DNA from: a virus
Strand: one strand, 5' to 3'
IMG/VR virus record: IMGVR_UViG_3300028007_000001
Coordinates: 14,685-78,684 of that record
DNA length: 64,000 bases
In this document: piece after piece, positions 1-64,000 of the stretch
Numbering within the stretch: position 1 is the first letter of the stretch
How the letters are laid out: each line of letters begins with the position of its first letter
Program-made: the position numbers and the translations under genes
The notes under the pieces: generated by a model
Told to the model about the DNA's origin: nothing
What the model saw: the letters and a program-made list of their open reading frames with translations, nothing else
Database searches by the model: none

Positions 1-706
1 TGAAGAGATCCCACTCTTCATCGAAGACGGCAGGGTTCGTGTACGACCAGTCCACGATCTTGCGCCGGTCGTAGATCGGCTTCGCCCGAATGCCTTCCCA
101 GTTGATGATGGTGATCCTGCTCTTGTTCCGGATGCGAGCGTCCCGAGTGGCAGCGTCTCCCTCGACCACCGTGTAGGAAAGTTTCGGAAAGAACTCGTCA
201 AGAACTTCTGCCCACGTCCACTTGGCGTTGTTCGGGCAGACGACGAGAACTCGCTTCTTGCGAGCGAGGCAGATGTAGGCAAGAGCAACGAACGTCTTGC
301 CCAGACCCATCTCGTCGTTCAGGAGTTGGATCTTCTGGTCGAAGATCAACTTGAGAGCCTGTCGCTGGAACCGCAGCAGCGTCCCGATGAACTTCGGGAT
401 CGAGAACTGCGGCGCCGGTAGACGACGCAGACGCTCCCGCTCGACCGCCACCAGTTTCTTCAGGATCCCACGTGAGAGTTCGGCCTGCGGGAAGGCAAGG
501 CACAGCCGGTCGAGGTACCGAAGGTTGAACCGGAAGTAGATCTTGGAAGACCCTCGCACGTCTTCACGGACAGGACGTGCCTTCCGTTCCAGGATCTCGT
601 TGTAGATCACGTCCTGGATCACGTACGGGTCTTCGTCCTTCCGGTCACAGATCAAGACCAGATGGCGACCCCTGGGATCTCCCTTCTTGCTGAGGCTGAT
701 CTTCAC
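1..706 (-). CDS. SNF2-family (superfamily 2) helicase, N-terminal part, runs off window edge
   Basis: Manual minus-strand translation gives LLNDEMGLGKTFVAL (Walker A), RVLVVCPNNAKWTW (motif Ia) and ITIINWEGIR. The start (GTG ~706) is approximate and the ORF is missing from the track because it is open at the edge. Confidence 0.85.
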   Translation of the reverse strand, partial: MKISLSKKGDPRGRHLVLICDRKDEDPYVIQDVIYNEILERKARPVREDVRGSSKIYFRFNLRYLDRLCLAFPQAELSRGILKKLVAVERERLRRLPAPQFSIPKFIGTLLRFQRQALKLIFDQKIQLLNDEMGLGKTFVALAYICLARKKRVLVVCPNNAKWTWAEVLDEFFPKLSYTVVEGDAATRDARIRNKSRITIINWEGIRAKPIYDRRKIVDWSYTNPAVFDEEWDLF

Positions 707-740
707 GTAGAACCTTTCGGATTCTCGGAAGACTGGGGAC

Positions 741-1037
741 TCAGGAGAGAGAGTCCCCAGTCTCGGCGCTGTCTTGCTCTTCGATGAAGTCGTTCACCGA
801 CATGTCCGTGGGGATCCGAGTGAGGAACCCCGCCTTCTCCAACGACTGGACGAAGGCCCGGTTGTCGGACGTGTCGATCTCCACGTTCCGAGAGAAGTTC
901 CCGACTCGACGGGCGACCGACTTGCGGTACGACTCTAGCGAAGAGGCTTCGACCAACTTGAGAGAAGAGAGTGCTGCAACAACGTCGTCGTACGACCGAC
1001 CCTTCACAGCACTTCCGTCGATTGTGAGGAAGCGCAT
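741..1037 (-). CDS. hypothetical protein (98 aa)
   Basis: ORF with AAGGAG RBS directly downstream of a consensus promoter. Confidence 0.7.
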   Translation of the reverse strand: MRFLTIDGSAVKGRSYDDVVAALSSLKLVEASSLESYRKSVARRVGNFSRNVEIDTSDNRAFVQSLEKAGFLTRIPTDMSVNDFIEEQDSAETGDSLS

Positions 1038-1058
1038 GATGCTCCTTTCCTTCCTGGC

Positions 1059-1087
1059 AGTATACCAGAAAGTTTCTGTTTTGTCAA
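1059..1087 (-). promoter_or_regulatory. sigma70/SigA-type promoter TTGACA-N17-TATACT
   Basis: Read on minus strand; spacer contains the CAGAAA-C-TTTCTG palindrome. Confidence 0.85.
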
Positions 1088-1091
1088 GCCA

Positions 1092-1748
1092 CTAGAGGAC
1101 GTGCTGACACTGACCGCCGTGGAGTCGGCACTTCGGGATTTCGGATTCTTCGGGTTCCCGCCGCCGTTCACGTGGGGTCAGGCGTTGGGCGGTCTCGTTT
1201 GGCTCGCACTCGGGGTCGTCACAGTGACCCGTCGTGTTCTGGTTGTGGAGTGACGAGTTGCAGGAGTAGCACGTCCTCTGGCAACGCACGGTGTACGTCA
1301 CTCCCTGGTAAGGACCGGGGATGGTGACGGAAGGTTCTTCGGGCGTGATCACTGACAAGATCTCCGAAGGCACGTACGAAATCCCATCGGATACGAGTTC
1401 GTTGAAGGAGAACGTTTCCGGTCGTCGCTGCGTGAGTAGACAAACCAGAAGACCGGCCTCGATCAAGTCCTTCTGTCGCTCTGTCAGGATCACCCCTGAC
1501 CTGCCCGTCCAGAGCGGTCGCCCTGATCGGCTCAGATGAGCCACCATGTACCAGTTCTCGCTCTGGGGATGGATGGCCTTGATGATCCTCTGCCCTCGGA
1601 GGTTGGCAGTCTCCTGCACCGTCCATACGTTGAACTGAAGTTCACGTTCTTGGGCGTAGACGGTCTCAGACCGGACCCTGAAGAACCCGTTGGGGACGAA
1701 CAACGCTTGGTTCACCCTGGCAGGCTCGTACTCCCAACTGGCGGGCAT
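1092..1748 (-). CDS. hypothetical protein with C-terminal Cys/His motifs (218 aa)
   Basis: Long ORF colinear with the operon; CYSC...H...HC...C motif. Confidence 0.7.
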   Translation of the reverse strand: MPASWEYEPARVNQALFVPNGFFRVRSETVYAQERELQFNVWTVQETANLRGQRIIKAIHPQSENWYMVAHLSRSGRPLWTGRSGVILTERQKDLIEAGLLVCLLTQRRPETFSFNELVSDGISYVPSEILSVITPEEPSVTIPGPYQGVTYTVRCQRTCYSCNSSLHNQNTTGHCDDPECEPNETAQRLTPRERRREPEESEIPKCRLHGGQCQHVL

Positions 1749-1768
1749 CTCTCACTCCTTTCGGATTT

Positions 1769-2212
1769 TCAGATGTGATGATCCTCTAGCCAGTTGCCCG
1801 ACACGATCCTCGGGCCGTCTGGCTCGTACAGGTAGTGGAATCCGAAAGCCTCCCTCTCGGACCCATCGGGCATCTGCACCATGATCTTCCGCAGTTCGTA
1901 CCCAGCGCCCTCTTCCATCCTGATCACGCTGTCGGTCACAGGGTGGTCGGCGTGCATGATCAGAAGGTCTCCGATGATCACGCCGGGGCGATCGAACTTC
2001 GCCACAGGGTACGCACGCATGTAGGGCCGGACGTGGTAGAGGCTTCCGACTGCCTGAACATTCGGAATCTCGTCCAGCACTGCTTCTTTGGCCCAGGAGT
2101 AGTTGCCCTCTCCGACTCGGAGAGTGCCATACGCCAGCAAGGGGAGCCGATGGCCCCCCTCGCCAGCGATGGCGTTCCACTCCCTCACAAGGTCGTGAGT
2201 GGAGATCGTCAC
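1769..2212 (-). CDS. gamma-glutamylcyclotransferase (AIG2-like) family protein
   Basis: LLAYGTLRVGEGNY N-terminal motif, MEEGAGY, C-terminal IVSGNW. Confidence 0.85.
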   Translation of the reverse strand: MTISTHDLVREWNAIAGEGGHRLPLLAYGTLRVGEGNYSWAKEAVLDEIPNVQAVGSLYHVRPYMRAYPVAKFDRPGVIIGDLLIMHADHPVTDSVIRMEEGAGYELRKIMVQMPDGSEREAFGFHYLYEPDGPRIVSGNWLEDHHI

Positions 2213-3141
2213 ACGACCTCCCGAACTCCCGCCGCCCGAAGAGCGGCGATCAGGTCCGGCTTCCGCATGGAGTAGCCACCCGAAACGATCCCTCGGCTGA
2301 GCCGACGAAGTTCCGTGATCCCCATGCTGTCGAGCGTGACGTTCACGGTCGGAGGACCGTCGACCGGCACCGGCTGGTCGGGAGCAGGCTCCACGATTCC
2401 GGTCCCCGAGATCGTGTCGACGTACTCCACGCCGTCTTCGACAGCGGGGTAGGCAGCATCGGCCTCGACCGTCTGGTCTTCTGTCGGGTCGCCGCCCCCG
2501 ATCTCGACCATCTCGTCGTCGTCCTGCTCAGAGTCGTCCAGACCGTCCTCAGCCTCGATCAGATCGCTCACCGTCACTTCGCCCGACTCCACAGCAGCGA
2601 TCATGTCGATGGAGAAGTTCGGGACTGCGATGGCCTGGTACCAGAAGCCGTCCTCGATCGCCAGACCGAGACTGACCATCTTCTGCCACGTCTCGGTCGT
2701 GAACGTGTCCTTGGGGCTGACGGCTGGGGTGAGCAGACGCTTCCGAGCCATCTTTCGGAAAGTGACAGGACGGATCTGGTAGAAGAGCGAGTACGCCCAC
2801 TTCATGGCGTCATACTCCCCGACCGAGTTCCGACCGCACTGCACCATGTGGTATCGGAATGCCTGGAAGAGATGCAGGAGGAATCGAGAGCGATCCCCCA
2901 CGACGATCTCGGCCTGATCCTCGTCGGAGTAGGCGGGAGACCAATCCCACGCCGTGTACGCCCCGCCGATGCGAACGACCGGCGCCGGGATCCCGTACGC
3001 CTTGGCCGCAACGTCACAGAACTCCTGACCCGCAACCTCTCGGTCTGCCGGGTCCATCCTGGACGGCTGAGAATCGGCCAGAGTACGAGCGGCCTCGACA
3101 ACTGACTCTCGGATGTTTCGGAATGCGAGATGGAGCCGCAC
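2209..3141 (-). CDS. hypothetical protein with acidic linker and C-terminal Rho-N/HeH-like nucleic-acid-binding motif
   Basis: C-terminal LDSMGITELRRLSRGIVSGGYSMRKPDLIAAL; has its own promoter upstream. Confidence 0.6.
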   Translation of the reverse strand: MRLHLAFRNIRESVVEAARTLADSQPSRMDPADREVAGQEFCDVAAKAYGIPAPVVRIGGAYTAWDWSPAYSDEDQAEIVVGDRSRFLLHLFQAFRYHMVQCGRNSVGEYDAMKWAYSLFYQIRPVTFRKMARKRLLTPAVSPKDTFTTETWQKMVSLGLAIEDGFWYQAIAVPNFSIDMIAAVESGEVTVSDLIEAEDGLDDSEQDDDEMVEIGGGDPTEDQTVEADAAYPAVEDGVEYVDTISGTGIVEPAPDQPVPVDGPPTVNVTLDSMGITELRRLSRGIVSGGYSMRKPDLIAALRAAGVREVV

Positions 3142-3180
3142 TTTCGGTTCTCCTTTTCAGTGGAAGTTTCGGCTGGTATC

Positions 3181-3209
3181 AGGATACCAGAAAGTTTCTG
3201 GTATGTCAA
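3181..3209 (-). promoter_or_regulatory. promoter TTGACA-N17-TATCCT overlapped by a 21-bp palindrome
   Basis: ATACCAGAAA-G-TTTCTGGTAT at 3184-3204. Confidence 0.85.
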
Positions 3210-3228
3210 GAGGAAATCTGGAAGGGGA

Positions 3229-4329
3229 CTAGCCGAGTGTGTCCCCTTCCAGAGAGGCAATGAAGTCCTCGTATTCCTCCCGAGTAACGAGCATGTCTCC
3301 GATCCACATCATGTCTCCGCTGCTGTTTCCGTTCTGCTGAGCGGAAGAGCGTCGGTCTCGGATGCGGATGCCAGAACCGAGTTCGCCGTTCCGGGCTGCC
3401 TTGGCGGCACGCTGCCCGTAGTAGGCGCCCATCGTCAGGCTTACGTCCTTCGGAGTTTCGGAATCCTTCTTGCTCTTAGATCTGGGCTTGGGCTTCGGCT
3501 CTGCCTTGGAGACAGGAGTGCGATCGCCCATGATCAGTTGACGCTCCAAGACCTCCGAAGGAGTCATTACCGGGTAACCCCTCGACTCGTACTCGAAATC
3601 CCAGGCCGGGATTTTGGACGTTCTCACCTTCGGTCGGAATCGGTAGCGATTCAGGATCCTCCCTTCTTTCACGACCAAGAGGCGGTTTTCCGAAACAACA
3701 GACACTGATTCGAACTCGATCTCGGGCTGCAAGTTCTCCAACGCCCGAGGGTTCGAAGCGAACAGAAGGTTTCCTCTCTTCGTCCACCCGAGCGTGATCT
3801 GCCTGCCGTACGTTCTGGCGATGTGCAGAACGGCGGGGTTCGTGAGCCGGGTGTAGATGGTAACCATCGACCCGTAGACCTTGCTCAACCCGCCAGTCGG
3901 ACCCCACCTGTTGACGGCAGCGAAGATGGCCTCGCTGTCCACTTCGGTCTTCGGGTCGAACCGGCCTGTCTTCGCCAGGATCTCTTCGTGGTTGGAGATC
4001 ACGCCGTTGTGAACGCCCACGATGTTCTGGTGAACGATCGGGTGGTTGTTCAGCATGTTCTGGGGAGAGCCGTGAGTGGCCCACCGAGTGTGGCCCACGA
4101 CCCAACGAGGGTTCGTCTCAACCCCGGTGATCACGTTGTCGATCGCCTGGTCGGTGTCGGCTCGACCCCGGTGCTTTTCCACCGTCACGCCCTTGTCGGG
4201 CACGTACTGCATCCACCCGTAGGCGTGCGGGCCTTGGGCAACCGAGTCGATGAACATGAGAGCCATGATCTCGTACGTCGGAATGTCTTCCGGCTCGCCG
4301 CCGTAGCAGATCCCTAGAAGTCGACACAT
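3229..4329 (-). CDS. class II (Ntn) glutamine amidotransferase, copy 1
   Basis: MCRLLG with Cys2 nucleophile, GHTRWATHG, HNGVI, VDSE; low-complexity C-terminal tail. Confidence 0.9.
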   Translation of the reverse strand: MCRLLGICYGGEPEDIPTYEIMALMFIDSVAQGPHAYGWMQYVPDKGVTVEKHRGRADTDQAIDNVITGVETNPRWVVGHTRWATHGSPQNMLNNHPIVHQNIVGVHNGVISNHEEILAKTGRFDPKTEVDSEAIFAAVNRWGPTGGLSKVYGSMVTIYTRLTNPAVLHIARTYGRQITLGWTKRGNLLFASNPRALENLQPEIEFESVSVVSENRLLVVKEGRILNRYRFRPKVRTSKIPAWDFEYESRGYPVMTPSEVLERQLIMGDRTPVSKAEPKPKPRSKSKKDSETPKDVSLTMGAYYGQRAAKAARNGELGSGIRIRDRRSSAQQNGNSSGDMMWIGDMLVTREEYEDFIASLEGDTLG

Positions 4330-4348
4330 CTTTCGGATTCACCCCCTC

Positions 4349-5281
4349 TCAGAATGAGAACTGTGGAACGGAGCATCGCCAGCACACCTTCCTCAACAAC
4401 TTCCAGTCCTCTTCGGACATGAGGATCTCGGTGTCCTGAACGTTTCCGTTTGGACCCCTCTTCTTGCTCTCCGTTCGGAGGATCTGCTGCAAGCGGAGGA
4501 AGACCGCCTTTTCGGAAACTGTACCCGCCCGCATGGAACCGAGCGGGTAGGAATTGGCAATCTTTCGGTAGTGGCCTCGCCGTGCGTCCTCCACGATGGC
4601 TACGCACAGAGCGATGTACGCCTGCACACGATCAGGGTTCACCGACGAGTTGAAATAGCGGAACTCGATAGTGCCCCGGAAGAAGTACGAGTGGAGGTTG
4701 AGAGCCAGGTATCGAGAGACGCCGGGCTGGAAGACCCTCACGCCGTCTCGCATGTCGTGCCCACCCTCCCACAACGAGAGGATGTCTGCCTCCGATTCGG
4801 CTGCTGCTGCCCTCTCGACAAGCCCCCGAGGAAGAGGCTGGGCGTACTGCCTTGCTCCGGGACGGATTGTTTCCCATCCTGAAGAGGCAATGCGGTAGAG
4901 AGCGTCTTCGAACTTGTAGCAGAACCGCACGACCGACCCGAGTTGCCTCCCGGTGAAGTTCGTGCCGTTCTCGTTGCGAGCCTCCACGTGTACGTGGATA
5001 CCGGCCGAGGCATGAGGACGGGCGCCTGCGTTCTGCAACGCAAGGACAGCCGTCGTCACTTGATCTCGGTGGTCTGGGTGGTCGAAGAGTAGAGGCGGCG
5101 AGACCAGTTCTCCGCCACCCTCCACCGACCCGTCTCGCTTGACAGTCCAAGACGGAACGGAGGCTCCTGAGTCGTGACTGTGCGTGTGGTCGATCGTCTC
5201 CAGACCTGCGGCCCGGAGTGAAGCGATAACAGCGGAGAGATCACCTTGGAACTCGATCTCGACGCCGAAACGTCTCGGCAT
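4349..5281 (-). CDS. putative amidoligase (COOH-NH2 ligase, Amidoligase_2-like), copy 1
   Basis: FGVEIE, DGSV, ELVSPP, SAGIHVHV, YLALNL, TIEFRYF motifs. Confidence 0.88.
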   Translation of the reverse strand: MPRRFGVEIEFQGDLSAVIASLRAAGLETIDHTHSHDSGASVPSWTVKRDGSVEGGGELVSPPLLFDHPDHRDQVTTAVLALQNAGARPHASAGIHVHVEARNENGTNFTGRQLGSVVRFCYKFEDALYRIASSGWETIRPGARQYAQPLPRGLVERAAAAESEADILSLWEGGHDMRDGVRVFQPGVSRYLALNLHSYFFRGTIEFRYFNSSVNPDRVQAYIALCVAIVEDARRGHYRKIANSYPLGSMRAGTVSEKAVFLRLQQILRTESKKRGPNGNVQDTEILMSEEDWKLLRKVCWRCSVPQFSF

Positions 5282-5321
5282 GATGTGTACCCCTTGTGCT
5301 TCCTACCTACCGATGCACGGC

Positions 5322-5350
5322 AGAATAGCAGAAACTTTCGGGTTTGTCAA
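5322..5350 (-). promoter_or_regulatory. promoter TTGACA-N17-TATTCT for amidoligase 1
   Basis: Extended -10 (TGc); GAAAGTTTC in spacer. Confidence 0.85.
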
Positions 5351-5409
5351 GCCCGAAGTTCGGTGGCTGCCCGGCAGAGCGGGAGAAACCTAGCACGTGA
5401 CCTGCGTAC

Positions 5410-5438
5410 TTGACAAATCAGAACGTTTCTGCTAAGGT
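5410..5438 (+). promoter_or_regulatory. promoter TTGACA-N17-TAAGGT, divergent from the amidoligase promoter
   Basis: Extended -10; ATG 6 nt downstream (leaderless). Confidence 0.8.
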
Positions 5439-5444
5439 TCACGC

Positions 5445-5597
5445 ATGGCAGATTTCAAGGTGACTCTGACCGTGGAAGTGGACGAGGATGTTGTGGACGA
5501 TCCCAACACCAGCCTCGTAACCAACAAGATCCAGCAGGCTCTCGTTCTCTCTCTTCCGCACGGATGGAACTTCTTCGACTTGGAGGTCGAGCGGTGA
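5445..5597 (+). CDS. small hypothetical protein (50 aa), probably leaderless
   Basis: Manual translation MADFKVTLTVEVDEDVVDDPNTSLVTNKIQQALVLSLPHGWNFFDLEVER. Confidence 0.6.
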   Translation: MADFKVTLTVEVDEDVVDDPNTSLVTNKIQQALVLSLPHGWNFFDLEVER

Positions 5598-5746
5598 GCA
5601 AATGTCGTGACTGCGGCAAGCCCAAAGAGGTAGACGGCTACCGGCTCTGCGAAGAATGCTCCGAAGCCAGGTACGAGGCGCAGCGTGACTACCTGGCCGA
5701 CCAGGAGTTCGAACTCCGTCGTGAGCGACGGGTCTTCGGAGACTGA
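5594..5746 (+). CDS. small Zn-finger protein (CRDC...CEEC)
   Basis: GTG start overlapping previous stop, with GGAGG RBS. Confidence 0.6.
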   Translation: MSKCRDCGKPKEVDGYRLCEECSEARYEAQRDYLADQEFELRRERRVFGD

Positions 5747-5812
5747 GAACGATTCCTCACCCAAGATCTGAGCGGGGTAGCATTTCGTCGGAGCACCCTC
5801 CCGCCCAGTGCA

Positions 5813-5862
5813 AGCGGGGTCGGGACCAGGGAGTCGAATCCCTGGCATCCCGGCCCCGTTTC
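5813..5862 (+). terminator. long GC-rich hairpin, probable intrinsic terminator
   Basis: CGGGG..CGGGA.CCAGGGA/TCCCTGG..TCCCG.CCCCG followed by TTTC. Confidence 0.6.
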
Positions 5863-5876
5863 GCTATTCTCCGGCC

Positions 5877-6134
5877 ATGTCCGATCGGGCGATCTTCGGA
5901 GAGCATGTCTCGTCCCGAGAGTCCATTCCCTATTTCGGAAAGAATCGGGTCTGCTCTGCCGAAGGGTGCAACACGTCGCTGAGCCAATACAACCCCAGCG
6001 ACAGATGCTCTCTGCATCGACGCTCGACCCTGACTCGGGGCGTCAAACTTCGGTCAACTTCCGGTCAGGGTCGGTCTCGATCTACGAACAGATCAGCCCG
6101 AACCAAGACCAAGGATTCCAAGAAACGTACGTAG
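5877..6134 (+). CDS. small Cys/His (Zn-binding) basic protein
   Basis: CSAEGC...RCSLH; TATTCT -10 6 nt upstream of ATG 5877. Confidence 0.55.
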   Translation: MSDRAIFGEHVSSRESIPYFGKNRVCSAEGCNTSLSQYNPSDRCSLHRRSTLTRGVKLRSTSGQGRSRSTNRSARTKTKDSKKRT

Positions 6135-6254
6135 GTATCCGAAACCGAAAGTCCTGGTCAGAGGCTATTTCAGGTTTCGGAGTTTGACGAGAGTTCGACA
6201 GGTGGGGGTCCGTAGGTGCCTATCCTTGGGTGAACCGACCCAGGAGAGCCTGCG

Positions 6255-6902
6255 ATGCCGAAGGGCAAGACTCGATCCAGCCTGAGCCTTCGTGAGCGCC
6301 GAGAGCAGGCGTTCCGAATGTACGAGCAGGGCTACACGCCCACCGAGGTAGCCAAGGAACTCCGGGTGTCTCGGGCGACGGCCCACACGTACAAGAAGAA
6401 GTACGAAGAGTCGATCGAGGAAGAGGCTCGACTCCATCCCGGCCTCATGCGGGATGTGCTTGCCAACACGATCCGGAGCCTCCGGGAACTCGATCGCATC
6501 CGTGCTGACGCCTGGAAGCGGCTGAACGAGAAGAGGGTCCACAAGTACGTGGAGTGCCCGGACTGCGGATCTGACTTCGACGTGGTGGTTCGTGAGCCTG
6601 CGAGCGACCAGAGCCGGGTGCAGTATCACAACGTTCTGATCCGAGCGCAGGAGCAGAGGGCCAAACTCTTCGGCGTCCTGGGGGTGAAGCAGGAAGTCTT
6701 CGTGATGATCACCCAGGTCAAGTTGGTGCAAGACCGGATCCTCAACTTCTTGCAGAACAACCTCTGCCCTCACGATCGAGAGAACCTAGAACGTTTCCTT
6801 CTTTCGGATCCTGAGATCGTGGCCTACATGGCGAGTCCGGGATACATCGACGCCGAGGTCGTAGGCGAGATCGCTGCGGAATCCGAATTCGGATCTGAGT
6901 AG
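6255..6902 (+). CDS. terminase small subunit-like HTH protein with CPDC insertion
   Basis: N-terminal HTH (YTPTEVAKELRVSRATAHTY), helical core and RAKLFG motif typical of actinophage TerS. Confidence 0.65.
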   Translation: MPKGKTRSSLSLRERREQAFRMYEQGYTPTEVAKELRVSRATAHTYKKKYEESIEEEARLHPGLMRDVLANTIRSLRELDRIRADAWKRLNEKRVHKYVECPDCGSDFDVVVREPASDQSRVQYHNVLIRAQEQRAKLFGVLGVKQEVFVMITQVKLVQDRILNFLQNNLCPHDRENLERFLLSDPEIVAYMASPGYIDAEVVGEIAAESEFGSE

Positions 6903-6914
6903 TGGGGTAAAGAA

Positions 6915-6952
6915 GAGACCCCTCCCGAGGTCGTGGGTTCGGGAGGGGTCTC
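6915..6952. terminator. 14-bp stem hairpin between convergent genes
   Basis: GAGACCCCTCCCGA / TCGGGAGGGGTCTC perfect inverted repeat. Confidence 0.8.
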
Positions 6953-7046
6953 AGTGGTGGCGCCGTAGGAAGGTGGTGCGGAGAGGAAGGGGTACGCAAC
7001 CTCACTTCCACCTTCCTTGCCGAACAGCCCCGAGTGACACCTTACA

Positions 7047-7283
7047 TCAATCGAGCGCCGAGGGAAGACCCTCGCCAGGAATTTCGGATTCTTCCACCAT
7101 CCGACCGTAGTGGCGAGCGGCTCGCATCACTCGACGGCACAGCAGGACGAGCCAGAACGACCCCCACGCCACCGCCCCGAAGGTGTAGAGGGGATTGATC
7201 GAGAACGCCACCGCCAGGATGGCGATCCCCACGATCAGCCCGAAGACTGCTGCTACGCCCCCGGCTAGGGCTAGAACTCCCAT
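7047..7283 (-). CDS. small membrane protein (2 TM)
   Basis: Two hydrophobic segments; GGAG RBS. Confidence 0.65.
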   Translation of the reverse strand: MGVLALAGGVAAVFGLIVGIAILAVAFSINPLYTFGAVAWGSFWLVLLCRRVMRAARHYGRMVEESEIPGEGLPSALD

Positions 7284-7284
7284 G

Positions 7285-7584
7285 TCACGCTCCCGTTTCC
7301 TCCATCTGGGTCAGGAAGTCGCACAGGGCATCCACTTCCGCCTGCACGCACTCCTTGACTCGCTCTTCGGACTGTCGGAACCTGCGGGCGGCGTCGTACG
7401 TACTTTCGGAAGACGCCTCCCGGTTGGCCCTCACTCGATGTAGTTCCAACTGCGCTCTCGCCATCTCTTCGATGGCCTGAGACGTAGTGGTTCGGAGTTC
7501 CATCAACTGACGGGCGAACTGACCGCCCTCCGAGTCCAAGAACTCTTGGACGGACTGATCGAACTCGTCGTCTTCCTCGGGCAT
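7285..7584 (-). CDS. hypothetical coiled-coil protein
   Basis: ORF with GGAGG RBS; helical acidic sequence. Confidence 0.65.
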   Translation of the reverse strand: MPEEDDEFDQSVQEFLDSEGGQFARQLMELRTTTSQAIEEMARAQLELHRVRANREASSESTYDAARRFRQSEERVKECVQAEVDALCDFLTQMEETGA

Positions 7585-7622
7585 GGCAACCCCTCCCTGC
7601 GTAGTAGGTACGTAGGGAGAGG

Positions 7623-7889
7623 TTACCTGCGGGTGGTGGTCCGTCGTGAGGAACCCGAGCCGTTGTTCTGGGCCTGCTCTTCACGTACCTGACGGAGAAT
7701 CTGCGACACCCGGATTTCCGAAAGTCCGGAGATGTCTGCGATCTCACGGTAGGTCAGCCCGGCGTTGAATGCCTTGAGCATCCCCTTGAAGAACTTGCGG
7801 CGACTTCTCTCGGCTCTGGCCTCGTCTCGGCTTCGAACTGCGCTGAGTTCGGTGAGACGCTGCCGAGCGGTCTCCTTGCGGTTCGGCAT
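7623..7889 (-). CDS. HTH DNA-binding protein (sigma70-r4-like), candidate repressor/regulator
   Basis: AFNAGLTYREIADISGLSEIRVSQIL; start moved to the ATG with a GGAG RBS. Confidence 0.75.
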   Translation of the reverse strand: MPNRKETARQRLTELSAVRSRDEARAERSRRKFFKGMLKAFNAGLTYREIADISGLSEIRVSQILRQVREEQAQNNGSGSSRRTTTRR

Positions 7890-7982
7890 CTGCGTGCTCC
7901 CTGATTGGCTGCTCGTCTTCAGTTTCTCACATCTCGTCATCCGGATCCAGTTGAAAGTAGATCCGTAGAGAGGATGCTATGC

Positions 7983-8011
7983 ACCATACCAAACTATCGG
8001 AACTTTGTCAA
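7983..8011 (-). promoter_or_regulatory. leftward promoter TTGACA-N17-TATGGT
   Basis: Consensus hexamers on minus strand. Confidence 0.85.
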
Positions 8012-8098
8012 GCGAGACTTTCCGAAACCGATTTCCGAATTCGGATATGGGTACGGGCGGGAGCGCCAGGTCCGAGTTTCCGAATGTCCGATTGCCTC

Positions 8099-8127
8099 TT
8101 GACACACGGAGAACATTCCTATATAGT
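8099..8127 (+). promoter_or_regulatory. rightward promoter TTGACA-N17-TATAGT
   Basis: Near-perfect consensus; no credible ORF for ~460 nt downstream. Confidence 0.88.
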
Positions 8128-8133
8128 GAAGCC

Positions 8134-8570
8134 ACTTGCTAGCCACGCCCCACCGAACCCTCTCTACTCCACTCGGGAGGGGAAGCCGGGAACACCGGGG
8201 AAGGGTGGAACGAAGCAGATCCTCTAGGTATCCGTGGCTCACTGCCGACAGAGGTCGGTGCAAGGGAGAGAGGCGCTGGACTCAAAAGCAGTCCAGTCCT
8301 CTCTCCCAGCACCGGGAACGTCGTTCGGGCGACGTAAAACAGGGGTTAGGCCCGAAGCGGTATCCGAAAGGTTACGTCCCGAAAAACCGAACAAGGTGGC
8401 GTGGAGTGGGAGCGTCACCGAATCTCTGGCGGAATCCCACCCGGCAGAGAGAGAGTTCGGAAGCATCCTGCTAGGTCAGCCGGGCGGTCTAGCAGGTCAG
8501 GTTTATGTTCCGGCGAGGGAGTTGCCCGACCCCAGAAGAAAGGAGCGACGGCTCCATCGGGCACTCAAAA
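8134..8570 (+). ncRNA. candidate large structured RNA / leader of unknown class
   Basis: At least six hairpins and long-range complementarity (8153-8165 with 8448-8460; 8256-8314; 8318-8335; 8467-8496; 8518-8567) between the promoter and the first ATG at 8589. Confidence 0.55.
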
Positions 8571-8588
8571 TTCCGAAAGGGGTACGGT

Positions 8589-9491
8589 ATGACTCGCACG
8601 GACGTTCACGCTCCGAGCAACTTCGATCCTGCTGACTACGAGTACGTCACGTGGTTCTACAAGGGCGAGTGCCCGCAGTTGATTGAGGGCGAACTTCGAT
8701 TTTCGGATCGTCGTGAGCAGGCCGAGCGTCTGCTTTCCGAAAGTGCGTTCCGGGGCAACTACGCCAACCGAGGGAACTGCGATCACTGCGGCGCCTACTT
8801 CCTCTGGGTCACGGTGTGGCGTCACCGCCCGACCAACCAGCACATCGCTGTGGGCGAGATCTGCGCCTCCGAACGTTTCTCTCTGCCTAGCCGGGTGGCT
8901 TTCGAGTTGAAGTACGCCCGAGACCGGGTGGCCGAGGCTCGTCAGCGGGAGCGCCGCTACTCCGAAGTGGTGGAGTGGATGCAGAACGAGTGCCCCGACC
9001 TGATCCCGATCCTCAGTCGAGAGAACATCGAGGATCACCCTGCTTTCGGAAATTCGTTCGTTGCTGACGTTCGTCGGCGGCTGTGGCAGTACGGCCCGCC
9101 TCTGACCGAGCGGCAGGTTGCGGCTCTTCGGAGTGCGAAGCAACGCTCCGAGTCTGTCCAGCAGGAGCGTGAGGAAGAGACATACGTCCCTACGCCTCTT
9201 GGCCGCACGACGTTCGAAGGGGTCGTGGTCAAGACCGATACCAAGGAAAGCGACTACGGCATTCGGCACACGATGATCGTGAAGGTCGAGCAGGGCGAAG
9301 GCGTGTGGCTCTGCTACGTCACCATTCCGAACTCCATCCTTGGGGTGGGTCGTGGAGACCGTGTGCGTCTAACCGCCAAGATCGAGCGGGGTCGTGACGA
9401 ACATTTCGGATTCGGAAAGCGACCGACCCAAGCCGTGGTCGTGGCCCGAGCAGAAGAGGAACGAGCGGTTTCTGCTTCTGCACTTGACTAA
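8589..9491 (+). CDS. hypothetical protein with Zn finger and C-terminal OB-fold-like domain
   Basis: CDHCG...EIC; C-terminal FEGVVVKTD...GDRVRLTAKIER...GFGKRP beta-rich pattern. Confidence 0.6.
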   Translation: MTRTDVHAPSNFDPADYEYVTWFYKGECPQLIEGELRFSDRREQAERLLSESAFRGNYANRGNCDHCGAYFLWVTVWRHRPTNQHIAVGEICASERFSLPSRVAFELKYARDRVAEARQRERRYSEVVEWMQNECPDLIPILSRENIEDHPAFGNSFVADVRRRLWQYGPPLTERQVAALRSAKQRSESVQQEREEETYVPTPLGRTTFEGVVVKTDTKESDYGIRHTMIVKVEQGEGVWLCYVTIPNSILGVGRGDRVRLTAKIERGRDEHFGFGKRPTQAVVVARAEEERAVSASALD

Positions 9492-9512
9492 TCACAAACT
9501 TTGTGATATAGT
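9484..9512 (+). promoter_or_regulatory. promoter TTGACT-N17-TATAGT with TCACAAA-C-TTTGTGA palindrome in spacer
   Basis: Seen directly; a second -10 (TGc TATGGT) follows. Confidence 0.85.
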
Positions 9513-9540
9513 CTGCTATGGTCGTGAGAAAGGGGTACAC

Positions 9541-9894
9541 GTGAATCAGTACGAGGTTGGCGCCATCCTCCGGGTGAAGGCCAGGAGCGAGCAGGACGCT
9601 GTGGATACCGTTCATGGCGCCATCGACCGGGCCAGCCACCTTGACGACGGGACCGGACTTGTCGACGGTGTTGCGTACCGTCCGATTCCGGGTGCCAAGG
9701 TAATCGTGTTCCAGTGGAACACCGATCACGGCGAGTGCTACGAGTGCGGGCGCCCGGCTGCGTTCATGGTGGTCGACGCCGCCGCCCCTCGCCAGTACGA
9801 CCCGTCATACCCCTACAACCTTCGCTGTGCCTTGTGTGCTGCCAACAACGCAGCAGACGGCGAGACCATCCGACGAATCCGGGAGGAAGCATGA
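9541..9894 (+). CDS. hypothetical Zn-finger protein
   Basis: CYEC...CALC; AGGGGT RBS. Confidence 0.7.
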   Translation: MNQYEVGAILRVKARSEQDAVDTVHGAIDRASHLDDGTGLVDGVAYRPIPGAKVIVFQWNTDHGECYECGRPAAFMVVDAAAPRQYDPSYPYNLRCALCAANNAADGETIRRIREEA

Positions 9895-10199
9895 CCGTAG
9901 TGTCCAGACGAGACGGCGAACTGACGGTCGAAGGCGGCACGGTCGAAGAGATCATTCAGAAGATCGTCTTCGAAGAGGGGTGTTCAATCCTGATCACTCC
10001 CGTCACTCTCGCTGACGAGACCGTGACGATCTCGACCCGGATCTCGTACGGCGATCCCGAGCGGGACAACGTGGTCCGGGAAGCGTTCGACTATGCGGAG
10101 TGGGGCAACCATCCGGAGAGTTTCGAGCAGTCTCTCCGGTTCGCCGCTGGCAACCACTACGGAAGCCACGAAGACTTCGAAGACGACGAGGAAGGCTGA
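9891..10199 (+). CDS. hypothetical protein
   Basis: GGAGG RBS, start overlaps previous stop. Confidence 0.7.
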   Translation: MTVVSRRDGELTVEGGTVEEIIQKIVFEEGCSILITPVTLADETVTISTRISYGDPERDNVVREAFDYAEWGNHPESFEQSLRFAAGNHYGSHEDFEDDEEG

Positions 10200-10200
10200 C

Positions 10201-10524
10201 ATGGCGTACGGCTGGATCATCAACCGAGATCACCTGAGCCAGCAGAACAAGTCGATCATCGGCCCGTCCGAACTCGACGGCACCGACGAAGGTCACGATC
10301 TCATTGAGCGGCTGACCAACGGCGAGGGCGCCGAATTCCGAATCTACGACGACGACGGGTACCTCTACTACTCCGGTCGGTGCATCGTGGAGGGCGAGGA
10401 CGGGGTGACGTTCAGCGGCGGATCCGAAGAGTGGTTCGGGCCGCTGTGGGATTTCGGAGAACCGGGCGCCGGGGCAACCGAGATCCGATACAAGGACGAG
10501 CAGGGCGAGTGGAAGACGCTCTGA
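10201..10524 (+). CDS. hypothetical protein
   Basis: FRIYDDDGYLYYSG motif; RBS. Confidence 0.7.
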   Translation: MAYGWIINRDHLSQQNKSIIGPSELDGTDEGHDLIERLTNGEGAEFRIYDDDGYLYYSGRCIVEGEDGVTFSGGSEEWFGPLWDFGEPGAGATEIRYKDEQGEWKTL

Positions 10525-10537
10525 GGGAGGTCGTGAC

Positions 10538-10990
10538 GTGCAGATCTGGGGAGTGACCAAAGAGGAACTGGAATCCGTGATCCAGGACGTGGGCGACTTC
10601 TTCTACGGCGGAAACGTTCGCTTGGAGGGCTACGCCCCTCGCCCTGGGAACTCGGCCCTGTGGCACCTTCGTTACAACAAGCCTCGCAGCAAGGGCGGCA
10701 AGGGTGTTCGGATCGCTCGCAACGGCAAGACGGTTGGGTCGTGCTGGCACGTTCATCGAGACGTGATGGCCGAGATCTTCCGCCGCTTTCCGAATGCACG
10801 CATCAAGTCTGCTCTGGCAGACTACCGGAGCAAGGAGGACTTCGAACAGAAGTTTTCGGATACGTACGAGACGACGTACTACGGGATGGGTCCGTGGGGC
10901 ACGACAGAGGAATTCGGAAATTCGTGCCTCTGCTCCGAGGAAGGCCCACGGCCTGCGTTCCTTCCGCTCAACTACTCGGAGGTTGTGTGA
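10538..10990 (+). CDS. hypothetical protein
   Basis: GGAGG RBS; CWHVH motif. Confidence 0.7.
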   Translation: MQIWGVTKEELESVIQDVGDFFYGGNVRLEGYAPRPGNSALWHLRYNKPRSKGGKGVRIARNGKTVGSCWHVHRDVMAEIFRRFPNARIKSALADYRSKEDFEQKFSDTYETTYYGMGPWGTTEEFGNSCLCSEEGPRPAFLPLNYSEVV

Positions 10991-10991
10991 A

Positions 10992-11468
10992 GTGTCGCTG
11001 ATCGACAGCAACATGAAGATCTATTTGGCGAGGGCGTTCGCCATCGCCCACCACGGCGATCAGGTCGACAAGTGCGGGATGCCTTACGTCGGCCACCTGG
11101 AAAGGGTGGCGACCTTCGTTGAGGGGTGGCTCTCTCCTGGGTTCTCGACAGAGGTCGTTGTCGCTGCTTGGCTTCACGACGTGGTGGAGGACACCGACAC
11201 GACGGTCGGTGACGTAGAAGCGGCATTCGGAATGCGGGTCGGAGAACTGGTAGACCTGCTGACTCGGCGCCCCCATCCCGAAGAGACCCACGCCGAATAC
11301 ATCGAGAGGGTCTGTGCCGATCCCGACGCCGTAATCATCAAGATCGCTGACGTGTTGGACAACATGGATCCGAACCGCCGAAACTCCGAGGGCAACCGGC
11401 CCGACGAGTACGACGGGATGCTCACTCGCTACCACAAGGCGCTGGCTCGACTCGTTCGGGAACTCTGA
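10992..11468 (+). CDS. HD-domain hydrolase of the RelA/SpoT small alarmone hydrolase (Mesh1-like) type
   Basis: AHHGDQVDK...PYVGHL, AAWLHDVVEDT, V..LT, IKIADVLDN. Confidence 0.85.
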   Translation: MSLIDSNMKIYLARAFAIAHHGDQVDKCGMPYVGHLERVATFVEGWLSPGFSTEVVVAAWLHDVVEDTDTTVGDVEAAFGMRVGELVDLLTRRPHPEETHAEYIERVCADPDAVIIKIADVLDNMDPNRRNSEGNRPDEYDGMLTRYHKALARLVREL

Positions 11469-11487
11469 GTTTCGGAAAGGAAGACAC

Positions 11488-11718
11488 GTGAAGTTGGTCT
11501 ACCAGATCAAGTCCGGCGACCGGCTGACCAAGATCCTGCCAGGGATGGGCAATCCTCCCCAGCAGGTCTCGGTCAGCCTCACCGACCTTGTGGCCGGGAT
11601 TCTTTCGGATTCTCGACACGTGGCGACGGTCACGGTCCAACTCACGAACGGTGACGAGATCACCTACGCCCGCAACGAGGCGGGTGACAACGCAACCGAG
11701 AGGCTTCGGAACCGATGA
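11488..11718 (+). CDS. small hypothetical protein
   Basis: ORF with RBS in a tightly packed operon. Confidence 0.6.
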   Translation: MKLVYQIKSGDRLTKILPGMGNPPQQVSVSLTDLVAGILSDSRHVATVTVQLTNGDEITYARNEAGDNATERLRNR

Positions 11719-11885
11719 AGATGCTCTGCCCCTATCACCAGTACCAGTACGAGCAGGCGGCTTTCCTGTTCCAGTTCTCGGTGTTCCTTTTCGGAATCCA
11801 GAACACAGGCATGGCGGTAGCCAGTCTCGGGCAAGCCTTCTTCACCGCCGCAGACGCTCTCTCCTGTCACGGAATCGAGGGATGA
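11715..11885 (+). CDS. small hydrophobic protein (56 aa)
   Basis: Manual translation MKMLCPYHQYQYEQAAFLFQFSVFLFGIQ...; ATGA overlaps at both ends. Confidence 0.5.
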   Translation: MKMLCPYHQYQYEQAAFLFQFSVFLFGIQNTGMAVASLGQAFFTAADALSCHGIEG

Positions 11886-12178
11886 TGGAACAGTCCGACG
11901 TTCAGAAACTACGAGACGCCAAGGAGCAGGTCGCCCGAGCGAAGGCTGAGTTGGTCTCTGCCGTGAACAATCTGGCCTCGGTGATCAAGGACGTAGCACC
12001 TGCCAATGTCAAGATTCGGGTTCCCGAACTTTCGGAAATCCACACTCACTGGATTCCTTCGGCGGATACCTCGACCGCTTCGTCGGTCGGTACCTGCGGC
12101 CTCCACAATCACACCCCCGAGGAATACGGTCGTGAGCATGACGACACGACGGGCCTCCCGACAGATCGGCACCGATGA
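11882..12178 (+). CDS. hypothetical protein
   Basis: N-terminal coiled coil; ATGA overlap. Confidence 0.6.
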   Translation: MMEQSDVQKLRDAKEQVARAKAELVSAVNNLASVIKDVAPANVKIRVPELSEIHTHWIPSADTSTASSVGTCGLHNHTPEEYGREHDDTTGLPTDRHR

Positions 12179-12405
12179 TGTGGTGGCACGTGTATGCAGG
12201 CTCAATCCCTGGTGTCGGGGTCGTGACGGCCGTCAACAACTCTCTGACGCCTCCTGACGAGGCAGAAGAGTACGTCACGTTCCAGCAGTCAGTGCGGCTC
12301 GATCTCGTTCACTCGCTCGATCACAAGCCGTCTCCGGAAGAGTTGGTCGAGATCGTGGACGAGATGATGGAGAAGGCCAAGAACGGGTCTCCCGAGAACA
12401 ACTGA
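12175..12405 (+). CDS. hypothetical protein
   Basis: ATGA overlap, operon continuity. Confidence 0.6.
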   Translation: MMWWHVYAGSIPGVGVVTAVNNSLTPPDEAEEYVTFQQSVRLDLVHSLDHKPSPEELVEIVDEMMEKAKNGSPENN

Positions 12406-12423
12406 GAAATCGGGGTTTCGGAA

Positions 12424-12603
12424 ATGCGATGCGAGATCTGCGAGGACTCGACGGCCTGCCCTGACTGCGCCGGAACGGGAGAGTGCCAGGACTGCACCCC
12501 CGAAGACGACGACTGCGATATTTGCGCCGGGACTCATTCGTGTGTGGAGTGCGACGGCGACGGTGAGTGCCACTACTGCCGAGATTCGGAAAGAGAGGGG
12601 TAG
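12424..12603 (+). CDS. 59-aa acidic Cys-rich microprotein, DnaJ-type zinc finger-like
   Basis: Manual translation contains six CxxC (CEIC, CPDCAGTG, CQDC, CDIC, CVECDGDG, CHYC). Confidence 0.7.
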   Translation: MRCEICEDSTACPDCAGTGECQDCTPEDDDCDICAGTHSCVECDGDGECHYCRDSEREG

Positions 12604-12840
12604 GTGAAACCCATCGAGGTCTACTGCTCTGAGTGCGGGGCAGAACCAGGCAAGAAGTGCATCGACATGCGATACGCACGGAGGACCGGAACGTTCCCCA
12701 CTAACCGCCCGCACCGAATCCGAATCTTCTACGCCAACAACCCCGACAAGTGCGGGTGCTGCCCATTCCCCGGTGTATTCGATGATCCGCACGCCGATAA
12801 CTGCGCCTGTCACTACGAAGTTTCGGAAAGCGAGGGGTAG
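12604..12840 (+). CDS. small Cys/His-rich protein
   Basis: CSECGAEPGKKC...H..R; CGCC...CAC. Confidence 0.65.
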   Translation: MKPIEVYCSECGAEPGKKCIDMRYARRTGTFPTNRPHRIRIFYANNPDKCGCCPFPGVFDDPHADNCACHYEVSESEG

Positions 12841-12842
12841 CA

Positions 12843-13106
12843 ATGTACGGATGCAGATACTCAGACAACGACAGAGTGATGGAGCAACTGCGATCGACGG
12901 GGTATTCCGAACTGACCATACCCTTCTATCGTTTCTCCAAAGAGAGTGATGCCGTCAATGCCGCTCGCCAACGGGCCTATCGGTTGGCAAAGAAGATCGG
13001 GGTACGAGTTACGACAGCAGCAGGGTGGCATGTTTTGTACGTCTCGGTGCTGGACTCGAAACTACCCTCGCTAGCATCGAGGAAGCGTTCACGTCCTGAC
13101 TCGTAG
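12843..13106 (+). CDS. small basic hypothetical protein
   Basis: GAGGGGT RBS. Confidence 0.6.
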   Translation: MYGCRYSDNDRVMEQLRSTGYSELTIPFYRFSKESDAVNAARQRAYRLAKKIGVRVTTAAGWHVLYVSVLDSKLPSLASRKRSRPDS

Positions 13107-13419
13107 TACCGAATCCAACGTCAATAGATCCCCAAGTCAAACGAATTCAGAAAGATCGAGGGGTACAACACACCTACTATCTACATACCTACTCAGTACC
13201 GAGCGCCACGTCCCCGCATTCGCACCAGTTTCGAATCGCCAAATCCCGATACGCCATATCTATTCCCTCTTTCGGAAACTTCCATCCCATATCCGTGTCG
13301 TAGGTTTTGGTTCCGTTTCCCCTGGTCATGCCTTCCTCTCCCATTGCCGCCCCCATCCTCCGGTGGAGTAGAGAACCTCCATGCGTAGAGGAAAGAATGC
13401 ATAGGTATGTATAGGAATG

Positions 13420-13740
13420 TTGGGAATGTTCGGAAGCGTAGGGGATCTCGGGTAGAGGTACTGGGTAGTAGGGGGAAACCCCTCGTAGATTCGGAAAGAT
13501 CACATACGTAGGTACATATGGTTTCCGGAATTCGGATATCCGTGAGGCGTAGGCGTAGCCCCCGGATTCGGGGATTCGGATATGCGTAGTGCGTAGGCGT
13601 AGGTGGGATCTCCGAAAGCCCGAAGCGTAGAGCGCCCCCTCCTTTCCGAAAATCCGAATTCGGATACGGCCCGGCCTCGGTCAGCGATATCCGAATTCGG
13701 ATATAGGGAGGGGGTTGCACGGTATCCGAAAGCCCGATTG
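13420..13740. repeat. dense cluster of TCCGAA/TTCGGA and GCGTAG motifs
   Basis: About 11 TCCGAA/TTCGGA by eye, two TCCGAATTCGGA palindromes (13653, 13690), several GCGTAG. Confidence 0.85.
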
Positions 13741-13744
13741 CCCA

Positions 13745-13774
13745 TTGACAACCTTTCCCATAGTCTGCTATGGT
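13745..13774 (+). promoter_or_regulatory. promoter TTGACA-N18-TATGGT (extended -10)
   Basis: Shares ATAGT.TGCTATGGT with the promoters at 9484 and 14021. Confidence 0.8.
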
Positions 13775-13802
13775 AATGTTGCCATCGAGGAAGGGGTACG
13801 AC

Positions 13803-14024
13803 ATGCAAATCGCTGAGATTCAGGCCCAAGTGGAGATCGACCAACGTCACCATCCGGCTCCCCACGTTCCCTCTGGTCGTGTGATCGAGGTCGCCTGTCA
13901 GGGTGAGTACGTGATTGTCCGCACCAGAGGCACCACTCTCCTTCTCACCCCCAGCCAGGCCCGAGAGTTCGCTCGGGCACTCCGAAAGGCAGAACGCCAG
14001 GTTCGGAATGGAGAAACGGCTTGA
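13803..14024 (+). CDS. small hypothetical protein
   Basis: AAGGGGTAC RBS; LTPSQAREFARAL motif. Confidence 0.7.
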   Translation: MQIAEIQAQVEIDQRHHPAPHVPSGRVIEVACQGEYVIVRTRGTTLLLTPSQAREFARALRKAERQVRNGETA

Positions 14025-14049
14025 CAAACTTTCCATAGTGTGCTATGGT
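14021..14049 (+). promoter_or_regulatory. promoter TTGACA-N17-TATGGT (extended -10)
   Basis: Seen directly; AAACTTT follows the -35. Confidence 0.85.
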
Positions 14050-14080
14050 GAGTGAGTCAGCCAAACACAAGGGGTACGTC

Positions 14081-14452
14081 ATGCAGACATTCGAAGAGCG
14101 CATGGTGGAGGCACTGGAAAGCGGGGCACTGAAGCCCAGCCAGGTCGGCCTCACGGAGATCGAAGTCCGGTACTACGCCGATCCCACGGCTGAGGTACCC
14201 GAGGACAAGGAAGAGAACACGTGCGATCTCGTCGCCGTCACCTACACGGACGACGGCAAGCGCACGGCGCCGCACTGCGACAACGCCTACACCGACGACA
14301 AGAGCGACACGATCGAAGGTGTCGGCGGGGAGTACGCAACCACCGGAGATCGACGGGAGACCTTCTCCTACATCTCCGACGACAAGGACTTGGTAGCCCG
14401 AGTGGCAGCGATTCTGGACGGCCCAGCAATCAGCGCCATCATCGGGCAGTAG
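14081..14452 (+). CDS. acidic hypothetical protein
   Basis: AAGGGGTAC RBS. Confidence 0.7.
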   Translation: MQTFEERMVEALESGALKPSQVGLTEIEVRYYADPTAEVPEDKEENTCDLVAVTYTDDGKRTAPHCDNAYTDDKSDTIEGVGGEYATTGDRRETFSYISDDKDLVARVAAILDGPAISAIIGQ

Positions 14453-14479
14453 GACTGGCGTACCCCAACCCAGTAGGGA

Positions 14480-14815
14480 ATCCCCCGGTTTTCGGATCGG
14501 GGGATTCCCTTTTGCGTAGCAACGTATGGGAATTCGGAGTTTCGGAAATCGTAGGCGTAGCAGCGTAGCACCCCGGAAATCCGAAGGTCCGAAGCGTAGG
14601 TGTGGCCGGTCTCCGAGGATCCGAAACTCCGGCCTTGTGCATGTGATCACATTCACAAACTTTCCCCATACGTGCATACGTATGCAGGTTTCCGAATATC
14701 CGAATTCGGATATCGGCGGGCGCCGATCGGGCGAGTCCGAATTTCCGAAACTCCGGGCGCACGTGTGACTTTCGTCACATCGGGCAGAAAGTTTCCGAAT
14801 TCCATAGGAACCTAT
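14480..14815. repeat. second dense cluster of TCCGAA/TTCGGA motifs
   Basis: About 12 copies by eye, including ATATCCGAATTCGGATAT at 14696-14713. Confidence 0.85.
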
Positions 14816-14870
14816 GCTACGATGGCGCCGCAGGCGCCGAACGGCGGCGCCCAAGCGATAGGGGTACGCA

Positions 14871-15728
14871 ATGGCACGCACGATCGGTATGGAAATTGAG
14901 ACCGGATGCGATGACTGGGCGCCCGTTGTCGGTGGCATCCGTTCTCGTGGCGTCTACCTGGAAACGACCGACAACTACGCCACTGGCGAACGGGTCGACC
15001 AGTGGACGGCAAAGCCTGACGGGTCGGTCGATGGGATGGAAATCGTTTCTCCACCCTTCGAATTCGCTTCGCCATTCTGGCGTGACGAACTCCGGAAGGT
15101 TTGCGAAGGCGCCCGCTCGGGCGGCGCCCGCCCGCACTCTTCGGCCGGTATCCATGTCCACGTGGACGTCTCCGACCTTCCCGCCCGGAACGTGGCGAGT
15201 ATCGTCAAGTTCGTCCACAAGTTCGAAGACTTCCTGTACCGGATCGCTTCGGCAGGATGGCAAACGATCCGATCGGGCGCCGCTACCTACGCCAAGCCGA
15301 TTCACCCGAACCTCGCCCATGCCATGTACCGGGTACGTTCGGCGGGCGACCTTGAGCGGGCATGGTCGGGCGTCGACCGATACCACGCCGTGAACCTTCA
15401 CTCGTACTTCTTCCGGGGAACGGTGGAGTTTCGGATTTTCAACTCATCGTTGAATCCGGATCGCATCGCATCCTTCGTGGCGTTGTGTCACGGCATCGTT
15501 GAGGATGCAACTCGCCACTCCCGTTCGCTTTCGTCCGTCTATCCGGTCGGAGGAATGGCGTCCGGTGCTACGGACGAACGGGCGCTACTGCTTCGTCTCC
15601 AACAAATCCTCACATGCTATGACCGCGACACTTCGGCGCCCATGCTTCACGCTGACTGGCAAACCCTCCGCCGCACGTGCTGGCAAGAGTCTCGCCCGCA
15701 GGTCGCCGAATCACTCGCCCGGTGGTAA
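14871..15728 (+). CDS. putative amidoligase (COOH-NH2 ligase), copy 2
   Basis: IGMEIE, DGSV, EIVSPP, SAGIHVHV, YHAVNLHSYFFRGTVEFRIFNSS. Confidence 0.88.
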   Translation: MARTIGMEIETGCDDWAPVVGGIRSRGVYLETTDNYATGERVDQWTAKPDGSVDGMEIVSPPFEFASPFWRDELRKVCEGARSGGARPHSSAGIHVHVDVSDLPARNVASIVKFVHKFEDFLYRIASAGWQTIRSGAATYAKPIHPNLAHAMYRVRSAGDLERAWSGVDRYHAVNLHSYFFRGTVEFRIFNSSLNPDRIASFVALCHGIVEDATRHSRSLSSVYPVGGMASGATDERALLLRLQQILTCYDRDTSAPMLHADWQTLRRTCWQESRPQVAESLARW

Positions 15729-15798
15729 CGGGCGCACAACTCCCCGGCGCCCGTCATACGGGCGGGCGCCCATCCTTCGAACAGAAAGGTTTCTGACA

Positions 15799-16620
15799 AT
15801 GTGCAGACTCTTCGGCATGTACCTTCCGAAGCAGGAACGGATTCCTGCTAACGAGATCGCTGCCATGCTGGCATACCGTCTAACGGACCTAGGTCCGGAC
15901 GCCTACGGTGTCGCCACGTGGCAAGGCGGAAACGCAAAGGTTCGGCATTCAAACTACGTCGGCCGTGCTGACTCGCCCGCCGGTATCTGTACCATCCTGT
16001 CCACGGTGCCACGCCATGCACGGTGGGTTATCGGTCATACCCGGTACGCCACGCATGGGGATCCGGAGCACGCCTACAACAATCACCCGATTCGTCACGG
16101 CCGAATCATCGGCGCCCACAATGGCGTTATCTGGAACTACGCCGACATTCTCCGGGTGACTGGGCGCCACGATCGGCGGGCGGAAGTGGATTCCGAAGCA
16201 ATCTTCGCACTCGCCCACAAGTTCGGCGCCGACAACGTGGAAGAACTTTCCGAACTTTGCGGGAGCATCGCTGCTACGTATGTCGACATTCGGCGCCCGT
16301 CCACGTTGTATCTGCTTCGTGGTGCGGACTCGCCACTCATTGTCGGGCGAACGGAGAACGGCGGACTCATTTGGGCGAGCGAGCGCCAGGCACTCCACTC
16401 GCTTCGCCCGCTCGTGACCTACGTGGAAACAGTCGACATGCCAGAGGATCGGCTATACGTGGTGCGTGACGGGCGCATCGTGCAACGCCTGGACGTTCCT
16501 TTCTGGCATCCTCGCCCGGTTGTTCCTGCCAAGAAGAAGGGAGGAAAGTCAAAGGGTGCCACTACCCCCGGCGCCCAGCACAAGGCTAGCAAGCGTGGCG
16601 AGATCATTTTCGGAAAGTGA
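15799..16620 (+). CDS. class II (Ntn) glutamine amidotransferase, copy 2
   Basis: True start MCRLFG at 15799 (AGAAAGG RBS), GHTRYATHG, HNGVI, VDSE. Confidence 0.9.
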   Translation: MCRLFGMYLPKQERIPANEIAAMLAYRLTDLGPDAYGVATWQGGNAKVRHSNYVGRADSPAGICTILSTVPRHARWVIGHTRYATHGDPEHAYNNHPIRHGRIIGAHNGVIWNYADILRVTGRHDRRAEVDSEAIFALAHKFGADNVEELSELCGSIAATYVDIRRPSTLYLLRGADSPLIVGRTENGGLIWASERQALHSLRPLVTYVETVDMPEDRLYVVRDGRIVQRLDVPFWHPRPVVPAKKKGGKSKGATTPGAQHKASKRGEIIFGK

Positions 16621-17139
16621 CGCCACGCACCTAACCTGACTTTCGGATTCGGGCGCCTACGGGCGCCCGTTTCCATTGCATGGGCACGAATCCGAATTCG
16701 GATATTGGGATATAGACCTATGTGAAGTTTCCGAATATCCGAAAAGGAAAGCAGGTCGTCGTTTTTTGAGGTTGCGGTTGGAGGCTCAGGTAACCATACA
16801 GAGTTCGTTCAACATAAGTAGAATGTTTCTCTTTCCTATATAGAGGTATGTGATTCGTGATGCGTGGTTCGTGATGCGTGAACCAAGGAGGGGCCGAGGC
16901 GCAGATACATACAATATGATTCCAATATACATGTATCGGAAAGTTTCTGAAAAACGGCGAGCACTGCGTGCTGAGAGAAGTCTTCGTCCAGCAACGGGGG
17001 ACGTTCTTCCGGCTCGTTTTCCTGGCTCGTTCGAACGTCCGTCTGGTGAGGGGTACTGCGATCGGATTTCTTGTCGGGGGTCGGCTCCGGTGTCGTATCA
17101 ATAGACGTGAGCCAAATGCGGACTGACAAGGAGAGCGGG

Positions 17140-17250
17140 ATGGACGGGAAAGAGTTCGGTACGGCGGTGTCGGCGTTGATGATCTTCTGTGCCGTGGCGG
17201 GTGCGTTGATCGGCGCTGGGACCGTGGTCGTCGTGTGGATGGCGATGTGA
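17140..17250 (+). CDS. small membrane protein (36 aa)
   Basis: Manual translation MDGKEFGTAVSALMIFCAVAGALIGAGTVVVVWMAM; GGAG RBS. Confidence 0.5.
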   Translation: MDGKEFGTAVSALMIFCAVAGALIGAGTVVVVWMAM

Positions 17251-17414
17251 TGAACGGCGTGGTGCGGTTTCTGCTGACGTTGGCAGCCATGACGGCCATC
17301 GACTACGGGATGTTCGGCCTGGAGCCGACTGTGGGGCGTCTGCGCCGGTACTGCGCCGTGGGAGGCATTCTCTGCCTCGCCATCGTGATCTCGTCTGAGT
17401 ACGGGTCTTCGTGA
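17250..17414 (+). CDS. small membrane protein (54 aa)
   Basis: Manual translation, two hydrophobic stretches, overlapping starts/stops. Confidence 0.45.
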   Translation: MNGVVRFLLTLAAMTAIDYGMFGLEPTVGRLRRYCAVGGILCLAIVISSEYGSS

Positions 17415-17776
17415 TGGCGAGGGCAATTCTGCTGTCGCCCCCGGAACGCTTCTTGCTCGATCAGTGGGCACGAACTCTCAGGGAGACCTTTGGGCAGCCG
17501 TATCTGGTCGGGTCTGTCGTGCGTACTCAAACCGAACGCAGGTATCGGGATGTGGACGTTCGGATTCTTCTGGAACGAGAGGCATGGCTGTCTCTGGTGT
17601 GGTGTGTCGACACTCTGAACGCTGCCATCTCCATCTGGGGTCAGAAGGCAACGGGACTGCCGATCGACTTCCAGTTCCAGAGGGCGATCAGGGCGCCCAA
17701 CGGGATTCGCATTCCTATCGGAATCATTCCTGACCGAAGAGAAGAAAGGGAGTCGGATGCCGAACTACAAGAGTGA
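17411..17776 (+). CDS. minimal nucleotidyltransferase (Pol-beta superfamily)
   Basis: PYLVGSV...RDVDVRILL (GS..DxD) and LPIDFQF third acidic residue. Confidence 0.75.
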   Translation: MMARAILLSPPERFLLDQWARTLRETFGQPYLVGSVVRTQTERRYRDVDVRILLEREAWLSLVWCVDTLNAAISIWGQKATGLPIDFQFQRAIRAPNGIRIPIGIIPDRREERESDAELQE

Positions 17777-18014
17777 TCTGGTCATGGGGGAAAAGTACCG
17801 TGACGCAACGACCGGACTGGAGGGCACTCTCGTCTCCGTCCACTTCTACGAGCACGCCTGCGAGCGAGCCACGCTTCGGTGGGTCAACGGGAATCGGGAA
17901 GTGGTCGAAGCGTCCTTCGATGCTCCCGAACTGATTCGGATCGAGACGGGTCGTGCGGCCCGTACGTCGAGGCCGGGTGGCCCTCGACGTTCCGAAGGCG
18001 GAAGGAACCAATGA
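17757..18014 (+). CDS. hypothetical protein
   Basis: AGGGAG RBS; GEKYRDATTGLEG SH3-like pattern. Confidence 0.65.
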   Translation: MPNYKSDLVMGEKYRDATTGLEGTLVSVHFYEHACERATLRWVNGNREVVEASFDAPELIRIETGRAARTSRPGGPRRSEGGRNQ

Positions 18015-18205
18015 GACTCTGCGAGAACTGCCTCATGTTCGGGGACGTACGAGAGACCCCGGTCGGGTACGCCAGCGGGTCACAGCGTGATCCTGTGCAG
18101 GCGAGGCTGGAACTGTGCGTGACCTGCCGAGACGCTCTGGTTTCGGGAGAACTCGGAACGTTTTCAGGAAGGTACACGTCAGAGCGCAACATCAAGCGCC
18201 CCTGA
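18011..18205 (+). CDS. small Zn-finger protein
   Basis: CENC...CVTC. Confidence 0.6.
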   Translation: MRLCENCLMFGDVRETPVGYASGSQRDPVQARLELCVTCRDALVSGELGTFSGRYTSERNIKRP

Positions 18206-18220
18206 TCGAAAGGAAGAGCC

Positions 18221-18427
18221 ATGCCCACGTCGAACACGCTCTTGGACGGAGAGAGCGTCTTGAGGGTCGAGTTGCAGCGGCTTCGGACTACTTACTCCAC
18301 GATCGTTCAGGAGATCGACTCTGTGAAGAGTGAGTTCGTGCGCCTCCAAGAGCAGAAGGGCGTGCTGGAGTCGAGCATCGCCAACTTGGAGCGTGATATC
18401 GAGCGTCTCAAGGAACAATCGCAATGA
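18221..18427 (+). CDS. small coiled-coil protein
   Basis: Heptad Leu pattern. Confidence 0.65.
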   Translation: MPTSNTLLDGESVLRVELQRLRTTYSTIVQEIDSVKSEFVRLQEQKGVLESSIANLERDIERLKEQSQ

Positions 18428-18573
18428 TTCTGGTGGGGGTGTGCCTCGGGGTGTCGACGTTGTGTGCTGTCGCCGCCATCTTCTACTTCTTCGATGGCGA
18501 CAAGGGATCTGCCATGATCTCGTCGTACGTGGGTGCGTCGTGGCTCATGGTGGCGCTGGGAGTGAAGCGATGA
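18424..18573 (+). CDS. small membrane protein (49 aa)
   Basis: Manual translation, two TM segments. Confidence 0.5.
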   Translation: MILVGVCLGVSTLCAVAAIFYFFDGDKGSAMISSYVGASWLMVALGVKR

Positions 18574-19019
18574 CGATGAACGGAAGTCTTCTGAAGCCGG
18601 AACTGGTGATGGTCTCGATGGGGCCTCTGCATCTCATGGCGGCGACCAACTCCACCTTTGGCGAGATGCTCCCCCAGGGAGACTGGCTTCGCCTCGACGT
18701 GAACACCGGAGTCCACCATCTTCCGCAGATGTACCGGGAGACGGAAGTGGTTCCGTTCGACACTGTGCGTCTGGAAGACCACGGCTTCTGCCACGAATGC
18801 AGCGGGTTCGGGCTGACGAGGCTCTTCGCCATGTTCACCGTCGACACCGCCCTCGACGGCCAGCACGGCACTGTCTGCACCACGTGCAACGGCACCGGGC
18901 GCCCCGGAGTCAGGATCGAGACGGTTCGGTTCGGGGGCAAGACCGAAATCCGAATGAAGTGGAAGGAGCGCCTGAAGGTGCTCCCCTGCCATGACTGCGC
19001 CTCGTCGTTCGGCGGCTGA
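18570..19019 (+). CDS. hypothetical protein with DnaJ-like CxxCxGxG motifs
   Basis: CHECSGFG, CTTCNGTG. Confidence 0.6.
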   Translation: MTMNGSLLKPELVMVSMGPLHLMAATNSTFGEMLPQGDWLRLDVNTGVHHLPQMYRETEVVPFDTVRLEDHGFCHECSGFGLTRLFAMFTVDTALDGQHGTVCTTCNGTGRPGVRIETVRFGGKTEIRMKWKERLKVLPCHDCASSFGG

Positions 19020-19311
19020 CGTGGACTGGCTCGACCAGGCCGTCTGCAAGGGCAGAACGAGACTCTTCTTTGCGCCTCCTGGCGAGGGCACGGTGATGAA
19101 GCGTCTCCGTGAAGACGCCGCTCGGAAAGTTTGCCAAACGTGTCCGGTGATGTTGACGTGCCGACAGCACGCACGAGACCACCAGGAGTACGGCTTCTGG
19201 GGAGGCGAGTCTGAGGACGAGCGGGCGCTGAACGGCTACCTGTCTTGGCAGGCGTTCACAGGCACGAAGCGTCGGAAGATGAAGAAGATCCTCCAAGGAG
19301 CCGAATCGTGA
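18991..19311 (+). CDS. whiB: WhiB-family Fe-S transcription factor
   Basis: WLDQAVC...LFF...ARKVCQTCPVMLTC...GFWGG. Confidence 0.92.
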   Translation: MTAPRRSAADVDWLDQAVCKGRTRLFFAPPGEGTVMKRLREDAARKVCQTCPVMLTCRQHARDHQEYGFWGGESEDERALNGYLSWQAFTGTKRRKMKKILQGAES

Positions 19312-19835
19312 GCGGAGAGACAACCCTGGTTGTGGCATACCTATGTATGTTGGTGATTCTTCCCATAGCCGGGTATGCAGTGGCGGTGTACCGCAGGAGA
19401 AAGTTTCGAAAGAAGATCCTCTCCGCAGGACGGATGATCGTCAACTCTGGACTGAGGCTTGCCTTTGCTGGTATCGGCGCCGCTGCCATCAAGGCGGCTC
19501 AGGAATTCGAAGAGGCTCTTGTGCGAGTCAGTAGGGAGTTGAGCGCCAAGCCCAGAGTCTTTCTGATTGCGTGCAACCACTTTGAGTTCTACGCCTGGTG
19601 CAGACATGTGGATCTCAACCCCAACGATGTGACGTGCCTGATCACGATGGAGCACGCCTTCCGGTACCAGTTCACACACATGGACGAGTTTTGGGAAACG
19701 CACCGGGCGTGGTTCCACAACCCCGACTACCACGACATCGTTGACAGAATCCGAATGTTCTCTCCTGACGCCAAGATCCATCGAAGGTTGGACGAGCGTG
19801 TCGAGGTCGAGGGTCCGCTGAAGGAGTTGTGGTGA
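19308..19835 (+). CDS. membrane-anchored hypothetical protein
   Basis: N-terminal TM followed by basic RRRKFRKK; GGAG RBS. Confidence 0.6.
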   Translation: MSGETTLVVAYLCMLVILPIAGYAVAVYRRRKFRKKILSAGRMIVNSGLRLAFAGIGAAAIKAAQEFEEALVRVSRELSAKPRVFLIACNHFEFYAWCRHVDLNPNDVTCLITMEHAFRYQFTHMDEFWETHRAWFHNPDYHDIVDRIRMFSPDAKIHRRLDERVEVEGPLKELW

Positions 19836-20026
19836 ACGACGACGAGAGAGTGACCATCACGCTTTCTGTTCATCCGGGCGACATCCCCCGGATGAAGAAG
19901 TCGCTGGAGGCGTCAGCCCAAAAGGCGTTCGTCTACTACGCCAAGGGTCAGAAGCAGCGGTGGCTGAGCATCGCTACTCGATTCACCGACTACGTTCGTC
20001 AACTTTCCGATCAGGAGAGGTCGTGA
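19829..20026 (+). CDS. small hypothetical protein
   Basis: Operon continuity, RBS. Confidence 0.55.
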   Translation: MVNDDERVTITLSVHPGDIPRMKKSLEASAQKAFVYYAKGQKQRWLSIATRFTDYVRQLSDQERS

Positions 20027-20190
20027 AGGAAATCATTCTGAAGTGGGCTGAGGCCATCGTCCGGAAGTTCAAGCCTCGTTCTGGCGAGGCGTGGACGTGT
20101 CCTCGATGCCGACACAACATCTCAGCGAAGGCCAACTATTGCCCGATTGACGGGACGAAGCGCCAGGAGAAGACGAATGACCAAGTGTGA
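20023..20190 (+). CDS. small zinc-ribbon protein
   Basis: WTCPRC...NYCPIDG. Confidence 0.6.
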   Translation: MKEIILKWAEAIVRKFKPRSGEAWTCPRCRHNISAKANYCPIDGTKRQEKTNDQV

Positions 20191-20320
20191 GAACTGCCTC
20201 CACCCAGAGGCGCTGCACGACAAGGACGGCAAGTGCCTCGTCCTCCGAGACTCCTACTCTCGGAAACTTTGCGTTTGCATCGGCCTCAAGGTCGGCGCCC
20301 CCACCGGGAGGTCGACGTGA
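20177..20320 (+). CDS. small Cys/His protein (47 aa)
   Basis: Manual translation MTKCENCLHPEALHDKDGKC...CVC. Confidence 0.55.
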   Translation: MTKCENCLHPEALHDKDGKCLVLRDSYSRKLCVCIGLKVGAPTGRST

Positions 20321-20589
20321 GTCTGTTCGGGAGGCAGTTCGCTCGCAGGGTCGAGCAGCACACAGAACATGCGAGAGAGCGGTTCCCAGACAGCATCCAC
20401 GAAGACCTTGCTCAGTGGATCTCGGCAATCACAGAGGAAGTTGGGAAACTCGCCAGAGCAAACAACAAACTTCTGATCGCCCGAGACTTGGGAGTTCGTC
20501 AGCAGTGGACTGAAGAGGTTCGGCATCGCTGCCTTACCATTGCGTCCCTCGTCCGGAGACTCGCAGAACATGCGTCTCGGGTCGACTAA
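20317..20589 (+). CDS. MazG-like (all-alpha NTP pyrophosphohydrolase fold) protein
   Basis: WISAITEEVGKLARA...EEVRHRCLTIASLV pattern. Confidence 0.55.
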   Translation: MSLFGRQFARRVEQHTEHARERFPDSIHEDLAQWISAITEEVGKLARANNKLLIARDLGVRQQWTEEVRHRCLTIASLVRRLAEHASRVD

Positions 20590-20600
20590 CATAGGGAGGT

Positions 20601-21122
20601 ATGTCAGACGAAGAGATCTGGCAATACAGAGGGCTGGTCTACGCAGTAGCCCGCAAGATCATTGCCAGCCATCGAGCGAACGTCGACTTCGATGATCTTC
20701 TCGATGAAGGGCAAGTGCTGCTGCTTGAGGTTGGGCGAAGGTGGGATCCCGACAGGGGGATCGACTTCACTCCGTACGTGATCTACCACCTTCGGTTCCG
20801 GATGATCGACTACATCCGAACCTTGACGGGCCGCAATAGAGAAAAGTTCCACTTGAGGCGCCCGAAGGCCACAGACCCTCACTACTACAAGTTCGAAAGA
20901 CTCCGGTTCGAAGAGGGAGGCTTCTCTGAGATCGAAGAGAAGGACTTCGTTCGGAGTCTTTTCGAAAATCCCATCTTCGACCACCAAGAGCGCCACGTGA
21001 TGCACTTGTTCATGGAGGGCATGAACCACCGGAGGGTGGGAGAGGCTCTGGGGGTATCGGAGTCGAGAGTCTCTCAGATCTTGAAGTCGATCAGACAGAA
21101 AGTTTCCTATATCCAGGCGTAG
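20601..21122 (+). CDS. RNA polymerase sigma factor (sigma70 family, regions 2 and 4)
   Basis: DFDDLLDEGQVLLL...WDPDRGIDFTPYV..RMID; EGMNHRRVGEALGVSESRVSQI. Confidence 0.88.
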   Translation: MSDEEIWQYRGLVYAVARKIIASHRANVDFDDLLDEGQVLLLEVGRRWDPDRGIDFTPYVIYHLRFRMIDYIRTLTGRNREKFHLRRPKATDPHYYKFERLRFEEGGFSEIEEKDFVRSLFENPIFDHQERHVMHLFMEGMNHRRVGEALGVSESRVSQILKSIRQKVSYIQA

Positions 21123-21140
21123 ATTCCAAGGAGAACGAAC

Positions 21141-21932
21141 ATGCCTGACATCGAGTTCCTGCTTCACCCGCATTGGTCCGGAGTGGCTCCCGAGCCTGAG
21201 CCAGCGGCCAAGTACCTCCCGTCTTGGTACCGGGAACTTGAGATGGAGTTCATGTCTGTCAACGCAGACGGCGCTCCCATGCCTGACCGCACACTGAGGC
21301 GCTGTATGCCGTTCCTCGACGCTATGCAGATGGGATACGTGCTCAGACTCCCGTCGAGGGTCTACGTCCAGGCGACCGACAACACCGTCCAGTTCTCCTG
21401 GGGTTCCATTCGATGGGGTTTGGTCGACAAGCACGACGATCGCCAGTTCGAAGGATCCAACTGGGGAGATTTCGGAATCTTCAAGTGGGTCCAGCCTTGG
21501 TTCGTCAAGACTCCGCCTGGCTACTCAGTGGCCTTCCTGCCTTTGCTGAACCGCCATCCTTACGACGCTCTCTACTACCCCGGCGCTCAGTCGGACTCGG
21601 GGGAGATCTCCAAGACGGCGCTGTTCGAATGCCTCGCAGGAGTGGTGGAGACGGACACGTACCCGGCGATGGTGAACTTTCCGTTCCGGTGGTTGCGTCC
21701 GAACTGGTCCGGATGGATCAACCAGGGAGAGCCTCTGGTTCAGGTGTTCCCGTTCAGGCGTGAGGACTGGGGTATGTCGATCGGAGAGGCCACCCAAGAC
21801 GACTTGAAGGCCGACTACATGGTCTCGGTAGGCGCACAAGCCACCGAGAACTACTACAAGGGCCAGTTCAGGCGTCGGAAGTCTTGGAATCGTCGCTCTC
21901 CAGAGGGTTCTGATCAAGGATCGGACGTATAA
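21141..21932 (+). CDS. conserved phage protein with predicted dUTPase-like beta-fold
   Basis: PEPAAKYLPSWY, CMPFLDAMQMGY, KWVQPWFVKTPPGYS, GVVETD, GEPLVQVFPF; family recalled, not searched. Confidence 0.5.
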   Translation: MPDIEFLLHPHWSGVAPEPEPAAKYLPSWYRELEMEFMSVNADGAPMPDRTLRRCMPFLDAMQMGYVLRLPSRVYVQATDNTVQFSWGSIRWGLVDKHDDRQFEGSNWGDFGIFKWVQPWFVKTPPGYSVAFLPLLNRHPYDALYYPGAQSDSGEISKTALFECLAGVVETDTYPAMVNFPFRWLRPNWSGWINQGEPLVQVFPFRREDWGMSIGEATQDDLKADYMVSVGAQATENYYKGQFRRRKSWNRRSPEGSDQGSDV

Positions 21933-22211
21933 TCCGGAAAATTTCCGATTTTAGAGCGGGATTTCGGGAAAATTTCTGGTTTCAGAGGGGTTCTGTAGGG
22001 TCTGAGAGGGCCGCTATCGAGTCACTACCCCGTCGCTAGGGCGGTACTCGCTTACTTACTAGGGCGGTGCTCCCACTTTCACGATTCTGGGATGGCAAGC
22101 CTCTGACCTGCACCTTTGCGTCACTGGGCCTGTAAGAAGTCCCCAGAATCCGAAAAATCTTCCTGTGCTGAGCACTTGGCTGCGGTCACACAAGGTGGTA
22201 CCCTGTAACAC

Positions 22212-22466
22212 ATGCCAGACAGAAACCGAAACAACCGACACGTCAGCGTCCGAATGCCGGAAGACCTGTACGCCGCCATCAAGGAGGTAGCAGACGAGCA
22301 CAAAGTTTCTGTTGGTTGGGCGATCCGGAGTGCTCTAGAGAACGCCTTCATGGGTAACAACAGGCCACGAAGAACCGAAAGGCCAGCGAGTACCCGGATC
22401 ACCAACAGCGCAGATACCAGTGGCGCTGCAAACTTTCTGCAAGCGCATAACTCGGGAGGCATGTGA
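22212..22466 (+). CDS. ribbon-helix-helix (Arc/CopG) DNA-binding protein
   Basis: RHVSVRMPEDLYAAIKEVADEHKVSVGWAIRSALE. Confidence 0.85.
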   Translation: MPDRNRNNRHVSVRMPEDLYAAIKEVADEHKVSVGWAIRSALENAFMGNNRPRRTERPASTRITNSADTSGAANFLQAHNSGGM

Positions 22467-22657
22467 TGGCAGTGACAGAAGTTTCCGCTTCGGAGGTCAG
22501 CGTGGGAGACAAGATCGTCTTCCCGTCGTCTCGCACTCCGAAGGAGGTCGAGTCTGTCGTCATGTCGGACGACTCCACCGTCACTCTCGTATCGGACTCA
22601 GGACAGACACGGTGGAAGGTGCCCGCAGACTTCACCGTGAAGAAGGAGGAAGCGTGA
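22463..22657 (+). CDS. small beta-rich protein
   Basis: EVSASEVSVGDKIV motif. Confidence 0.6.
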   Translation: MMAVTEVSASEVSVGDKIVFPSSRTPKEVESVVMSDDSTVTLVSDSGQTRWKVPADFTVKKEEA

Positions 22658-22947
22658 CCACCAGCGACACTGACTTGATGGCGTGGGCCAGCGAGTGGGC
22701 CGACAAGTACGACCAGGGATGGGACGAACCCTCTCTGGAGAAGTTGACAGGCCAGACGGTCAGCGTCACCCATCCTGACAAGAGGCACGGCTACGAGATC
22801 AAGGTGGTGGGGTACGGCGCCATCACGATCCAGGTGGGCGAAAGCCCTGTGAAGCAATACTGCCTGGTCTCCGACGAGGGCCGGATGTACCCCATCATGG
22901 CTGGCGTCGAGATCGAAGTGGTTGCCAAGGAGGGCGACTCGGGTTAG
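22654..22947 (+). CDS. hypothetical protein
   Basis: AGGAGG RBS before GTG 22654. Confidence 0.6.
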   Translation: MTTSDTDLMAWASEWADKYDQGWDEPSLEKLTGQTVSVTHPDKRHGYEIKVVGYGAITIQVGESPVKQYCLVSDEGRMYPIMAGVEIEVVAKEGDSG

Positions 22948-23000
22948 AGTCGCCCTGCGTGTGCGACACCCCAAGTTGGCTGCTCGGGGAACGTGGCAGC

Positions 23001-23034
23001 GAGAAAGGCCCTGGCTTCGGTCGGGGCCTTTCTC
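23001..23034 (+). terminator. intrinsic terminator hairpin with UUCG loop
   Basis: GAGAAAGGCCC-TGGC-TTCG-GTCG-GGGCCTTTCTC. Confidence 0.85.
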
Positions 23035-23232
23035 ATTCCTATCCTCTCGGTGTGCGTACCATAGGTCTGTACGTACATAGGAGCGGTGCTGTGCGGTCTC
23101 CTGTCGAGAAGGTTCTCAGAGAACTTTGCGATTCGGTGGAAGAAAACGTTCCTCTCTCGGGTCGCAACGCCAAACTGGAAACTGCCATCGGCCAGGCCCG
23201 CAAGACGCTCTTGACTCTTCAGGAGGATCGGG

Positions 23233-23589
23233 ATGGCCGTACTGGCGATCAACAAACTGGAACTCGCCGGGGTTGACCCGGACGCCCTTCTGGTGGCAGC
23301 CGCCGCTGGAGGCGACACGGTTCCCAACCAGAACGATCGGGTCTTCGTTCTTGTCCGCAACGGCGGGGCTGGCCCCGTCACCGTGACGGTCAACGACGTG
23401 CGATCGAGCGGACCCGAAGGCGCTGCGGCCTTCAACCCGGACGTTCAGATCAGCGTCCCTGCTGGCGCCGACCGCTTCATCGGGGTCTTCGACCCCAACC
23501 GCTTCAACAACGACGTGGGCCACGTCGAGTTGACATACTCCGACGTGACCAGCGTGCAGGTCGCCGCTTTCGCTGCCACCCGTCGATAG
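23233..23589 (+). CDS. small beta-rich virion protein
   Basis: AGGAGG RBS; beta-sandwich-like sequence immediately before TerL. Confidence 0.6.
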   Translation: MAVLAINKLELAGVDPDALLVAAAAGGDTVPNQNDRVFVLVRNGGAGPVTVTVNDVRSSGPEGAAAFNPDVQISVPAGADRFIGVFDPNRFNNDVGHVELTYSDVTSVQVAAFAATRR

Positions 23590-23601
23590 AGAACCAGAGC
23601 C

Positions 23602-25335
23602 GTGCCGACCGCATCACGTGCTCAACAGCCCAGTGGACCGGATGCCTTCCTCAGAGCCGTCCGGTCTGCTGGGCGTTCTCTGAAGGATCGCTACCGTGAC
23701 GACCCAGTAGGTCTTGCAGAACGTTTGGGATTGAAACTCCCTCGCAAGCCGGTTCTCGTCATGGAAGAACTGGGGATCTACGACCCTGAGAAGCACGGAC
23801 CCATCACTCCAGGACTCCGTGAACTCGTAGAGGATGTATGCCTTCTCCGAGTCGAGTCTGCTGCCGCCGTAGCCAACCGAGGCGGCGGGAAGAGCCAGGG
23901 GGTCTCGTTCATCGAGTTCTTCCTCTGGATGCTCCGAGACTTCGACGCTCTGAACCTCGGTGGTTCGGAACTTCAGGCCGACAACGTTTACCAATACCTC
24001 CTTGGCTACCTCGACACCGACGCCGAGTGGCAGAGGCTCGTCAAGGGTGAGCCGATGAAGGAGAAGACGACCAGCGTCGAGCACGCATGGGTCCGAGTCC
24101 TCACCGCTTCTCAGAAGTCGGTTCGATCTCCCCACGCTGGAGGTTTCCGAAAGGGTAAGTGGCGTGGTGGCCTCCTTGTCATTGACGAGGAAGCAGAAAC
24201 CGAAAAAGACATCGTTGAGGCGGCTCTGCCGACCATCAACACGGCTACGCCTTCGGTCAACGTTCGGTGCTCCACCTTCCACAACATCGAGGGGTCGTTC
24301 GCAGACCTCGTACGAGACCACGTGGAGATGGGATACAAACTTTACCAATGGGACATCTTCGATGTCTGCGCTGGGTGCGAGTGTGGAGGCGGCGGTTGCG
24401 AGTCTCCAGAACCCTGCTTCCGTGAAGATCACTTCGAAGAGTACGTCGACCCGGACGACGGCGAGATCAAGAAGAGGCTTCTCCATCGTGCCTACTGCGG
24501 AGGCAGAGCGAAGTACGCCGAGGGATGGATCCCGATGGCGGAAATTGAGAAACTTTGGAAGAGGCTGAAGCGCAACCACGCCAAGTGGGAAGTCGAGGCG
24601 ATGGGGCAGCGGCCCTCAACCAAGGGCCATGTCATCAAGGACTTGAAGAAATTTTCCGAAAACATCACTCTCGACTCTGGCGATCAGTTGTACCTCCCTG
24701 GCGCCCCCATCTCGATCTGCGTCGACTGGGGGACTGCCGCTGCTGGAGTCGAGGTATGGCAGGAGCAGCCTGGAGACAAGCACGCCTTGATCTACTGCGA
24801 GCAGTTGGAAGAGGCGGGGCAGACAGAGATCATCGGCGAGATCGTCTCTCTCGCTAGTCGGTTCCGCAGAGAACTTTCGGAAATTGCAGCGGACATCGGT
24901 GGTGGTGGCAACTACCTCAACCCTCTTTTGCGTGACCACCACCGACTTCCGGTGCGTGACGTTGACTTCCAGACCGAGAAGGAAGCCGCCGTCGCCGCTT
25001 GGAACATTTTCAACGAGGCCGGGGCGACCCTCATTCCATCCGAGTTCCAACTGTTCAAAGAACAGGTCGAGAACTGGAAGAGGAAGAACGGCAGGATCGC
25101 CAAGGGCAACGACCACCTGTGCGACACCGCCGTCTGCTACTTCTCAAAGTTTGCAGAACGTCTAGGCACGAACCACCTGAGAGTTCCTGCTCGGTCCTTC
25201 TCTTCTGGAAGGTCTGCGCCGGAACAGCCTCGATCCCCGACTGACCTTCGTCAGCCGTCCCAGCCCATCTCTCGACTCCCTGTAAGGGCGTCGATCAGGA
25301 CTTTCGGAAACTCAAAGAAAAACCGGCGTCGCTAG
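23602..25335 (+). CDS. terL: terminase large subunit
   Basis: ANRGGGKS Walker A, LLVIDEE Walker B, ICVDWG and DHLCD nuclease motifs. Confidence 0.9.
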   Translation: MPTASRAQQPSGPDAFLRAVRSAGRSLKDRYRDDPVGLAERLGLKLPRKPVLVMEELGIYDPEKHGPITPGLRELVEDVCLLRVESAAAVANRGGGKSQGVSFIEFFLWMLRDFDALNLGGSELQADNVYQYLLGYLDTDAEWQRLVKGEPMKEKTTSVEHAWVRVLTASQKSVRSPHAGGFRKGKWRGGLLVIDEEAETEKDIVEAALPTINTATPSVNVRCSTFHNIEGSFADLVRDHVEMGYKLYQWDIFDVCAGCECGGGGCESPEPCFREDHFEEYVDPDDGEIKKRLLHRAYCGGRAKYAEGWIPMAEIEKLWKRLKRNHAKWEVEAMGQRPSTKGHVIKDLKKFSENITLDSGDQLYLPGAPISICVDWGTAAAGVEVWQEQPGDKHALIYCEQLEEAGQTEIIGEIVSLASRFRRELSEIAADIGGGGNYLNPLLRDHHRLPVRDVDFQTEKEAAVAAWNIFNEAGATLIPSEFQLFKEQVENWKRKNGRIAKGNDHLCDTAVCYFSKFAERLGTNHLRVPARSFSSGRSAPEQPRSPTDLRQPSQPISRLPVRASIRTFGNSKKNRRR

Positions 25336-25369
25336 CGTTACGTACGTACGTAGGTATGATGGAGGCACT

Positions 25370-26878
25370 ATGCCTGTCGAACCCGTCACCCTCTCCAACC
25401 GAGACGCACAGGTGCAGCAAGTGCGCTCTCTGCGGCACGCCGTGCGATCCCTCAAGGCCGGTAGAGCAACGCCTTCTGCCTTCATCGGAGACGAGAGGGC
25501 GAACTCCCGAGACCTGATCCGATCGGCGTTCCAGCAGTACGCCCCTCTGGCGTACCGACTTCCTTGGGAAGTTCTCGATCTGGTGGAACTTCTCTCGACG
25601 TTCAACCCCGACTACTCGCAGGCCGTCGAGAACCTCAAGATGCTCGCCAACAGCGGGCACAAGTTGGTGGTCGACGCCGACGTTGATCTCCAGCGTCGTC
25701 GCACCAGAGATCTCCTGGAAGAGAAGTCTCGGACTATCCAGGAGCAGCACGGCGGTATCGACGGGGTGGTCGAGAAGTTGATGGATCAAGCCGCCGTGTA
25801 CGGGGCGATGTGCGGTGAGTGGATCCTCAGCGACGACCTGACCGAAGTCGTGGACTTCGCAGACATCAACCCAAAGAAGATCCGGTTCTTCTGGGACGAG
25901 GAAGAGCAGAGATACATTCCGTTTCAGAAGGTGACAGGAGCGCAACTCAAGGCGGCGAAGGAAGCAGGCCAGGAAACTCGGGGCCAGTGCGTCCGGCTCA
26001 ACGAGATCACCTTCCGCTACTACGCCTTCGACGCTGCTCCAGGATCTCCGTACGGCACCCCTCCGTTCATCGCTGCATTGCAAAACATTGCGATTCAGCG
26101 AGACCTCGTTGGCAACATGGCCCAGATCGTCAAGAAGATCGGACTGCTTGCTCTGATCGACGTGACGATTGAGAGGCTCCAGCCTCAGCCCGGCGAGACT
26201 GACGCCCAGTTCATTGCTCGGGCGAGCGCCTACCTGGAGGACTACGCAGAAGCCGCTGAAGAGATGGTGAAGGACGGCGGCATGATCCACTTCGATGACG
26301 TGGAAGTGAAGCCCACCCAGATCGGCGGGAACGCTGCCGGGGCTACCAACATCCACAAGCAGAACGAGGAACTGATCTTCTCTGGCCTGAAGTCGATGCC
26401 CTCCGTCCAGGGTCGTTCGTACTCCACCACGGAGACCTACGCCGGGGTGGCCTACGACATCATCATCCGAAACACTCTGAAGTATCAGCGTGGCGCCAAG
26501 AGGATGATCGAGTCCGGCTACTGGTTGATGGCCTCGCTGCAAGGTCTTCGCCCGACCGACATCTCTGTGACGTTCCACAAGAACCGGACGCTCCAGAGGC
26601 TCCAAGAAGTCCAGGCTCAGTCCGTCGAGATTCGGAATGCTGCCCTCAAGTGGCTGCTCGGGATCATCGACCAGCAACTCGTCGCTCAGGAACTCGGCTA
26701 CGACGACCCTGTGCGTCCGATGTCTGAGCCTCCGCAAGATCTGGTCCGAATGCTGCCATCCCTCGACACAACGTACGTAGGTATGGATGATTTCGGGTCG
26801 GAGTCTGGAACCGAGGCCAGAATGGAGGAAGAAGATGACCGAGAACGAGACGACGAAGGATCAGAATCCGAAGTCTGA
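25370..26878 (+). CDS. portal protein
   Basis: 502 aa directly after TerL; YGTPPF motif; helical. Confidence 0.85.
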   Translation: MPVEPVTLSNRDAQVQQVRSLRHAVRSLKAGRATPSAFIGDERANSRDLIRSAFQQYAPLAYRLPWEVLDLVELLSTFNPDYSQAVENLKMLANSGHKLVVDADVDLQRRRTRDLLEEKSRTIQEQHGGIDGVVEKLMDQAAVYGAMCGEWILSDDLTEVVDFADINPKKIRFFWDEEEQRYIPFQKVTGAQLKAAKEAGQETRGQCVRLNEITFRYYAFDAAPGSPYGTPPFIAALQNIAIQRDLVGNMAQIVKKIGLLALIDVTIERLQPQPGETDAQFIARASAYLEDYAEAAEEMVKDGGMIHFDDVEVKPTQIGGNAAGATNIHKQNEELIFSGLKSMPSVQGRSYSTTETYAGVAYDIIIRNTLKYQRGAKRMIESGYWLMASLQGLRPTDISVTFHKNRTLQRLQEVQAQSVEIRNAALKWLLGIIDQQLVAQELGYDDPVRPMSEPPQDLVRMLPSLDTTYVGMDDFGSESGTEARMEEEDDRERDDEGSESEV

Positions 26879-26978
26879 TCGACCCGGCGAAAACCCTCCC
26901 GAGGGCAAGGTCAAGCAGTCTGATCGAGACCGGGAACAGAAAACTTTCCAGCGTCCGGGCACGGAGGTCCGCAAGTGA
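26835..26978 (+). CDS. small hydrophilic protein
   Basis: GGAGG RBS; stop overlaps the protease start. Confidence 0.4.
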   Translation: MTENETTKDQNPKSDRPGENPPEGKVKQSDRDREQKTFQRPGTEVRK

Positions 26979-28846
26979 ACGAGAAGGTCGCCACCTTGCA
27001 GCGTCACCCCAAGAACAAGTCTCTCTCTGAGGCCGTTCAGGAGGACGCCCCGAAGTTCAAGGCCGTCTCCAAGAACGGCATCAACAAGCGGTCGACGCTG
27101 ATCAAGGCTCCCGGTGACGAGGGTCAGGTCGGTGGGATCATGGAGCCGACTGCTGAGCAGTTGGAGAAGATCAACCAGTTCACTCGTCGCACCGTCTCGG
27201 CCGAAGAGGTCTGCGTCCTGCCCACCCTGTCGTGCAACGACTTGGTGGACCGGGACTACGACCAGTTCGTCAAGCAGTGCGTCAAGGACTTCGCCGCAAT
27301 GGAGCAGCCGTTCTCTCCGGTCGGCAAGTCCTTCATGGTCGATCACGCCTACTCGGTCGCCAACGCCGTTGGACGGATCTTTGACGTGGGGACGAAGACG
27401 ATCAACAACGCCTTCTTCCTCACCAACGACGTATACATTCCGAACACCGAGAAGAACTCGGACTTCCTTGAAGATGTCGAGTTCGGAGTCAACTGGGCTG
27501 TCTCGGTTGGCGTGGTTCTCGGGAAGTCGGAGTGCTCCGTCTGCGGAGAGCGGTTCTCTTCGTGGGGATATTGGTGCATCAACGGCCACGACAAGGGCCT
27601 GCACTACACGAAGGACGCAGAAGAGGATTCTTTCGGATGGCCCATTCCGTGTGAGCCGTCCGAGAAGGGCGCCATCCTCTGCGTCCGGCAGTTCTCTGAC
27701 CCGAGGGACTTCTACGAACTGTCTCAGGTCTTCCTGGGGGCGCAGTATTACGCCGCCCTGGAGCGTGACCCCGAGATGGACGGAATCCTCAAGGCTGCGA
27801 GCGCAGAAGGCATTCCTGTCATCGGCCTGTCGGAAGAGCAGGCCAAGGAGATTCCGTTCCGCCACGAACCGCCCAAGGTCACGGAGGCCCGACTCGCTGG
27901 TCTGGTTTCCGAAACCGAAGACGGTCTCGTCAAGTGGACGGACGAGCAGGGTTTCCTCTGGGTCTACAACCCGCAGGAACCTGAAGAGGGCGTGATGTCG
28001 CTCGGAAGGTCTTCGGAACACGAAGACGAAGATGTCGAAAACGACAAGGAGGCCAGCGATGGCAGTGAGGAACTGGACGAACATGCTTCGGGGAACGACG
28101 CAGCGGGAGACGAGCAACACGCTCAGCCCGACTCGTCGGGTCGGAAGCAGCATCGGTCGGAAGATCCGGGGTCGGAAGTCGGCTCAGTTCAACCGGGGTC
28201 GTCGGGCACGCTGACCGCAAGTGCCGACGAGGACGATTCCGAAGAGGAAGAGTCCGACCCGGATGAAGTCGCTGGTGACGGCGACGAGTCGGAGGACGGC
28301 GGGGAAGAAGACGAGGCCGAGGAAGATTCGGAATCCGAGACGGTGGATGCGGTCGCCGCTGCTCGGAGAGCCGGTCTTCCTTCCGAACTGATTTCCTCGG
28401 TAGTTGGTTCGGGAACGGCGACGGTCGAGTCTCTCTTCTCCGCTGCCTCCGCAGAGATCAAGGCCCTCCGCAAGACGATCACGAATCTGGAGGCCAAGGG
28501 AGAGATCGCTGACAAGTACGTGGAGGAACTGCGTGCTGACGCCCTCTCCTGGTACATCAAGTCTCGCCAGGCCGGTGAGCAGCGACCCGTCAAGACCGAA
28601 ACTTTCGAGAAGTTGCTCGATCGTTGCGGTGACGACGTGGAACTGATCAAGGCTCTGCGGGACGAGCAGAAGGAAGCCGCCCACGCCAAGTTTCCCAAGT
28701 CGGTTCGGCGGTCGACCTTCCCTGGCGATCCGCACGAAGTCGAGCGGCCTCGTCTGTTCGGTGCGGACGATCGAACCGAGGAAGAGGAAGTTTCCGAAAC
28801 CGTTGATTCGGCGGGAGACACGAAGGTCAGACGAATCCACGGCTAA
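26975..28846 (+). CDS. capsid maturation protease / scaffold fusion
   Basis: AVSVG..CSVCG, YELSQVFLGAQ protease-like motif, long acidic linker, helical C-terminus. Confidence 0.75.
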   Translation: MNEKVATLQRHPKNKSLSEAVQEDAPKFKAVSKNGINKRSTLIKAPGDEGQVGGIMEPTAEQLEKINQFTRRTVSAEEVCVLPTLSCNDLVDRDYDQFVKQCVKDFAAMEQPFSPVGKSFMVDHAYSVANAVGRIFDVGTKTINNAFFLTNDVYIPNTEKNSDFLEDVEFGVNWAVSVGVVLGKSECSVCGERFSSWGYWCINGHDKGLHYTKDAEEDSFGWPIPCEPSEKGAILCVRQFSDPRDFYELSQVFLGAQYYAALERDPEMDGILKAASAEGIPVIGLSEEQAKEIPFRHEPPKVTEARLAGLVSETEDGLVKWTDEQGFLWVYNPQEPEEGVMSLGRSSEHEDEDVENDKEASDGSEELDEHASGNDAAGDEQHAQPDSSGRKQHRSEDPGSEVGSVQPGSSGTLTASADEDDSEEEESDPDEVAGDGDESEDGGEEDEAEEDSESETVDAVAAARRAGLPSELISSVVGSGTATVESLFSAASAEIKALRKTITNLEAKGEIADKYVEELRADALSWYIKSRQAGEQRPVKTETFEKLLDRCGDDVELIKALRDEQKEAAHAKFPKSVRRSTFPGDPHEVERPRLFGADDRTEEEEVSETVDSAGDTKVRRIHG

Positions 28847-28913
28847 CCAGAATTCAATGGTTCTGGTTCAAGCCAAGCCATACTGACGTATAGAGATCCA
28901 AGGAGGATCAGAA

Positions 28914-29369
28914 ATGACGACCAAGGCGACTGGCGGCAAGATCACCGGACTTCTGGCCCTCACGATGGAGGGGCAGGTCGCTCTCTCGGTGGGCGATCCG
29001 GTGATGGTCACTGGCGACTACGAGTGCGATCCCTACGACGGTACCTCTCCGTTCGTCGGCGTCGTCTCGGTCGCCAACGTGAAGCGGGATGCAGCCACCG
29101 GGAACTACCCGGTTGCCAACGCTCCTGGCGACTGCACCGTCGAGGTCCGTGGCCTCTTCGTTCGTCAGTGCGTTGCTGCTGGCGCAGTCACGGCGGGGAA
29201 GTACGTCGTGATCGACGGAACGAACCAGAAGTTCGCAGAACTCACGGAGCAGGGACTCGCTGAGGGCACTCCCAACACCTTCACCGGAGACCCCGACCGT
29301 GAGATCGTCGGCATCGCCCTCACGGCGGCTGCTGCCGAGGACGACCTGATCGACGTTCTCTTCATCTAG
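28914..29369 (+). CDS. capsid decoration/cement protein
   Basis: Position before MCP; VGIALTAAAAEDDLIDV C-terminal motif. Confidence 0.75.
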   Translation: MTTKATGGKITGLLALTMEGQVALSVGDPVMVTGDYECDPYDGTSPFVGVVSVANVKRDAATGNYPVANAPGDCTVEVRGLFVRQCVAAGAVTAGKYVVIDGTNQKFAELTEQGLAEGTPNTFTGDPDREIVGIALTAAAAEDDLIDVLFI

Positions 29370-29429
29370 GGCGCCAGCCCAAGAAGCAGGAAGACCAACA
29401 ACCGGCTCGGTAGGCCAGGAGGAAACCCG

Positions 29430-30560
29430 ATGGGACTCAGCGTGAGGGAAGTGGCGTCCAAGTGGAATGGATGCGCTGTCCGCAAGGACTCGCTCAACAT
29501 GGAGCAACTCCACAAGGACATGCAGAGTTTGCGGAAGATGCGGAAGGACGTGTCTCTGAAGGGCTTCCTCCAGGACGCCTGGGGCGAGGACATGACCCCG
29601 GAACGTTTCTACCGGGAACTCGGCATCGACCTGTCGGAGATGACGGTCGGCAAGATGCTGAACACGTCCGACCTGAACCGTTGGCTGTTTCCGGAAATCT
29701 TCCGTGACGCCATTCGGCGGGGTCTGGAATACACGCCCTTCCACTCGGCCCTCGTTGCCACGGAAGAGACGATCGACTCAACCGGCCTCACGATGCCGTT
29801 CATGGATCTCACGTCCACCGACATCGACCGGGACGAGTTCGCTCTTCGTGACGTGAACGAGGGTGCGACGATTCCCGAGGGCGAGATCCTGACCTGGAGC
29901 GAGAAGCAGGTCACGATCAAGAAGAAGGCTCGGGGTCTCAAGCAGACCTACGAGTCGATCATGTTCACGCCGATCGACCTGGCTGCGATCTACTTCGAAG
30001 AACTCGGCACGAAGTTGGGTGCCGATCTCGACAAGGATCTGATCGACATCGCCGTCAACGGCGACCAGGCAGACGGCTCGGAGGCTGCTCCGGTCATCGG
30101 TGCGGCGGTGGCGAACACCCTCGCCTACACCGACCTGACTCGGGCGTGGATCCGGTTCCGTCGCATCGGCCGGAACTCGACGGTGATGCTCTGCAACGAG
30201 GCAGACGCCATCTCGATCCTCGACATGGACGAGTTCAACCTGACGATCACGTTGCCTGCGGCTCAGGAGTCGCCGGTCAACCTGAACGTCCGGACTCCGC
30301 TCCCCACGTCGCAGGACGTGTACGTCCACGACTCGGTGCCCGACAAGAACATCATCTTCGTGGACGTGGCTCGGGCCTTCGTCCAACTGACTGCCATGCC
30401 GCTCCTGATCGAGTCGGAGCGGATCGTGAGCCGTCAGTTGGAGGGCGAGTACGTGTCGATCATCACCGGCTTCGCCAACATCTTCAAGGACGGCCGGATG
30501 ATCCTCGACTACTCGACCGACCTGACCACCAACCCCGGCCCGACGCCGCCCGAGGCGTAG
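29430..30560 (+). CDS. major capsid protein (HK97 fold)
   Basis: 376 aa; VNEGATIPE, ELGTKLGADLDKDLIDIAVNGD. Confidence 0.9.
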   Translation: MGLSVREVASKWNGCAVRKDSLNMEQLHKDMQSLRKMRKDVSLKGFLQDAWGEDMTPERFYRELGIDLSEMTVGKMLNTSDLNRWLFPEIFRDAIRRGLEYTPFHSALVATEETIDSTGLTMPFMDLTSTDIDRDEFALRDVNEGATIPEGEILTWSEKQVTIKKKARGLKQTYESIMFTPIDLAAIYFEELGTKLGADLDKDLIDIAVNGDQADGSEAAPVIGAAVANTLAYTDLTRAWIRFRRIGRNSTVMLCNEADAISILDMDEFNLTITLPAAQESPVNLNVRTPLPTSQDVYVHDSVPDKNIIFVDVARAFVQLTAMPLLIESERIVSRQLEGEYVSIITGFANIFKDGRMILDYSTDLTTNPGPTPPEA

Positions 30561-30619
30561 GCATAGTCGCCTATACCTGCGGGTAGCACAGATCCCGACT
30601 GAGGACGAAGGGAGTCCAC

Positions 30620-31141
30620 ATGCCAAGCGATCCCAACTACGTGAGAATCACCAACCGGCTCAGTTTCGGCGTCGTTGCCGACATCGCCGGGGGAAGCCGC
30701 TGGTCGATCTCCGGAAACGACGTGAAGGAGTTTCCGAAGGACAAGACAGCCAAGCGGTTCGTCCGGAAGATGATCGCCAACGGTCGTCTGGAGCCTGCTT
30801 CGAAGAGCGAGTACGAGGAAGTTCAGGAGAACCGTCGCACGATGGCTGCTTCTGTTCCTCAGCGGAGTTCTTCTTCGGAAGAGCGCCACACTCCAATCCA
30901 GGAGCAGGCCATCCGAGACAAGGCTCGGGAACTGCGAGAGCAGGGATCGAAGTCGGAACCTTCGGAAGATTCCGAAAGTGACGACGAAGAGAGCGATGAC
31001 GAGGATCGGTCCTACGAGGACATGAAGGTCGATGATCTTCGTCAAATGCTCTTGGAGCGGGGTCTTCCGACTACGGGCAAGAAGGACGAACTGATCGCTC
31101 GTCTGGAGGAAGACGACGAGGACGACGAGGACGACGAGTAG
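30620..31141 (+). CDS. acidic protein with C-terminal SAP/HeH domain
   Basis: YEDMKVDDLRQMLLERGLPTTGKKDELIARL. Confidence 0.8.
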   Translation: MPSDPNYVRITNRLSFGVVADIAGGSRWSISGNDVKEFPKDKTAKRFVRKMIANGRLEPASKSEYEEVQENRRTMAASVPQRSSSSEERHTPIQEQAIRDKARELREQGSKSEPSEDSESDDEESDDEDRSYEDMKVDDLRQMLLERGLPTTGKKDELIARLEEDDEDDEDDE

Positions 31142-31153
31142 CCAGGAGGAAGC

Positions 31154-31768
31154 GTGGGCTTGTCATCTGACGGTCAAGCGGCGCTTCTGACTGGTGGCCT
31201 GGGTGATCTGATCACCCACGTCTCGCTCCACACCGGCAATCCGGGGGGCACCGGCGCCAACGAGGTCGCTGGTGCCCCCTACTCACGTCAGCCGGTTTCC
31301 TGGACGGCGGCAGCCAACGGTCAGCGTGCCAACGATGCGGTGATCAACTTCGACGTTCCTTCCGGAACTACGGCGCTCTGGGTCGGGTACTGGAGCGCCC
31401 TGAATGGAGGCACGTTCTACGGATGCTCGCCCGTCAATGGGAATCTTTGGGGTTCGGGAGTAGCGAAGGCGTCTGACAACACGATCACTTCGTACGACCA
31501 CGGTCTTGAGGTTGGAGACCGAATCGTCGTGTCGGCCATTGCTGCTGGAGTCCTCCCTGGAGGGATGTCGAGTGGAGATCTCTTCTGGGTGGTCGACGCT
31601 CCTTCTACGGCCACGTTCAAGGTGAGCACCGTCGAGGGAGGCGCCGTGTTCGATATCACGGCGAACTCCGAACTGTTCTTTCAGAAAGTTCTTCCAGAGT
31701 TCTTCTCGTCAATCGGCACTCTGAGTTTCCAGGCAGGCGATCTGGTGATCGACGCTCGGGCGCTTTGA
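31154..31768 (+). CDS. virion structural protein
   Basis: HVSLHTGNPGGTGANEV..YSRQPVSW motif typical of actinophage structural proteins. Confidence 0.7.
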   Translation: MGLSSDGQAALLTGGLGDLITHVSLHTGNPGGTGANEVAGAPYSRQPVSWTAAANGQRANDAVINFDVPSGTTALWVGYWSALNGGTFYGCSPVNGNLWGSGVAKASDNTITSYDHGLEVGDRIVVSAIAAGVLPGGMSSGDLFWVVDAPSTATFKVSTVEGGAVFDITANSELFFQKVLPEFFSSIGTLSFQAGDLVIDARAL

Positions 31769-31801
31769 GAGCACGTAACATACGTATGTAGGGAGGAAGT
31801 C

Positions 31802-32068
31802 ATGCCGAAGCGAACCTTCGATCGCAGTGCCAAGGTGCTCGCCAACCAGGAGTTCGACGCCTTCTACGTGGACGGCGTTGTTCACGTCGTTCGGCGGTCC
31901 ACTGGCGATGTCGTCGCTCAGGGGAATCCGAACGATCCCGAGGACGCCTCGATGGCGAACTTCCTCGCTTCGGCCTTCGCAGCGGCCCTCAATCGCACTC
32001 CCGACGTGGAGAACACGTCTCAAGATGTGGCAGAAGGTTCGGAAACTTCTGCTCAGGAGGACAACTGA
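31802..32068 (+). CDS. hypothetical protein
   Basis: GGAGG RBS. Confidence 0.6.
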   Translation: MPKRTFDRSAKVLANQEFDAFYVDGVVHVVRRSTGDVVAQGNPNDPEDASMANFLASAFAAALNRTPDVENTSQDVAEGSETSAQEDN

Positions 32069-32069
32069 G

Positions 32070-32888
32070 ATGAACTTGCACACGATCGACTCTGGTCGGG
32101 GGACGACTCACGCCGCTCGGGAGGCATACCCCGATATGCGGGCCTACGATCAGGCTCGCCTCGATGCGATGTCGGTGTTCTCTATCCCCGAGAAGACAGC
32201 CGCTATGAAGCGAGTCCGTGACTGGTACTCGTCTCTTCCTTCGGCACGCTCGTCGCTCGACCGTCCGACTGAGGCAGACTTCGCTGCCGTGTTCGGTTCT
32301 TTCAACGTCCACCACGCCCTCAACGGTGGCCTGGTGGAGTGCGAGAACCCTCACGACCACTCTGGTCGTCCTCAGCGGTTCGTGCTTCGAAAGCGTCCGA
32401 CTTTCGGAAACACCGAAACGATCGAGGAATACATCGCCGCTCAGGCCATGCTTGTCCAGGAAGAGCCTGTCCTCGTTCACGTGGGCAACGTCTTTCTGAA
32501 CGAAGGCACGGAGGAACTCTGGAACCGGCTGACCGGCGTGGGAACGCTCGACGTTCTCTTCGACAACTCCAACGCCCGGATCGGGGTCGGGTCTGACGGC
32601 GCTACCGCTGCCGTGCGTACTCAGACCGGCCTCCAGGGCGTTGACAAGTCGTACGCAGTCATGGAGGCCGGATTCCCCACCGTGACGCCAGGAGACGGCG
32701 CTGGTGGCGCCATCGCCTCGTTCAAGGGCGTCTACGACGGCAACTCGGGGAACCACGATCACAAGGAGTGGGTCGTGGACAACAAGGCCGCTGCCGGGAC
32801 GATCACCATGAACAGGTTCGTCCAAGACTTCGGAACCAAGTTGCTTGGCGCCGTATGGACGTACACCTTCCAACTTCGGATCAACTGA
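32070..32888 (+). CDS. virion structural protein (C-terminal beta domain)
   Basis: AGGAGG RBS; IGVGSDG..., FGTKLLGAVWTYTFQLRI. Confidence 0.65.
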   Translation: MNLHTIDSGRGTTHAAREAYPDMRAYDQARLDAMSVFSIPEKTAAMKRVRDWYSSLPSARSSLDRPTEADFAAVFGSFNVHHALNGGLVECENPHDHSGRPQRFVLRKRPTFGNTETIEEYIAAQAMLVQEEPVLVHVGNVFLNEGTEELWNRLTGVGTLDVLFDNSNARIGVGSDGATAAVRTQTGLQGVDKSYAVMEAGFPTVTPGDGAGGAIASFKGVYDGNSGNHDHKEWVVDNKAAAGTITMNRFVQDFGTKLLGAVWTYTFQLRIN

Positions 32889-32917
32889 CATAGGAATGAT
32901 TCCGAAGGAGATGGCCT

Positions 32918-33130
32918 GTGCCTCGGGAGATCCATCACGGAGGATGCACTCACTTTCCTGACGGGATCTGCGTGATCTCAGAAGGCGGCGACCCTTCGCA
33001 CTTGTCTGACGAAGAGTTGGCGTCGATGTCGGACGAAGAGGCTTCGGAATATTTCACGTCCTTGATCGGATCCTCTGTCACGATTGAGAATGCTTCTGAT
33101 CCTTCGATCAGGATCGTGAGGACGCCGTAA
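32918..33130 (+). CDS. small hypothetical protein
   Basis: AAGGAG RBS; stop overlaps next start. Confidence 0.5.
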   Translation: MPREIHHGGCTHFPDGICVISEGGDPSHLSDEELASMSDEEASEYFTSLIGSSVTIENASDPSIRIVRTP

Positions 33131-35253
33131 TGGCACTCCTTGACTGGATCACGTGTGATCTGGAATCGACCGCTGAGTTCGACTCCACCCAGACATCGAG
33201 CAACGGGTCAATCTCCTTCACCACGTCTGATCTGTTTGCCGGGTACGCAGCCTTGCGGCTGATCGGAGGCGGCGTTTCTCCGACCACCCAGGCCGTGATG
33301 AACTTCGCATCCGCCAGAACCGCACTCACGGTTCGGTTCTTCGTGGACGTTTCTGCAAGGTTTGGGATTGGTGGCGGCGGGGCGCACGATATCTTCTCCA
33401 TCAACATCGACATCGGCGGATCTGCGGTTCTGGTTCGTCACGACTCGGACGCAGCGGACTGCTCTTTCTTCCTGGTTGACGGAAGCGGTACGAACTTCGG
33501 CTCCGTTCTCTCGTTCGCAGAGTTTGGCGCTGCTGCTCAGCGTTGGTTCTGCGTCGAAGTGAGCCTCGATGACACAGGAGGGTTGAACAAGTATCGGCTC
33601 AGAGTTTGGAAACTCGACCTCGACGGCTCTGGCACCCTCAAGGAAACCGAAGGAACATCTGCAAACGTTGCACAAGACTGGGTATCGGCTGGCCCCTACT
33701 ACCAAGCCTCCCTCCCTGTTCGGTACCAGCACATCATCCTCGATGGCAACTACGGCGCTGATCTAGGACCGCACTTGATGCTCCAGTGGGCACCGCCTGT
33801 CGCTGACATCACGACTGAGTGGGCTACGAACCCCGGTGGACAGCCCAACCATTACGGATTGCTGGACGAGCGGGTTCGGAATGATGCCGACTCGATCAAC
33901 ACGACCACCAACAACGCTTGGGAGCGGTACGAGGTACAAGATCCGAGCCTTCCAAACGGAAAGAATGTGAAGGCCATCTCTCTCGGGTGTGTCCACCAGG
34001 GCGGCGGGGCGCTCCATGACGAGCAGATTCACGGATACATCCTCGATCCTGCCAATGCGACGGTGGCGACTGCCTTCGTACGGCCTTCGGTGACAGTCAG
34101 GAACACGTCACGTGCTCTTGTGCGTCACATTGCAGACATTCCGAAGGCGACAGCCCAGGGATACCGGATGGGGTTCCGTCACCAGACGGTCGGTGGTGGT
34201 GGTGACATCAACAACATCTACCAAGCCTGGTTCGTCTACGTCATGGATACATCCGTCTCGTCCGTCGATACGGCCACTGGGGACGAAGACGTATCTGAGC
34301 ACGGATCAATCGGTATTGATTCAGCGCAAGGGGCAGAGGACGCATTCCCTGATCGGATCCCTGTGCCCGACTCTGCACTGGGGTTTGAGACTCCCGAGAT
34401 CAACTTCTACAAGGAGGGGGAGGATGCGGCAGGAGCCGAAGAGTCGATCTCGGTCGAGAGGGTCGACAACGATTCCGCTTCGGGAGAAGAGGTTCCTGAG
34501 TACCGTCTTGCTCGGGCTGGAGACGATGCGGCCGGTGGAGAAGACACTGCTGCTGTGCATCGTGTCGCATTCCCTGACGTTGCGGTCGGAGAGGGAGAGC
34601 AGGCAGAGGTCAACAGAGAGGGCGTTGATCAGGCATCCGGTGAGTCCTCTCTCAACTCGCTCAGCCGGATCGTTTCGGATTCTGCCGAGGGCGAGGAAGT
34701 GCCCGAGACGAGGTTGAGTCGAGACGGAGACGACGCCTCCGGTGGAGAAGAGGCCGCTGCCCTTGCCAGGTCTGAGATGGATTCGTCAGTCGGGGTTGAC
34801 GAAGCAGCCCTACATGAGCGCACTGCCGAGGACGATGCAGTTGGGTCGGGCGACTACGAACTGACCCAGCAGGCACTCGACACTGCCACTGGTGCTGAGA
34901 TCAGGGGAGAATCCGAAAGAATCGTGGAGGATTCAGCCCTAGGCCATGAGTATCAAATGGTGCTCGACGCCAGGGATTACCTCTTCACCAGGCAGGCTAC
35001 GACTCGACTCCTGGCGGGGGCGTCTTCCGTCACTGCCTCTTCTGATCACGTTGGCAGTGCGTCATCAACTCTGGTTGTTGGAGCACTGCCAAGATTCCGA
35101 AAGAAGTCTACGGACAGGTCTCTGGAGGGAGAAGGCCGAGTGCTCTCTGGGGAATCGTCGGGGACTGTGAAGAAGGGTTCCAAAGCCAAGATCCAGCACG
35201 CCAGAGTCGGCATGAAGTTGCTCAAGGACTCTGCCGACGCTCAGGAAGTCTGA
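33130..35253 (+). CDS. fibre/spike-like structural protein with lectin-like N-terminus and D-x-A-x-G repeats
   Basis: 707 aa; ~14 acidic repeats spaced 16-18 aa. Confidence 0.6.
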   Translation: MALLDWITCDLESTAEFDSTQTSSNGSISFTTSDLFAGYAALRLIGGGVSPTTQAVMNFASARTALTVRFFVDVSARFGIGGGGAHDIFSINIDIGGSAVLVRHDSDAADCSFFLVDGSGTNFGSVLSFAEFGAAAQRWFCVEVSLDDTGGLNKYRLRVWKLDLDGSGTLKETEGTSANVAQDWVSAGPYYQASLPVRYQHIILDGNYGADLGPHLMLQWAPPVADITTEWATNPGGQPNHYGLLDERVRNDADSINTTTNNAWERYEVQDPSLPNGKNVKAISLGCVHQGGGALHDEQIHGYILDPANATVATAFVRPSVTVRNTSRALVRHIADIPKATAQGYRMGFRHQTVGGGGDINNIYQAWFVYVMDTSVSSVDTATGDEDVSEHGSIGIDSAQGAEDAFPDRIPVPDSALGFETPEINFYKEGEDAAGAEESISVERVDNDSASGEEVPEYRLARAGDDAAGGEDTAAVHRVAFPDVAVGEGEQAEVNREGVDQASGESSLNSLSRIVSDSAEGEEVPETRLSRDGDDASGGEEAAALARSEMDSSVGVDEAALHERTAEDDAVGSGDYELTQQALDTATGAEIRGESERIVEDSALGHEYQMVLDARDYLFTRQATTRLLAGASSVTASSDHVGSASSTLVVGALPRFRKKSTDRSLEGEGRVLSGESSGTVKKGSKAKIQHARVGMKLLKDSADAQEV

Positions 35254-35289
35254 GGTACCCTCTACATAGGTACGTACTAGGGAGACGAG

Positions 35290-36075
35290 ATGCCGCAGGA
35301 CGACGTTCTGATCGTGAGGATGGAGGACACCCTCCCGATCCTCACCCTCCAACTCTTGGACGAGAGCGGTGCTGCCGTCTCTCTTGACAGTGGAACAGAT
35401 GCCGCTCAACTGAAGGTTCAGTTGTCAGGAGCCGACCCCGACGATCCTCTGGTTGTCGATGCCGCCATGACCATCACGGACGGCGCTCAGGGCATCGTGA
35501 CTTACCAGTGGGACTCGGCAGACACCGACACGAAGGGCGTCTACGACTTTTGGGTCGTTGTCACCTTCGGAGACGGAACGATCCAGAGTTTCCCCCAAGG
35601 CGGAACCTTTACCCTTGTGGTTGAAGACGGAACGGTCATGTCAACCGACGTGATGCGTCTTCGTGCGAAGGCCGGGGACCGCTACGCAGACGTAGAGGTT
35701 CCGTTCTTCACCAACTACGAACTCCAGGCGATCTTGGATGAAGTGGGCGGTGATCTCGATCGAGCCGCCTACGAGTGCTGGTCGATCAAGACTGCCGCCT
35801 ACTCGGAGTTCTACGACATCGAAGAGTCGGGGTCGGGCAGAAGGATTTCGCAAAAGTTCCGTCAGGCTCGGGAGATGCTCAGTGTCTACGAGAAGAAGGC
35901 ATGGGATCGAGTCGCTGCTACGAGGGTTGTGGGCGTTCCTATGTCTCTTGACGAGTCGGGAGACGATCCTCTCGACGGTGGATACATCTCACTTCCACGT
36001 GCGAGCGACTACATCCGGAGATACCCGCTCTACCGAATGAGGGCGATCTACGGCGGGGTGGTGCAGCAGACGTGA
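35290..36075 (+). CDS. head-to-tail adaptor fused to an N-terminal BppU/Ig-like domain
   Basis: N-half GIVTYQWDSADTDTKGVYDFWVVVTFGDG; C-half RLRAKAGD..FFTNYELQAIL..DRAAYECW. Confidence 0.65.
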   Translation: MPQDDVLIVRMEDTLPILTLQLLDESGAAVSLDSGTDAAQLKVQLSGADPDDPLVVDAAMTITDGAQGIVTYQWDSADTDTKGVYDFWVVVTFGDGTIQSFPQGGTFTLVVEDGTVMSTDVMRLRAKAGDRYADVEVPFFTNYELQAILDEVGGDLDRAAYECWSIKTAAYSEFYDIEESGSGRRISQKFRQAREMLSVYEKKAWDRVAATRVVGVPMSLDESGDDPLDGGYISLPRASDYIRRYPLYRMRAIYGGVVQQT

Positions 36076-36443
36076 ACAAGCAAATGCTCCGTGCTCTCCA
36101 GCAGGGCACGTCGACTCTGATCAACCAAGAGTCCGTCGACATCCAACTCACTCGTCAGCCTGCTTGGGAGCAGACCGAAGCGGGGGGCGTTCGGCGTTCT
36201 TCTGGCGCCGCAGACATCCTCGATTCCCAAAGTTTCTTCTTTGGGGAGGTCCGGTCTGACGCTGTTGAAGTACGAAGCGACCGTGGAGAGGCTGTTGTTC
36301 TTCGGCACGTCTTGATCGGTCCTGCCGACGCAGACGTGGAAGAAGGAGACTCCTTCTCGGTCGGAGGACGTTCGTTCAAGGTCGAATACATCAACCCGAA
36401 CCGGGAGTACCAGACCAAGGCGTACGTGTCGGAGCGTGTGTGA
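36072..36443 (+). CDS. head-to-tail stopper / head closure protein
   Basis: HVLIGPADADVEEGDSFSVGGRSFKV. Confidence 0.75.
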   Translation: MNKQMLRALQQGTSTLINQESVDIQLTRQPAWEQTEAGGVRRSSGAADILDSQSFFFGEVRSDAVEVRSDRGEAVVLRHVLIGPADADVEEGDSFSVGGRSFKVEYINPNREYQTKAYVSERV

Positions 36444-37027
36444 TGCCTGCTGGTAGCGGATTCCGTGCAACTTCATCGGCCATCAACAAGGGAGCACGCA
36501 TCCCTGGCGTGACCGGCCGGAAGCCTCCTGGAAATGGAAATCTTGGGTTTCGCAACTTCAACACCCGAGTTCCATTTATGAGCGGGTCTGGGGGAGTGAC
36601 GGGCGCTTCCTTCTTTCGTGAGTCTCACCGCCAGATCATGCGAGACCGAAGAGGAAGGTTTGCTGGCGGGTGGGGCTTCGCATGGCAGGGGTTTGAGGCC
36701 ACTCACGACGAGATCCATTCTCTCGGACTCAACCTGACCAGTGCGGGGAACCTCAAGGGCGCCGTCGAGCAACTTGCGAAGGACATGCTGGACTACGCCC
36801 AGCAGAACGCTCCGTGGCAGGACCGAACCGGGCTGGCCCGAGAGAGCCTTCAGTCCCGAGTCGTGTGGCACGACGAGACTTCTTTCTCAATCTTTCTGGG
36901 TCACGGTTCGGAGGTCTACTACGGCGTGTGGCTTGAGGTCCGGTGGGGAGGCAGGTACGCCATCCTTCTTCCGACTCTTCTTCACTTCGCACCCCAGTTC
37001 CGATCCCGCATTGCGGGCGTTGTGTAG
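36440..37027 (+). CDS. HK97 gp10-like neck/tail completion protein
   Basis: AQQNAPWQDRTGLARESL, VYYGVWLE..GGRYAIL.PT. Confidence 0.8.
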   Translation: MMPAGSGFRATSSAINKGARIPGVTGRKPPGNGNLGFRNFNTRVPFMSGSGGVTGASFFRESHRQIMRDRRGRFAGGWGFAWQGFEATHDEIHSLGLNLTSAGNLKGAVEQLAKDMLDYAQQNAPWQDRTGLARESLQSRVVWHDETSFSIFLGHGSEVYYGVWLEVRWGGRYAILLPTLLHFAPQFRSRIAGVV

Positions 37028-37035
37028 GAGACGAG

Positions 37036-37449
37036 ATGGAAAAGGTTCTGGTTCCAGCCATCAAGGCAGATCCCGACATCTCTGGTCTGGTCGCTGATCG
37101 TGTGTTCGCCCCAACCGCTTTGGGGGTTGGAAACATTCCTGCCGACCCTCAGAAGCCATATCTGACGTGGAACGAGATGCCTTCAGATCGGGTGGCGTCT
37201 GTTCGGGAGACCTCTCGGGCCACTCTTCGTCAGTACCAGTTCTTCGTCTACGACGAGGCTGGCGACACGTTGCGTGTCAACGAGATCCTGTCCCATCTCC
37301 GGAGAGTCGTTGAGGATCTTGCGCCCTACAACCAGGACGGAATCCGAATCAGCGAAGCCACCTGGCTTGGAGAGTCGCAGGTTTACAGCGACGACGAGAT
37401 GGGCGCCGTGGTCAGGTACGGACTTGCTCAGTTCATGGTGAACGGGTAA
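37036..37449 (+). CDS. tail terminator
   Basis: Position and size; QYQFFVYDE, LSHLRRVV. Confidence 0.7.
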   Translation: MEKVLVPAIKADPDISGLVADRVFAPTALGVGNIPADPQKPYLTWNEMPSDRVASVRETSRATLRQYQFFVYDEAGDTLRVNEILSHLRRVVEDLAPYNQDGIRISEATWLGESQVYSDDEMGAVVRYGLAQFMVNG

Positions 37450-37529
37450 TCCGATTCCCACCCTACATACGTACGCACAGGTACCATAGTGATGTAGGTG
37501 ATCACCTGACCGCACAGGAGGAAAATTCC

Positions 37530-37991
37530 GTGGCGCAGCAGACGACTGCCATCAAGTTCATGGGTCGTGTCGACCGCAGGGTCATCCCTGCCGGTGAGGA
37601 CTGGGGCGGTCGTCTCCAGGATCCTCTGAGTCGTGATCTCGTCTGGGACAAGTCCAACAACTGGATCCTGGATGTTTCCGATCTTCCCGCAGAGGTCGTT
37701 GCTCTCGTCCTCGCAGAGCCAAACATGCGGGACGTGACCGGCCAGCGGATGGTTCCGCCGAACGACTACCAGAAGGCGTACCTCCGGATGAAGGACGTGG
37801 AGATCCCGGCCTCTCCGTCCGACGAGGGCGCTCCGAGTGAGAACCCCGGCGAGCGTCCTCTTGAGGGCGGTGTCGAGGCGTCCTCGTCCGATCCTTCTTC
37901 GTCCGAGTCGACCCCGGAAGACAAGGCGGCTGCTGAGCCGACTGGGGAGGCCAAGACGGAGGGGAGCGACCGCAAGAGCCGTCGTTCGTGA
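37530..37991 (+). CDS. hypothetical protein (acidic tail)
   Basis: AGGAGG RBS. Confidence 0.65.
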   Translation: MAQQTTAIKFMGRVDRRVIPAGEDWGGRLQDPLSRDLVWDKSNNWILDVSDLPAEVVALVLAEPNMRDVTGQRMVPPNDYQKAYLRMKDVEIPASPSDEGAPSENPGERPLEGGVEASSSDPSSSESTPEDKAAAEPTGEAKTEGSDRKSRRS

Positions 37992-38203
37992 AGTTCCGAT
38001 GCCCGTCTCGCATCCACGGAATCGTCGTGGAGAAAGGTCGCATGGAAGTGAAGTGCGGCTCCAAGCGATGCGGGGCGGGTAGCGGGATCGTCGTCCTGCA
38101 CTACTTCAGCACCACCACCGGGGAGTTGTTGGAAACAAGAAAGTTTGCTGATCCGGCCAAGTCGGTCGGCAGCAAATCCAAATCACAGGAGGTAAAGGCA
38201 TAA
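37988..38203 (+). CDS. small Cys/His protein (Com-like zinc finger)
   Basis: FRCPSRIHG...EVKCGSKRCG. Confidence 0.5.
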   Translation: MKFRCPSRIHGIVVEKGRMEVKCGSKRCGAGSGIVVLHYFSTTTGELLETRKFADPAKSVGSKSKSQEVKA

Positions 38204-38739
38204 TGCCTCTCGACACTCCGCTTCCCTTCGGATTGCGGGACGTGAAGGTTCGTCCGTACGGCTCGGCTCAGTCCGAGAACGTCGACCTGCCGAACGCCCG
38301 CACGTTCACGTTCTCGGAGTCGGAAGACTTCGAAGAACTGCGAGGCGACGACGGTGTTGCGGCGGTCCACGGCAACGGTCCCACGGTTGACTGGGAACTG
38401 GAAGCCGGTGGTGTGCCGCTCGACGCCATCAAGACGATGTTCGGTGGAACTCTCACCGAGACGGGTGTGACCCCGAACATCAAGATCACCTTCCAGAAGG
38501 CGGCGACGGACCAGCGTCCGTACTTCACCGTCGAGGGGCAGGCGATCTCCGACAGCGGCGGCGACTTCCACGTCACCCTCTTCCGCTGCCGGGCCACCGG
38601 GGAACTGTCTGGCGAGATGTCGGACGGCGCCTTCTGGCTCACCGGGGCGAGTGGTACGGCCCTCCGTGACGCCGACAACAACGATCTCGTCTACGAGTTC
38701 GTCCAGAACGAGAGCGAGACCGACATCGTGACCGTGTAG
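38203..38739 (+). CDS. major tail (tube) protein
   Basis: PFGLRDVKV, EELRGDD, PYFTVEGQA; position before chaperones. Confidence 0.88.
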   Translation: MPLDTPLPFGLRDVKVRPYGSAQSENVDLPNARTFTFSESEDFEELRGDDGVAAVHGNGPTVDWELEAGGVPLDAIKTMFGGTLTETGVTPNIKITFQKAATDQRPYFTVEGQAISDSGGDFHVTLFRCRATGELSGEMSDGAFWLTGASGTALRDADNNDLVYEFVQNESETDIVTV

Positions 38740-38785
38740 TTCTTTCGGAACTACGCACAACCAAACCGAGAAGGAGAGCACGCAG

Positions 38786-39376
38786 ATGCCGGACTCGGAA
38801 GAAACCCAGATCGGACAACTGAGGCAAGAGTCGGAGCCGAAGCCCACTTCCGCTGCGGAGTGGAACAAGGGCCGAACCTACGGTGGGGAAGGTTTCGTGA
38901 TCGAACTCCCCTCGGGCAACTTCGCCCGAGTGCGGCGTTCGCTCGACCTTCCTTCTCTTCTGCGTTCGGGAAAGATTCCGAATCCCCTGGGCGATGCCAT
39001 CGGAGAGATGATGGTTCAGGGGAAGGAGGGTCTTCCCGACACGGAGTTCGATCGCACGATGCTGCTCCAGTTGATGGATCTTCTGGATCAGACGGCCTGC
39101 TCGATGATGGTCGAGCCTCGGGTCTCGATGCCTTCCGTTCGTCTCAACGAAGAGAGCGACGAGGCGTACTTCAAGAGGATCGAGGAATGGGAACCCGAAG
39201 AGGGCACCATCTCGATCTTCGACCTTGCGCTTGAGGACAAGTTGTTCCTCTTCTACGTCGGCCAGGGGGCGGCTGCCGACCTGGAACGGTTTCGTGAAGA
39301 ATCGCAAACTTTCCTGGGCGGTGTACCAGCAGGCGAAGACGTGGGGGCAGAGGCCGAGTCAACTCCTGGGGATTGA
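38786..39376 (+). CDS. tail assembly chaperone (G)
   Basis: Between tail tube and tape measure; ends DLERFR. Confidence 0.8.
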   Translation: MPDSEETQIGQLRQESEPKPTSAAEWNKGRTYGGEGFVIELPSGNFARVRRSLDLPSLLRSGKIPNPLGDAIGEMMVQGKEGLPDTEFDRTMLLQLMDLLDQTACSMMVEPRVSMPSVRLNEESDEAYFKRIEEWEPEEGTISIFDLALEDKLFLFYVGQGAAADLERFREESQTFLGGVPAGEDVGAEAESTPGD

Positions 39377-39599
39377 TGACCCCTACACGGCTTTCTGCGT
39401 CGATGAAGCCGTGTGGATGTGGGGCAACCACGTCGAGTCAGAACTGAACAAGGCAACAGACGGAGCCAAGAACAAAGACCAAGCGAGATCGAGACTCGTA
39501 GCGGCTACTCGACGCCTGTTCACCGAGGAAGGCGAAGAGGGCGAGAAGAAAGGTTCCTTCAGAGATCCAGCCCTTATGCTCGGTGGAGGTAAGAAGTAG
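39294..39599 (+). CDS. tail assembly chaperone second ORF (T), probably reached by +1 frameshift
   Basis: Overlapping +1 frame ORF WGQRPSQLLGIDDPYTAFCVDEAV; CGG TTT CGT at 39287-39295. Confidence 0.7.
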   Translation: MKNRKLSWAVYQQAKTWGQRPSQLLGIDDPYTAFCVDEAVWMWGNHVESELNKATDGAKNKDQARSRLVAATRRLFTEEGEEGEKKGSFRDPALMLGGGKK

Positions 39600-42500
39600 T
39601 TGCCTGGGAACAGCACTGACAGACACAACCCTGGGATCCACATCGAAGCGACGGGCCGTACCGCTGGTGCGGTGCGTGCCCTCGCTCGATTGGAGCAGGC
39701 TGCTGCTCAGTCGTGGTGGGGTCTCCACAACCTGGGCCTCGCATTCGCAGCCCTTCCTGCCGCCGTAGGCGCCGGTACTGCTGCTGCCGTGAAATGGGCA
39801 GCGGAGTGGGAGAAGGGCATGAAGGGGGTCGCTCGGGCGGCTGACCTTCAGGGGAAGGCTCTGGACGACCTGGAGAACTCCCTCAAGAGCATTGCTCGGA
39901 TCAAGCCGATCTCACCGGGCGAGATCCTTGGCGTTGCTCAGTTGGCAGGGCAGTTGGGCGTAGAGGGTGAGAGGGCCATCTCTCGCTTCACCAGTGTCGT
40001 CACTGACCTTGTGGCGATTTCGGAAGACCTGACCTTCGATCAGGCGGGGCGATCTATCGCTCGTATCGCCGCTTCTGCCGAGGTAGGAGCGGAAGGTTTC
40101 GACAACATCGCTTCTGCCATTGCCAAGGCCGGTATCGCAACTGCTGCATCGGAAGGCGAGATCTCCAAACTCGCTACCGACCTGGCCGGTATCGGTGCAA
40201 CTTTCGGATTCTCGGCAGACAAGATCATCGGTTGGGCAGCCGCTCTGCGTTCTGCGGGTGTTCCGGCAGAGCGTGCTCGTACGGCAGTGCTCAAGACTGC
40301 CTTCGACATCTCCACCGCTGTCGGTGAGGCTGGAGACGAGATCGAACTGTTCGCTGAAGTCGCCGGTATGTCCGTGTCGAAGTTTTCGGATTTGTTCCGG
40401 AGGGATGCCAGCGCCGCCATGACCCAGTTCGTTGTTGGGCTGGGAGACTTGCAGGACAGCGCATCTGGCGCTGAGCAGGTTCTTGCTCAACTCGGCATCA
40501 CTGAGGCACGTCAGTCTCAGACCCTTTTGCAGTTGGCGACCATGCAGGCTCAGAGCGCCAACTCCAACGCCCAACTCACGTCGATCCTGGAGATGACAAA
40601 CCAGGCGTACGTCGAAGGTCTGTTCCTTGGCGAGCAGACCGCCACGATGTACGGAACGCTTTCGGCTCGACTGCAAATGTTCCGAAACTTGGTGCATGAG
40701 GCGGGAGTGAGTTTCGGCCAAGCCTTCCTTCCTGCTCTGAAGCAGGCCGTCGAGTGGGCGTCGAGGTTCGTTCTCGGAATCATCAACCTCCCAGGACCGA
40801 TGAAGTTGGTCATCGCCGCTCTGGGTGGCCTGGTGACGGTGTTCAGCGCCGCATTGGCAATCGTCACCCTCTTCGGCCCGAGAGTCGCCATTGCTACGGG
40901 AGCCTTGCTTCACCTGATCGGTGTGATGGGCGGCAGCGCCGCATCGGCCGAGAAGTTGAAGTCCAAGATGCACGAACTCGGGTTCTCGTTCGGAAAGGTT
41001 GACACCGAGGTTCGTCAGTCTGTTGGCGGAATGATGATGGCTCAGTCTCAGGCTGAGCAGATCCAACATGCGCTACTTCGGCTCGCCAACGCCATCGACC
41101 GGGTGAGCAACAGTTTCGCAAACCTTACTCTTCGGGTTCGTACTGCATCTGCTGCGATGGGAGAGAAGATTCGTTCTGCTCTCGGCCTTGCACGTGCAGA
41201 GGACATCGTGGAGAAGGAAGTCAACGATGTCACCATTGCCATGCATCGTCAGCAGTCGGCTTCTGTGTCGTCCGGCACTGCTATCTCTGGTGCTGGTGCT
41301 GCCGCCGCTGGAGCCACATCTCTCTTTGCTCGATTCCGGGGCATCGTGGCGGGACTCGGAAAGACGTTCCTGTTCCTCCTTCCTCTCTTGCTTGCCTTCC
41401 AGCAGATCTGGAGCCGGGGAGGCGGCGAGCAGAAGCGAATCGAAGCCCAGCAGAAGTTGGGCGATACGACGAAGCAACTAGCGGCGTACCTAGCCAGAAG
41501 CAACGACCTGTCTCGGGAGCAGGCTCGTCTGTTCCTTCAGGGCAAGGTTAGGACGGAAGAACTTTCCGAAAGCATGAAGAAGTACGGAGAGTTCTCTGGT
41601 AGCGCCGCCAAGAACATCCAGGCTGCTGCTGAGGCATTCGGTGTGAGCGCAGGCGCTCTCGCTAGCGCCGTGTTCGCTGACGCTCAGGCTGAGTTGGAAG
41701 CCATCGGAATTGGGTCAGAACGTGCCGCTCGGGGAACGATCGACCTGGGTGACTCGGCCGAAGAGACTGCACGGAAGGTTCGTGCTGAGAGAGATGCACT
41801 CCGTGAGTTGGCAAACCTTCTGGAGCAGATTGCTCAGGCCCACATCGACATCGTTGAGGCCGAGATCCGGCAGAGAGAAGCCGCTCTTGCCGTCGCTCAG
41901 GCGCAAGAGCGTTACAACGAGGCTCTGGCCGCAACGAAGGACCGCACCGAGGCCATCCGACGTGCAGAGCATGATCTTCAGCAGGCTCAGATGGCTCGGG
42001 AGCAGTCCATCCTTCGTTTGCAGGAGGCGCAGTATCAACTCTCGATCGCTCGCACTCTCGCAACCGAGAGGGTTGCCGAGGCAGAGGATGCTCTGGCCGA
42101 CTCTCAAGACAGGCTCCTTCGTTCGCAGCAGAATGTTTTGGATATCGAGCAGGAGATCGCTGAACTCCGTGCTGGCCCTACGATGGAAGAGATTCTTCGG
42201 GCCACCAATAAACTGCGTGACGCTCAACTCAGCCTTGTCCGGTCGACTCAAAGCGTTTCCGATGCTCAGTGGTTGCTGAATCACCTTCGACAAGAGGGTG
42301 CGGGCGCCCGAGACATTCGTGAAGCCGAGATGAAGTTGGAAGAGGCTCGGCTTTCAGTTTCGGATTCTCAACTCGACTTGATCGAAAGCGAGAGGGAACT
42401 CGCAGAACTCCGTGACGAGACTCTTCGCCAGCAGAGGATCAACGAACTGGAGCGAGAACTCGCTGCTGCTCGTCGTGATGTGGACGAAGCCACCAGGGCG

Positions 42501-44972
42501 ATCGCTAAGGCAGAGCGGGAACTCCAAATTGCTCGGGACCGTTTGAAGAATGATTCCGATTACAAGGAGGCAGAACTCGCTCTTGGTCAGGCTCGCCTGA
42601 GTCTCAAGGATCAGACGAACGCAGTCAGGGACGCAGAGAACGCCCTGGCTAGGGCGAGGTCTGGGAATGACGCCGCTCGGGCTTTGGAAGAGGCCGAGAT
42701 CGCTCTTGAGCGTGCATACCTCAACTCTGCCGAGGCGGCAGTCGAGGTACAGCGTCAGACAGCCCTCATGGCGGGCCAGAACTGGGACGCTGGAGACTCT
42801 GCTCGGGCACTCGCTCAGGAACTCGACAAGATCGGAGACTCGATCAACATCGAGCCTGTCCGAAAGAGGATCGAGGAAATCTCCGAGGCGTTGATGAACG
42901 CCCCCTCTGTCCCTGAAGTCCCCGAAGCCTTCTCTGACGCTGGCGAGGATGCCGCCGGAAACTTTGCAGACTCGTTCGGGGACGAGATGGGGGATGCCAT
43001 TCCTCTTGCTCTTGATGGCATTGGTCAGACCGCAGTTCAGAAACTTCTTGGAGATATGGAGAGTTCTGCCTCGGGAGGCGGCGGAAAGAAGAGCATCTGG
43101 GAACGACTCCTTGACCCTCAGCGGTTCATCGTTGGTGGCGGTGTCGGTAGTGCGGTGGGTGCCATCGTCGGAGCCATCGTGGGGGCGTTCGGTGGTCCCA
43201 TTGGTATCGCTGCTGGCGCCTTCATCGGTCAGTGGGTCGGAAGCATCGTGGCGATCTTCTGGGAAGAGATCACCGCAGGTATCGGGTGGGTCGCCAAGAA
43301 CATTCCGAAGCACGGAGGCAAGATCATTCAGGGCCTCTGGGACGGGATCGTTGAACTCGGAAAGGATCTGTTCTGGAATTGGCCGAAGAGGCTGATCGGG
43401 TGGATTGTAGACCCGCTCCTGAATACTTTCCGAATGAGGTCTCCGTCTCGGTTGATGGCCGATATGGGCAAGAACATCATCCGAGGGCTTCTCAACGGCA
43501 TCAAGGAAGTCGGCCGAGACGTTCTCCAGTGGTTCCGTGACCTGCCTGGAAAGATCGTCAGCGCCCTTGGTTCTTTCGCTAGCACGGTCTCTCGGTTCTT
43601 CCGTGAGAACAACCCGATCAAGATTCTGGGCGAGTTCCTGAGCGATCGTTGGAAGAGCGTCCGAGAGTGGCTGAAGGAACTTCCCGGAAAGATCACTGGT
43701 GCGATCGGTGATCTCGGCGGCGCTGTTGGAAAGGTTCTGAACCCGATCAAGAACGCATTCAAGAAGCCGTTCGAATGGGTCTGGGACAAGATCCTCAGTC
43801 CGTTCTTCGACGTGATTATGAAGATCGCTGACGTGATCCCCGACGTCGACTTCAAGAAGCCCGCCAAGCCGAAGTTCGGAACTGTCGAAGAGCACCACCG
43901 AGGCGGCGTCGCAGGCAAGGGCAAGAAGAAGCGCCGACTGGACTCTCTTCGTCCTGGCGAGGTTCCTGCCGTCCTCCAGTCCGGAGAGGGCATCATCTCC
44001 CGTCGAGGGATGCGGCTTCTCCCCGAGGGCTACCTCGACGCTCTCAACAAGGGGCGTGCTCCTGAGACGGGTGGACCCAGCCTGAAGGACGTTGCCAACG
44101 CTGTTGGAGGCGCTGGAGGGTGGATTCGGGATAGAGCGGGTGACGCTGTTTCGTTCGTGGTCGAGAAGTTCCGTGAGGCTGCTGCTTGGGGTCTGGAGCG
44201 TCTCGTCGGACCAATCAAGTCCGCAATCCAGAAGGCCGGAAGTCTTTTCGGATTCCCTGGAGAGATGCTCGCTGGCTTGATGACAACTCCTGTCGATCGA
44301 GCCATCGAGTGGATCCGTGGTGCCCAGAAGGACACCGAGGGGATGTTCAAGATCGGGTCCGGCCTGCACTACGGCATGGGGGCCAGCGCATCCGGTCCTC
44401 TGATCGACTTCCTGAAGTCGTCGGGGTTCAAGTACGGGCGGGACTTCCGAGTCACTTCCGTCTGGCGCCCCACCGATCTCGACAGCCTCCACTCCAAGAG
44501 GAAGGCCGTCGACTTCGGAAACCCTGGCGGTCCTGGAATTTTGACCCCAGGGCTGAAGAAGATCTTCGACGCCTTTGCTCGGGTGAAGGATCAACTGTAC
44601 GAGTTGATCTATGCAGGAGCGGACTGGAACATCCTGCGAGGAAGGGTCGTCCCGATCCACAAGGTCCGGCCCACCCTCCAGATGTCTCACCTGGATCACG
44701 TTCACGCTGCTCTGGCAGACCAAGGGCGAGTGATTCCTCCTGGCCTGTCGATGATCCTCAACAAGACAGGACTCCCGGAGTACCTCCTTCCGAATGATTT
44801 GGTTCGGGGGATGATTATGAAGGACGACATGATGCGGATGCTTTCCGCTCTGGAGAGAGATCCGGTGGTCTCGGGTGGCGATACGTTCAACTTCAACATG
44901 ATCCCTACTGCCACTGCTCACGAAGTCGTCCGAGAAGTGTTCTGGCAGAAGAAGATCACGTCGAGGGGGTGA
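39600..44972 (+). CDS. tape measure protein
   Basis: 1790 aa, Ala/Gly-rich, TP901-like core, coiled coil, amphipathic W repeats, C-terminal HLDHVH motif. Confidence 0.95.
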   Translation: MPGNSTDRHNPGIHIEATGRTAGAVRALARLEQAAAQSWWGLHNLGLAFAALPAAVGAGTAAAVKWAAEWEKGMKGVARAADLQGKALDDLENSLKSIARIKPISPGEILGVAQLAGQLGVEGERAISRFTSVVTDLVAISEDLTFDQAGRSIARIAASAEVGAEGFDNIASAIAKAGIATAASEGEISKLATDLAGIGATFGFSADKIIGWAAALRSAGVPAERARTAVLKTAFDISTAVGEAGDEIELFAEVAGMSVSKFSDLFRRDASAAMTQFVVGLGDLQDSASGAEQVLAQLGITEARQSQTLLQLATMQAQSANSNAQLTSILEMTNQAYVEGLFLGEQTATMYGTLSARLQMFRNLVHEAGVSFGQAFLPALKQAVEWASRFVLGIINLPGPMKLVIAALGGLVTVFSAALAIVTLFGPRVAIATGALLHLIGVMGGSAASAEKLKSKMHELGFSFGKVDTEVRQSVGGMMMAQSQAEQIQHALLRLANAIDRVSNSFANLTLRVRTASAAMGEKIRSALGLARAEDIVEKEVNDVTIAMHRQQSASVSSGTAISGAGAAAAGATSLFARFRGIVAGLGKTFLFLLPLLLAFQQIWSRGGGEQKRIEAQQKLGDTTKQLAAYLARSNDLSREQARLFLQGKVRTEELSESMKKYGEFSGSAAKNIQAAAEAFGVSAGALASAVFADAQAELEAIGIGSERAARGTIDLGDSAEETARKVRAERDALRELANLLEQIAQAHIDIVEAEIRQREAALAVAQAQERYNEALAATKDRTEAIRRAEHDLQQAQMAREQSILRLQEAQYQLSIARTLATERVAEAEDALADSQDRLLRSQQNVLDIEQEIAELRAGPTMEEILRATNKLRDAQLSLVRSTQSVSDAQWLLNHLRQEGAGARDIREAEMKLEEARLSVSDSQLDLIESERELAELRDETLRQQRINELERELAAARRDVDEATRAIAKAERELQIARDRLKNDSDYKEAELALGQARLSLKDQTNAVRDAENALARARSGNDAARALEEAEIALERAYLNSAEAAVEVQRQTALMAGQNWDAGDSARALAQELDKIGDSINIEPVRKRIEEISEALMNAPSVPEVPEAFSDAGEDAAGNFADSFGDEMGDAIPLALDGIGQTAVQKLLGDMESSASGGGGKKSIWERLLDPQRFIVGGGVGSAVGAIVGAIVGAFGGPIGIAAGAFIGQWVGSIVAIFWEEITAGIGWVAKNIPKHGGKIIQGLWDGIVELGKDLFWNWPKRLIGWIVDPLLNTFRMRSPSRLMADMGKNIIRGLLNGIKEVGRDVLQWFRDLPGKIVSALGSFASTVSRFFRENNPIKILGEFLSDRWKSVREWLKELPGKITGAIGDLGGAVGKVLNPIKNAFKKPFEWVWDKILSPFFDVIMKIADVIPDVDFKKPAKPKFGTVEEHHRGGVAGKGKKKRRLDSLRPGEVPAVLQSGEGIISRRGMRLLPEGYLDALNKGRAPETGGPSLKDVANAVGGAGGWIRDRAGDAVSFVVEKFREAAAWGLERLVGPIKSAIQKAGSLFGFPGEMLAGLMTTPVDRAIEWIRGAQKDTEGMFKIGSGLHYGMGASASGPLIDFLKSSGFKYGRDFRVTSVWRPTDLDSLHSKRKAVDFGNPGGPGILTPGLKKIFDAFARVKDQLYELIYAGADWNILRGRVVPIHKVRPTLQMSHLDHVHAALADQGRVIPPGLSMILNKTGLPEYLLPNDLVRGMIMKDDMMRMLSALERDPVVSGGDTFNFNMIPTATAHEVVREVFWQKKITSRG

Positions 44973-44975
44973 GTC

Positions 44976-45812
44976 ATGGCTGCTGGGGACTTGATCAACC
45001 GGAAGAAGCAGTACGAGTTCCGAAACCTTCTGATCGGATCCAACACGGTCTACGTGGTGGAGCAGGTAGACGGTTTGCACTCAATGCCCGAGATCGAGAG
45101 GACCGACACGGAGTACCAGTTCAAGCATGGCTCTGCTCCTGGCTTCGTTCGCATGGCAGAGCGAGAGATCGAGATCGAGATGAAGATCGACAGCAGCGTG
45201 GACGACATCGGATCCGCCCTTGCTGCCGTCAGGAGTGCTTTCCAACTACCACGACGTAGGTTCTCACGAACTCTGGAACCTTTCGTCTGGATGGATGACG
45301 ACAACATCAAGAAGCGAGTGATGGCACGATGCCTTCGTAGAAACATTCCATCCGACTACGAACTTGCCCTGGGGCTTGGTCAGGTGGATCTTCTCTTGGT
45401 AGCCCCCGACCCAATCATCCTCTCCAACACGCTCAGGAGCGCCCAGGTCAACCTTGGGGTGGGATCTACGAGCGGAAGCGTCGACATCGAGAACCTGGGC
45501 GACTTCGTAGACGGCTACGACCCGACCATCCAGATCCAGGGTCCGTTCGTGAATCCTCGGATCACCAACGAAAACGACGACTTCCGCCAGATCAAGATCG
45601 ACGTGGAAGGCGGGGCCGCAGACGTTCTGGAGATCAACGTCAAGAACAACACGGTCACTCTGAACGGAGTGGACGTGTTCGAAAAGGTTCGGACTGACAA
45701 CCTCTGGTGGTCGGTTCTTCCGGGAACGAATCGGATTGTTTACGACCGTGATGGGTCAGAAGTCTCGGCCGCTTCCAGGCTGACGATCTTCTGGCGAGAC
45801 ACCTGGCAGTAG
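44976..45812 (+). CDS. distal tail protein (Dit)-like
   Basis: Follows TMP; LVAPDPII, WWSVLPGTN, WRDTW. Confidence 0.8.
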   Translation: MAAGDLINRKKQYEFRNLLIGSNTVYVVEQVDGLHSMPEIERTDTEYQFKHGSAPGFVRMAEREIEIEMKIDSSVDDIGSALAAVRSAFQLPRRRFSRTLEPFVWMDDDNIKKRVMARCLRRNIPSDYELALGLGQVDLLLVAPDPIILSNTLRSAQVNLGVGSTSGSVDIENLGDFVDGYDPTIQIQGPFVNPRITNENDDFRQIKIDVEGGAADVLEINVKNNTVTLNGVDVFEKVRTDNLWWSVLPGTNRIVYDRDGSEVSAASRLTIFWRDTWQ

Positions 45813-45821
45813 GGAGAAGTC

Positions 45822-46265
45822 ATGGCTTTCGTGTTCAACGTGGGGAAGGGGCGTGTGCGCCAACTCGTCGCTGACGGAGCGACGATCAAGTGCCTGCTCT
45901 TGAAGACCGCAGAGGCAGATGCAGATCTCAAGGATCGTGACTCGATCCAAGACATTCTGGATCAGGCTGGCAACGTCGAAGCGGACTTCACCAACTACGC
46001 CAGGCAGACCCTCGCCGGTCTCAGTATCACGGTGGACGACGTGACGAATCGAACCGTTGCAAAACATTCCGATGTCACGTGGGTCGGTGCTGGGGGCGCT
46101 GTCAACAACACCTTGGCAGTGGCGATCTTCTACCTCGATGTCGACGGCACCGATCCCAACGCCGTACCTCTTACCGGCCACCAGTACGTGGTGACGACAG
46201 ACGGCACTGACCTTCTGCTCCGGTGTGCAGAGCAGGGGTTCTGGCGATCGCAAGACGGATCGTAG
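45822..46265 (+). CDS. minor tail protein
   Basis: EADFTNYARQTL motif; tail module position. Confidence 0.65.
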   Translation: MAFVFNVGKGRVRQLVADGATIKCLLLKTAEADADLKDRDSIQDILDQAGNVEADFTNYARQTLAGLSITVDDVTNRTVAKHSDVTWVGAGGAVNNTLAVAIFYLDVDGTDPNAVPLTGHQYVVTTDGTDLLLRCAEQGFWRSQDGS

Positions 46266-46283
46266 TTTCGGAAAGGCATAGGA

Positions 46284-47291
46284 ATGGCTCGACGGAGATT
46301 CAACTTCATCAAGGGGCAGACGAGCGACAGCCCTCTCTCTTCTGTGGCGCTGGCGTTCTCTTCTCCTGCTCTGGCGTCTCTTCCTGCCATCACGGCGCCG
46401 GATTACGTTGCCATCACCTTCGACCCCGATGGGAGCGCCCCGGAGATTGCGTGGATCACTGACCACGTAGCCGGATCTCAGGTCGCCACCATCGTCCGAG
46501 AGAAGGAAGGCACTACCGCTGCCGAGTGGCCTCAGAACACGAAGTGGGTCCACGCCCCCACGAAGTACGACTGGGAAGAGGCTGCTTGGAGCATCGGTGA
46601 TCTCCGGTGGTCTACTCGATCTGACCTGGGTCCGAACTGGGAGCAGGTCGATCTTCAAGAGGTCAGTCGTACCGACTATTCCGAACTTTTCGCAATCGTC
46701 GGAACTGCGTTCGGTGCAGGCGACGGACTCAACACCTTCAACCTCCCTGGTGCGTCAGGTCGTGTTCCTGTCGTGGTTGGTAGCGGCGCTGGTCTCACCG
46801 CTCGCAGCCTTGGAGATAGTGGCGGCGCCGAGACTGTGGTTCTGGGAACTCCGGAGATCCCGGCTCACGACCACGGCGCCGCTGGAACTCACTCGCACAC
46901 GATCTCCACCAACGGTGGAGGAAGCCATAGCCACAACATTTCCACTAACGATTCAACGCACTCCCACAACACCGACAGTCATAGTCACTTCCACGACGTG
47001 GGGTACACGACTGACTTGGCAGGTGGTGGTGGCGGTCGTCAGGTCAACAACGCTGCTGGTGGTAACGCCGTAGCCTCAACGTCGAACGAGAGTCATTCTC
47101 ACAACGTGAGCAACAGCACTCACTCACACTCCGGAAACACGAACACTGCGAGCAATCACACTCACACCGGCAATACAAATAACGTTTCTGATCACACCCA
47201 CGCATCTGTCGGTGGAGGTCAGCCGCACCAAAACATGCCTCCCTACTTGGCCGTGGGGTACTTGCACATCAAGGTCAGAGACGACTTGTAG
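46284..47291 (+). CDS. tail fibre protein with phage tail collar domain and His-rich tip
   Basis: YSELFAIVGTAFGAGDGLNTFNLP, EIPAHDH, HSH/HTH repeats, PHQNMPPY. Confidence 0.85.
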   Translation: MARRRFNFIKGQTSDSPLSSVALAFSSPALASLPAITAPDYVAITFDPDGSAPEIAWITDHVAGSQVATIVREKEGTTAAEWPQNTKWVHAPTKYDWEEAAWSIGDLRWSTRSDLGPNWEQVDLQEVSRTDYSELFAIVGTAFGAGDGLNTFNLPGASGRVPVVVGSGAGLTARSLGDSGGAETVVLGTPEIPAHDHGAAGTHSHTISTNGGGSHSHNISTNDSTHSHNTDSHSHFHDVGYTTDLAGGGGGRQVNNAAGGNAVASTSNESHSHNVSNSTHSHSGNTNTASNHTHTGNTNNVSDHTHASVGGGQPHQNMPPYLAVGYLHIKVRDDL

Positions 47292-47324
47292 AGGCTGGAT
47301 CCCGATCGAGGACAGTAGAGACAC

Positions 47325-49379
47325 ATGCCTCTGGGACAGAACGTTTACGGAACTCAACCATACGGAGGGGAGGCATTCCCCTCTATCATTGTCATCGACA
47401 CTGCGGTCGAGGAAGAGTACGGCATCCTCGTGCTGGAGTCGGTCGGTGATGTTCCTCTGCCTGCCGTCGAGGAAGAACTTGAGTCGCCGGTTCTCGATCC
47501 TCGGTTCATCCTCGGGTCCGATGTCACGATGCTCGGCTTCACCGTCGACATCTACGTCGTGGATAAGTTCGGAAATCGGCTTGCCCAACTTCCCAACGCC
47601 AAGGTGAACTCGATCTCAGACGTTCTGAACTCTCCTGACACGGCCTCGATCTCTGTCGACCCGCTCGATCCAGGGGTTCGTAACTTGAGCCTGGTCAACA
47701 AGGAAGTTCAGATCTGGATCGACGGAGATTTGAAGTTCTGGGGCCAGCCGTGGCGAGTAAACGGAAACTTTCGAGAGATCACGTTCGAACTGGAAGATCC
47801 AATGGGGTCTTTCCGAAAGAGGATCATCGACCGTACCTCACTGATCTATACCAGCATCGAGCAGAGAGACATCGCCTGGGAGTTGCTCAACTACGCCCAG
47901 CAAGACACGATGGACGGCCAGACCAATCGTGACCTCAACATCACCAAGGGCGAGTGGAGCGGGGTGTCGAGACTTCGCTCTCGGCAGTATCTCCGAGAAG
48001 AGCACCCCAAGATCTATCAACTCCTGGAAGAGTTCCCTCTCTTGGACGGTGGGTTCGACTGGGATCTCGTATACAACCTCGATGCCGCCGTCTCGTACGA
48101 AGAAGAGGTACTGAAGCGCAACCCGATTGGGTACTGGATTCTTTCGGATTCAGACGACACCGACACGGCGTTGGACAGTTCCGGGCAGGGGCGCCACGGA
48201 GTGATCATGGGGGATCCTCTGAGAGTCTCTGGGATGCTTCAGGACGATCCCTACGGCGCCTTGCACTTCACCGGGGTTGACGAGTACGTCGACATCGAGG
48301 ACGACGTGTGGTTCGACGGTGGTGCCTTCACCGTCGCTGCGTGGGTGCAACTCCACTCCTACGTCGACTACCAGAGGTTGATCGAGTTCGGAGCCGGTCA
48401 GGACAACAGCAACGTCGTCCTGTTCTTGTCTGCTGACGCCGCCAACTCTCGCAAGGTCGGTGCCTTTCAGTTCAACGGTGCGGTGCAGAGCAGCATCGTG
48501 TACGCCCCGTCGTCTCTCAACCTCGACACGATCTACTTCCTCGTCTTCGCCTACGACGGAAACGGAAACCTCAAGATCTACAAGGACGGGGTTCTTTGGG
48601 CGACCCTTGCGTTCGGAGATCCTGACAACGTTCTCAGGACGACCAACTACATCGGAAAGTCGGAGTGGGGGCACATCGGACTCACTCAGGGCATCATCCA
48701 GCACGTCGCCATCTTCTCGGAAGAACTTTCGGATTCTGTCGTCCAGAGGCTCTACGACACAGGACAGGGGACGTTCGACACCCGAGTCGAGCGTCAGTGG
48801 CAGCCATACCACCCCCGCAAGGGGATCGCTCGCATCCGGGAGAAGTTGATTTGGAAGGCAGACGAAGAAGGCAAGGAAGACCTCAGAAACATTTTGTCGT
48901 TCTCTTGGAGCGAGGACGCTGTTGGCATGGCGACGGAGGTATACGCCCTCGGAGGAACGTCGTCTGAAGGCATCCGGTTCGAAGGTATCCATGAGAACGT
49001 TTCCAAGAGCGCAGAGTATGGCGTTCTGCAAGAGGTCTGGTCAGAAGGCGACACACTCGACACGACATGGCTCACCGACAGGGCGAAGCGAGAGGTTCTC
49101 GATCGAGAAGAGCCTGCCGTTGCAGTCAGCATCACAGGCGCTCAAGGCGTAGACCCAGACCTGGCGAGCACGATCGACGTTGGTGATTGGCTGCCGATCG
49201 TCATTGATCATGGGAGGATTCAGGTAGACGCCTACTATCGGGTGTCTACGAAGATCTGGAGGCCCGACAACACCTTCGATCTGGAGTTCGACCCTGAGTA
49301 CCGGACAGAACTCGACTGGTACGACTACCGAGATCACTCTTGGCAGTCGTTGGAGAACAAGGCATGGAGTGACCTATGA
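47325..49379 (+). CDS. tail tip/hub minor tail protein with inserted LamG/ConA-like domain
   Basis: Central NPIGYW...GALHFTG...FTVAAWV..IYKDG...IGKS LamG pattern within a hub-like protein. Confidence 0.7.
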   Translation: MPLGQNVYGTQPYGGEAFPSIIVIDTAVEEEYGILVLESVGDVPLPAVEEELESPVLDPRFILGSDVTMLGFTVDIYVVDKFGNRLAQLPNAKVNSISDVLNSPDTASISVDPLDPGVRNLSLVNKEVQIWIDGDLKFWGQPWRVNGNFREITFELEDPMGSFRKRIIDRTSLIYTSIEQRDIAWELLNYAQQDTMDGQTNRDLNITKGEWSGVSRLRSRQYLREEHPKIYQLLEEFPLLDGGFDWDLVYNLDAAVSYEEEVLKRNPIGYWILSDSDDTDTALDSSGQGRHGVIMGDPLRVSGMLQDDPYGALHFTGVDEYVDIEDDVWFDGGAFTVAAWVQLHSYVDYQRLIEFGAGQDNSNVVLFLSADAANSRKVGAFQFNGAVQSSIVYAPSSLNLDTIYFLVFAYDGNGNLKIYKDGVLWATLAFGDPDNVLRTTNYIGKSEWGHIGLTQGIIQHVAIFSEELSDSVVQRLYDTGQGTFDTRVERQWQPYHPRKGIARIREKLIWKADEEGKEDLRNILSFSWSEDAVGMATEVYALGGTSSEGIRFEGIHENVSKSAEYGVLQEVWSEGDTLDTTWLTDRAKREVLDREEPAVAVSITGAQGVDPDLASTIDVGDWLPIVIDHGRIQVDAYYRVSTKIWRPDNTFDLEFDPEYRTELDWYDYRDHSWQSLENKAWSDL

Positions 49380-49996
49380 CCCTCAACGGAGTCACCCGCA
49401 GCAAGACCGGCCTCTACATCCCTGACGTGACGGATACGTCCGTCCCGGAATCTCTGATCGCAATGGGAGACGGTCTTGAGAGCCTCGATGACAAGATCGG
49501 AAAGGTTCTCATTGCCGAGGTCGAGTTGCTGGCAGACACCGCATCCTTCGACTTCCAGAGCATCCCTGACGACTTCACCCACCTTCTGATCTGTGGATAC
49601 GCCCGGAGCACCAGAGCATCCAGCAACGACTCCATCGTCCAGTCGTTCAATGGGGATACGACAGACGCCAACTACAACCGCCAGTCCTTCCTCGCCAACT
49701 CCACGACCCTTTCGGGGGCGATCGCAAGCGACAGGGTGGCCGGACACATTCCAGGCAACAGTGCCACTGCGAACAGGTTCGGAGCCTTTGAGATTCTCAT
49801 TCCGAACTACGCTCAGGCGACCAACAACAAGGCGACTCTTGCCCGGTCGTGGTATACGAGCACAGGCGCAGTTGCTCTAGCCTTCTACGGAACTCAGTGG
49901 GCCAACAACGCCGCCATCAACCGAGTGGTCTTGTCGCTCGGGACGGGACCGAATTTCCTTGCTGGCTCTCTGGCAAGCCTCTACGGACTGGGGTAG
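49376..49996 (+). CDS. minor tail / receptor-binding protein
   Basis: SFDFQSIPDDFTHL, FLAGSLASLYG C-terminus. Confidence 0.7.
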   Translation: MTLNGVTRSKTGLYIPDVTDTSVPESLIAMGDGLESLDDKIGKVLIAEVELLADTASFDFQSIPDDFTHLLICGYARSTRASSNDSIVQSFNGDTTDANYNRQSFLANSTTLSGAIASDRVAGHIPGNSATANRFGAFEILIPNYAQATNNKATLARSWYTSTGAVALAFYGTQWANNAAINRVVLSLGTGPNFLAGSLASLYGLG

Positions 49997-49999
49997 GTC

Positions 50000-50230
50000 A
50001 TGGATGAACTTTCGGAAATTGTAACAGTCGACTGCTCCACAGGAAAGGTGACTCGACGCCCTCCCACAGAGCAGGAGATCGAAGAGCACGAACTCCAGGT
50101 CGCCAAGACAGCCGCAGACGAGTTCTTGCGAGGCGCCCTGGCCGCTCAAGCCATCGAAGACCTTCGAAGCCTCGCTCCGTCCGAAGAGTTTGCTGACCAC
50201 GTTCTTCGGATGATCGGCTGGATCCCGTAG
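50000..50230 (+). CDS. tail fibre chaperone-like small protein
   Basis: VDCSTGKVTRRPPTEQEIEE motif. Confidence 0.6.
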   Translation: MDELSEIVTVDCSTGKVTRRPPTEQEIEEHELQVAKTAADEFLRGALAAQAIEDLRSLAPSEEFADHVLRMIGWIP

Positions 50231-50250
50231 AGATCAAGGACGTATGAGCC

Positions 50251-50835
50251 GTGCCTGGTGGAAACGTTAGCAAAGATTCTGATCCCGCATCGGTACTTCT
50301 CGACTTGATCCATCGAGTAGAGAAGTTGGAGCGTCGTGCCATCCCTACTGGCACGATCGGAGAGTTTCATCTGAGTTCAGAATTCCTTGCAAACATTCTC
50401 AAGGGAAACTGGGATTTCAGTGTGCTTTCTACCACCGATCCCTCGGCCGTTGGAGTTATCACCGACTGGGGCGACCCTGTTACGGAGTGGATCGAGTTCG
50501 ATGACTACCCGGAGGGCAAGACTATCCAGGTATTCGCAATGATTGTGGGAAGCGCCAACGCTCTTACGACTTCCGAAGTCAACCGAGGGTGGATGCGATC
50601 AGGGGTCTCTATCGACGGAGGATCCTCGTATTCCTGGGGTAACGCACAGTACGTCTTCTCAGGAGGGGCGACCAACACCCGATTGATGGGAGGCGTAGGG
50701 ATTGCCACAGTCGTTGGAGTGCCAACTGGAATCATTCGGGTTGGCGCTCAATGCGAGCACGATTCGGGACCAACCAATGGCAACTACCGCTTCCAAGGAG
50801 GGAACCTCTTTGGCATGTGGAGTGTCGTCGCCTGA
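50251..50835 (+). CDS. minor tail protein
   Basis: N-terminal coiled coil LIHRVEKLERR, beta-rich C-terminus. Confidence 0.6.
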   Translation: MPGGNVSKDSDPASVLLDLIHRVEKLERRAIPTGTIGEFHLSSEFLANILKGNWDFSVLSTTDPSAVGVITDWGDPVTEWIEFDDYPEGKTIQVFAMIVGSANALTTSEVNRGWMRSGVSIDGGSSYSWGNAQYVFSGGATNTRLMGGVGIATVVGVPTGIIRVGAQCEHDSGPTNGNYRFQGGNLFGMWSVVA

Positions 50836-50876
50836 GAAGTAACGGTCAACCTACGTATGTATGGCACAATAGGTGG

Positions 50877-51605
50877 GTGCCCGAACTGCGTGATGGATCA
50901 ACTGCCGAGGACGTGAGACTCGACCGCCTCGTTCTTTTCGATGAACGAAGCAGAGAGTTTCCGATCAGCACTGTCGTTGAAGGACTACCTCTCAGGTCTC
51001 GGTCCTGGTGGTGTCCCCCGCACCTTGATCAAGGCCGTGAGGGTGCTTGCGTAGGCTTTGCCTGGGCGCACGAACTCTGCGCTGTGCCCAAGATGCACGG
51101 AGTGACGGCCGACTTCGCACGCACCCAGATCTACTGGGAGGCTCAGAAGATCGACCCTTGGGATGGAGGCGCCTACCCCGGCGCCTCTCCCTTCTACGAG
51201 GGGACGGCTGTTCTCGCAGGAGTCAAGGTTCTGCAAAAGCAGAATCTTTACGAAGGCTACCGATGGGCCTTCAACATCGAGGACGCCATGAGGGCTATCG
51301 CATACGAAGGCCCAGTCGTCATGGGACTTCCCTGGTACGAGTCGATGTACGACACTGATCGTGACGGTTGGCTTTGGGTGGACCGCTCTTCTCGCCAGGT
51401 CGGAGGTCACGCCATCCTCGCCCGAGGCGTTCTTCTCAAGTCACCACTCGGAGAAGTGATCAGATTCCGAAACTCTTGGGGCAAGTCCTGGGGGGTCAAC
51501 GGGGACTGCTTCATCCGGGTCGAAGACGTGGAGTGGTTGCTCAAGAACCAGGGAGAAGTTTGCGTTCCCTACGGCCGCAAGAACAGGAGGACCGCAAATG
51601 GGTGA
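50877..51605 (+). CDS. papain-like (C1) cysteine peptidase
   Basis: LDQGREGACVGFA (Q...C), GGHAILARG (H), RNSWGKSWG (N). Confidence 0.9.
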   Translation: MPELRDGSTAEDVRLDRLVLFDERSREFPISTVVEGLPLRSRSWWCPPHLDQGREGACVGFAWAHELCAVPKMHGVTADFARTQIYWEAQKIDPWDGGAYPGASPFYEGTAVLAGVKVLQKQNLYEGYRWAFNIEDAMRAIAYEGPVVMGLPWYESMYDTDRDGWLWVDRSSRQVGGHAILARGVLLKSPLGEVIRFRNSWGKSWGVNGDCFIRVEDVEWLLKNQGEVCVPYGRKNRRTANG

Positions 51606-51711
51606 CGAGGACATCGTTCACGAAGACGAAGAGGTCGACGCCGAACCTCAATTCCTGAGCGAAGAAGAGATGGCCTTCCGCCAGGACGAACCCGACATCC
51701 ACAAGGACTGA
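51598..51711 (+). CDS. 37-aa highly acidic peptide in frame with the amidase
   Basis: AGGAGG RBS; MGDEDIVHEDEEVDAEPQFLSEEEMAFRQDEPDIHKD. Confidence 0.5.
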   Translation: MGDEDIVHEDEEVDAEPQFLSEEEMAFRQDEPDIHKD

Positions 51712-51714
51712 CCG

Positions 51715-52659
51715 ATGGCAACGATCGTGATCCAGATGGGACACGTTCCCCGGACTCGGGGAGCGACAGGTACTCACCGAGAGCAGGAGTTCAACAGGGC
51801 TGTCGCCCCTCGCATCGAGGCGAGGCTCAGATCGCTTGGGCATACGGTCCATGTGATCGGCGCAGACATCCGCCCTCCCTCCAGCGACGTGTTCGTGTCG
51901 CTGCATTGCGATGGCAGCACGAACCGTGCTCGCCACGGCGCCTCGGTAGGCTACGTGCCAGGAGATGCCACTGACCAGCGACTCGCTCACGCTTGGAAGC
52001 GAGCGCACCAGCGGCACGGATACAGGTGGGGGTTCCTTCCTGACAACTACACCAGGAATCTTTCCGGTTACTACGCATGGAACTCTCGGGACTCTCGGAG
52101 TACGAGAGCGACCTACAAGTTCCTCGCTGAGCACGGCCACACGACGAATCCCGAAGAGGAAGCGTGGCTCTTTAGCAACCTGGATCAGTGCGCTCAGGCG
52201 CACGTGGATGCGATTGGAGAAGTCGTGGGACACCCGAACACCTACGCCCGCCCGGCCGGACTTCCCGCCCGAGACAAGATCGTGACGGGAGTCGTCGTTC
52301 CGAAGACCTCTCCGAATTCGGAAGGTTTCTATCCGACGTGGATTCTCGATGTGTCAGGAGGGGTCTTCACCCTGCATCGGGCGAAGTTCTACGGATCGGT
52401 TCCCGGACTCGGCATCGACCTGCCGAGGGCGGGGCTTCGGGCCACAGACATCGTGCCCACTCCCACCGGGAAGGGCTACTACGTGCTCGACTCCGGGGGT
52501 GGGGTCTACACCTTCGGTGATGCCAAGTACGAGGGCGCCGTGCCCGGCCTGAAGGACGCTCCTGCGTACCAGAGAGGGCGCTCGTACGTCGGCCTGTCGA
52601 TCACCCCAGGCGGGTACACGCTCGTCGGTGACGACGGATTCGAAGTGGCATTCGCATAG
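51715..52659 (+). CDS. endolysin: N-acetylmuramoyl-L-alanine amidase (Amidase_3-like) with C-terminal repeats
   Basis: IVIQMGH, E, VSLHCDG, FLAEHG; C-terminal GGVFT/GGVYTFGDA repeats. Confidence 0.85.
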   Translation: MATIVIQMGHVPRTRGATGTHREQEFNRAVAPRIEARLRSLGHTVHVIGADIRPPSSDVFVSLHCDGSTNRARHGASVGYVPGDATDQRLAHAWKRAHQRHGYRWGFLPDNYTRNLSGYYAWNSRDSRSTRATYKFLAEHGHTTNPEEEAWLFSNLDQCAQAHVDAIGEVVGHPNTYARPAGLPARDKIVTGVVVPKTSPNSEGFYPTWILDVSGGVFTLHRAKFYGSVPGLGIDLPRAGLRATDIVPTPTGKGYYVLDSGGGVYTFGDAKYEGAVPGLKDAPAYQRGRSYVGLSITPGGYTLVGDDGFEVAFA

Positions 52660-52728
52660 CCACATACGTTTAGGGAGGTAATCAGTCCGTAGTCCGGTTT
52701 AGGACTCCTGGCCCTGGCGGGTACAACA

Positions 52729-52956
52729 GTGGGTGAACCAAACTCAGTGCTAGAGATCCTTGACGCTGCTGGAACCATCGGTCTCTTGGTCGTCATCGTG
52801 TTCGGTGCGCTCAAGGGCTGGTGGGTTCCCGGATGGGCGTACAAGAACGCCTTGCGGGAGATCGAGCAGTGGAAGGATCTCGCCTTGACAGGGACAGAGA
52901 TTGCTGAACGGTTGGTGAGGCGTGATGTTGGGGGTCGTCGTGCATCGGACTCGTGA
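52729..52956 (+). CDS. small membrane protein (holin-like)
   Basis: Single TM followed by GWWVPG. Confidence 0.6.
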   Translation: MGEPNSVLEILDAAGTIGLLVVIVFGALKGWWVPGWAYKNALREIEQWKDLALTGTEIAERLVRRDVGGRRASDS

Positions 52957-53200
52957 GCAGATCGAGAGTCCCGCTGACCTGCGGACGGTTCTCTCTGCGT
53001 TGGCGACCGATTGCCGTACTCAGGATCTCCCTGAGATCGACCGCACTCCCCACATGGAGATCACTGCCGAGAACCTCCGGATCCGGCAAGCACTGATTCT
53101 TTCGGAATTTCCTACGGAGGAACTGGAAGAAATCAGGAACAACGGCTCGACCAAGCACTCCAAGATGCTTGTTGCCGAGATCGTTCGACGGATGCTCTGA
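52922..53200 (+). CDS. hypothetical protein in lysis cassette
   Basis: ORF in operon. Confidence 0.5.
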   Translation: MMLGVVVHRTREQIESPADLRTVLSALATDCRTQDLPEIDRTPHMEITAENLRIRQALILSEFPTEELEEIRNNGSTKHSKMLVAEIVRRML

Positions 53201-53222
53201 ACCCTGTCAAGGAGGTAGGCAA

Positions 53223-53570
53223 GTGGAGTTCGTTCCGATGGCGGCAGTCGCCGCACTGACCAAGAAGGTCATCGACTTCCTGAAGTACGTCCAGAACCGA
53301 GACTGGAACGGTGTCGTGACTCAGGCGATCGTCTGGGGCGCCGGGGTTCTCGTCATCTGGCTCGTATCAGGGACGGCGTGGGCCACCGGAATCACGGTGG
53401 GGAACTTCAACCTTTCCGATCTGAACGCCGAGAGCATCGTGTTCGTCGGACTCACCCTGTCGTCTCTGAGTTCGGTCGTGCTTCACGACGTTCCTCAGCA
53501 GTTGGACCCGACCGTGAAGACGACCCACCAGAAGTTGACCCGCTTGAGAGGGTCGGGAGAATCCGAATAG
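53223..53570 (+). CDS. holin
   Basis: GGAGG RBS; 2-3 hydrophobic segments; last gene of late operon. Confidence 0.7.
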   Translation: MEFVPMAAVAALTKKVIDFLKYVQNRDWNGVVTQAIVWGAGVLVIWLVSGTAWATGITVGNFNLSDLNAESIVFVGLTLSSLSSVVLHDVPQQLDPTVKTTHQKLTRLRGSGESE

Positions 53571-53592
53571 TCCTGCGGTTACCCCCCGCTCG

Positions 53593-53629
53593 GAAGGTGG
53601 AGGCCCCTTCGGGGGCCTTCATCTTTTTT
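53593..53629 (+). terminator. intrinsic terminator ending the late operon
   Basis: AAGGTGGAGGCCCC-TTCG-GGGGCCTTCATCTT followed by T-run. Confidence 0.9.
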
Positions 53630-53731
53630 CGGATTCCGGGAGGTACCGCCACCAACGCTTGTAGTAGTCGTGCCACGCCAGGGCAGTGATCGAGATCAGT
53701 GCCAAGTCGACCAGCGTCAGGGCGAACTTGA

Positions 53732-54019
53732 TCACGACTCCACCCCGGCGCTCTTCTTCAGCGCCCAAGAGAGGCGCTCAGCGGCTTCCTGAGCGTCTGC
53801 CCAGGCGATGTCACGCTGATCCTGCTCCGACACGCCGAGGTAGTCATTCAGGGCGATCCGGAGGCAGCACTTCCATCGGTACGCCTCTGCGGTGGACGAC
53901 GTGGGGAATCGGTTCACCAGATCTGCGTAAAGTTTCTCAACAGCGTCCTTGGAGTTGCCTCTGCTGGTGCGAGCGGCAAACGCCTCAAGATGCTGAACAA
54001 GGGTCCGTCTCGGAGCCAC
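53732..54019 (-). CDS. hypothetical protein
   Basis: GAGG RBS; operon continuity. Confidence 0.6.
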   Translation of the reverse strand: MAPRRTLVQHLEAFAARTSRGNSKDAVEKLYADLVNRFPTSSTAEAYRWKCCLRIALNDYLGVSEQDQRDIAWADAQEAAERLSWALKKSAGVES

Positions 54020-54026
54020 GGTCGTA

Positions 54027-54398
54027 CTACTTCCTCAGTTTCGATCCACAGACAGTGCAGGCGAGGGCACGACGGCCTCCTGTCGTCACTCCCTCTGCCC
54101 AGTCATGCTCGGCGTCACCGACCAAGCACGGAGGGGCGTTCGCAAAGTCGTATCCTTCCATAGCCTCTTCGGCCAGGTCTTCGATTTCTTGGTCTGTGAG
54201 AATCTTTCCGGTCTTCGTGACGTAGAGATCTCCCTCAGAACGAGACGCTTCGATAGCATCTTGCTCTGCCATCACGGCTACGTGCATGTCACGGATGGCC
54301 TTGTCGTCCGTCTCGCAACTAGGACAGATCCCGATGCTTTCAGCAGCATCTCGGGTAATGAACACCCCGCAGATGTCGCATCGAGGTTGGGCGCTCAC
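54027..54398 (-). CDS. Zn-finger hypothetical protein
   Basis: CDICG...CPSC; CLVG..H...CTVCG. Confidence 0.65.
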   Translation of the reverse strand: MSAQPRCDICGVFITRDAAESIGICPSCETDDKAIRDMHVAVMAEQDAIEASRSEGDLYVTKTGKILTDQEIEDLAEEAMEGYDFANAPPCLVGDAEHDWAEGVTTGGRRALACTVCGSKLRK

Positions 54399-54645
54399 TC
54401 CTTTCCTCCCAATAGAGCGGGCGAGTGAAGTCCGCAGTTACGAACTCGCCACGACACGGCCAACTCGATTCCCTGTCGCCACCCATTGATGATGCGGCGA
54501 CCGCTGAGCAACTCGACGCCGTGATGCCTGCGTCGGGCCGTCCAGATGTAGAAGTGGCGAGATCTCCAGCATCGTCCGTCTCGATGCGTAATCCCCTTAC
54601 GGAGCGGAGGAAGTGCGATCGAGCGACGGCGAATTCGTAAGCAGA

Positions 54646-54939
54646 TCATTCCGTGTCTCCTGGACTTTCCGAAAGAGGCTTCTCGCCTCTCCGAATCCAA
54701 ACCAGAGCGTTTCTCTTTCGACTCACGATGATGCGGTATTGAGACTTGATCCCCTTCTTGTCCCACTCTTCGATCAGCGTGCGGAGGCTGTACGTCGATG
54801 CCTTCTTCGACCACATACGCCAGTATGTGCGGCGCCTCACCGCATCCCAGAGACCCGCCAGGAAGAGCAAGATCCTCAGAAGCACGAAGGGAGCAAGCAT
54901 TCCCGAGACAAAGATGACGGCGACCTTCACGGCGCTCAC
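54646..54939 (-). CDS. membrane-anchored hypothetical protein
   Basis: N-terminal TM; GTGA overlap. Confidence 0.55.
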   Translation of the reverse strand: MSAVKVAVIFVSGMLAPFVLLRILLFLAGLWDAVRRRTYWRMWSKKASTYSLRTLIEEWDKKGIKSQYRIIVSRKRNALVWIRRGEKPLSESPGDTE

Positions 54940-55646
54940 TTCCCTTCCTCCTGGTAGAGCGAAAGGAATCCCAAGGCGATATTTCGCACATCGTCTGGAG
55001 TGAGGGATTCGGCGTTGTCGTGGAGCACCCGCAGGACTTCTTTGGCCTTACCTAGAAGGTTTCCGCAATGAGGGCAGATAGCGGCGTTGTGGTGGTTGTC
55101 TCCGAGTGGGGCGAATCGAGCCAAGGAGATCTCTCTCTCGATCCTGCTCAGTTCCTTCTGTGCCTCTTCCAAGTGCCCGTCAGCCTCTTCAGCACGTGCG
55201 GTGAGATCGCTCAACTGCTGCACCATGCTTGTCTCGGCCAACTGGTAAGAGGTCAGATTGTTTCTCATTTCTTGCAAGGCGCCAGCGAGACGAGGAAGAA
55301 GATCTCGCACTTGAACTACGAAGTCAGCCAGTTCCAGGCCCGCTGGAGTGTCCATGCGCTCACGGAGGCGCCTCGCTTCTTCCACCAGTCCCGCCACGTC
55401 GTCGGCCCCGACCTGGGGCGCAGACGAACCGGCGCTGCACGACTTGGGGAACCGGCAGCAGCGAGGGTCGTAGAGGAACGATTCGCATTCGGGCCACCGT
55501 TCGACGCATTCGGGTTTGCGGGGGTCGTCGGCCCCGACCTGAGCGGGGTGATGTGCTTCGGGAACGTCGGCCTGCCCCATGTTGTGGCCGTCAGGCAACG
55601 TACAAACGAAGCCATGACTGGTGTGCCCGCAGATCGACTCGTTCAC
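54936..55646 (-). CDS. hypothetical protein with Cys/His motifs and coiled coil
   Basis: CGH...CTLPDGH; HHNAAICPHC. Confidence 0.65.
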   Translation of the reverse strand: MNESICGHTSHGFVCTLPDGHNMGQADVPEAHHPAQVGADDPRKPECVERWPECESFLYDPRCCRFPKSCSAGSSAPQVGADDVAGLVEEARRLRERMDTPAGLELADFVVQVRDLLPRLAGALQEMRNNLTSYQLAETSMVQQLSDLTARAEEADGHLEEAQKELSRIEREISLARFAPLGDNHHNAAICPHCGNLLGKAKEVLRVLHDNAESLTPDDVRNIALGFLSLYQEEGK

Positions 55647-55929
55647 TGTTCTTGTCCTTCACGCTCTAGAACACGGCGCAACTTTCTCCAGTCGGAGACG
55701 TGCCGAGTCCCTTCAGGATGTGGCTGACGAAGGCATCTCTCGCCCTTCTTGTTTCGAACCTCACATCGTGGAGCAGGAAGACGTTCGGAAAGTTGCTTCT
55801 GGTAAACCTTCTTGTATTGCTGCGGAGAAGCAACCCGAAACTTCTTGAACATGGAGTGCTCGGGAGACTTGCGATTGGCCTCGGTCATCTTGAGCATCTG
55901 CTTGGCAGCAGATTCGGAGCGAGCCATGT
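55643..55929 (-). CDS. small basic protein with C-terminal Cys/His motif
   Basis: RCE...RCLRQPH...H; start uncertain. Confidence 0.45.
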
Positions 55930-55965
55930 AGACGCCCTGCCACGTTCCGGTGCGGCGGTGCTTCC

Positions 55966-56400
55966 CTACGACCCACCACCAGTTTCCGGGGTACTGCCCT
56001 CGCTTTCCCTTCCGAGTCTTGCTACCCACACGAATCCCTTTCCTCCAAGGAGGGATGCTGAGAGGTCGCTCTCGCATACCTCGTCTGAGACGATCTTGAC
56101 TCCTTCTGTTGATACGACAATCCAACCCACGAAGGAATCCAGGTCTACCGTTCCGAGTTCATCGAAGACACTCCGGATCTTCCGAAGACCGAACCCGGAG
56201 TCCATCATCTGCTTGAGCAGAACTACCTTCCGGAGATCGCCTTCGGAATACATCCGATAGCGTCCAGACCCCGAAGGGTCGTTGATGGATGGAACGATTA
56301 GACGTGTTCGTACCCAGTAGTCGATCTGCCGGTACGAAACGTTTGCGATTCTGCACACGTCGCTCGACGTGTAGGCGCCTTCAGGAACGTCAGCAGGCAT
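55966..56400 (-). CDS. MerR-family HTH regulator, McdR/Rv1830-like
   Basis: VSYRQIDYWVRTRLIVPSINDPSGSGRYRMYSEGDL. Confidence 0.85.
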   Translation of the reverse strand: MPADVPEGAYTSSDVCRIANVSYRQIDYWVRTRLIVPSINDPSGSGRYRMYSEGDLRKVVLLKQMMDSGFGLRKIRSVFDELGTVDLDSFVGWIVVSTEGVKIVSDEVCESDLSASLLGGKGFVWVARLGRESEGSTPETGGGS

Positions 56401-56401
56401 G

Positions 56402-57004
56402 TCACCCTCCTTGAACTACCTCATTGTAGTTTCTCTGCGCCCACCGTGCAAGGTGGTAGGCGTCAGCCACGTCGTGGATAGGAGGGCACTCTGCCCACTC
56501 GGCCTGAGCCGCCTCTACCATTTCGGATTTTGAGGCAGCGCCGTTCCCTGTGGCCTCCTTCTTGAGAGACCTGGGAGGCAGAGTCGTGTAGGGAGCAGAC
56601 ACCCGGAACAGTCGGTTCTTGATGATGCCGTGGATCTCTGCGTTGATCCGAGAGCCGGGGTAGTTGTTGGCGAACGAGTAGTCCTCGATCACCGTCAGGG
56701 CAGGAAGATGCGACATCCACATCCCACGGATGTTGGAAACAATCCAGTCGATCCGCTCGTCGTTAGTTCCCCGGAACTTTCCGGATGGGAGCAGACCGCA
56801 CTCCTGCTCGTCCTTGGCTACCTCTGTTGGCAGATGCCGCCACTCGGACACCTTGGCGCCCTGCACCACCACGATTCCCGTTCCGGTTAGCGACAGATCT
56901 AGCCCCATGAATGGGAATGACCTTGCGCCCCTTCTTCCGGTTTCGGAACTTTTCGAGGACTTCCTTGAACTCTTCGCCCTCTGGGACTTCACGGTACCCG
57001 GCAT
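56402..57004 (-). CDS. ruvC: RuvC-like Holliday junction resolvase
   Basis: MGLDLSLTGTG, VIEDY, KKEATGNGAASK, DVADA. Confidence 0.85.
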   Translation of the reverse strand: MPGTVKSQRAKSSRKSSKSSETGRRGARSFPFMGLDLSLTGTGIVVVQGAKVSEWRHLPTEVAKDEQECGLLPSGKFRGTNDERIDWIVSNIRGMWMSHLPALTVIEDYSFANNYPGSRINAEIHGIIKNRLFRVSAPYTTLPPRSLKKEATGNGAASKSEMVEAAQAEWAECPPIHDVADAYHLARWAQRNYNEVVQGG

Positions 57005-57350
57005 TCCGCAGCCACTTTCTGAACTGTCGACGTTCGGGCTGGTTCATGCCTCCCCAGATTCCGAACTTTTCGTTGGTCGACACCGCCCACTGCAAGCACT
57101 CCCACTTGATCTCGCAGTTCAGGCAGATCGCTTGGCACTTCTCTTCCCGCTCTTCCCGCTTGGCTTTCGCTTCTTCCCGGAGGTCGACTTCTTCCCCGTA
57201 GAAGAGGTCGGTCGCTCCTTTGCACTTGGCGAGTTCGTAGAGCGACCTGTCTTCCCACCAACTCGGAGTCCTTTCCGAACGGTGCGTGGACGCTTGGGGT
57301 ACGACTCTGGGTTGAAGTCTGGATCGAGTGCTGATCTGGTGCGCTTCCAC
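56763..57350 (-). CDS. whiB: WhiB-family transcription factor (second copy)
   Basis: AKCKG..LFYG...CQAICLNCEIKWEC...GIWGG; start uncertain. Confidence 0.88.
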   Translation of the reverse strand: MEAHQISTRSRLQPRVVPQASTHRSERTPSWWEDRSLYELAKCKGATDLFYGEEVDLREEAKAKREEREEKCQAICLNCEIKWECLQWAVSTNEKFGIWGGMNQPERRQFRKWLRNAGYREVPEGEEFKEVLEKFRNRKKGRKVIPIHGARSVANRNGNRGGAGRQGVRVAASANRGSQGRAGVRSAPIRKVPGN

Positions 57351-57568
57351 TGTCGATGAATCCTCCCGAGAGATTTCCGAATGTGCTCTTGTTGGAATGC
57401 CCCTTCCTCCGTGAACACGTCATCGACTACTGCGAACATCTCGCAGAGGGGCACCAGTGCAGGCTCGATCTCTACATACCTTTGTATACGGTCTGCCTTG
57501 CGTTGTGCAACCTTTTCGTTACGCTGAGGCACGGATCGCCTCGTTTCCTTCTTCCCAAATCTGCTCAA
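57119..57568 (-). CDS. hypothetical protein overlapping WhiB
   Basis: N-terminal ~90 aa look coding; the tail overlaps the WhiB frame. Confidence 0.4.
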   Translation of the reverse strand: MSRFGKKETRRSVPQRNEKVAQRKADRIQRYVEIEPALVPLCEMFAVVDDVFTEEGAFQQEHIRKSLGRIHRQWKRTRSALDPDFNPESYPKRPRTVRKGLRVGGKTGRSTNSPSAKERPTSSTGKKSTSGKKRKPSGKSGKRSAKRSA

Positions 57569-58409
57569 CGCCTGGGAAGTTCACGTAGACCTCTTGCATC
57601 TTCCTGCGGCCCGACTCCGACCAGCACATGCTCCTGTATACGCACCTGTCATACAGAAAGTTTCCATGATCGCAGTCGCTAGCCATCGGGGGGATCTCAT
57701 GGTTGTGCATCTTCATGGCGACGTTCTCGCACCACTGCACGACCTCACGCCACTGCTTCTGGTCGAAGTCGACGTAGAAGGGGTAGAAGCGAGCGTCGTC
57801 TCGGCACTCGTACAGAATGATTCCTCTTCGGATCTTCTTCGCCTTCATGTACGGGTACAACTGCTTGACGTGCGCCTCCTTCGGCTCACGCTTCTGATAC
57901 ACCCAATCGAACCCACGCCGGTTGATGGTCTTGATGTCGACCACGAACTTGATCCACTTGCCGTCGATCTTGATGGCGATGATCACGTCGAGGGTTCCCG
58001 AGACGTAGAGATCCTCGATCTCGATCCTCTGCTCGATGTGCAAGCACCGGAAGCGGTTCCGACCCAGGACTGCCTCCATGTCGGTGAACATCCACTGCCA
58101 CTTGTGGTGGTGCCAGTTCCCTGACTCCATCGTGAGTTCGCCCTCGGGGTCCGTTCTCTTCCGGCCCTCAACGCCCATGAAGGAGAACGCTGCCTGTCTC
58201 TCGCACCCGCAGATCTTCGACGGAGAGAAGCGACCGGGTGGCCTCGGAGCGGGAAGGGGAGGGATCAGATATTCAGAAACCCTCCTTCCTCTGAACCTCG
58301 GCAGGTCTCTCTTGATCAGGTATTCCTCGACCAGAGGCGTCAGGGGGTCTTCTCCCTTGGCCTTCATGTGCTTCACCAGCGAGGCGAGGATCCGAGAGTC
58401 GGTACTCAC
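57519..58409 (-). CDS. Cas4-like PD-(D/E)XK exonuclease
   Basis: FSPSKICGC, SGTLD...VDIKT, QLYPY, C-x8-C-x5-C C-terminal cluster. Confidence 0.85.
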   Translation of the reverse strand: MSTDSRILASLVKHMKAKGEDPLTPLVEEYLIKRDLPRFRGRRVSEYLIPPLPAPRPPGRFSPSKICGCERQAAFSFMGVEGRKRTDPEGELTMESGNWHHHKWQWMFTDMEAVLGRNRFRCLHIEQRIEIEDLYVSGTLDVIIAIKIDGKWIKFVVDIKTINRRGFDWVYQKREPKEAHVKQLYPYMKAKKIRRGIILYECRDDARFYPFYVDFDQKQWREVVQWCENVAMKMHNHEIPPMASDCDHGNFLYDRCVYRSMCWSESGRRKMQEVYVNFPGVEQIWEEGNEAIRASA

Positions 58410-58639
58410 GACTTCACCTTCTTTCGGATTCTCCGAGGCGTACGCTGCTCGACCTTCTGGATCGTCTTGTTGAGGCTCTTGCCTTCCTCGATGATCACGT
58501 TGCTGTCAGAGACCTCGACGGTCACACGCCAGAAGGGCTTGCCCTTGTGTTGCGAGGGCAGGCAGAGAGGACGGAGGTAGACGTAGTACCCCGCCCTAGC
58601 CCACTGGGCCAGAATCTTTCTGGCGTCTGAGTCGATCAC
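58406..58639 (-). CDS. small hypothetical protein
   Basis: GTGA overlaps at both ends. Confidence 0.6.
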   Translation of the reverse strand: MIDSDARKILAQWARAGYYVYLRPLCLPSQHKGKPFWRVTVEVSDSNVIIEEGKSLNKTIQKVEQRTPRRIRKKVKS

Positions 58640-58854
58640 AGTCTCTTGAGATCCCGGAGGAAGTCGGGGTCGGAGTTCAGTTCCTCTCCATCGAGAGAGG
58701 CGTGGACGATGTTGTGTGTCAGGTACAGCGCCTTGAGGATGGAGTAGGCGCTCTGCTGTACGTGCTCTTCTTTCCCGAAGACAGAGCAGTTGAGGACGAG
58801 GGTGAACTCCCGAAGATCCTCAAGACGCTCCGGAGGGGTGATCACCGTGAGCAC
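58636..58854 (-). CDS. small hypothetical protein
   Basis: Coding-like C-terminal portion of the track ORF; start approximate. Confidence 0.45.
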   Translation of the reverse strand: MLTVITPPERLEDLREFTLVLNCSVFGKEEHVQQSAYSILKALYLTHNIVHASLDGEELNSDPDFLRDLKRL

Positions 58855-59164
58855 TCTCTCGGGTGACGTAGAGGGTGATTCCGAAACTTTCGAACTCGAT
58901 GACGAGTCGAGGCTCACGCCCGGACTGGAAGGCGTCTCGCTCGATCTTCCGCCATTCATCGACGGAAATTCGGAAACCACTCCCGTCTGTGTATTTGAGT
59001 TGGTCGAGGAAATCCGGTCCCCGTACGTCTTGAGGCGCCCGCCAACTGCTTCCCGAACCCGGCTGAACCTTCCCGCCGACCGACTTTGCATGTTTCTTCT
59101 CCTGTTCCCTTGAGCGTCGGTTTCTGTCGTTCCCTGTGCGGTCGAACCAGGGAGGTAGTGCCAT
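58820..59164 (-). CDS. Hjc-like PD-(D/E)XK resolvase/nuclease
   Basis: QEKKHAK..GG..QPGSGS...DV...DQLKYT...PRLVIEF. Confidence 0.7.
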   Translation of the reverse strand: MALPPWFDRTGNDRNRRSREQEKKHAKSVGGKVQPGSGSSWRAPQDVRGPDFLDQLKYTDGSGFRISVDEWRKIERDAFQSGREPRLVIEFESFGITLYVTRESAHGDHPSGAS

Positions 59165-59165
59165 C

Positions 59166-60230
59166 TCAGTCGCCGTCCTCGGGTTCTTCGCCGTTGAGGA
59201 TCCACTCCCGCAGTTCGTCGGCAATGGCCCGGTTCTTTTTTAGCCACTTCTTGAACCGAGTACGGCCGTGCTGTCGCTCTTCCTGGTAGCCGTCAACCCA
59301 CCAGTGGTCTCCCCGCTTGTGGACGAGGTTGGTGACACGGCCCAGGTAGATCAGATCCTCGATCGAGTCGATCCCGGCCTGCTCGTAGTCGAACACGAAC
59401 GTCGTCTGTTCGTAAGGCTTGGCGCCGCCCGTCTTGTTCTTCTCGATCCGAGCAAGGATCCGGTGCCCGGTCACGGTGTCGGCTTCCCGAAGGTTTCCCT
59501 TTGAGGGGTCGATCGCCTTCGCCTTCTTCTTGATGTTCTCGGTCTTCACCATCTCGATACGAACACCGGAGTAGTGCCCGAGAGCACGGCCTCCTGACGT
59601 GATCGTCCTCTTGGCGAAGACAGACCCTCCGATGTTGTCTCGGACTTGGTTGATGAAGACGACGACGGTCTTGCGGTTCCCTGCGGTGATCTTCCGGAGG
59701 GCGTACGACATGAGTTTGGCTTGCTGAGTTCCGAAAGTTCCGTCCTGAGCGGAGGCTTCATACTCCTGCTTCGGCAGTAGAGCAGCCACCGAGTCCATGA
59801 CGATCACGTCGTAGGCGCCCGACCGGACCATCGTCTCCATCACGTCGACCAGTTGGTTGCCGTGAACCTCTTGCTCTTCGTATCCGAGTTCGTCCAGGTC
59901 GACACCGATGGACGCCGCCCACTCCGGATCGAAGGTCCGCTCGACATCGACAAAGGCGCAGGAGTGTCCGAAACTTTGCGCTGTGGCGATGTGCTTGAGA
60001 GCGACGTAGGTCTTCCCCACGGAGGCGTTGCCGTACAACTCGACGTACCGATTGCGGGGGAACCCTCCACGAAGGAGGTAGTCGAGCGAGAGGATGCCGG
60101 TGGGAATCCTCTCGATCACCAAAGACGGGTCAGAAGCCCGCCGTAGCGTCCCGGTTCCGAAACGATCGTTGATCAACTTCTCAACGTCGTCTCTCGTCAT
60201 GTCTTCTGCTACTGCCTTGCGTCGAGCCAT
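59166..60230 (-). CDS. recA: RecA recombinase
   Basis: RIPTGILSLD..LRGGFP, YGNASVGKT, VDVERTFD, IVMDSVAAL, FINQVR, SGGRALGH. Confidence 0.95.
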   Translation of the reverse strand: MARRKAVAEDMTRDDVEKLINDRFGTGTLRRASDPSLVIERIPTGILSLDYLLRGGFPRNRYVELYGNASVGKTYVALKHIATAQSFGHSCAFVDVERTFDPEWAASIGVDLDELGYEEQEVHGNQLVDVMETMVRSGAYDVIVMDSVAALLPKQEYEASAQDGTFGTQQAKLMSYALRKITAGNRKTVVVFINQVRDNIGGSVFAKRTITSGGRALGHYSGVRIEMVKTENIKKKAKAIDPSKGNLREADTVTGHRILARIEKNKTGGAKPYEQTTFVFDYEQAGIDSIEDLIYLGRVTNLVHKRGDHWWVDGYQEERQHGRTRFKKWLKKNRAIADELREWILNGEEPEDGD

Positions 60231-60236
60231 GATTCC

Positions 60237-60530
60237 TCACCGACCAGGGTTTGCGTTGGAGTTCCGGAGTCCCAGACGGCGCTTCGCCTCTTCCTCGCCA
60301 TACCTGGCTACGTCCGTGCAGTAGCACCCCGAGATCTGAAGGCGACAATCGTCACAGTGGATGATGACCTTGTTCTTGCAGGCCGAGCACCTGCGGATCC
60401 TCTTCTGGCCTCGCCTCCGGTTGGAGCAGTTCTTTGCCGCCACGTCAGACGTGACCTTTTCGAAGTCGCCCTCGGGAGTCCCGTCGCCGGGAACCTCCTT
60501 GTATCCACCAGGCGTCCAGAGTCTCGTCAC
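60237..60530 (-). CDS. Cys-rich hypothetical protein
   Basis: CSAC...HCDDC...GCYC. Confidence 0.6.
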   Translation of the reverse strand: MTRLWTPGGYKEVPGDGTPEGDFEKVTSDVAAKNCSNRRRGQKRIRRCSACKNKVIIHCDDCRLQISGCYCTDVARYGEEEAKRRLGLRNSNANPGR

Positions 60531-60573
60531 CGCTGCCTCGCTTCGTCGTTGCCGTCAGACATTGATACGACAG

Positions 60574-63500
60574 TCACCGTGAGTTCACGACGGCATCTGC
60601 GGTGGAGCCTCGGATCTCCTTGATCACCCGGACCTGCTCGTCACTGCTGCTGACTCCGACGTTCTTCCACTGGTCCGACCAGCGGCCCACGACACGCACG
60701 ATCGAGCCACGCTTGAGATCCCACAGGTCGCAGGCGTCTTCCCAGAGCGTGATCGTGTATTCCTCTCCGGGGGCGTACCGGATCGTCCAGACCACGAAGT
60801 CCCTTTTGTCCTTGCGGGTCTTGCGGCGCTCGATCTTCACGATCTCGCCGTACAACTTCACGGTCCCGTTGTCAGAACGGGGACGCTTCATCCTCTTCTC
60901 GTAAACCTTTCGGAATTCCTCCATCTGGTCGTGGAACTGCCACTCCATCCGGTCTTCCAAAGCCTGCTGGGTGGTCTCGATTCCGAAACATTCGAAAGCA
61001 CCCGCCTCGGTGAGAGCATCGAGCACGGCCTTGTTGCCGATCAGCGACCGGGCCTCTTCGATCGAGCGGTACCCCTTCTTGGGGCGGTTCGCCACGATCT
61101 TCGGTCCCTGCTTCTCACCGATGCCCTTCACGTCTACGAACCCGAGCCGGATGCTGTCCTCGCCCTCGGGGATGGCGTATGCGTCCGACTTGTTGACGTG
61201 GGGAGGGAGGATCTTGATGCCAAGCATCGTGGCTTCGCTCAGGTAGTTCTGACGCTTCTGCTTGTCGTTGGCGCTCTTCCCTTCGACCGTCCTCAGCAGA
61301 GCCGTGATGTATTCCCTGGGGTACAGGTACTTGAGCCGAGCCGTCTGGTACGTGAGGTACGAGTAGGCAACGGCGTGAGATCTGTTGAAGAGGTAGGACG
61401 CCTGGCTCTGGATCATGTTCCAGAGTTCGTTCGCCACGAACTCCGTCATTCCAGAAACGTTCTGGAATCCCTCGATGGCCTTGTCCTTGAGCGCCGCCAT
61501 CTTCTCGGCGTTCTTCTTGGTCATGGCCGTCTTGGCGTCGTCAACCTCGGCCCAGGAGAAACCAGCGCACGTGTGGAGGATCTCAAACATCTGCTCCTGG
61601 TAGATCATCTCTCCCCAGGTGGCGCTCAGGATCGGCTCCAGCGATTCGTGGATGACCTCTACCTTCTTGGCCTTCCTGTTGGCGAGGAACCGATCAGGGG
61701 CGCCAGCGATCATCGGTCCAGCACGGTAGAGAGACGTACAGGAAACAATGTCTTCGAACCGAGTGGGCTTGATCGCCTGGATCCCTCGGAAGTTCGTACC
61801 GCCCTCCATCTGGAAGACGCCGTGGCACCGGCCTTGTGCGAGCATCCGGTAGACCTTGGAGTCGCCAGGCTCTTCGTCTGGGGTCCAGTCGTCCGGCTCG
61901 ATGTCGACTCCGTGGGCCTTCTTGATCAGCCGGACTGCCTCGGCAATGGTCGCCAGGTTCCGGAGGCCCAGGAAGTCCTGCTTGAGTAGCAAGAGCCACT
62001 CCACTGCGCTCAGGTCGTACTGCCCTACCAACTTCTTCGGGTTGGGCAACCACATGAGGGGGATGTAGTTCTTGATCGGGTCAGAATCCGAAAGAATCAG
62101 AACCCCGGCAGGGTGGCTGCTGAAGGCGCTCTTGACCCCGGTGAGTTTGTCGAGTTGGTCGATCAGGTCGGGGTAGTTGTCGTGAACCTCCTGGGGGAGA
62201 ACCACCGCTCCGTCCTCGTCCTCCACGATCAGGTTGGAGAGACGCATCCGGTCTTGGAACGAGATCCCATGTGCGCTGGCGAGGAAGTGGAAGGCAGCCC
62301 TGGTCTTCATCGTCTGGAAGGCAGCCACGTGGACGATGTTCTCTGCCCCGAACTTCTCTCTGACGTATTCGAACATTTCCTCTCTGCGTGAGGGTTCGAA
62401 GTCGGAGTCGATGTCCGGCATCTTGGGGCGCTCAGGGTTGAGGAACCGCTCAAACAGAAGGTCGTAGCGCACGGAGTCGATCTTGTGGATCCCGATCAGG
62501 TAGCCGACGAGGGTTCCACACACCGACCCTCGGCCGGGTCCAACTCGGATTCCCTTCTTCTTGGCGTGCTCGATCACGTCCTGGGTGATCAAGAGGAAGT
62601 CAGACATGCCCGTCCTCTTGAACTCCCGCAGTTCCTTCTTCACTCGGGAGACGTACCGCTCGTCGTTCTCCAGTCCCCGACTGCGAAGCCCCTTGAGGGC
62701 CATCTTCTTGAGCGTGCGGTAGGAGTCATCCACTCCTGGAAACTTTGGGATGTGCCAAGAGCGTGTCTCAAACTCGGGGATCCGAACCATGCAGTTGCGT
62801 GCGACACGCAGCGTGTTCTTGACCCCTTCCTTCCGCACTTCCTCCGGGTACCGAGCAAACGCTCTCCGCATCTCCACGGCGGATCGAAGGTGATAGCCCG
62901 TTCCGTCAAAGCGAAAGCGGTTCGGATCGTCCAGGTCGCTGCCAGTCTGAACAGCGAGAAGAGCGTCGTGATACTCACACTGATCCTCGGTGACGTAGTG
63001 GGGGTCGTTGGTGAGAACGATCGGAACATTTCTCTCTCTGGCGATCCTGATCAGCCTCTTGTTGAGACGGTGATCGAACGCCGTGTCGTGGTTCTGGAGT
63101 TCCATGTAGAAGTTTCCGAAGTGGAAGATGTCCATCCACCACTTCGCCTCCGTCATGGCCTCTTCGAACTTTCCGTTCAGGCACTTCCGAGAGAGGGGAC
63201 TGTTGGCGCAGCCAGAGAGAGCGACAAGGTGCTGAGCGTCGTCTCCCAAGTTCTCCAGCAGAGATCTCTCCAAGAGGGGCTTGTAGTAGAAGTTCCTGTG
63301 GGACTCGGAAGAAAGTTCCGAAAGAACCTGGAACCCCTTCGCACCCACAGCCAGGAGCACGACGTGAGATCGGTCGGAGTCCTTCTCTTCCTTGGCGGTC
63401 TCCACGTCGTCCACGAAGTAGAACTCTTCGCCCAAGACCGGCTCGATTCCAGCCTCTCGGCACTCTCGGTAGAAGGACGGAGCGCCGCAGACGTTTCCGT

Positions 63501-63633
63501 GGTCGGTCAGAGCCAAGGCGGGCATCCCCAACTTCTTCGCTCGCTCGACGTATCCCTCGACCGTCCCCATGCCGTCGAGCATGGAGAAGTCAGAGTGGAC
63601 GTGAAGATGGACAAACTTTCCGGTCTTCTTCAT
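60574..63633 (-). CDS. dnaE: DNA polymerase III alpha subunit (family C, PHP domain)
   Basis: HLHVHSDFSMLDG, ALTDHGN, GPGRGSVCG, FERFLNPERPKMPDIDSDF, KQDFLGL, FNRSHAVAY. Confidence 0.97.
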   Translation of the reverse strand: MKKTGKFVHLHVHSDFSMLDGMGTVEGYVERAKKLGMPALALTDHGNVCGAPSFYRECREAGIEPVLGEEFYFVDDVETAKEEKDSDRSHVVLLAVGAKGFQVLSELSSESHRNFYYKPLLERSLLENLGDDAQHLVALSGCANSPLSRKCLNGKFEEAMTEAKWWMDIFHFGNFYMELQNHDTAFDHRLNKRLIRIARERNVPIVLTNDPHYVTEDQCEYHDALLAVQTGSDLDDPNRFRFDGTGYHLRSAVEMRRAFARYPEEVRKEGVKNTLRVARNCMVRIPEFETRSWHIPKFPGVDDSYRTLKKMALKGLRSRGLENDERYVSRVKKELREFKRTGMSDFLLITQDVIEHAKKKGIRVGPGRGSVCGTLVGYLIGIHKIDSVRYDLLFERFLNPERPKMPDIDSDFEPSRREEMFEYVREKFGAENIVHVAAFQTMKTRAAFHFLASAHGISFQDRMRLSNLIVEDEDGAVVLPQEVHDNYPDLIDQLDKLTGVKSAFSSHPAGVLILSDSDPIKNYIPLMWLPNPKKLVGQYDLSAVEWLLLLKQDFLGLRNLATIAEAVRLIKKAHGVDIEPDDWTPDEEPGDSKVYRMLAQGRCHGVFQMEGGTNFRGIQAIKPTRFEDIVSCTSLYRAGPMIAGAPDRFLANRKAKKVEVIHESLEPILSATWGEMIYQEQMFEILHTCAGFSWAEVDDAKTAMTKKNAEKMAALKDKAIEGFQNVSGMTEFVANELWNMIQSQASYLFNRSHAVAYSYLTYQTARLKYLYPREYITALLRTVEGKSANDKQKRQNYLSEATMLGIKILPPHVNKSDAYAIPEGEDSIRLGFVDVKGIGEKQGPKIVANRPKKGYRSIEEARSLIGNKAVLDALTEAGAFECFGIETTQQALEDRMEWQFHDQMEEFRKVYEKRMKRPRSDNGTVKLYGEIVKIERRKTRKDKRDFVVWTIRYAPGEEYTITLWEDACDLWDLKRGSIVRVVGRWSDQWKNVGVSSSDEQVRVIKEIRGSTADAVVNSR

Positions 63634-63789
63634 TTACAGGCTCCAGGCGAGTTGAACCAGACGAAGAGCGGCTGGGATTGCTGCCGCCATGACGCAGAGG
63701 ACGATGAAGAGTCCCCACAGGAAAAACACTGCCGCCCCGACTGTCTGCCAGGCGCTAGGCCCGCTCTTCACATGACTTCCGTTGGTGGT

Positions 63790-64000
63790 CATCACTCACT
63801 CCCTTCTTCCAAACTTTCCACGTGCCAGTCATCGAGGTTCGTGAATCGGTGACTGATCTCCATGCAGTTGACTACGGGCTTCTCCACCGAGCACCGCTCC
63901 ACCTTGACCCTCTCCATCGAGCCTTGGCAGTTCGGGCACACGACCTGATCAGGAACCTCGGGATCGAGGTACCCACACTCACGGCAGAGAGTTCCGATCT
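63790..64000 (-). CDS. zinc-ribbon protein, C-terminal part (runs off window edge)
   Basis: Manual translation CRECGYLD...VCPNCQGSM; coordinates approximate. Confidence 0.45.

Follow-up and report, generated by a model that had tools for sequence, protein, structure and literature searches.

Which element occupies the 455 nt that separate a consensus early promoter from the first rightward gene of an uncultured phage, and what might it do to the transcript that carries it? The initial annotation of this locus had proposed a candidate large structured RNA of unknown class, for instance an RNA polymerase-binding or decoy RNA, or else an antitermination or translation-control leader. The DNA belongs to an IMG/VR virus record of 81.3 kb with about 59% GC and a completeness estimate of 95%. 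The window that we analysed is a stretch of 64,000 nt of this record. Identical DNA was found in contigs from two soil metagenome studies, with zero variation between the copies, and a blastn search of the deposited phage genomes in INPHARED (n=50,697) gave no DNA match to the window.

The stretch lies within a 648-nt gap that separates divergent genes, in the region where gene orientation and cumulative GC skew switch. The gap is framed by the following features:

7623-7940, leftward gene of the divergent pair: small sigma-70-region-4/HTH protein
8011-7983, - strand: second promoter, divergent partner of the promoter at 8099-8127
8099-8127, + strand: sigma-70-type early promoter, TTGACA-N17-TATAGT, 11 of 12 matches
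8575-9491, + strand: SD-like GAAAGGGG, start codon ATG 8589 and first early gene (300 aa), coding score +0.295 bits/codon

Promoter-like sites are more frequent here than expected, with three observed in a 3-kb region against 0.6 expected, and the early promoter at 8099-8127 that the initial annotation had pointed out was recovered. The transcript is predicted to start near A8134. Between 8128 and 8589 no further promoter or terminator was found on the + strand, and a scan for hairpins followed by a U-tract yielded no terminator-like site on the + strand of 7000-10000, which leaves the proposed antitermination without a site to act upon. Most likely, the first rightward early transcript of this uncultured soil phage carries the stretch as an untranslated leader of 455 nt.

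Coding potential was assessed with a codon-usage log-odds model trained on 14 long genes of the window. The real genes score from +0.12 to +0.56 bits/codon, and the ORFs within 8134-8588, taken on both strands, score from -0.08 to -0.39 bits/codon, as off-frame sequence does. Moreover, GC2 equals or exceeds GC3 in the leader ORFs, whereas the real genes of the window show the opposite pattern, and the first positive coding frame appears only from about 8540. Because of their off-frame scores, with the candidate ORFs ranging from -0.15 to -0.39 bits/codon, we rejected the ORFs 8136-8474, 8234-8635 and 8401-8592 as well as the 8505 extension as coding. The ORF 8401-8592 (63 aa) starts 19 nt 3' of the ribozyme described below, and its end overlaps the next gene by an ATGA; as a gene it was discarded, with a score of -0.29 and no homologue among 5.8 billion proteins. 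By our estimate, an open frame of this length occurs by chance in roughly one third of comparable GC-rich stretches. Since the scores are off-frame, the GC2/GC3 pattern differs from that of genes and the ORF 8401-8592 lacks a homologue, the stretch 8134-8588 is non-coding, just as had been noted at first for the sequence between about 8134 and ATG 8589.

A comparison with Rfam, a step that the initial annotation had itself proposed, identified a known family within this leader. Using cmscan, we found a pistol ribozyme (Pistol, RF02679) at 8319-8381 on the + strand. Its score of 48.5 bits exceeds the gathering threshold of 34.5, the alignment spans the full model (positions 1-68 of 68), and the E-value amounts to 8.9e-6 when the 64-kb window is searched and to 1.1e-7 for an 801-nt region. 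The pistol class was reportedly introduced by Weinberg et al. in 2015. It is the sole Rfam family above cut-off in the 64-kb window, and cmscan of the remaining 17.6 kb of the genome returned no family above cut-off. Outside the pistol, the region 7900-8700 contains no above-threshold Rfam 15 family, even with E up to 10. Only sub-threshold matches were obtained there, namely miRNA-type ones at 8256-8314, whose 16-23 bits fall short of cut-offs of 53-100, and one to the lncRNA MEG8_1 (15.8 bits, cut-off 70). The genome is without tRNA, and a tRNA/tmRNA search of the leader region was likewise empty. Hence, the view that a non-coding leader with a functional-looking RNA element is present, and that this element is not a tRNA, tmRNA or RNase P RNA, was borne out, while its assignment to an unknown class was not, since the core is a pistol. 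The helix ACGTCG/CGACGT (8318-8335), which had been counted as part of a new RNA, is P1 of the ribozyme. The anatomy of the element is as follows:

8319-8323/8330-8334, + strand: P1, CGUCG/CGACG, five Watson-Crick pairs
8324-8329 with 8351-8356, + strand: pseudoknot between UUCGGG in the P1 loop and CCCGAA in the P2-P3 junction, 6 of 6 pairs Watson-Crick
8343-8345/8378-8380, + strand: P2, GGG/CCC, three G-C pairs and a non-canonical outer pair
8360-8365/8370-8375, + strand: P3, GUAUCC-GAAA-GGUUAC, five pairs, one U-U mismatch, GAAA loop
G8376-U8377, + strand: predicted scissile junction of 2 nt between C8375 (last P3 pair) and C8378 (first P2 pair), placed by the Rfam alignment and the family's published cut site

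The linker is UAAAACA, A-rich and 7 nt long. In pistols the scissile bond is held by the P3-P2 junction, which has 2 nt and is usually GU (PMC4604425, PMC6154101), and the residues named as catalytic are purine-32, G33 and G40-C41-G42 (PMC6154101). Mapping through the Rfam consensus assigns G8349, G8350, G8357, C8358 and G8359 to positions 32, 33, 40, 41 and 42.

We aligned the window pistol with 11 further pistols from IMG/VR, which had been collected by a pattern scan and confirmed with Rfam, to give a set of 12. All 23 invariant columns of this alignment are kept in the window copy, including the AAA of the linker, UUAGGCCC, AGCG and the GU junction. On the pistol structure 92.6% of the cells pair, compared with 77.7% in shuffled alignments and at most 48% when the partners are slid against each other. 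Changes on both sides of a pair, that is compensatory ones, were found in 8 of the 15 pairs; the pseudoknot, for example, reads UUCGGG/CCCGAA in one case and UCUGGG/CCCAGA in another. P1 and the pseudoknot are 100% paired over nine distinct pistols, with compensatory changes in five pairs. In P2 the three inner pairs covary. No aligned member has a canonical pair at the outermost position, so the G-G mismatch at this place in the window copy is normal for the subgroup. On the grounds of sequence and structure together, we are confident that the element is a genuine member of the pistol family.

Taken alone, the pistol segment has a z score of 0.05, a nested-structure energy being blind to the pseudoknotted fold. 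Forcing P1, P2 and P3 to form costs 6.2 kcal/mol relative to the nested minimum free energy (MFE) structure, against 5.7-8.2 kcal/mol for other pistols, with the pseudoknot duplex contributing about -7.8 kcal/mol. P3 has a pair probability of 0.8-0.9 in isolation and is the weakest P3 of the pistol set. Since other pistols pay a similar cost, the window copy is not handicapped in spite of this weak helix. The ribozyme could nevertheless be slow, given a short P3 of five pairs with a U-U mismatch and a P2 limited to three canonical pairs.

What does the rest of the leader contribute? The parts on either side of the ribozyme, all read on the transcribed strand, were folded separately and compared with shuffled sequences:

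8134-8255, + strand: purine-rich 5' segment of 122 nt, z +0.55, not beyond chance
8256-8314, + strand: near-perfect hairpin of about 25 bp and 59 nt with an AAAA loop region, -43.4 kcal/mol, z -8.5, 0 of 200 shuffles
8382-8466, + strand: Y-shaped domain, closing stem 8387-8392/8455-8460 enclosing two hairpins, -35 kcal/mol, z -3.9
8404-8442, + strand: GTGGGA/TCCCAC hairpin, z -1.2
8467-8496, + strand: hairpin CCTGCTAG.../...CTAGCAGG, then a weak U-rich stretch, z -2.4, fails the terminator scan
8518-8567, + strand: hairpin around GGAGC/GCTCC, the last structure 5' of the ribosome-binding site, followed by AAATTC, not beyond chance

The last 92 nt (8497-8588) also fold like shuffled sequence (z -0.52). 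Hence, all the helices listed in the initial annotation are present in the sequence, and only 8256-8314, 8382-8466 and 8467-8496 beat the shuffles. Of about 1,290 windows of 150 nt across the 64 kb, the top 1-2% is reached only by windows with the hairpin 8256-8314, and the other leader windows are average. In the Y-shaped domain the MFE structure makes up 82% of the ensemble and recurs in the MFE structure of the full leader. The 5' segment contains a G-quadruplex motif on the + strand (8175-8204), with five tracts of G3-4 and loops of 1-6 nt; such motifs are not enriched in the 64-kb window, with three found against 5.8 expected.

These values bear on the original proposal that the whole 455-nt stretch is a single large structured RNA belonging to a new class, which would bind RNA polymerase, act as a decoy, or serve as an antitermination or translation switch. 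The entire leader does fold better than its shuffled counterparts (z -3.57), in line with the shuffle control that had been suggested, and long-range complementarities exist, some of which exclude each other. However, the reverse strand reaches z -3.75. As both strands fold alike, the signal reflects inverted repeats and not a strand-specific RNA, and it comes mostly from the hairpin 8256-8314, with the Y-shaped domain second; both ends of the leader are shuffle-like. The most prominent long-range pairing, a 12/13 complementarity between 8153-8165 and 8448-8460, joins CU/GA low-complexity tracts that occur four times in the leader, and is absent from the MFE structure. For the translation switch, opening the Shine-Dalgarno sequence and AUG (8575-8591) is predicted to cost about 7.7 kcal/mol in the uncleaved transcript and in the 3' product alike, a value within the range of 7-18 kcal/mol for other genes here. 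A switch of translation that is operated by cleavage is unsupported, since the cost does not change on cutting. With the missing terminator and the lack of homologues reported below, we regard a single large RNA as very improbable.

We favour the reading that the ribozyme cuts the early transcript, and put the probability of this processing reading as a whole at about 0.6. Transcription from the 8099-8127 promoter would run through the leader, because no other promoter or terminator is present there. The long hairpin 8256-8314 would fold first and shield the ribozyme from upstream sequence, the pistol would form P1 and its 6-bp pseudoknot and then P2 and P3, and self-cleavage is predicted at G8376|U8377. 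The 5' product would comprise 8134-8376, about 243 nt, with the long hairpin, the ribozyme body and a 2',3'-cyclic phosphate. The 3' product would be the early mRNA from U8377, with a 5'-OH and a 212-nt leader that holds the Y-shaped domain and two hairpins. The message would thus probably be uncoupled from promoter-proximal sequence and altered in its stability. A 5'-OH end is a poor entry for the 5'-end-dependent RNase E and RNase J. By analogy with engineered ribozyme insulators, cutting may stabilise and standardise the message. It speaks for processing that the pistol lies on the strand transcribed from a consensus promoter. The atypical context of the ribozyme and the predicted accessibility of the ribosome-binding site, which is unchanged by cutting, speak against it.

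A different product of the same cut can be considered. The ribozyme may make the 5' end of a discrete RNA, either one of about 120-130 nt that contains the Y-shaped domain and ends at the hairpin 8467-8496, or a stable, trans-acting 5' fragment of 243 nt, and the downstream gene would then be reached by read-through only. The Y-shaped domain and the hairpin next to it are the only parts behind the ribozyme that beat the shuffles (z -3.9 and -2.4), and hairpins at gene ends of this phage likewise lack U-tracts, so that leader hairpins could mark RNA ends. However, the hairpin 8467-8496 fails the terminator scan and no second promoter serves the gene at 8589. Moreover, neither a homologue nor an Rfam match (E up to 10) turned up for such an RNA, complementarity elsewhere in the genome is lacking, and once the 3' product is folded by itself the Y-shaped domain gives way to a competing long-range helix to the SD/AUG region. 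We hold a discrete RNA to be rather unlikely. More specifically, the pistol could serve to mature a phage small RNA that has not been described before, be it the 243-nt 5' fragment with its 25-bp hairpin or a Y-domain RNA of about 120 nt from U8377, which would be produced abundantly by the consensus early promoter, would act in trans during host takeover and would have a fate decoupled from that of the message; this we consider distinctly unlikely.

Perfect GC-rich hairpins of 13-14 bp without U-tracts were observed at 730-763, 3217-3253 and 6915-6952, the last of which begins 13 nt past the stop of the gene 6255-6902. The phage or its host may use such hairpins as terminators or as protectors of 3' ends. 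Hairpin terminators that lack a U-tract have been discussed for Actinobacteria. The long leader hairpin 8256-8314 is also without a U-tract, having GGAACG on its 3' side, and ends 4 nt before the ribozyme; since the gene-end hairpins share this property, it could mark or protect an RNA end.

The gene behind the leader allows a comparison with relatives. Its product (8589-9491) belongs to PHROG 4265, with 35 matches in the protein collection and 485 IMG/VR contigs, and has no Pfam, NCBIfam or PDB sequence match. The conserved N-termini of the homologues start at ATG 8589. Throughout the family C64, C67 and C92 are invariant and H66 is nearly so, and the C-terminus carries an FGFGKRP motif; C64, H66, C67 and C92 likely form a zinc site. 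A homologue annotated in a Marmoricola MAG hints weakly at an actinobacterial host for the phage.

In the closest relative (L002, 54% protein identity, synteny kept), a promoter TTGACA-17-TATACT ends 29 nt 5' of the ATG, which gives a leader of about 23 nt. A second relative (L004, 45% identity) likewise has a dedicated promoter about 25 nt upstream of the gene. In the third, L005, a spacer of about 75 nt separates the gene from the preceding one. The upstream slot is empty in L002 (2058-2278); in L004 (2159-2446) it is occupied by a 95-aa ORF together with an additional consensus promoter. None of these three loci shows an Rfam match, even with E up to 1. A pistol was present in 0 of 48 phage records that carry the 8589 gene, in a search that recovers the window's own. 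Likewise, blastn found no homologue of the leader in 80 loci with the same downstream gene, and in about 110 fetched loci, including 21 pistol-bearing ones, it matched only the 38-41-nt pistol core. Pistol-anchored pattern scans of IMG/VR, metagenomes and GTDB genomes yielded nothing beyond this core. When the long hairpin was used as a pattern, five matches were obtained in IMG/VR, all due to chance, and the own genome contains neither a second copy of the leader nor complementarity to it elsewhere. We also compiled a statistic of ORF-free gaps (76 relatives, median 55 nt), which was dropped since it is biased by spurious ORFs in GC-rich DNA. By these comparisons the parts of the leader outside the ribozyme are orphans and specific to this lineage. 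As the relatives have short leaders and no pistol, the long leader is a derived, lineage-specific occupant of a variable slot.

Such a slot may also collect sequence without use. The pistol and neighbouring sequence may have been recombined into it as a scar of gene flux, with flanks of 185 and 207 nt that are decayed or random and no adaptive role for the ribozyme, be it active or inactive. The different contents of the slot in L002, L004 and the window, the orphan state of the leader and the shuffle-like folding of much of it agree with this, as does an imperfect direct repeat of 19 nt (8038-8056 and 8569-8587, 16/19 identical) that brackets the promoter and the entire leader. Yet all conserved and catalytic positions of the ribozyme are intact, and a hairpin with z -8.5 that abuts the ribozyme is unlikely to be random. 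Remnants of decayed genes were sought as well, and a tblastn search with the ORFs that neighbour other pistols matched the ribozyme only, leaving no protein remnant. An explanation as a mere scar is in our view improbable. The 19-nt repeat, which has GGGTACGG at its end, may be the trace of an event that placed a cassette, or a chance similarity aided by the TCCGAA motif.

Alternatively, the inverted repeats might act as DNA, as part of a replication origin or as protein sites of the divergent control region, with the RNA folds being incidental. The fold signal is not strand-specific, the region coincides with the switch of gene orientation and GC skew, and TCCGAA half-sites occur in the leader. 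The pistol, however, is strand-specific and lies on the transcribed strand. The hexamer is over-represented 3.8-fold across the genome, and three copies in 455 nt are therefore near expectation. Furthermore, no AT-rich unwinding element was found, and the only iteron-like repeat is a single imperfect pair of 15 nt. We give a role at the DNA level very little credence. As an observation in its own right, TCCGAA/TTCGGA has 222 copies in the window (1-64000), against 58 +/- 6.6 expected from dinucleotide shuffles; examples are found at 8021, 8034, 8040, 8079, 8363, 8456 and 8572, and a palindrome TCCGAATTCGGA lies at 8034-8045 between the divergent promoters. A phage regulator probably binds the hexamer, although copies are scattered across coding DNA as well.

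How does the preferred reading, processing of the early transcript, compare with known systems? Pistols are common in phages and have been known near phage genes since 2015 (Harris et al. 2015, PMC4604425), and the crystal structures 5K7C and 5KTJ have been reviewed (PMC6154101). Clustered hammerheads flank genes in prophages (Perreault et al. 2011, PMC3088659), and ribozymes that flank phage genes are a known arrangement, the purpose of which is unproven (PMC3088659, PMC4604425). The window copy shares with its family the 5-bp P1 with a 6-nt loop, the 6-bp pseudoknot, the 7-nt linker, the catalytic residues, the GU junction and the phage context. It differs from the family in its origin, a GC-rich soil phage and not Firmicutes or gut sequences, in its short P3 with a U-U mismatch, and in being the only ribozyme of its genome. 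It also differs in its place. In 17 other pistol loci the ribozyme follows a stop codon by 0-10 nt in about two thirds of the cases and by 81-193 nt in the rest, and the distance from its 3' end to the next ORF is at most about 30 nt, mostly 13-28 nt. The usual pistol thus directly follows a stop codon and precedes a start codon by about 20 nt, whereas the window copy is found 185 nt behind a promoter within a long non-coding leader, flanked by 185 nt of non-coding RNA on the 5' side and a 207-nt leader on the 3' side. With the ribozyme-punctuated operons of phages it has in common that it lies on an early transcript upstream of a gene, where it would presumably process the transcript into units. 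Unlike these, it is a single ribozyme and not an array, and it separates a non-coding RNA and not an upstream cistron.

The closest engineered parallel is RiboJ, a hammerhead-type insulator placed between promoter and ribosome-binding site, which trims promoter-derived 5' sequence. The window pistol has the same position between promoter and ribosome-binding site and would likewise give a leader with a 5'-OH and hairpins. It differs in that it is natural, belongs to the pistol class and would leave 212 nt on the message, and by this analogy its insulation is putative.

Overall, the locus provides a fresh example of a known element in a slightly unusual context, which is promoter-proximal and purely non-coding. 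Most phage ribozymes sit between genes, where cutting could simply separate cistrons. Here no coding sequence lies upstream, so that cleavage could have no other effect than to remove a non-coding 5' RNA from the message, which would be left with a 5'-OH. This makes the locus a clean natural case for setting the 5'-end chemistry and stability of an mRNA against the release of a separate RNA. For annotation, the claim of a novel large non-coding RNA is replaced by a known family and a few orphan hairpins.

A ribozyme-punctuated arrangement was seen in another GC-rich record. The locus L014 (10500-11671 on the - strand of IMGVR_UViG_2830209180_000001, 61% GC) contains two Rfam-confirmed pistols in gaps between small genes, one of them 7 nt past the stop of an ORF, and possibly a third that is cut off by the end of the locus. 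Each of the two is followed by a short leader with ACCTAGCC before the next start codon, and from this sequence layout the locus reads as a ribozyme-punctuated operon with a shared leader motif. A similar GCTAGCCACGC is present at the region of the predicted transcript start in the window (8138-8148), and a AAAGTTTC-type motif occurs beside the promoters of the relatives L002 and L004.

Follow-up and report, generated by a model that had tools for sequence, protein, structure and literature searches.

Cassettes of an Amidoligase_2 enzyme and a class-II glutamine amidotransferase (GATase), with GGCT, ATP-grasp or COOH-NH2_lig proteins as additional components, occur in phiEco32, in Pseudomonas phages of the LUZ24/PaP3/tf/UFV-P2 type, and in Bacillus and Arthrobacter phages. 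To our knowledge, few of the phage enzyme sets still awaiting a first assay are as widespread as the amidoligase–GATase module. Iyer, Abhiman, Burroughs & Aravind reportedly predicted these phage amidoligase/GATase/GGCT sets in 2009 and assigned them to amidation or glutamylation of the cell wall. The literature searched contained no experiment on this predicted cell-wall amidation or glutamylation, no characterised member of PF12224, and no description of a second, diverged pair beside a canonical pair in one genome. Phage amidoligase cassettes were later termed a 'putative peptidoglycan modification module' (PMC3890496, PMC11945000). The 81-kb genome of an uncultured soil phage, probably an actinophage, carries two amidoligase–GATase pairs, designated here pair 1 (AL1 and GAT1) and pair 2 (AL2 and GAT2). 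The window analysed is a 64,000-nucleotide stretch of this genome (IMG/VR record IMGVR_UViG_3300028007_000001, positions 14,685 to 78,684). A search of the whole genome found two amidoligases, two GATases and one gamma-glutamyl(amine) cyclotransferase (GGACT), while PF14395 (COOH-NH2_lig) gave no match in the genome and the control likewise matched nowhere. Like the phiEco32/LUZ24-type cassettes, pair 2 has the two core enzyme families adjacent on one strand in an early or accessory region with intact catalytic residues. Unlike them, it has no adjoining GGCT, ATP-grasp protein or PF14395 ligase, and it coexists with a canonical pair. Pair 2 is a diverged variant of an already known type of gene pair, and the kind of system is unchanged. 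On balance, we think that pair 2 is an intact, self-contained cassette from an old side lineage of the family, most likely acquired or kept as a movable accessory unit, which probably carries out a glutamine-dependent amidation at a time or on an acceptor other than that of pair 1.

The preliminary description proposed a second intact amidoligase and Ntn GATase pair at 14871–16620, and both genes are indeed intact. AL2 (14871–15728, plus strand) encodes a 285-aa protein whose match to PF12224 Amidoligase_2 scores 78.8 bits (cut-off 22; E 7.6e-22), and phrog_2443 is matched as well (5.4e-26). It retains 41 of the 41 columns that are invariant across 24 family members, and the catalytic motifs GxExE, DGS, GxE-VSPP, GIHVH, FED..YR and TxEFRxFNSS are all present. 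The motifs singled out earlier for the ligase lie within those invariant columns, as E8/E10, D50-G-S52, H95-V-H97 and E186-F-R188. An AlphaFold2 model of AL2 is confident (pLDDT 91.2, pTM 0.91). Its top Foldseek matches in the PDB are YbdK, glutamine synthetases, Dop, GmaS and GCL, with a probability of 0.9–1.0 but a TM of only 0.4–0.5; no solved structure related to AL2 by sequence was detectable. By family, motifs and fold AL2 is an Amidoligase_2 / GS-GCS2-like ligase, a carboxylate-amine ligase of the glutamine-synthetase fold, and its activity is likely to be ATP-dependent amide-bond formation, judging from these similarities.

GAT2 (15799–16620, plus strand) encodes a short-form class-II (Ntn) glutamine amidotransferase / gamma-glutamyl amidohydrolase of 273 aa, with Cys2 as the predicted nucleophile. 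Although its reading frame has no stop from 15499 onwards, the gene really begins with the ATG at 15799, which is followed by TGC (Met-Cys-Arg-Leu-Phe-Gly) and preceded 9 nt upstream by the ribosome-binding sequence GAAAGG. A Met-Cys start at this column is found in 30 of 40 aligned homologues. In the public annotation, the gene (P0027, 267 aa) begins at Met7 of GAT2, so that the catalytic Cys is missing. GAT2 matches GATase_6 (E 1.8e-18), GATase_4 and GATase_7, and aligns to the glutaminase domain of GlmS with the HTR.ATHG, HNG and D-S/T-E motifs retained. Its HTRYATHG, HNG and VDSE correspond to GlmS Arg73/Thr76/His77, Asn98-Gly99 and Asp123, and are invariant in the 40-sequence alignment; with the N-terminal Cys, every motif named in the preliminary description is present. 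The model (pLDDT 90.3) has the four-layer Ntn fold, with 1xff as the best Foldseek match (E 8.6e-16, TMt 0.75), followed by PurF, AsnS and EgtC. In its nucleophile, active site and fold, GAT2 is a class-II Ntn glutamine amidotransferase. The structure predictions suggested at the outset gave confident models for both proteins. A prediction of the AL2–GAT2 complex, made without controls, scored 0.00 and was counted neither way.

Pair 1 belongs to a four-gene module. AL1 (4349–5281, minus strand; 310 aa, PF12224 E 3.8e-27) is its canonical amidoligase, and GAT1 (3229–4329, minus strand; 366 aa) is a long-form class-II GATase that has a basic linker and carries the C-terminal motif of the family (MMWIGDMLVTREEYEDF). 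They are followed by a conserved protein of about 300 aa (2209–3141, minus strand), present in module 1 only, and by the GGACT (1769–2212, minus strand; PF06094 E 2.3e-8), the single match in the genome. Homologues of the conserved protein occupy the same place in L001, L003 and L007; it had no match in Pfam or PHROG, and its zincin-like and DinB-like look-alikes in the Atlas (TM about 0.5, on a model with a mean pLDDT of 0.58) were too weak to be used. The same module of amidoligase, long GATase, protein of about 270–340 aa and GGACT is found in L001/L002, L003/L004, L007, G001 and G002, and the syntenic relatives that carry it have that one pair only. Module 1 is surrounded by genes for an SNF2 helicase, DnaB, a primase and a dCTP deaminase, and relatives also have ThyX, DNMK and NUDIX genes there. 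Compared with this soil-phage module, pair 2 belongs to the same protein subfamilies and is nested within its clade in both trees. It differs in having two genes only, in lying in a variable region and not beside the SNF2 helicase, and in evolving faster. The GGACT lies near pair 1, 12.7 kb away from pair 2, and the pair 2 cluster has none. AL2 lacks two loops of the ligase, an EAKNEDGT-type insertion and a loop of about 20 aa. GAT2 has a disordered, basic tail that ends in an RGEIIF motif; it lacks the C-terminal aromatic/TxEEY motif but retains the RGE-hydrophobic-F motif. Most of the nearest single-copy GATases have the linker motif (A.RRGE-hydrophobic-FP) and the C-terminal motif in one protein. 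In this phage, the linker motif is intact only in GAT2, being reduced in GAT1 to a degenerate ARNGELGSG, and the C-terminal motif is found only in GAT1.

The presence of two pairs is unusual among the relatives. Copy numbers were compared with the IMG/VR records G001–G010. G001 (88% complete) and G002 (92% complete) are large and syntenic with one amidoligase/GATase pair each, and seven further amidoligase-bearing virus records have one amidoligase each. The sole record with two amidoligases is G006, a 133-kb 'provirus' that is 64% complete. G006 was rejected as a precedent because its two copies have only a 1.6-kb segment in common, at 90% DNA identity, a situation unlike that of a virion genome with two diverged pairs. 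It had been considered that paired copies might be routine in this phage family, and these counts speak against that. G001 and G002 have no match to about 9.5–22.4 kb of the window, where pair 2 sits, and the location of pair 2 is a phage-specific variable region. A DNA search found no close relatives of the phage. A second soil run contains the sequence in the same contiguous form; a search over runs of all kinds gave six with the sequence, all of them soil-metagenome DNA, and no RNA run.

The relationship of the two pairs bears on the origin of pair 2. The preliminary description took them for paralogues, and the similarity is far beyond chance: AL2 and AL1 are 44% identical (E 1e-82), and GAT2 and GAT1 are 40% identical (E 6e-54). 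Its term 'duplicated', if taken to mean duplication within this genome, is not supported, since AL1 has its nearest orthologues in related phages (P0006 and P0009, 60% identity), AL2 and GAT2 group with P0002 and P0028, and a common clade with pair 1 is disfavoured. The proposed profile searches and phylogenies of both pairs confirmed the families and gave congruent trees. AL2 groups with P0002 in the ligase tree (support 100/99) and GAT2 with P0028 in the GATase tree (support 99), in each case on a long stem within the clade that holds pair 1. Forcing AL1, AL2 and P0002 into one clade costs 9.3 lnL (AU p 0.026), so that sisterhood of pair 2 with pair 1 appears disfavoured, although the AU test rejects it only marginally and the branches concerned are long. 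A recent in-genome duplication, giving redundancy or a higher dosage of the pair 1 reaction, would explain why the pairs are paralogous, have the same order (ligase, then GATase), keep all catalytic residues and, like the rest of the genome, avoid AGCT and CGCG. It is nevertheless improbable in view of the low identity between the pairs, the trees and the orthologues of pair 2 elsewhere, and also because pair 2 has loop deletions, a truncated tail, other promoter elements and another oligonucleotide signature. As far as can be judged from sequence comparison, pair 2 is not a recent copy of pair 1. The best explanation appears to be an old, fast-evolving side lineage of the soil-phage amidoligase/GATase family.

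Two members of this lineage were found. P0002 and P0028 lie on one 7.4-kb soil contig (7,385 bp, ENA ERZ27254861), which encodes a short GATase and has no GGACT among its called genes. The gene order there is reversed relative to pair 2, and the two genes lie 845 nt apart with an 89-aa ORF between them; this makes a single fixed mobile unit less convincing. A search of viral contigs with AL2 alone gave no match, the best matches for further pair-2-type loci in metagenome and genome contigs reached 32% identity (gut Firmicutes and others), and identity to any deposited phage is below 32%. The branches of pair 2 are long (tip 0.83, stem 0.8–0.95, against a median tip of 0.22). Together with the two missing ligase loops, the missing GATase C-terminal motif and the lack of a consensus promoter, this might point to a decaying remnant without function. 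We regard such decay as highly improbable because both frames are open, the models are confident and native-like, and the unit is equipped with good ribosome-binding sites and a terminator of its own. In addition, AL2 and P0002 are only 48–51% identical, yet all catalytic columns and lineage-specific motifs are common to both, which argues for purifying selection.

As described earlier, pair 2 is oriented opposite to pair 1 and belongs to a different transcription unit. Pair 1 has a near-consensus sigma-70 promoter (5322–5350, minus strand; TTGACA-17-TATTCT with a TG extension). AL2 and GAT2 are on the same strand with a gap of 70 nt and form one unit between two terminators. The upstream terminator (14475–14516, plus strand; inverted repeat I8) is a perfect 16-bp hairpin followed by UUUUGCG (-38.1 kcal/mol, z -4.6, 0 of 200 shuffles as good). 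It closes the preceding small-gene unit (orf 14045–14452), so that pair 2 would need its own promoter. A sigma-70 scan found no consensus promoter upstream of pair 2. The candidate promoter region (14652–14686, plus strand) is a degenerate copy of an early promoter, in which TTCACA and a AAACTTTCC spacer overlap TACGTATGCA; in an alignment it resembles the promoters at 13745 and 14021, with a degenerate -35 box. TACGTATGCA is one mismatch from the TACGTA(G/T)GTA motif that precedes late genes and has 24 matches against 0.74 expected, the one at 14677–14686 included. The region may therefore be regulatory, as its sequence suggests. A GC-rich hairpin of 10 bp with GGCGCC-type repeats and without a U-run (15746–15770, plus strand) lies in the gap between AL2 and GAT2, where 15726–15805 folds at -30.8 kcal/mol (z -2.0). 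After GAT2 there is a terminator-like hairpin (16650–16675, plus strand) of 8 G-C pairs followed by UUUCC (-27.4 kcal/mol, z -4.4, 0 of 200 shuffles). No known riboswitch or sRNA was found in 12800–17500, where three weak Rfam matches were all far below the gathering scores.

Repeat blocks flank the unit on both sides. The left block (14688–14749, plus strand) contains the 17-mer GTTTCCGAATATCCGAA, the palindrome ATCCGAATTCGGAT (14698–14711) and TCCGAA half-sites. The right block (16690–16743, plus strand) contains the palindrome (16690–16703) and the 17-mer (16727–16743). The two blocks align in direct orientation to each other and share TCCGAATTCGGA / the 17-mer, and the exact 17-mer of the left block recurs only at 16727. 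The palindrome is operator-like and has 8 matches against 0.21 expected. Gene cassettes flanked by promoter-early stem-loops (PeSL) are known from the hyperplastic regions of T4-like phages. Pair 2 is similar to these in being an accessory unit that lies between direct repeats of regulatory sequence, and these repeats could allow cassettes to be exchanged by recombination. It differs in that its repeats consist of an operator-like palindrome and TCCGAA half-sites in a probable actinophage, and its mobility is putative. The variable region, the direct repeat blocks and the two terminators make it most likely that pair 2 was brought in, or has been retained, as a movable accessory unit.

In the reaction that we favour for pair 2, AL2 would consume ATP to turn a glutamate-type carboxylate into an activated acyl phosphate, which it would then join to an amine. 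The N-terminal Cys of GAT2 would split glutamine and might supply the ammonia for the ligation by AL2. The net result would be glutamine-dependent amidation of a carboxylate, possibly on a peptide or protein of the host envelope. The logic, by which a glutaminase supplies ammonia to an ATP-dependent carboxylate-activating enzyme, resembles that of asparagine synthetase B, of LtsA, in which an Ntn GATase is fused to a synthetase, and of MurT/GatD, which amidates iso-glutamate in peptidoglycan (PMC3267633). In fold and in active-site residues, GAT2 also agrees with Ntn glutaminase domains. In contrast to these systems, AL2 has the glutamine-synthetase/GCS2 fold and not a PP-loop or Mur-ligase fold, and AL2 and GAT2 are separate polypeptides known as adjacent genes only. 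The lack of a GGACT, a partner protein, the two ligase loops and the GATase C-terminal motif, together with different cis-elements, suggests that pair 2 may differ from pair 1 in its timing or its acceptor and may have no eraser of its own. The preliminary description had proposed two targets or two time points; as far as these predicted features go, the differences in cis-elements and parts would be compatible with a difference in timing or function. Because it has both a canonical four-gene version and a stripped two-gene version, this genome offers a natural comparison of which parts (GGACT, partner protein, GATase tail, ligase loops) serve which reaction, and could show if a host target is modified by the minimal pair by itself. 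The pairs are expected to be sufficiently orthogonal for cross-complementation (AL1 with GAT2, AL2 with GAT1), which asks whether ligase and glutaminase must recognise each other. A genome with two pairs is in this respect a good experimental entry point rather than a surprise.

A second chemistry has to be considered for the same proteins. The gamma-carboxyl of glutamate is ligated to amines by GS, GmaS, PuuA, GCL and PafA, EgtC hydrolyses a gamma-glutamyl amide, and the known substrates of GGACT are gamma-glutamyl amines. AL2 might accordingly ligate the gamma-carboxyl of glutamate to an amine, such as a small amine, a polyamine or a lysine side chain, while the Ntn enzyme, instead of supplying ammonia, would hydrolyse the gamma-glutamyl amide and the GGACT of module 1 would serve as another remover. 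The structures that best match AL2 (YbdK, GS, GmaS, GCL and Dop) all activate the gamma-carboxyl of glutamate, the fold of GAT2 is nearly as close to stand-alone EgtC as to GlmS (TMt 0.71–0.75), and GGACT belongs to the family module. Adjacency also seems dispensable, given the 845-nt gap and extra ORF in the orthologous contig. The folds of AL2 (YbdK, GS, GmaS and Dop) and GAT2 (EgtC), and the association of the family with GGACT, thus resemble the EgtA/EgtC (ergothioneine), PuuA/PuuD, GmaS and PafA/Dop systems; pair 2 differs in lacking sequence-level membership and in its phage context. Against this chemistry, GAT2 has the full glutamine-site set of true amidotransferases, although the same is true of EgtC-type enzymes; ligase and GATase are linked almost universally in phages, which suits a two-subunit amidotransferase equally; and pair 2 does without any GGACT. 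We therefore hold such adding and removing of gamma-glutamyl groups to be possible but rather unlikely.

Modification of DNA bases instead of peptides would be another use of such enzymes. In viral contigs, genes for thymidine hypermodification were reported to occur together with amidoligase and amidotransferase genes (Lee et al. 2021, PMC8989533), module 1 lies amid replication and nucleotide-metabolism genes, and both GAT1 and GAT2 have lysine-rich tails. The 81-kb genome, however, has no match to the 5-hmdU DNA kinase helical domain (PF18723), ADDT (PF18724) or a ThyA-type hydroxymethylase (PF00303), and the neighbours of pair 2 are small early or accessory genes and not genes of nucleotide metabolism. 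The near-total purge of AGCT and CGCG also suggests DNA that is exposed to restriction without the shield of bulk modification. Judged by these three families, the gene context and the purged sites, hypermodification by these pairs is very improbable.

The composition of pair 2 gives some indication of its history. The cassette has no AGCT site and one CGCG site, and the same avoidance in the whole genome indicates that it has long been under the restriction pressure of this phage or came from a phage under the same pressure. A recent acquisition is therefore excluded, and acquisition as such is something we only infer. Pair 2 is about 10-fold enriched in GGCGCC, holding 18 of the 87 sites, and its tetranucleotide signature is distinct (+3.9 to +4.9 SD). 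A more elaborate version of the favoured reading, which we offer tentatively and consider doubtful, is that the ancestral job was split between the pairs. Pair 2 would then be a neo- or sub-functionalised, irreversible 'writer' for another acceptor or infection stage, its cassette would pass from phage to phage through recombination at the repeated operator blocks, and the GGCGCC excess would be a functional DNA or RNA signal and not a donor signature. A different codon style had also been noted for pair 2. The oligonucleotide signature is really different, but strongly different codon usage had to be rejected, because pair 2 departs little from pair 1 (GC3 0.68–0.71 vs 0.71–0.77; CAI 0.66–0.70 vs 0.71–0.75) and all values are within the range of the genome.

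The preliminary description placed a second amidoligase and GATase pair in this part of the phage genome, and our analysis confirmed it there: the frames are open, the family match is clear and the catalytic residues are kept. AL2, an Amidoligase_2 ligase of 285 aa (14871-15728, + strand; profile match 78.8 bits), retains each of the 41 columns found invariant across an alignment of 24 family members. The frame of its partner, the class-II Ntn GATase GAT2, is open from 15499, and the functional start was placed at the ATG at 15799, which is preceded by a ribosome-binding site and whose Met-Cys start aligns with that of 30 of 40 aligned homologues. Aligned with GlmS, GAT2 has the same residues at the glutamine site and the oxyanion position. 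The gene as publicly called (P0027, 267 aa) begins at Met7, the second Met (window 15799-15817), and so leaves out the catalytic Cys; for Ntn enzymes like GAT2, automated annotation can hide the nucleophile. Sequence identical to the phage is present in several soil metagenome runs. Window 1-20000 is covered by a single contig in the likely source run, and in a second soil run all bins were matched at 100% identity, with pieces bridging both ends of pair 2. Therefore, pair 2 is not an assembly artefact.

On long contigs, homologues of AL2 lie invariably within a four-gene module of amidoligase, GATase (308-402 aa), an unfamiliar protein (269-340 aa) and GGACT. GGACT is adjacent and on the same strand in loci L001 and L007, where the module adjoins an SNF2 helicase and replication genes; in L003 it is on the other strand, about 1.3 kb upstream. 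The window's copy of this module is pair 1. The whole genome has exactly two amidoligases and as many GATases, with a single GGACT. The third module protein (2209-3141, - strand; ~300 aa), between GAT1 and GGACT, is kept in the module across relatives and matched no Pfam or PHROG family. Its invariant positions are H4, L5, P26, F41, Y49, R96, H98, W115, SLFY, P125 and FR; the family has an acidic linker, some members carry a C-terminal helix-extended-helix-like motif, and the structural look-alikes in the Atlas are zincin-like and DinB-like, and weak.

In two large relatives, G001 (89.8 kb) and G002 (74.3 kb), the replication and structural genes are syntenic with those of the phage, and the proteins are 35-77% identical. 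Each has one pair, at the pair-1 position, and neither has a counterpart of window ~9.5-22.4 kb, apart from pair 2 matching their single pair. Nine of the ten other amidoligase-bearing virus records examined have one amidoligase copy. The tenth (IMGVR_UViG_3300001567_000262; loci L021 and L028) is a 133-kb, 64%-complete 'provirus' with two amidoligase genes 70 kb apart, which have only a 1.6-kb segment in common, at 90% nucleotide identity; it holds either two related elements in one host contig or a recent duplication of the amidoligase segment. On these counts, having two diverged pairs is not routine, and their rarity is upheld.

The proposed paralogy of the pairs also holds, and the preliminary interpretation is supported in part. 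AL2 is 44% identical to AL1 (4349-5281, - strand; E 1e-82), and GAT2 40% identical to GAT1 (3229-4329, - strand; E 6e-54). Two stretches of the canonical-module ligase are missing from AL2, an 8-aa insertion and a loop of about 20 aa. Past its catalytic domain GAT2 has only a short tail, basic and disordered, that bears an RGEIIF motif, and the protein has no C-terminal aromatic/TxEEY motif, which is present in about 30 of 40 relatives including GAT1. The linker motif of GAT1 is only degenerate. The two pairs may, as the preliminary description proposed, serve two targets or two time points. Duplication within this genome, as previously suggested, was not borne out. In the amidoligase tree AL2 and P0002 grouped together (100/99); their stem is long and lies inside a clade that also contains AL1. 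AL1 clustered with the orthologous ligases of other phages, of which P0006 is 60% identical to it. The GATase tree was congruent, with GAT2 and P0028 together (99) beside the GAT1 group. Constraining AL1, AL2 and P0002 to one clade cost 9.3 log-likelihood units (AU p 0.026). AL2 and P0002 are 51% identical, have all catalytic columns in common, share the lineage-specific TCYDRDTSAPM.HADW and lack two loops present in the AL1 group. Thus, pair 2 is an old, separately evolving lineage that is still under constraint, not a fresh duplicate. P0002 and P0028 lie on one 7.4-kb soil contig in the order GATase (264 aa), 89-aa ORF, amidoligase, surrounded by small genes and long gaps, with no GGACT among the called genes. 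No third member of this type was found in metagenome and genome collections. What is new here is a second lineage, stripped-down, fast-evolving and compositionally distinct, beside the canonical module.

AlphaFold2 models were confident for both proteins (pLDDT 91.2 for AL2 and 90.3 for GAT2). The best solved look-alikes of AL2 were YbdK, glutamine synthetases, Dop, GmaS and GCL. GAT2 matched the GlmS glutaminase domain (E 8.6e-16, TMt 0.75), with PurF, asparagine synthetase and the stand-alone hydrolase EgtC as further look-alikes. Folds and residues support the prediction of AL2 as an ATP-dependent carboxylate-amine ligase and of GAT2 as a Cys-nucleophile glutamine or gamma-glutamyl amidohydrolase. 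Our preferred reading is amidation that depends on glutamine: the GATase would supply ammonia to the ligase, and the target would be a host envelope peptide or a protein; this is reportedly a 2009 prediction repeated by later genome papers. In the chief alternative, gamma-glutamyl groups would be added and removed, and the Ntn enzyme would be an EgtC-like hydrolase; the structural neighbours of AL2 and the GGACT association of the family point to it. No experimentally characterised PF12224 protein was found in the literature searched.

Codon usage differs little between the pairs, and the pair-2 segment is the strongest tetranucleotide outlier of the genome (+3.9 to +4.9 SD). Of 87 genomic GGCGCC sites, 18 fall within the 1.95 kb of the cassette (window 14719-16662), an enrichment of about 10-fold. 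Each gene has five, in all three frames, against about one expected from synonymous shuffles, a number matched in 0 of 2000 shuffles. The word is mildly enriched also at 9559-11266, two similar words, CGGGCG and GGGCGC, show enrichment too, and GGCGCC is nearly absent (0-0.05 per kb) from G001, G002, L001, L003, L007 and L011. The excess could be the signature of a donor, or it could provide binding sites for a protein or form RNA hairpins. The 81,346-bp virus record (window, bases 14685-78684; 59% G+C, linear ends, 95% complete by CheckV) has no AGCT and a single CGCG, at 15624-15627 in AL2 (codons Arg252-Asp253). The cassette has therefore long been under the same restriction pressure as the phage. 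G001 has 332 AGCT and 375 CGCG, and G002 has 0 and 524; the purged palindromes differ from phage to phage within the group and presumably track the restriction systems of each host. A link of such pairs to DNA hypermodification has been raised (PMC8989533), and is unlikely here because the genome lacks a 5-hmdU kinase and hydroxymethylase and its restriction sites are purged. The genome encodes a DnaE-type polymerase, RecA, DnaB, primase, dCTP deaminase, SNF2 helicase and a WhiB-type regulator (18991-19311, + strand; E 7.6e-16), the last of which suggests an actinobacterial host. The regulator and an HD_4 (RelA/SpoT-type hydrolase-like) protein (10794-11468, + strand) lie in the variable region around pair 2.

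A 16-bp hairpin with a U-run (14475-14516) closes the preceding unit, and an 8-bp G-C hairpin (16650-16675) follows GAT2. A promoter scan found no consensus sigma-70 site between the two, and TTGACA-17-TATTCT with a TG extension before AL1. At 14652 a degenerate form of the early promoter overlaps TACGTATGCA, which lies upstream of AL2 and is one mismatch from TACGTA(G/T)GTA. This motif may be a promoter specific to the phage or a signal for processing. It has 24 matches with at most one mismatch against an expectation of 0.74, a 30-fold excess, and most of them are in the gaps that precede structural (late) genes (window 6128, 13505, 25347, 26774, 31781, 37464 and 50852, plus one-mismatch copies). 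Both flanks of the cassette have the same composite block, in direct orientation, consisting of the palindrome ATCCGAATTCGGAT (14698 and 16690) and TCCGAA half-sites and including an exact 17-mer present only at 14688 and 16727. The operator-like palindrome, ATCCGAATTCGGAT or TCCGAATTCGGA, has eight matches against 0.21 expected (window 6881, 8033, 13652, 13689, 14698, 16690 and 52310, and one outside the window). It is found repeatedly in non-coding blocks within the early and variable region, where with the half-sites it forms composite blocks between small gene cassettes, and HTH proteins are encoded nearby.
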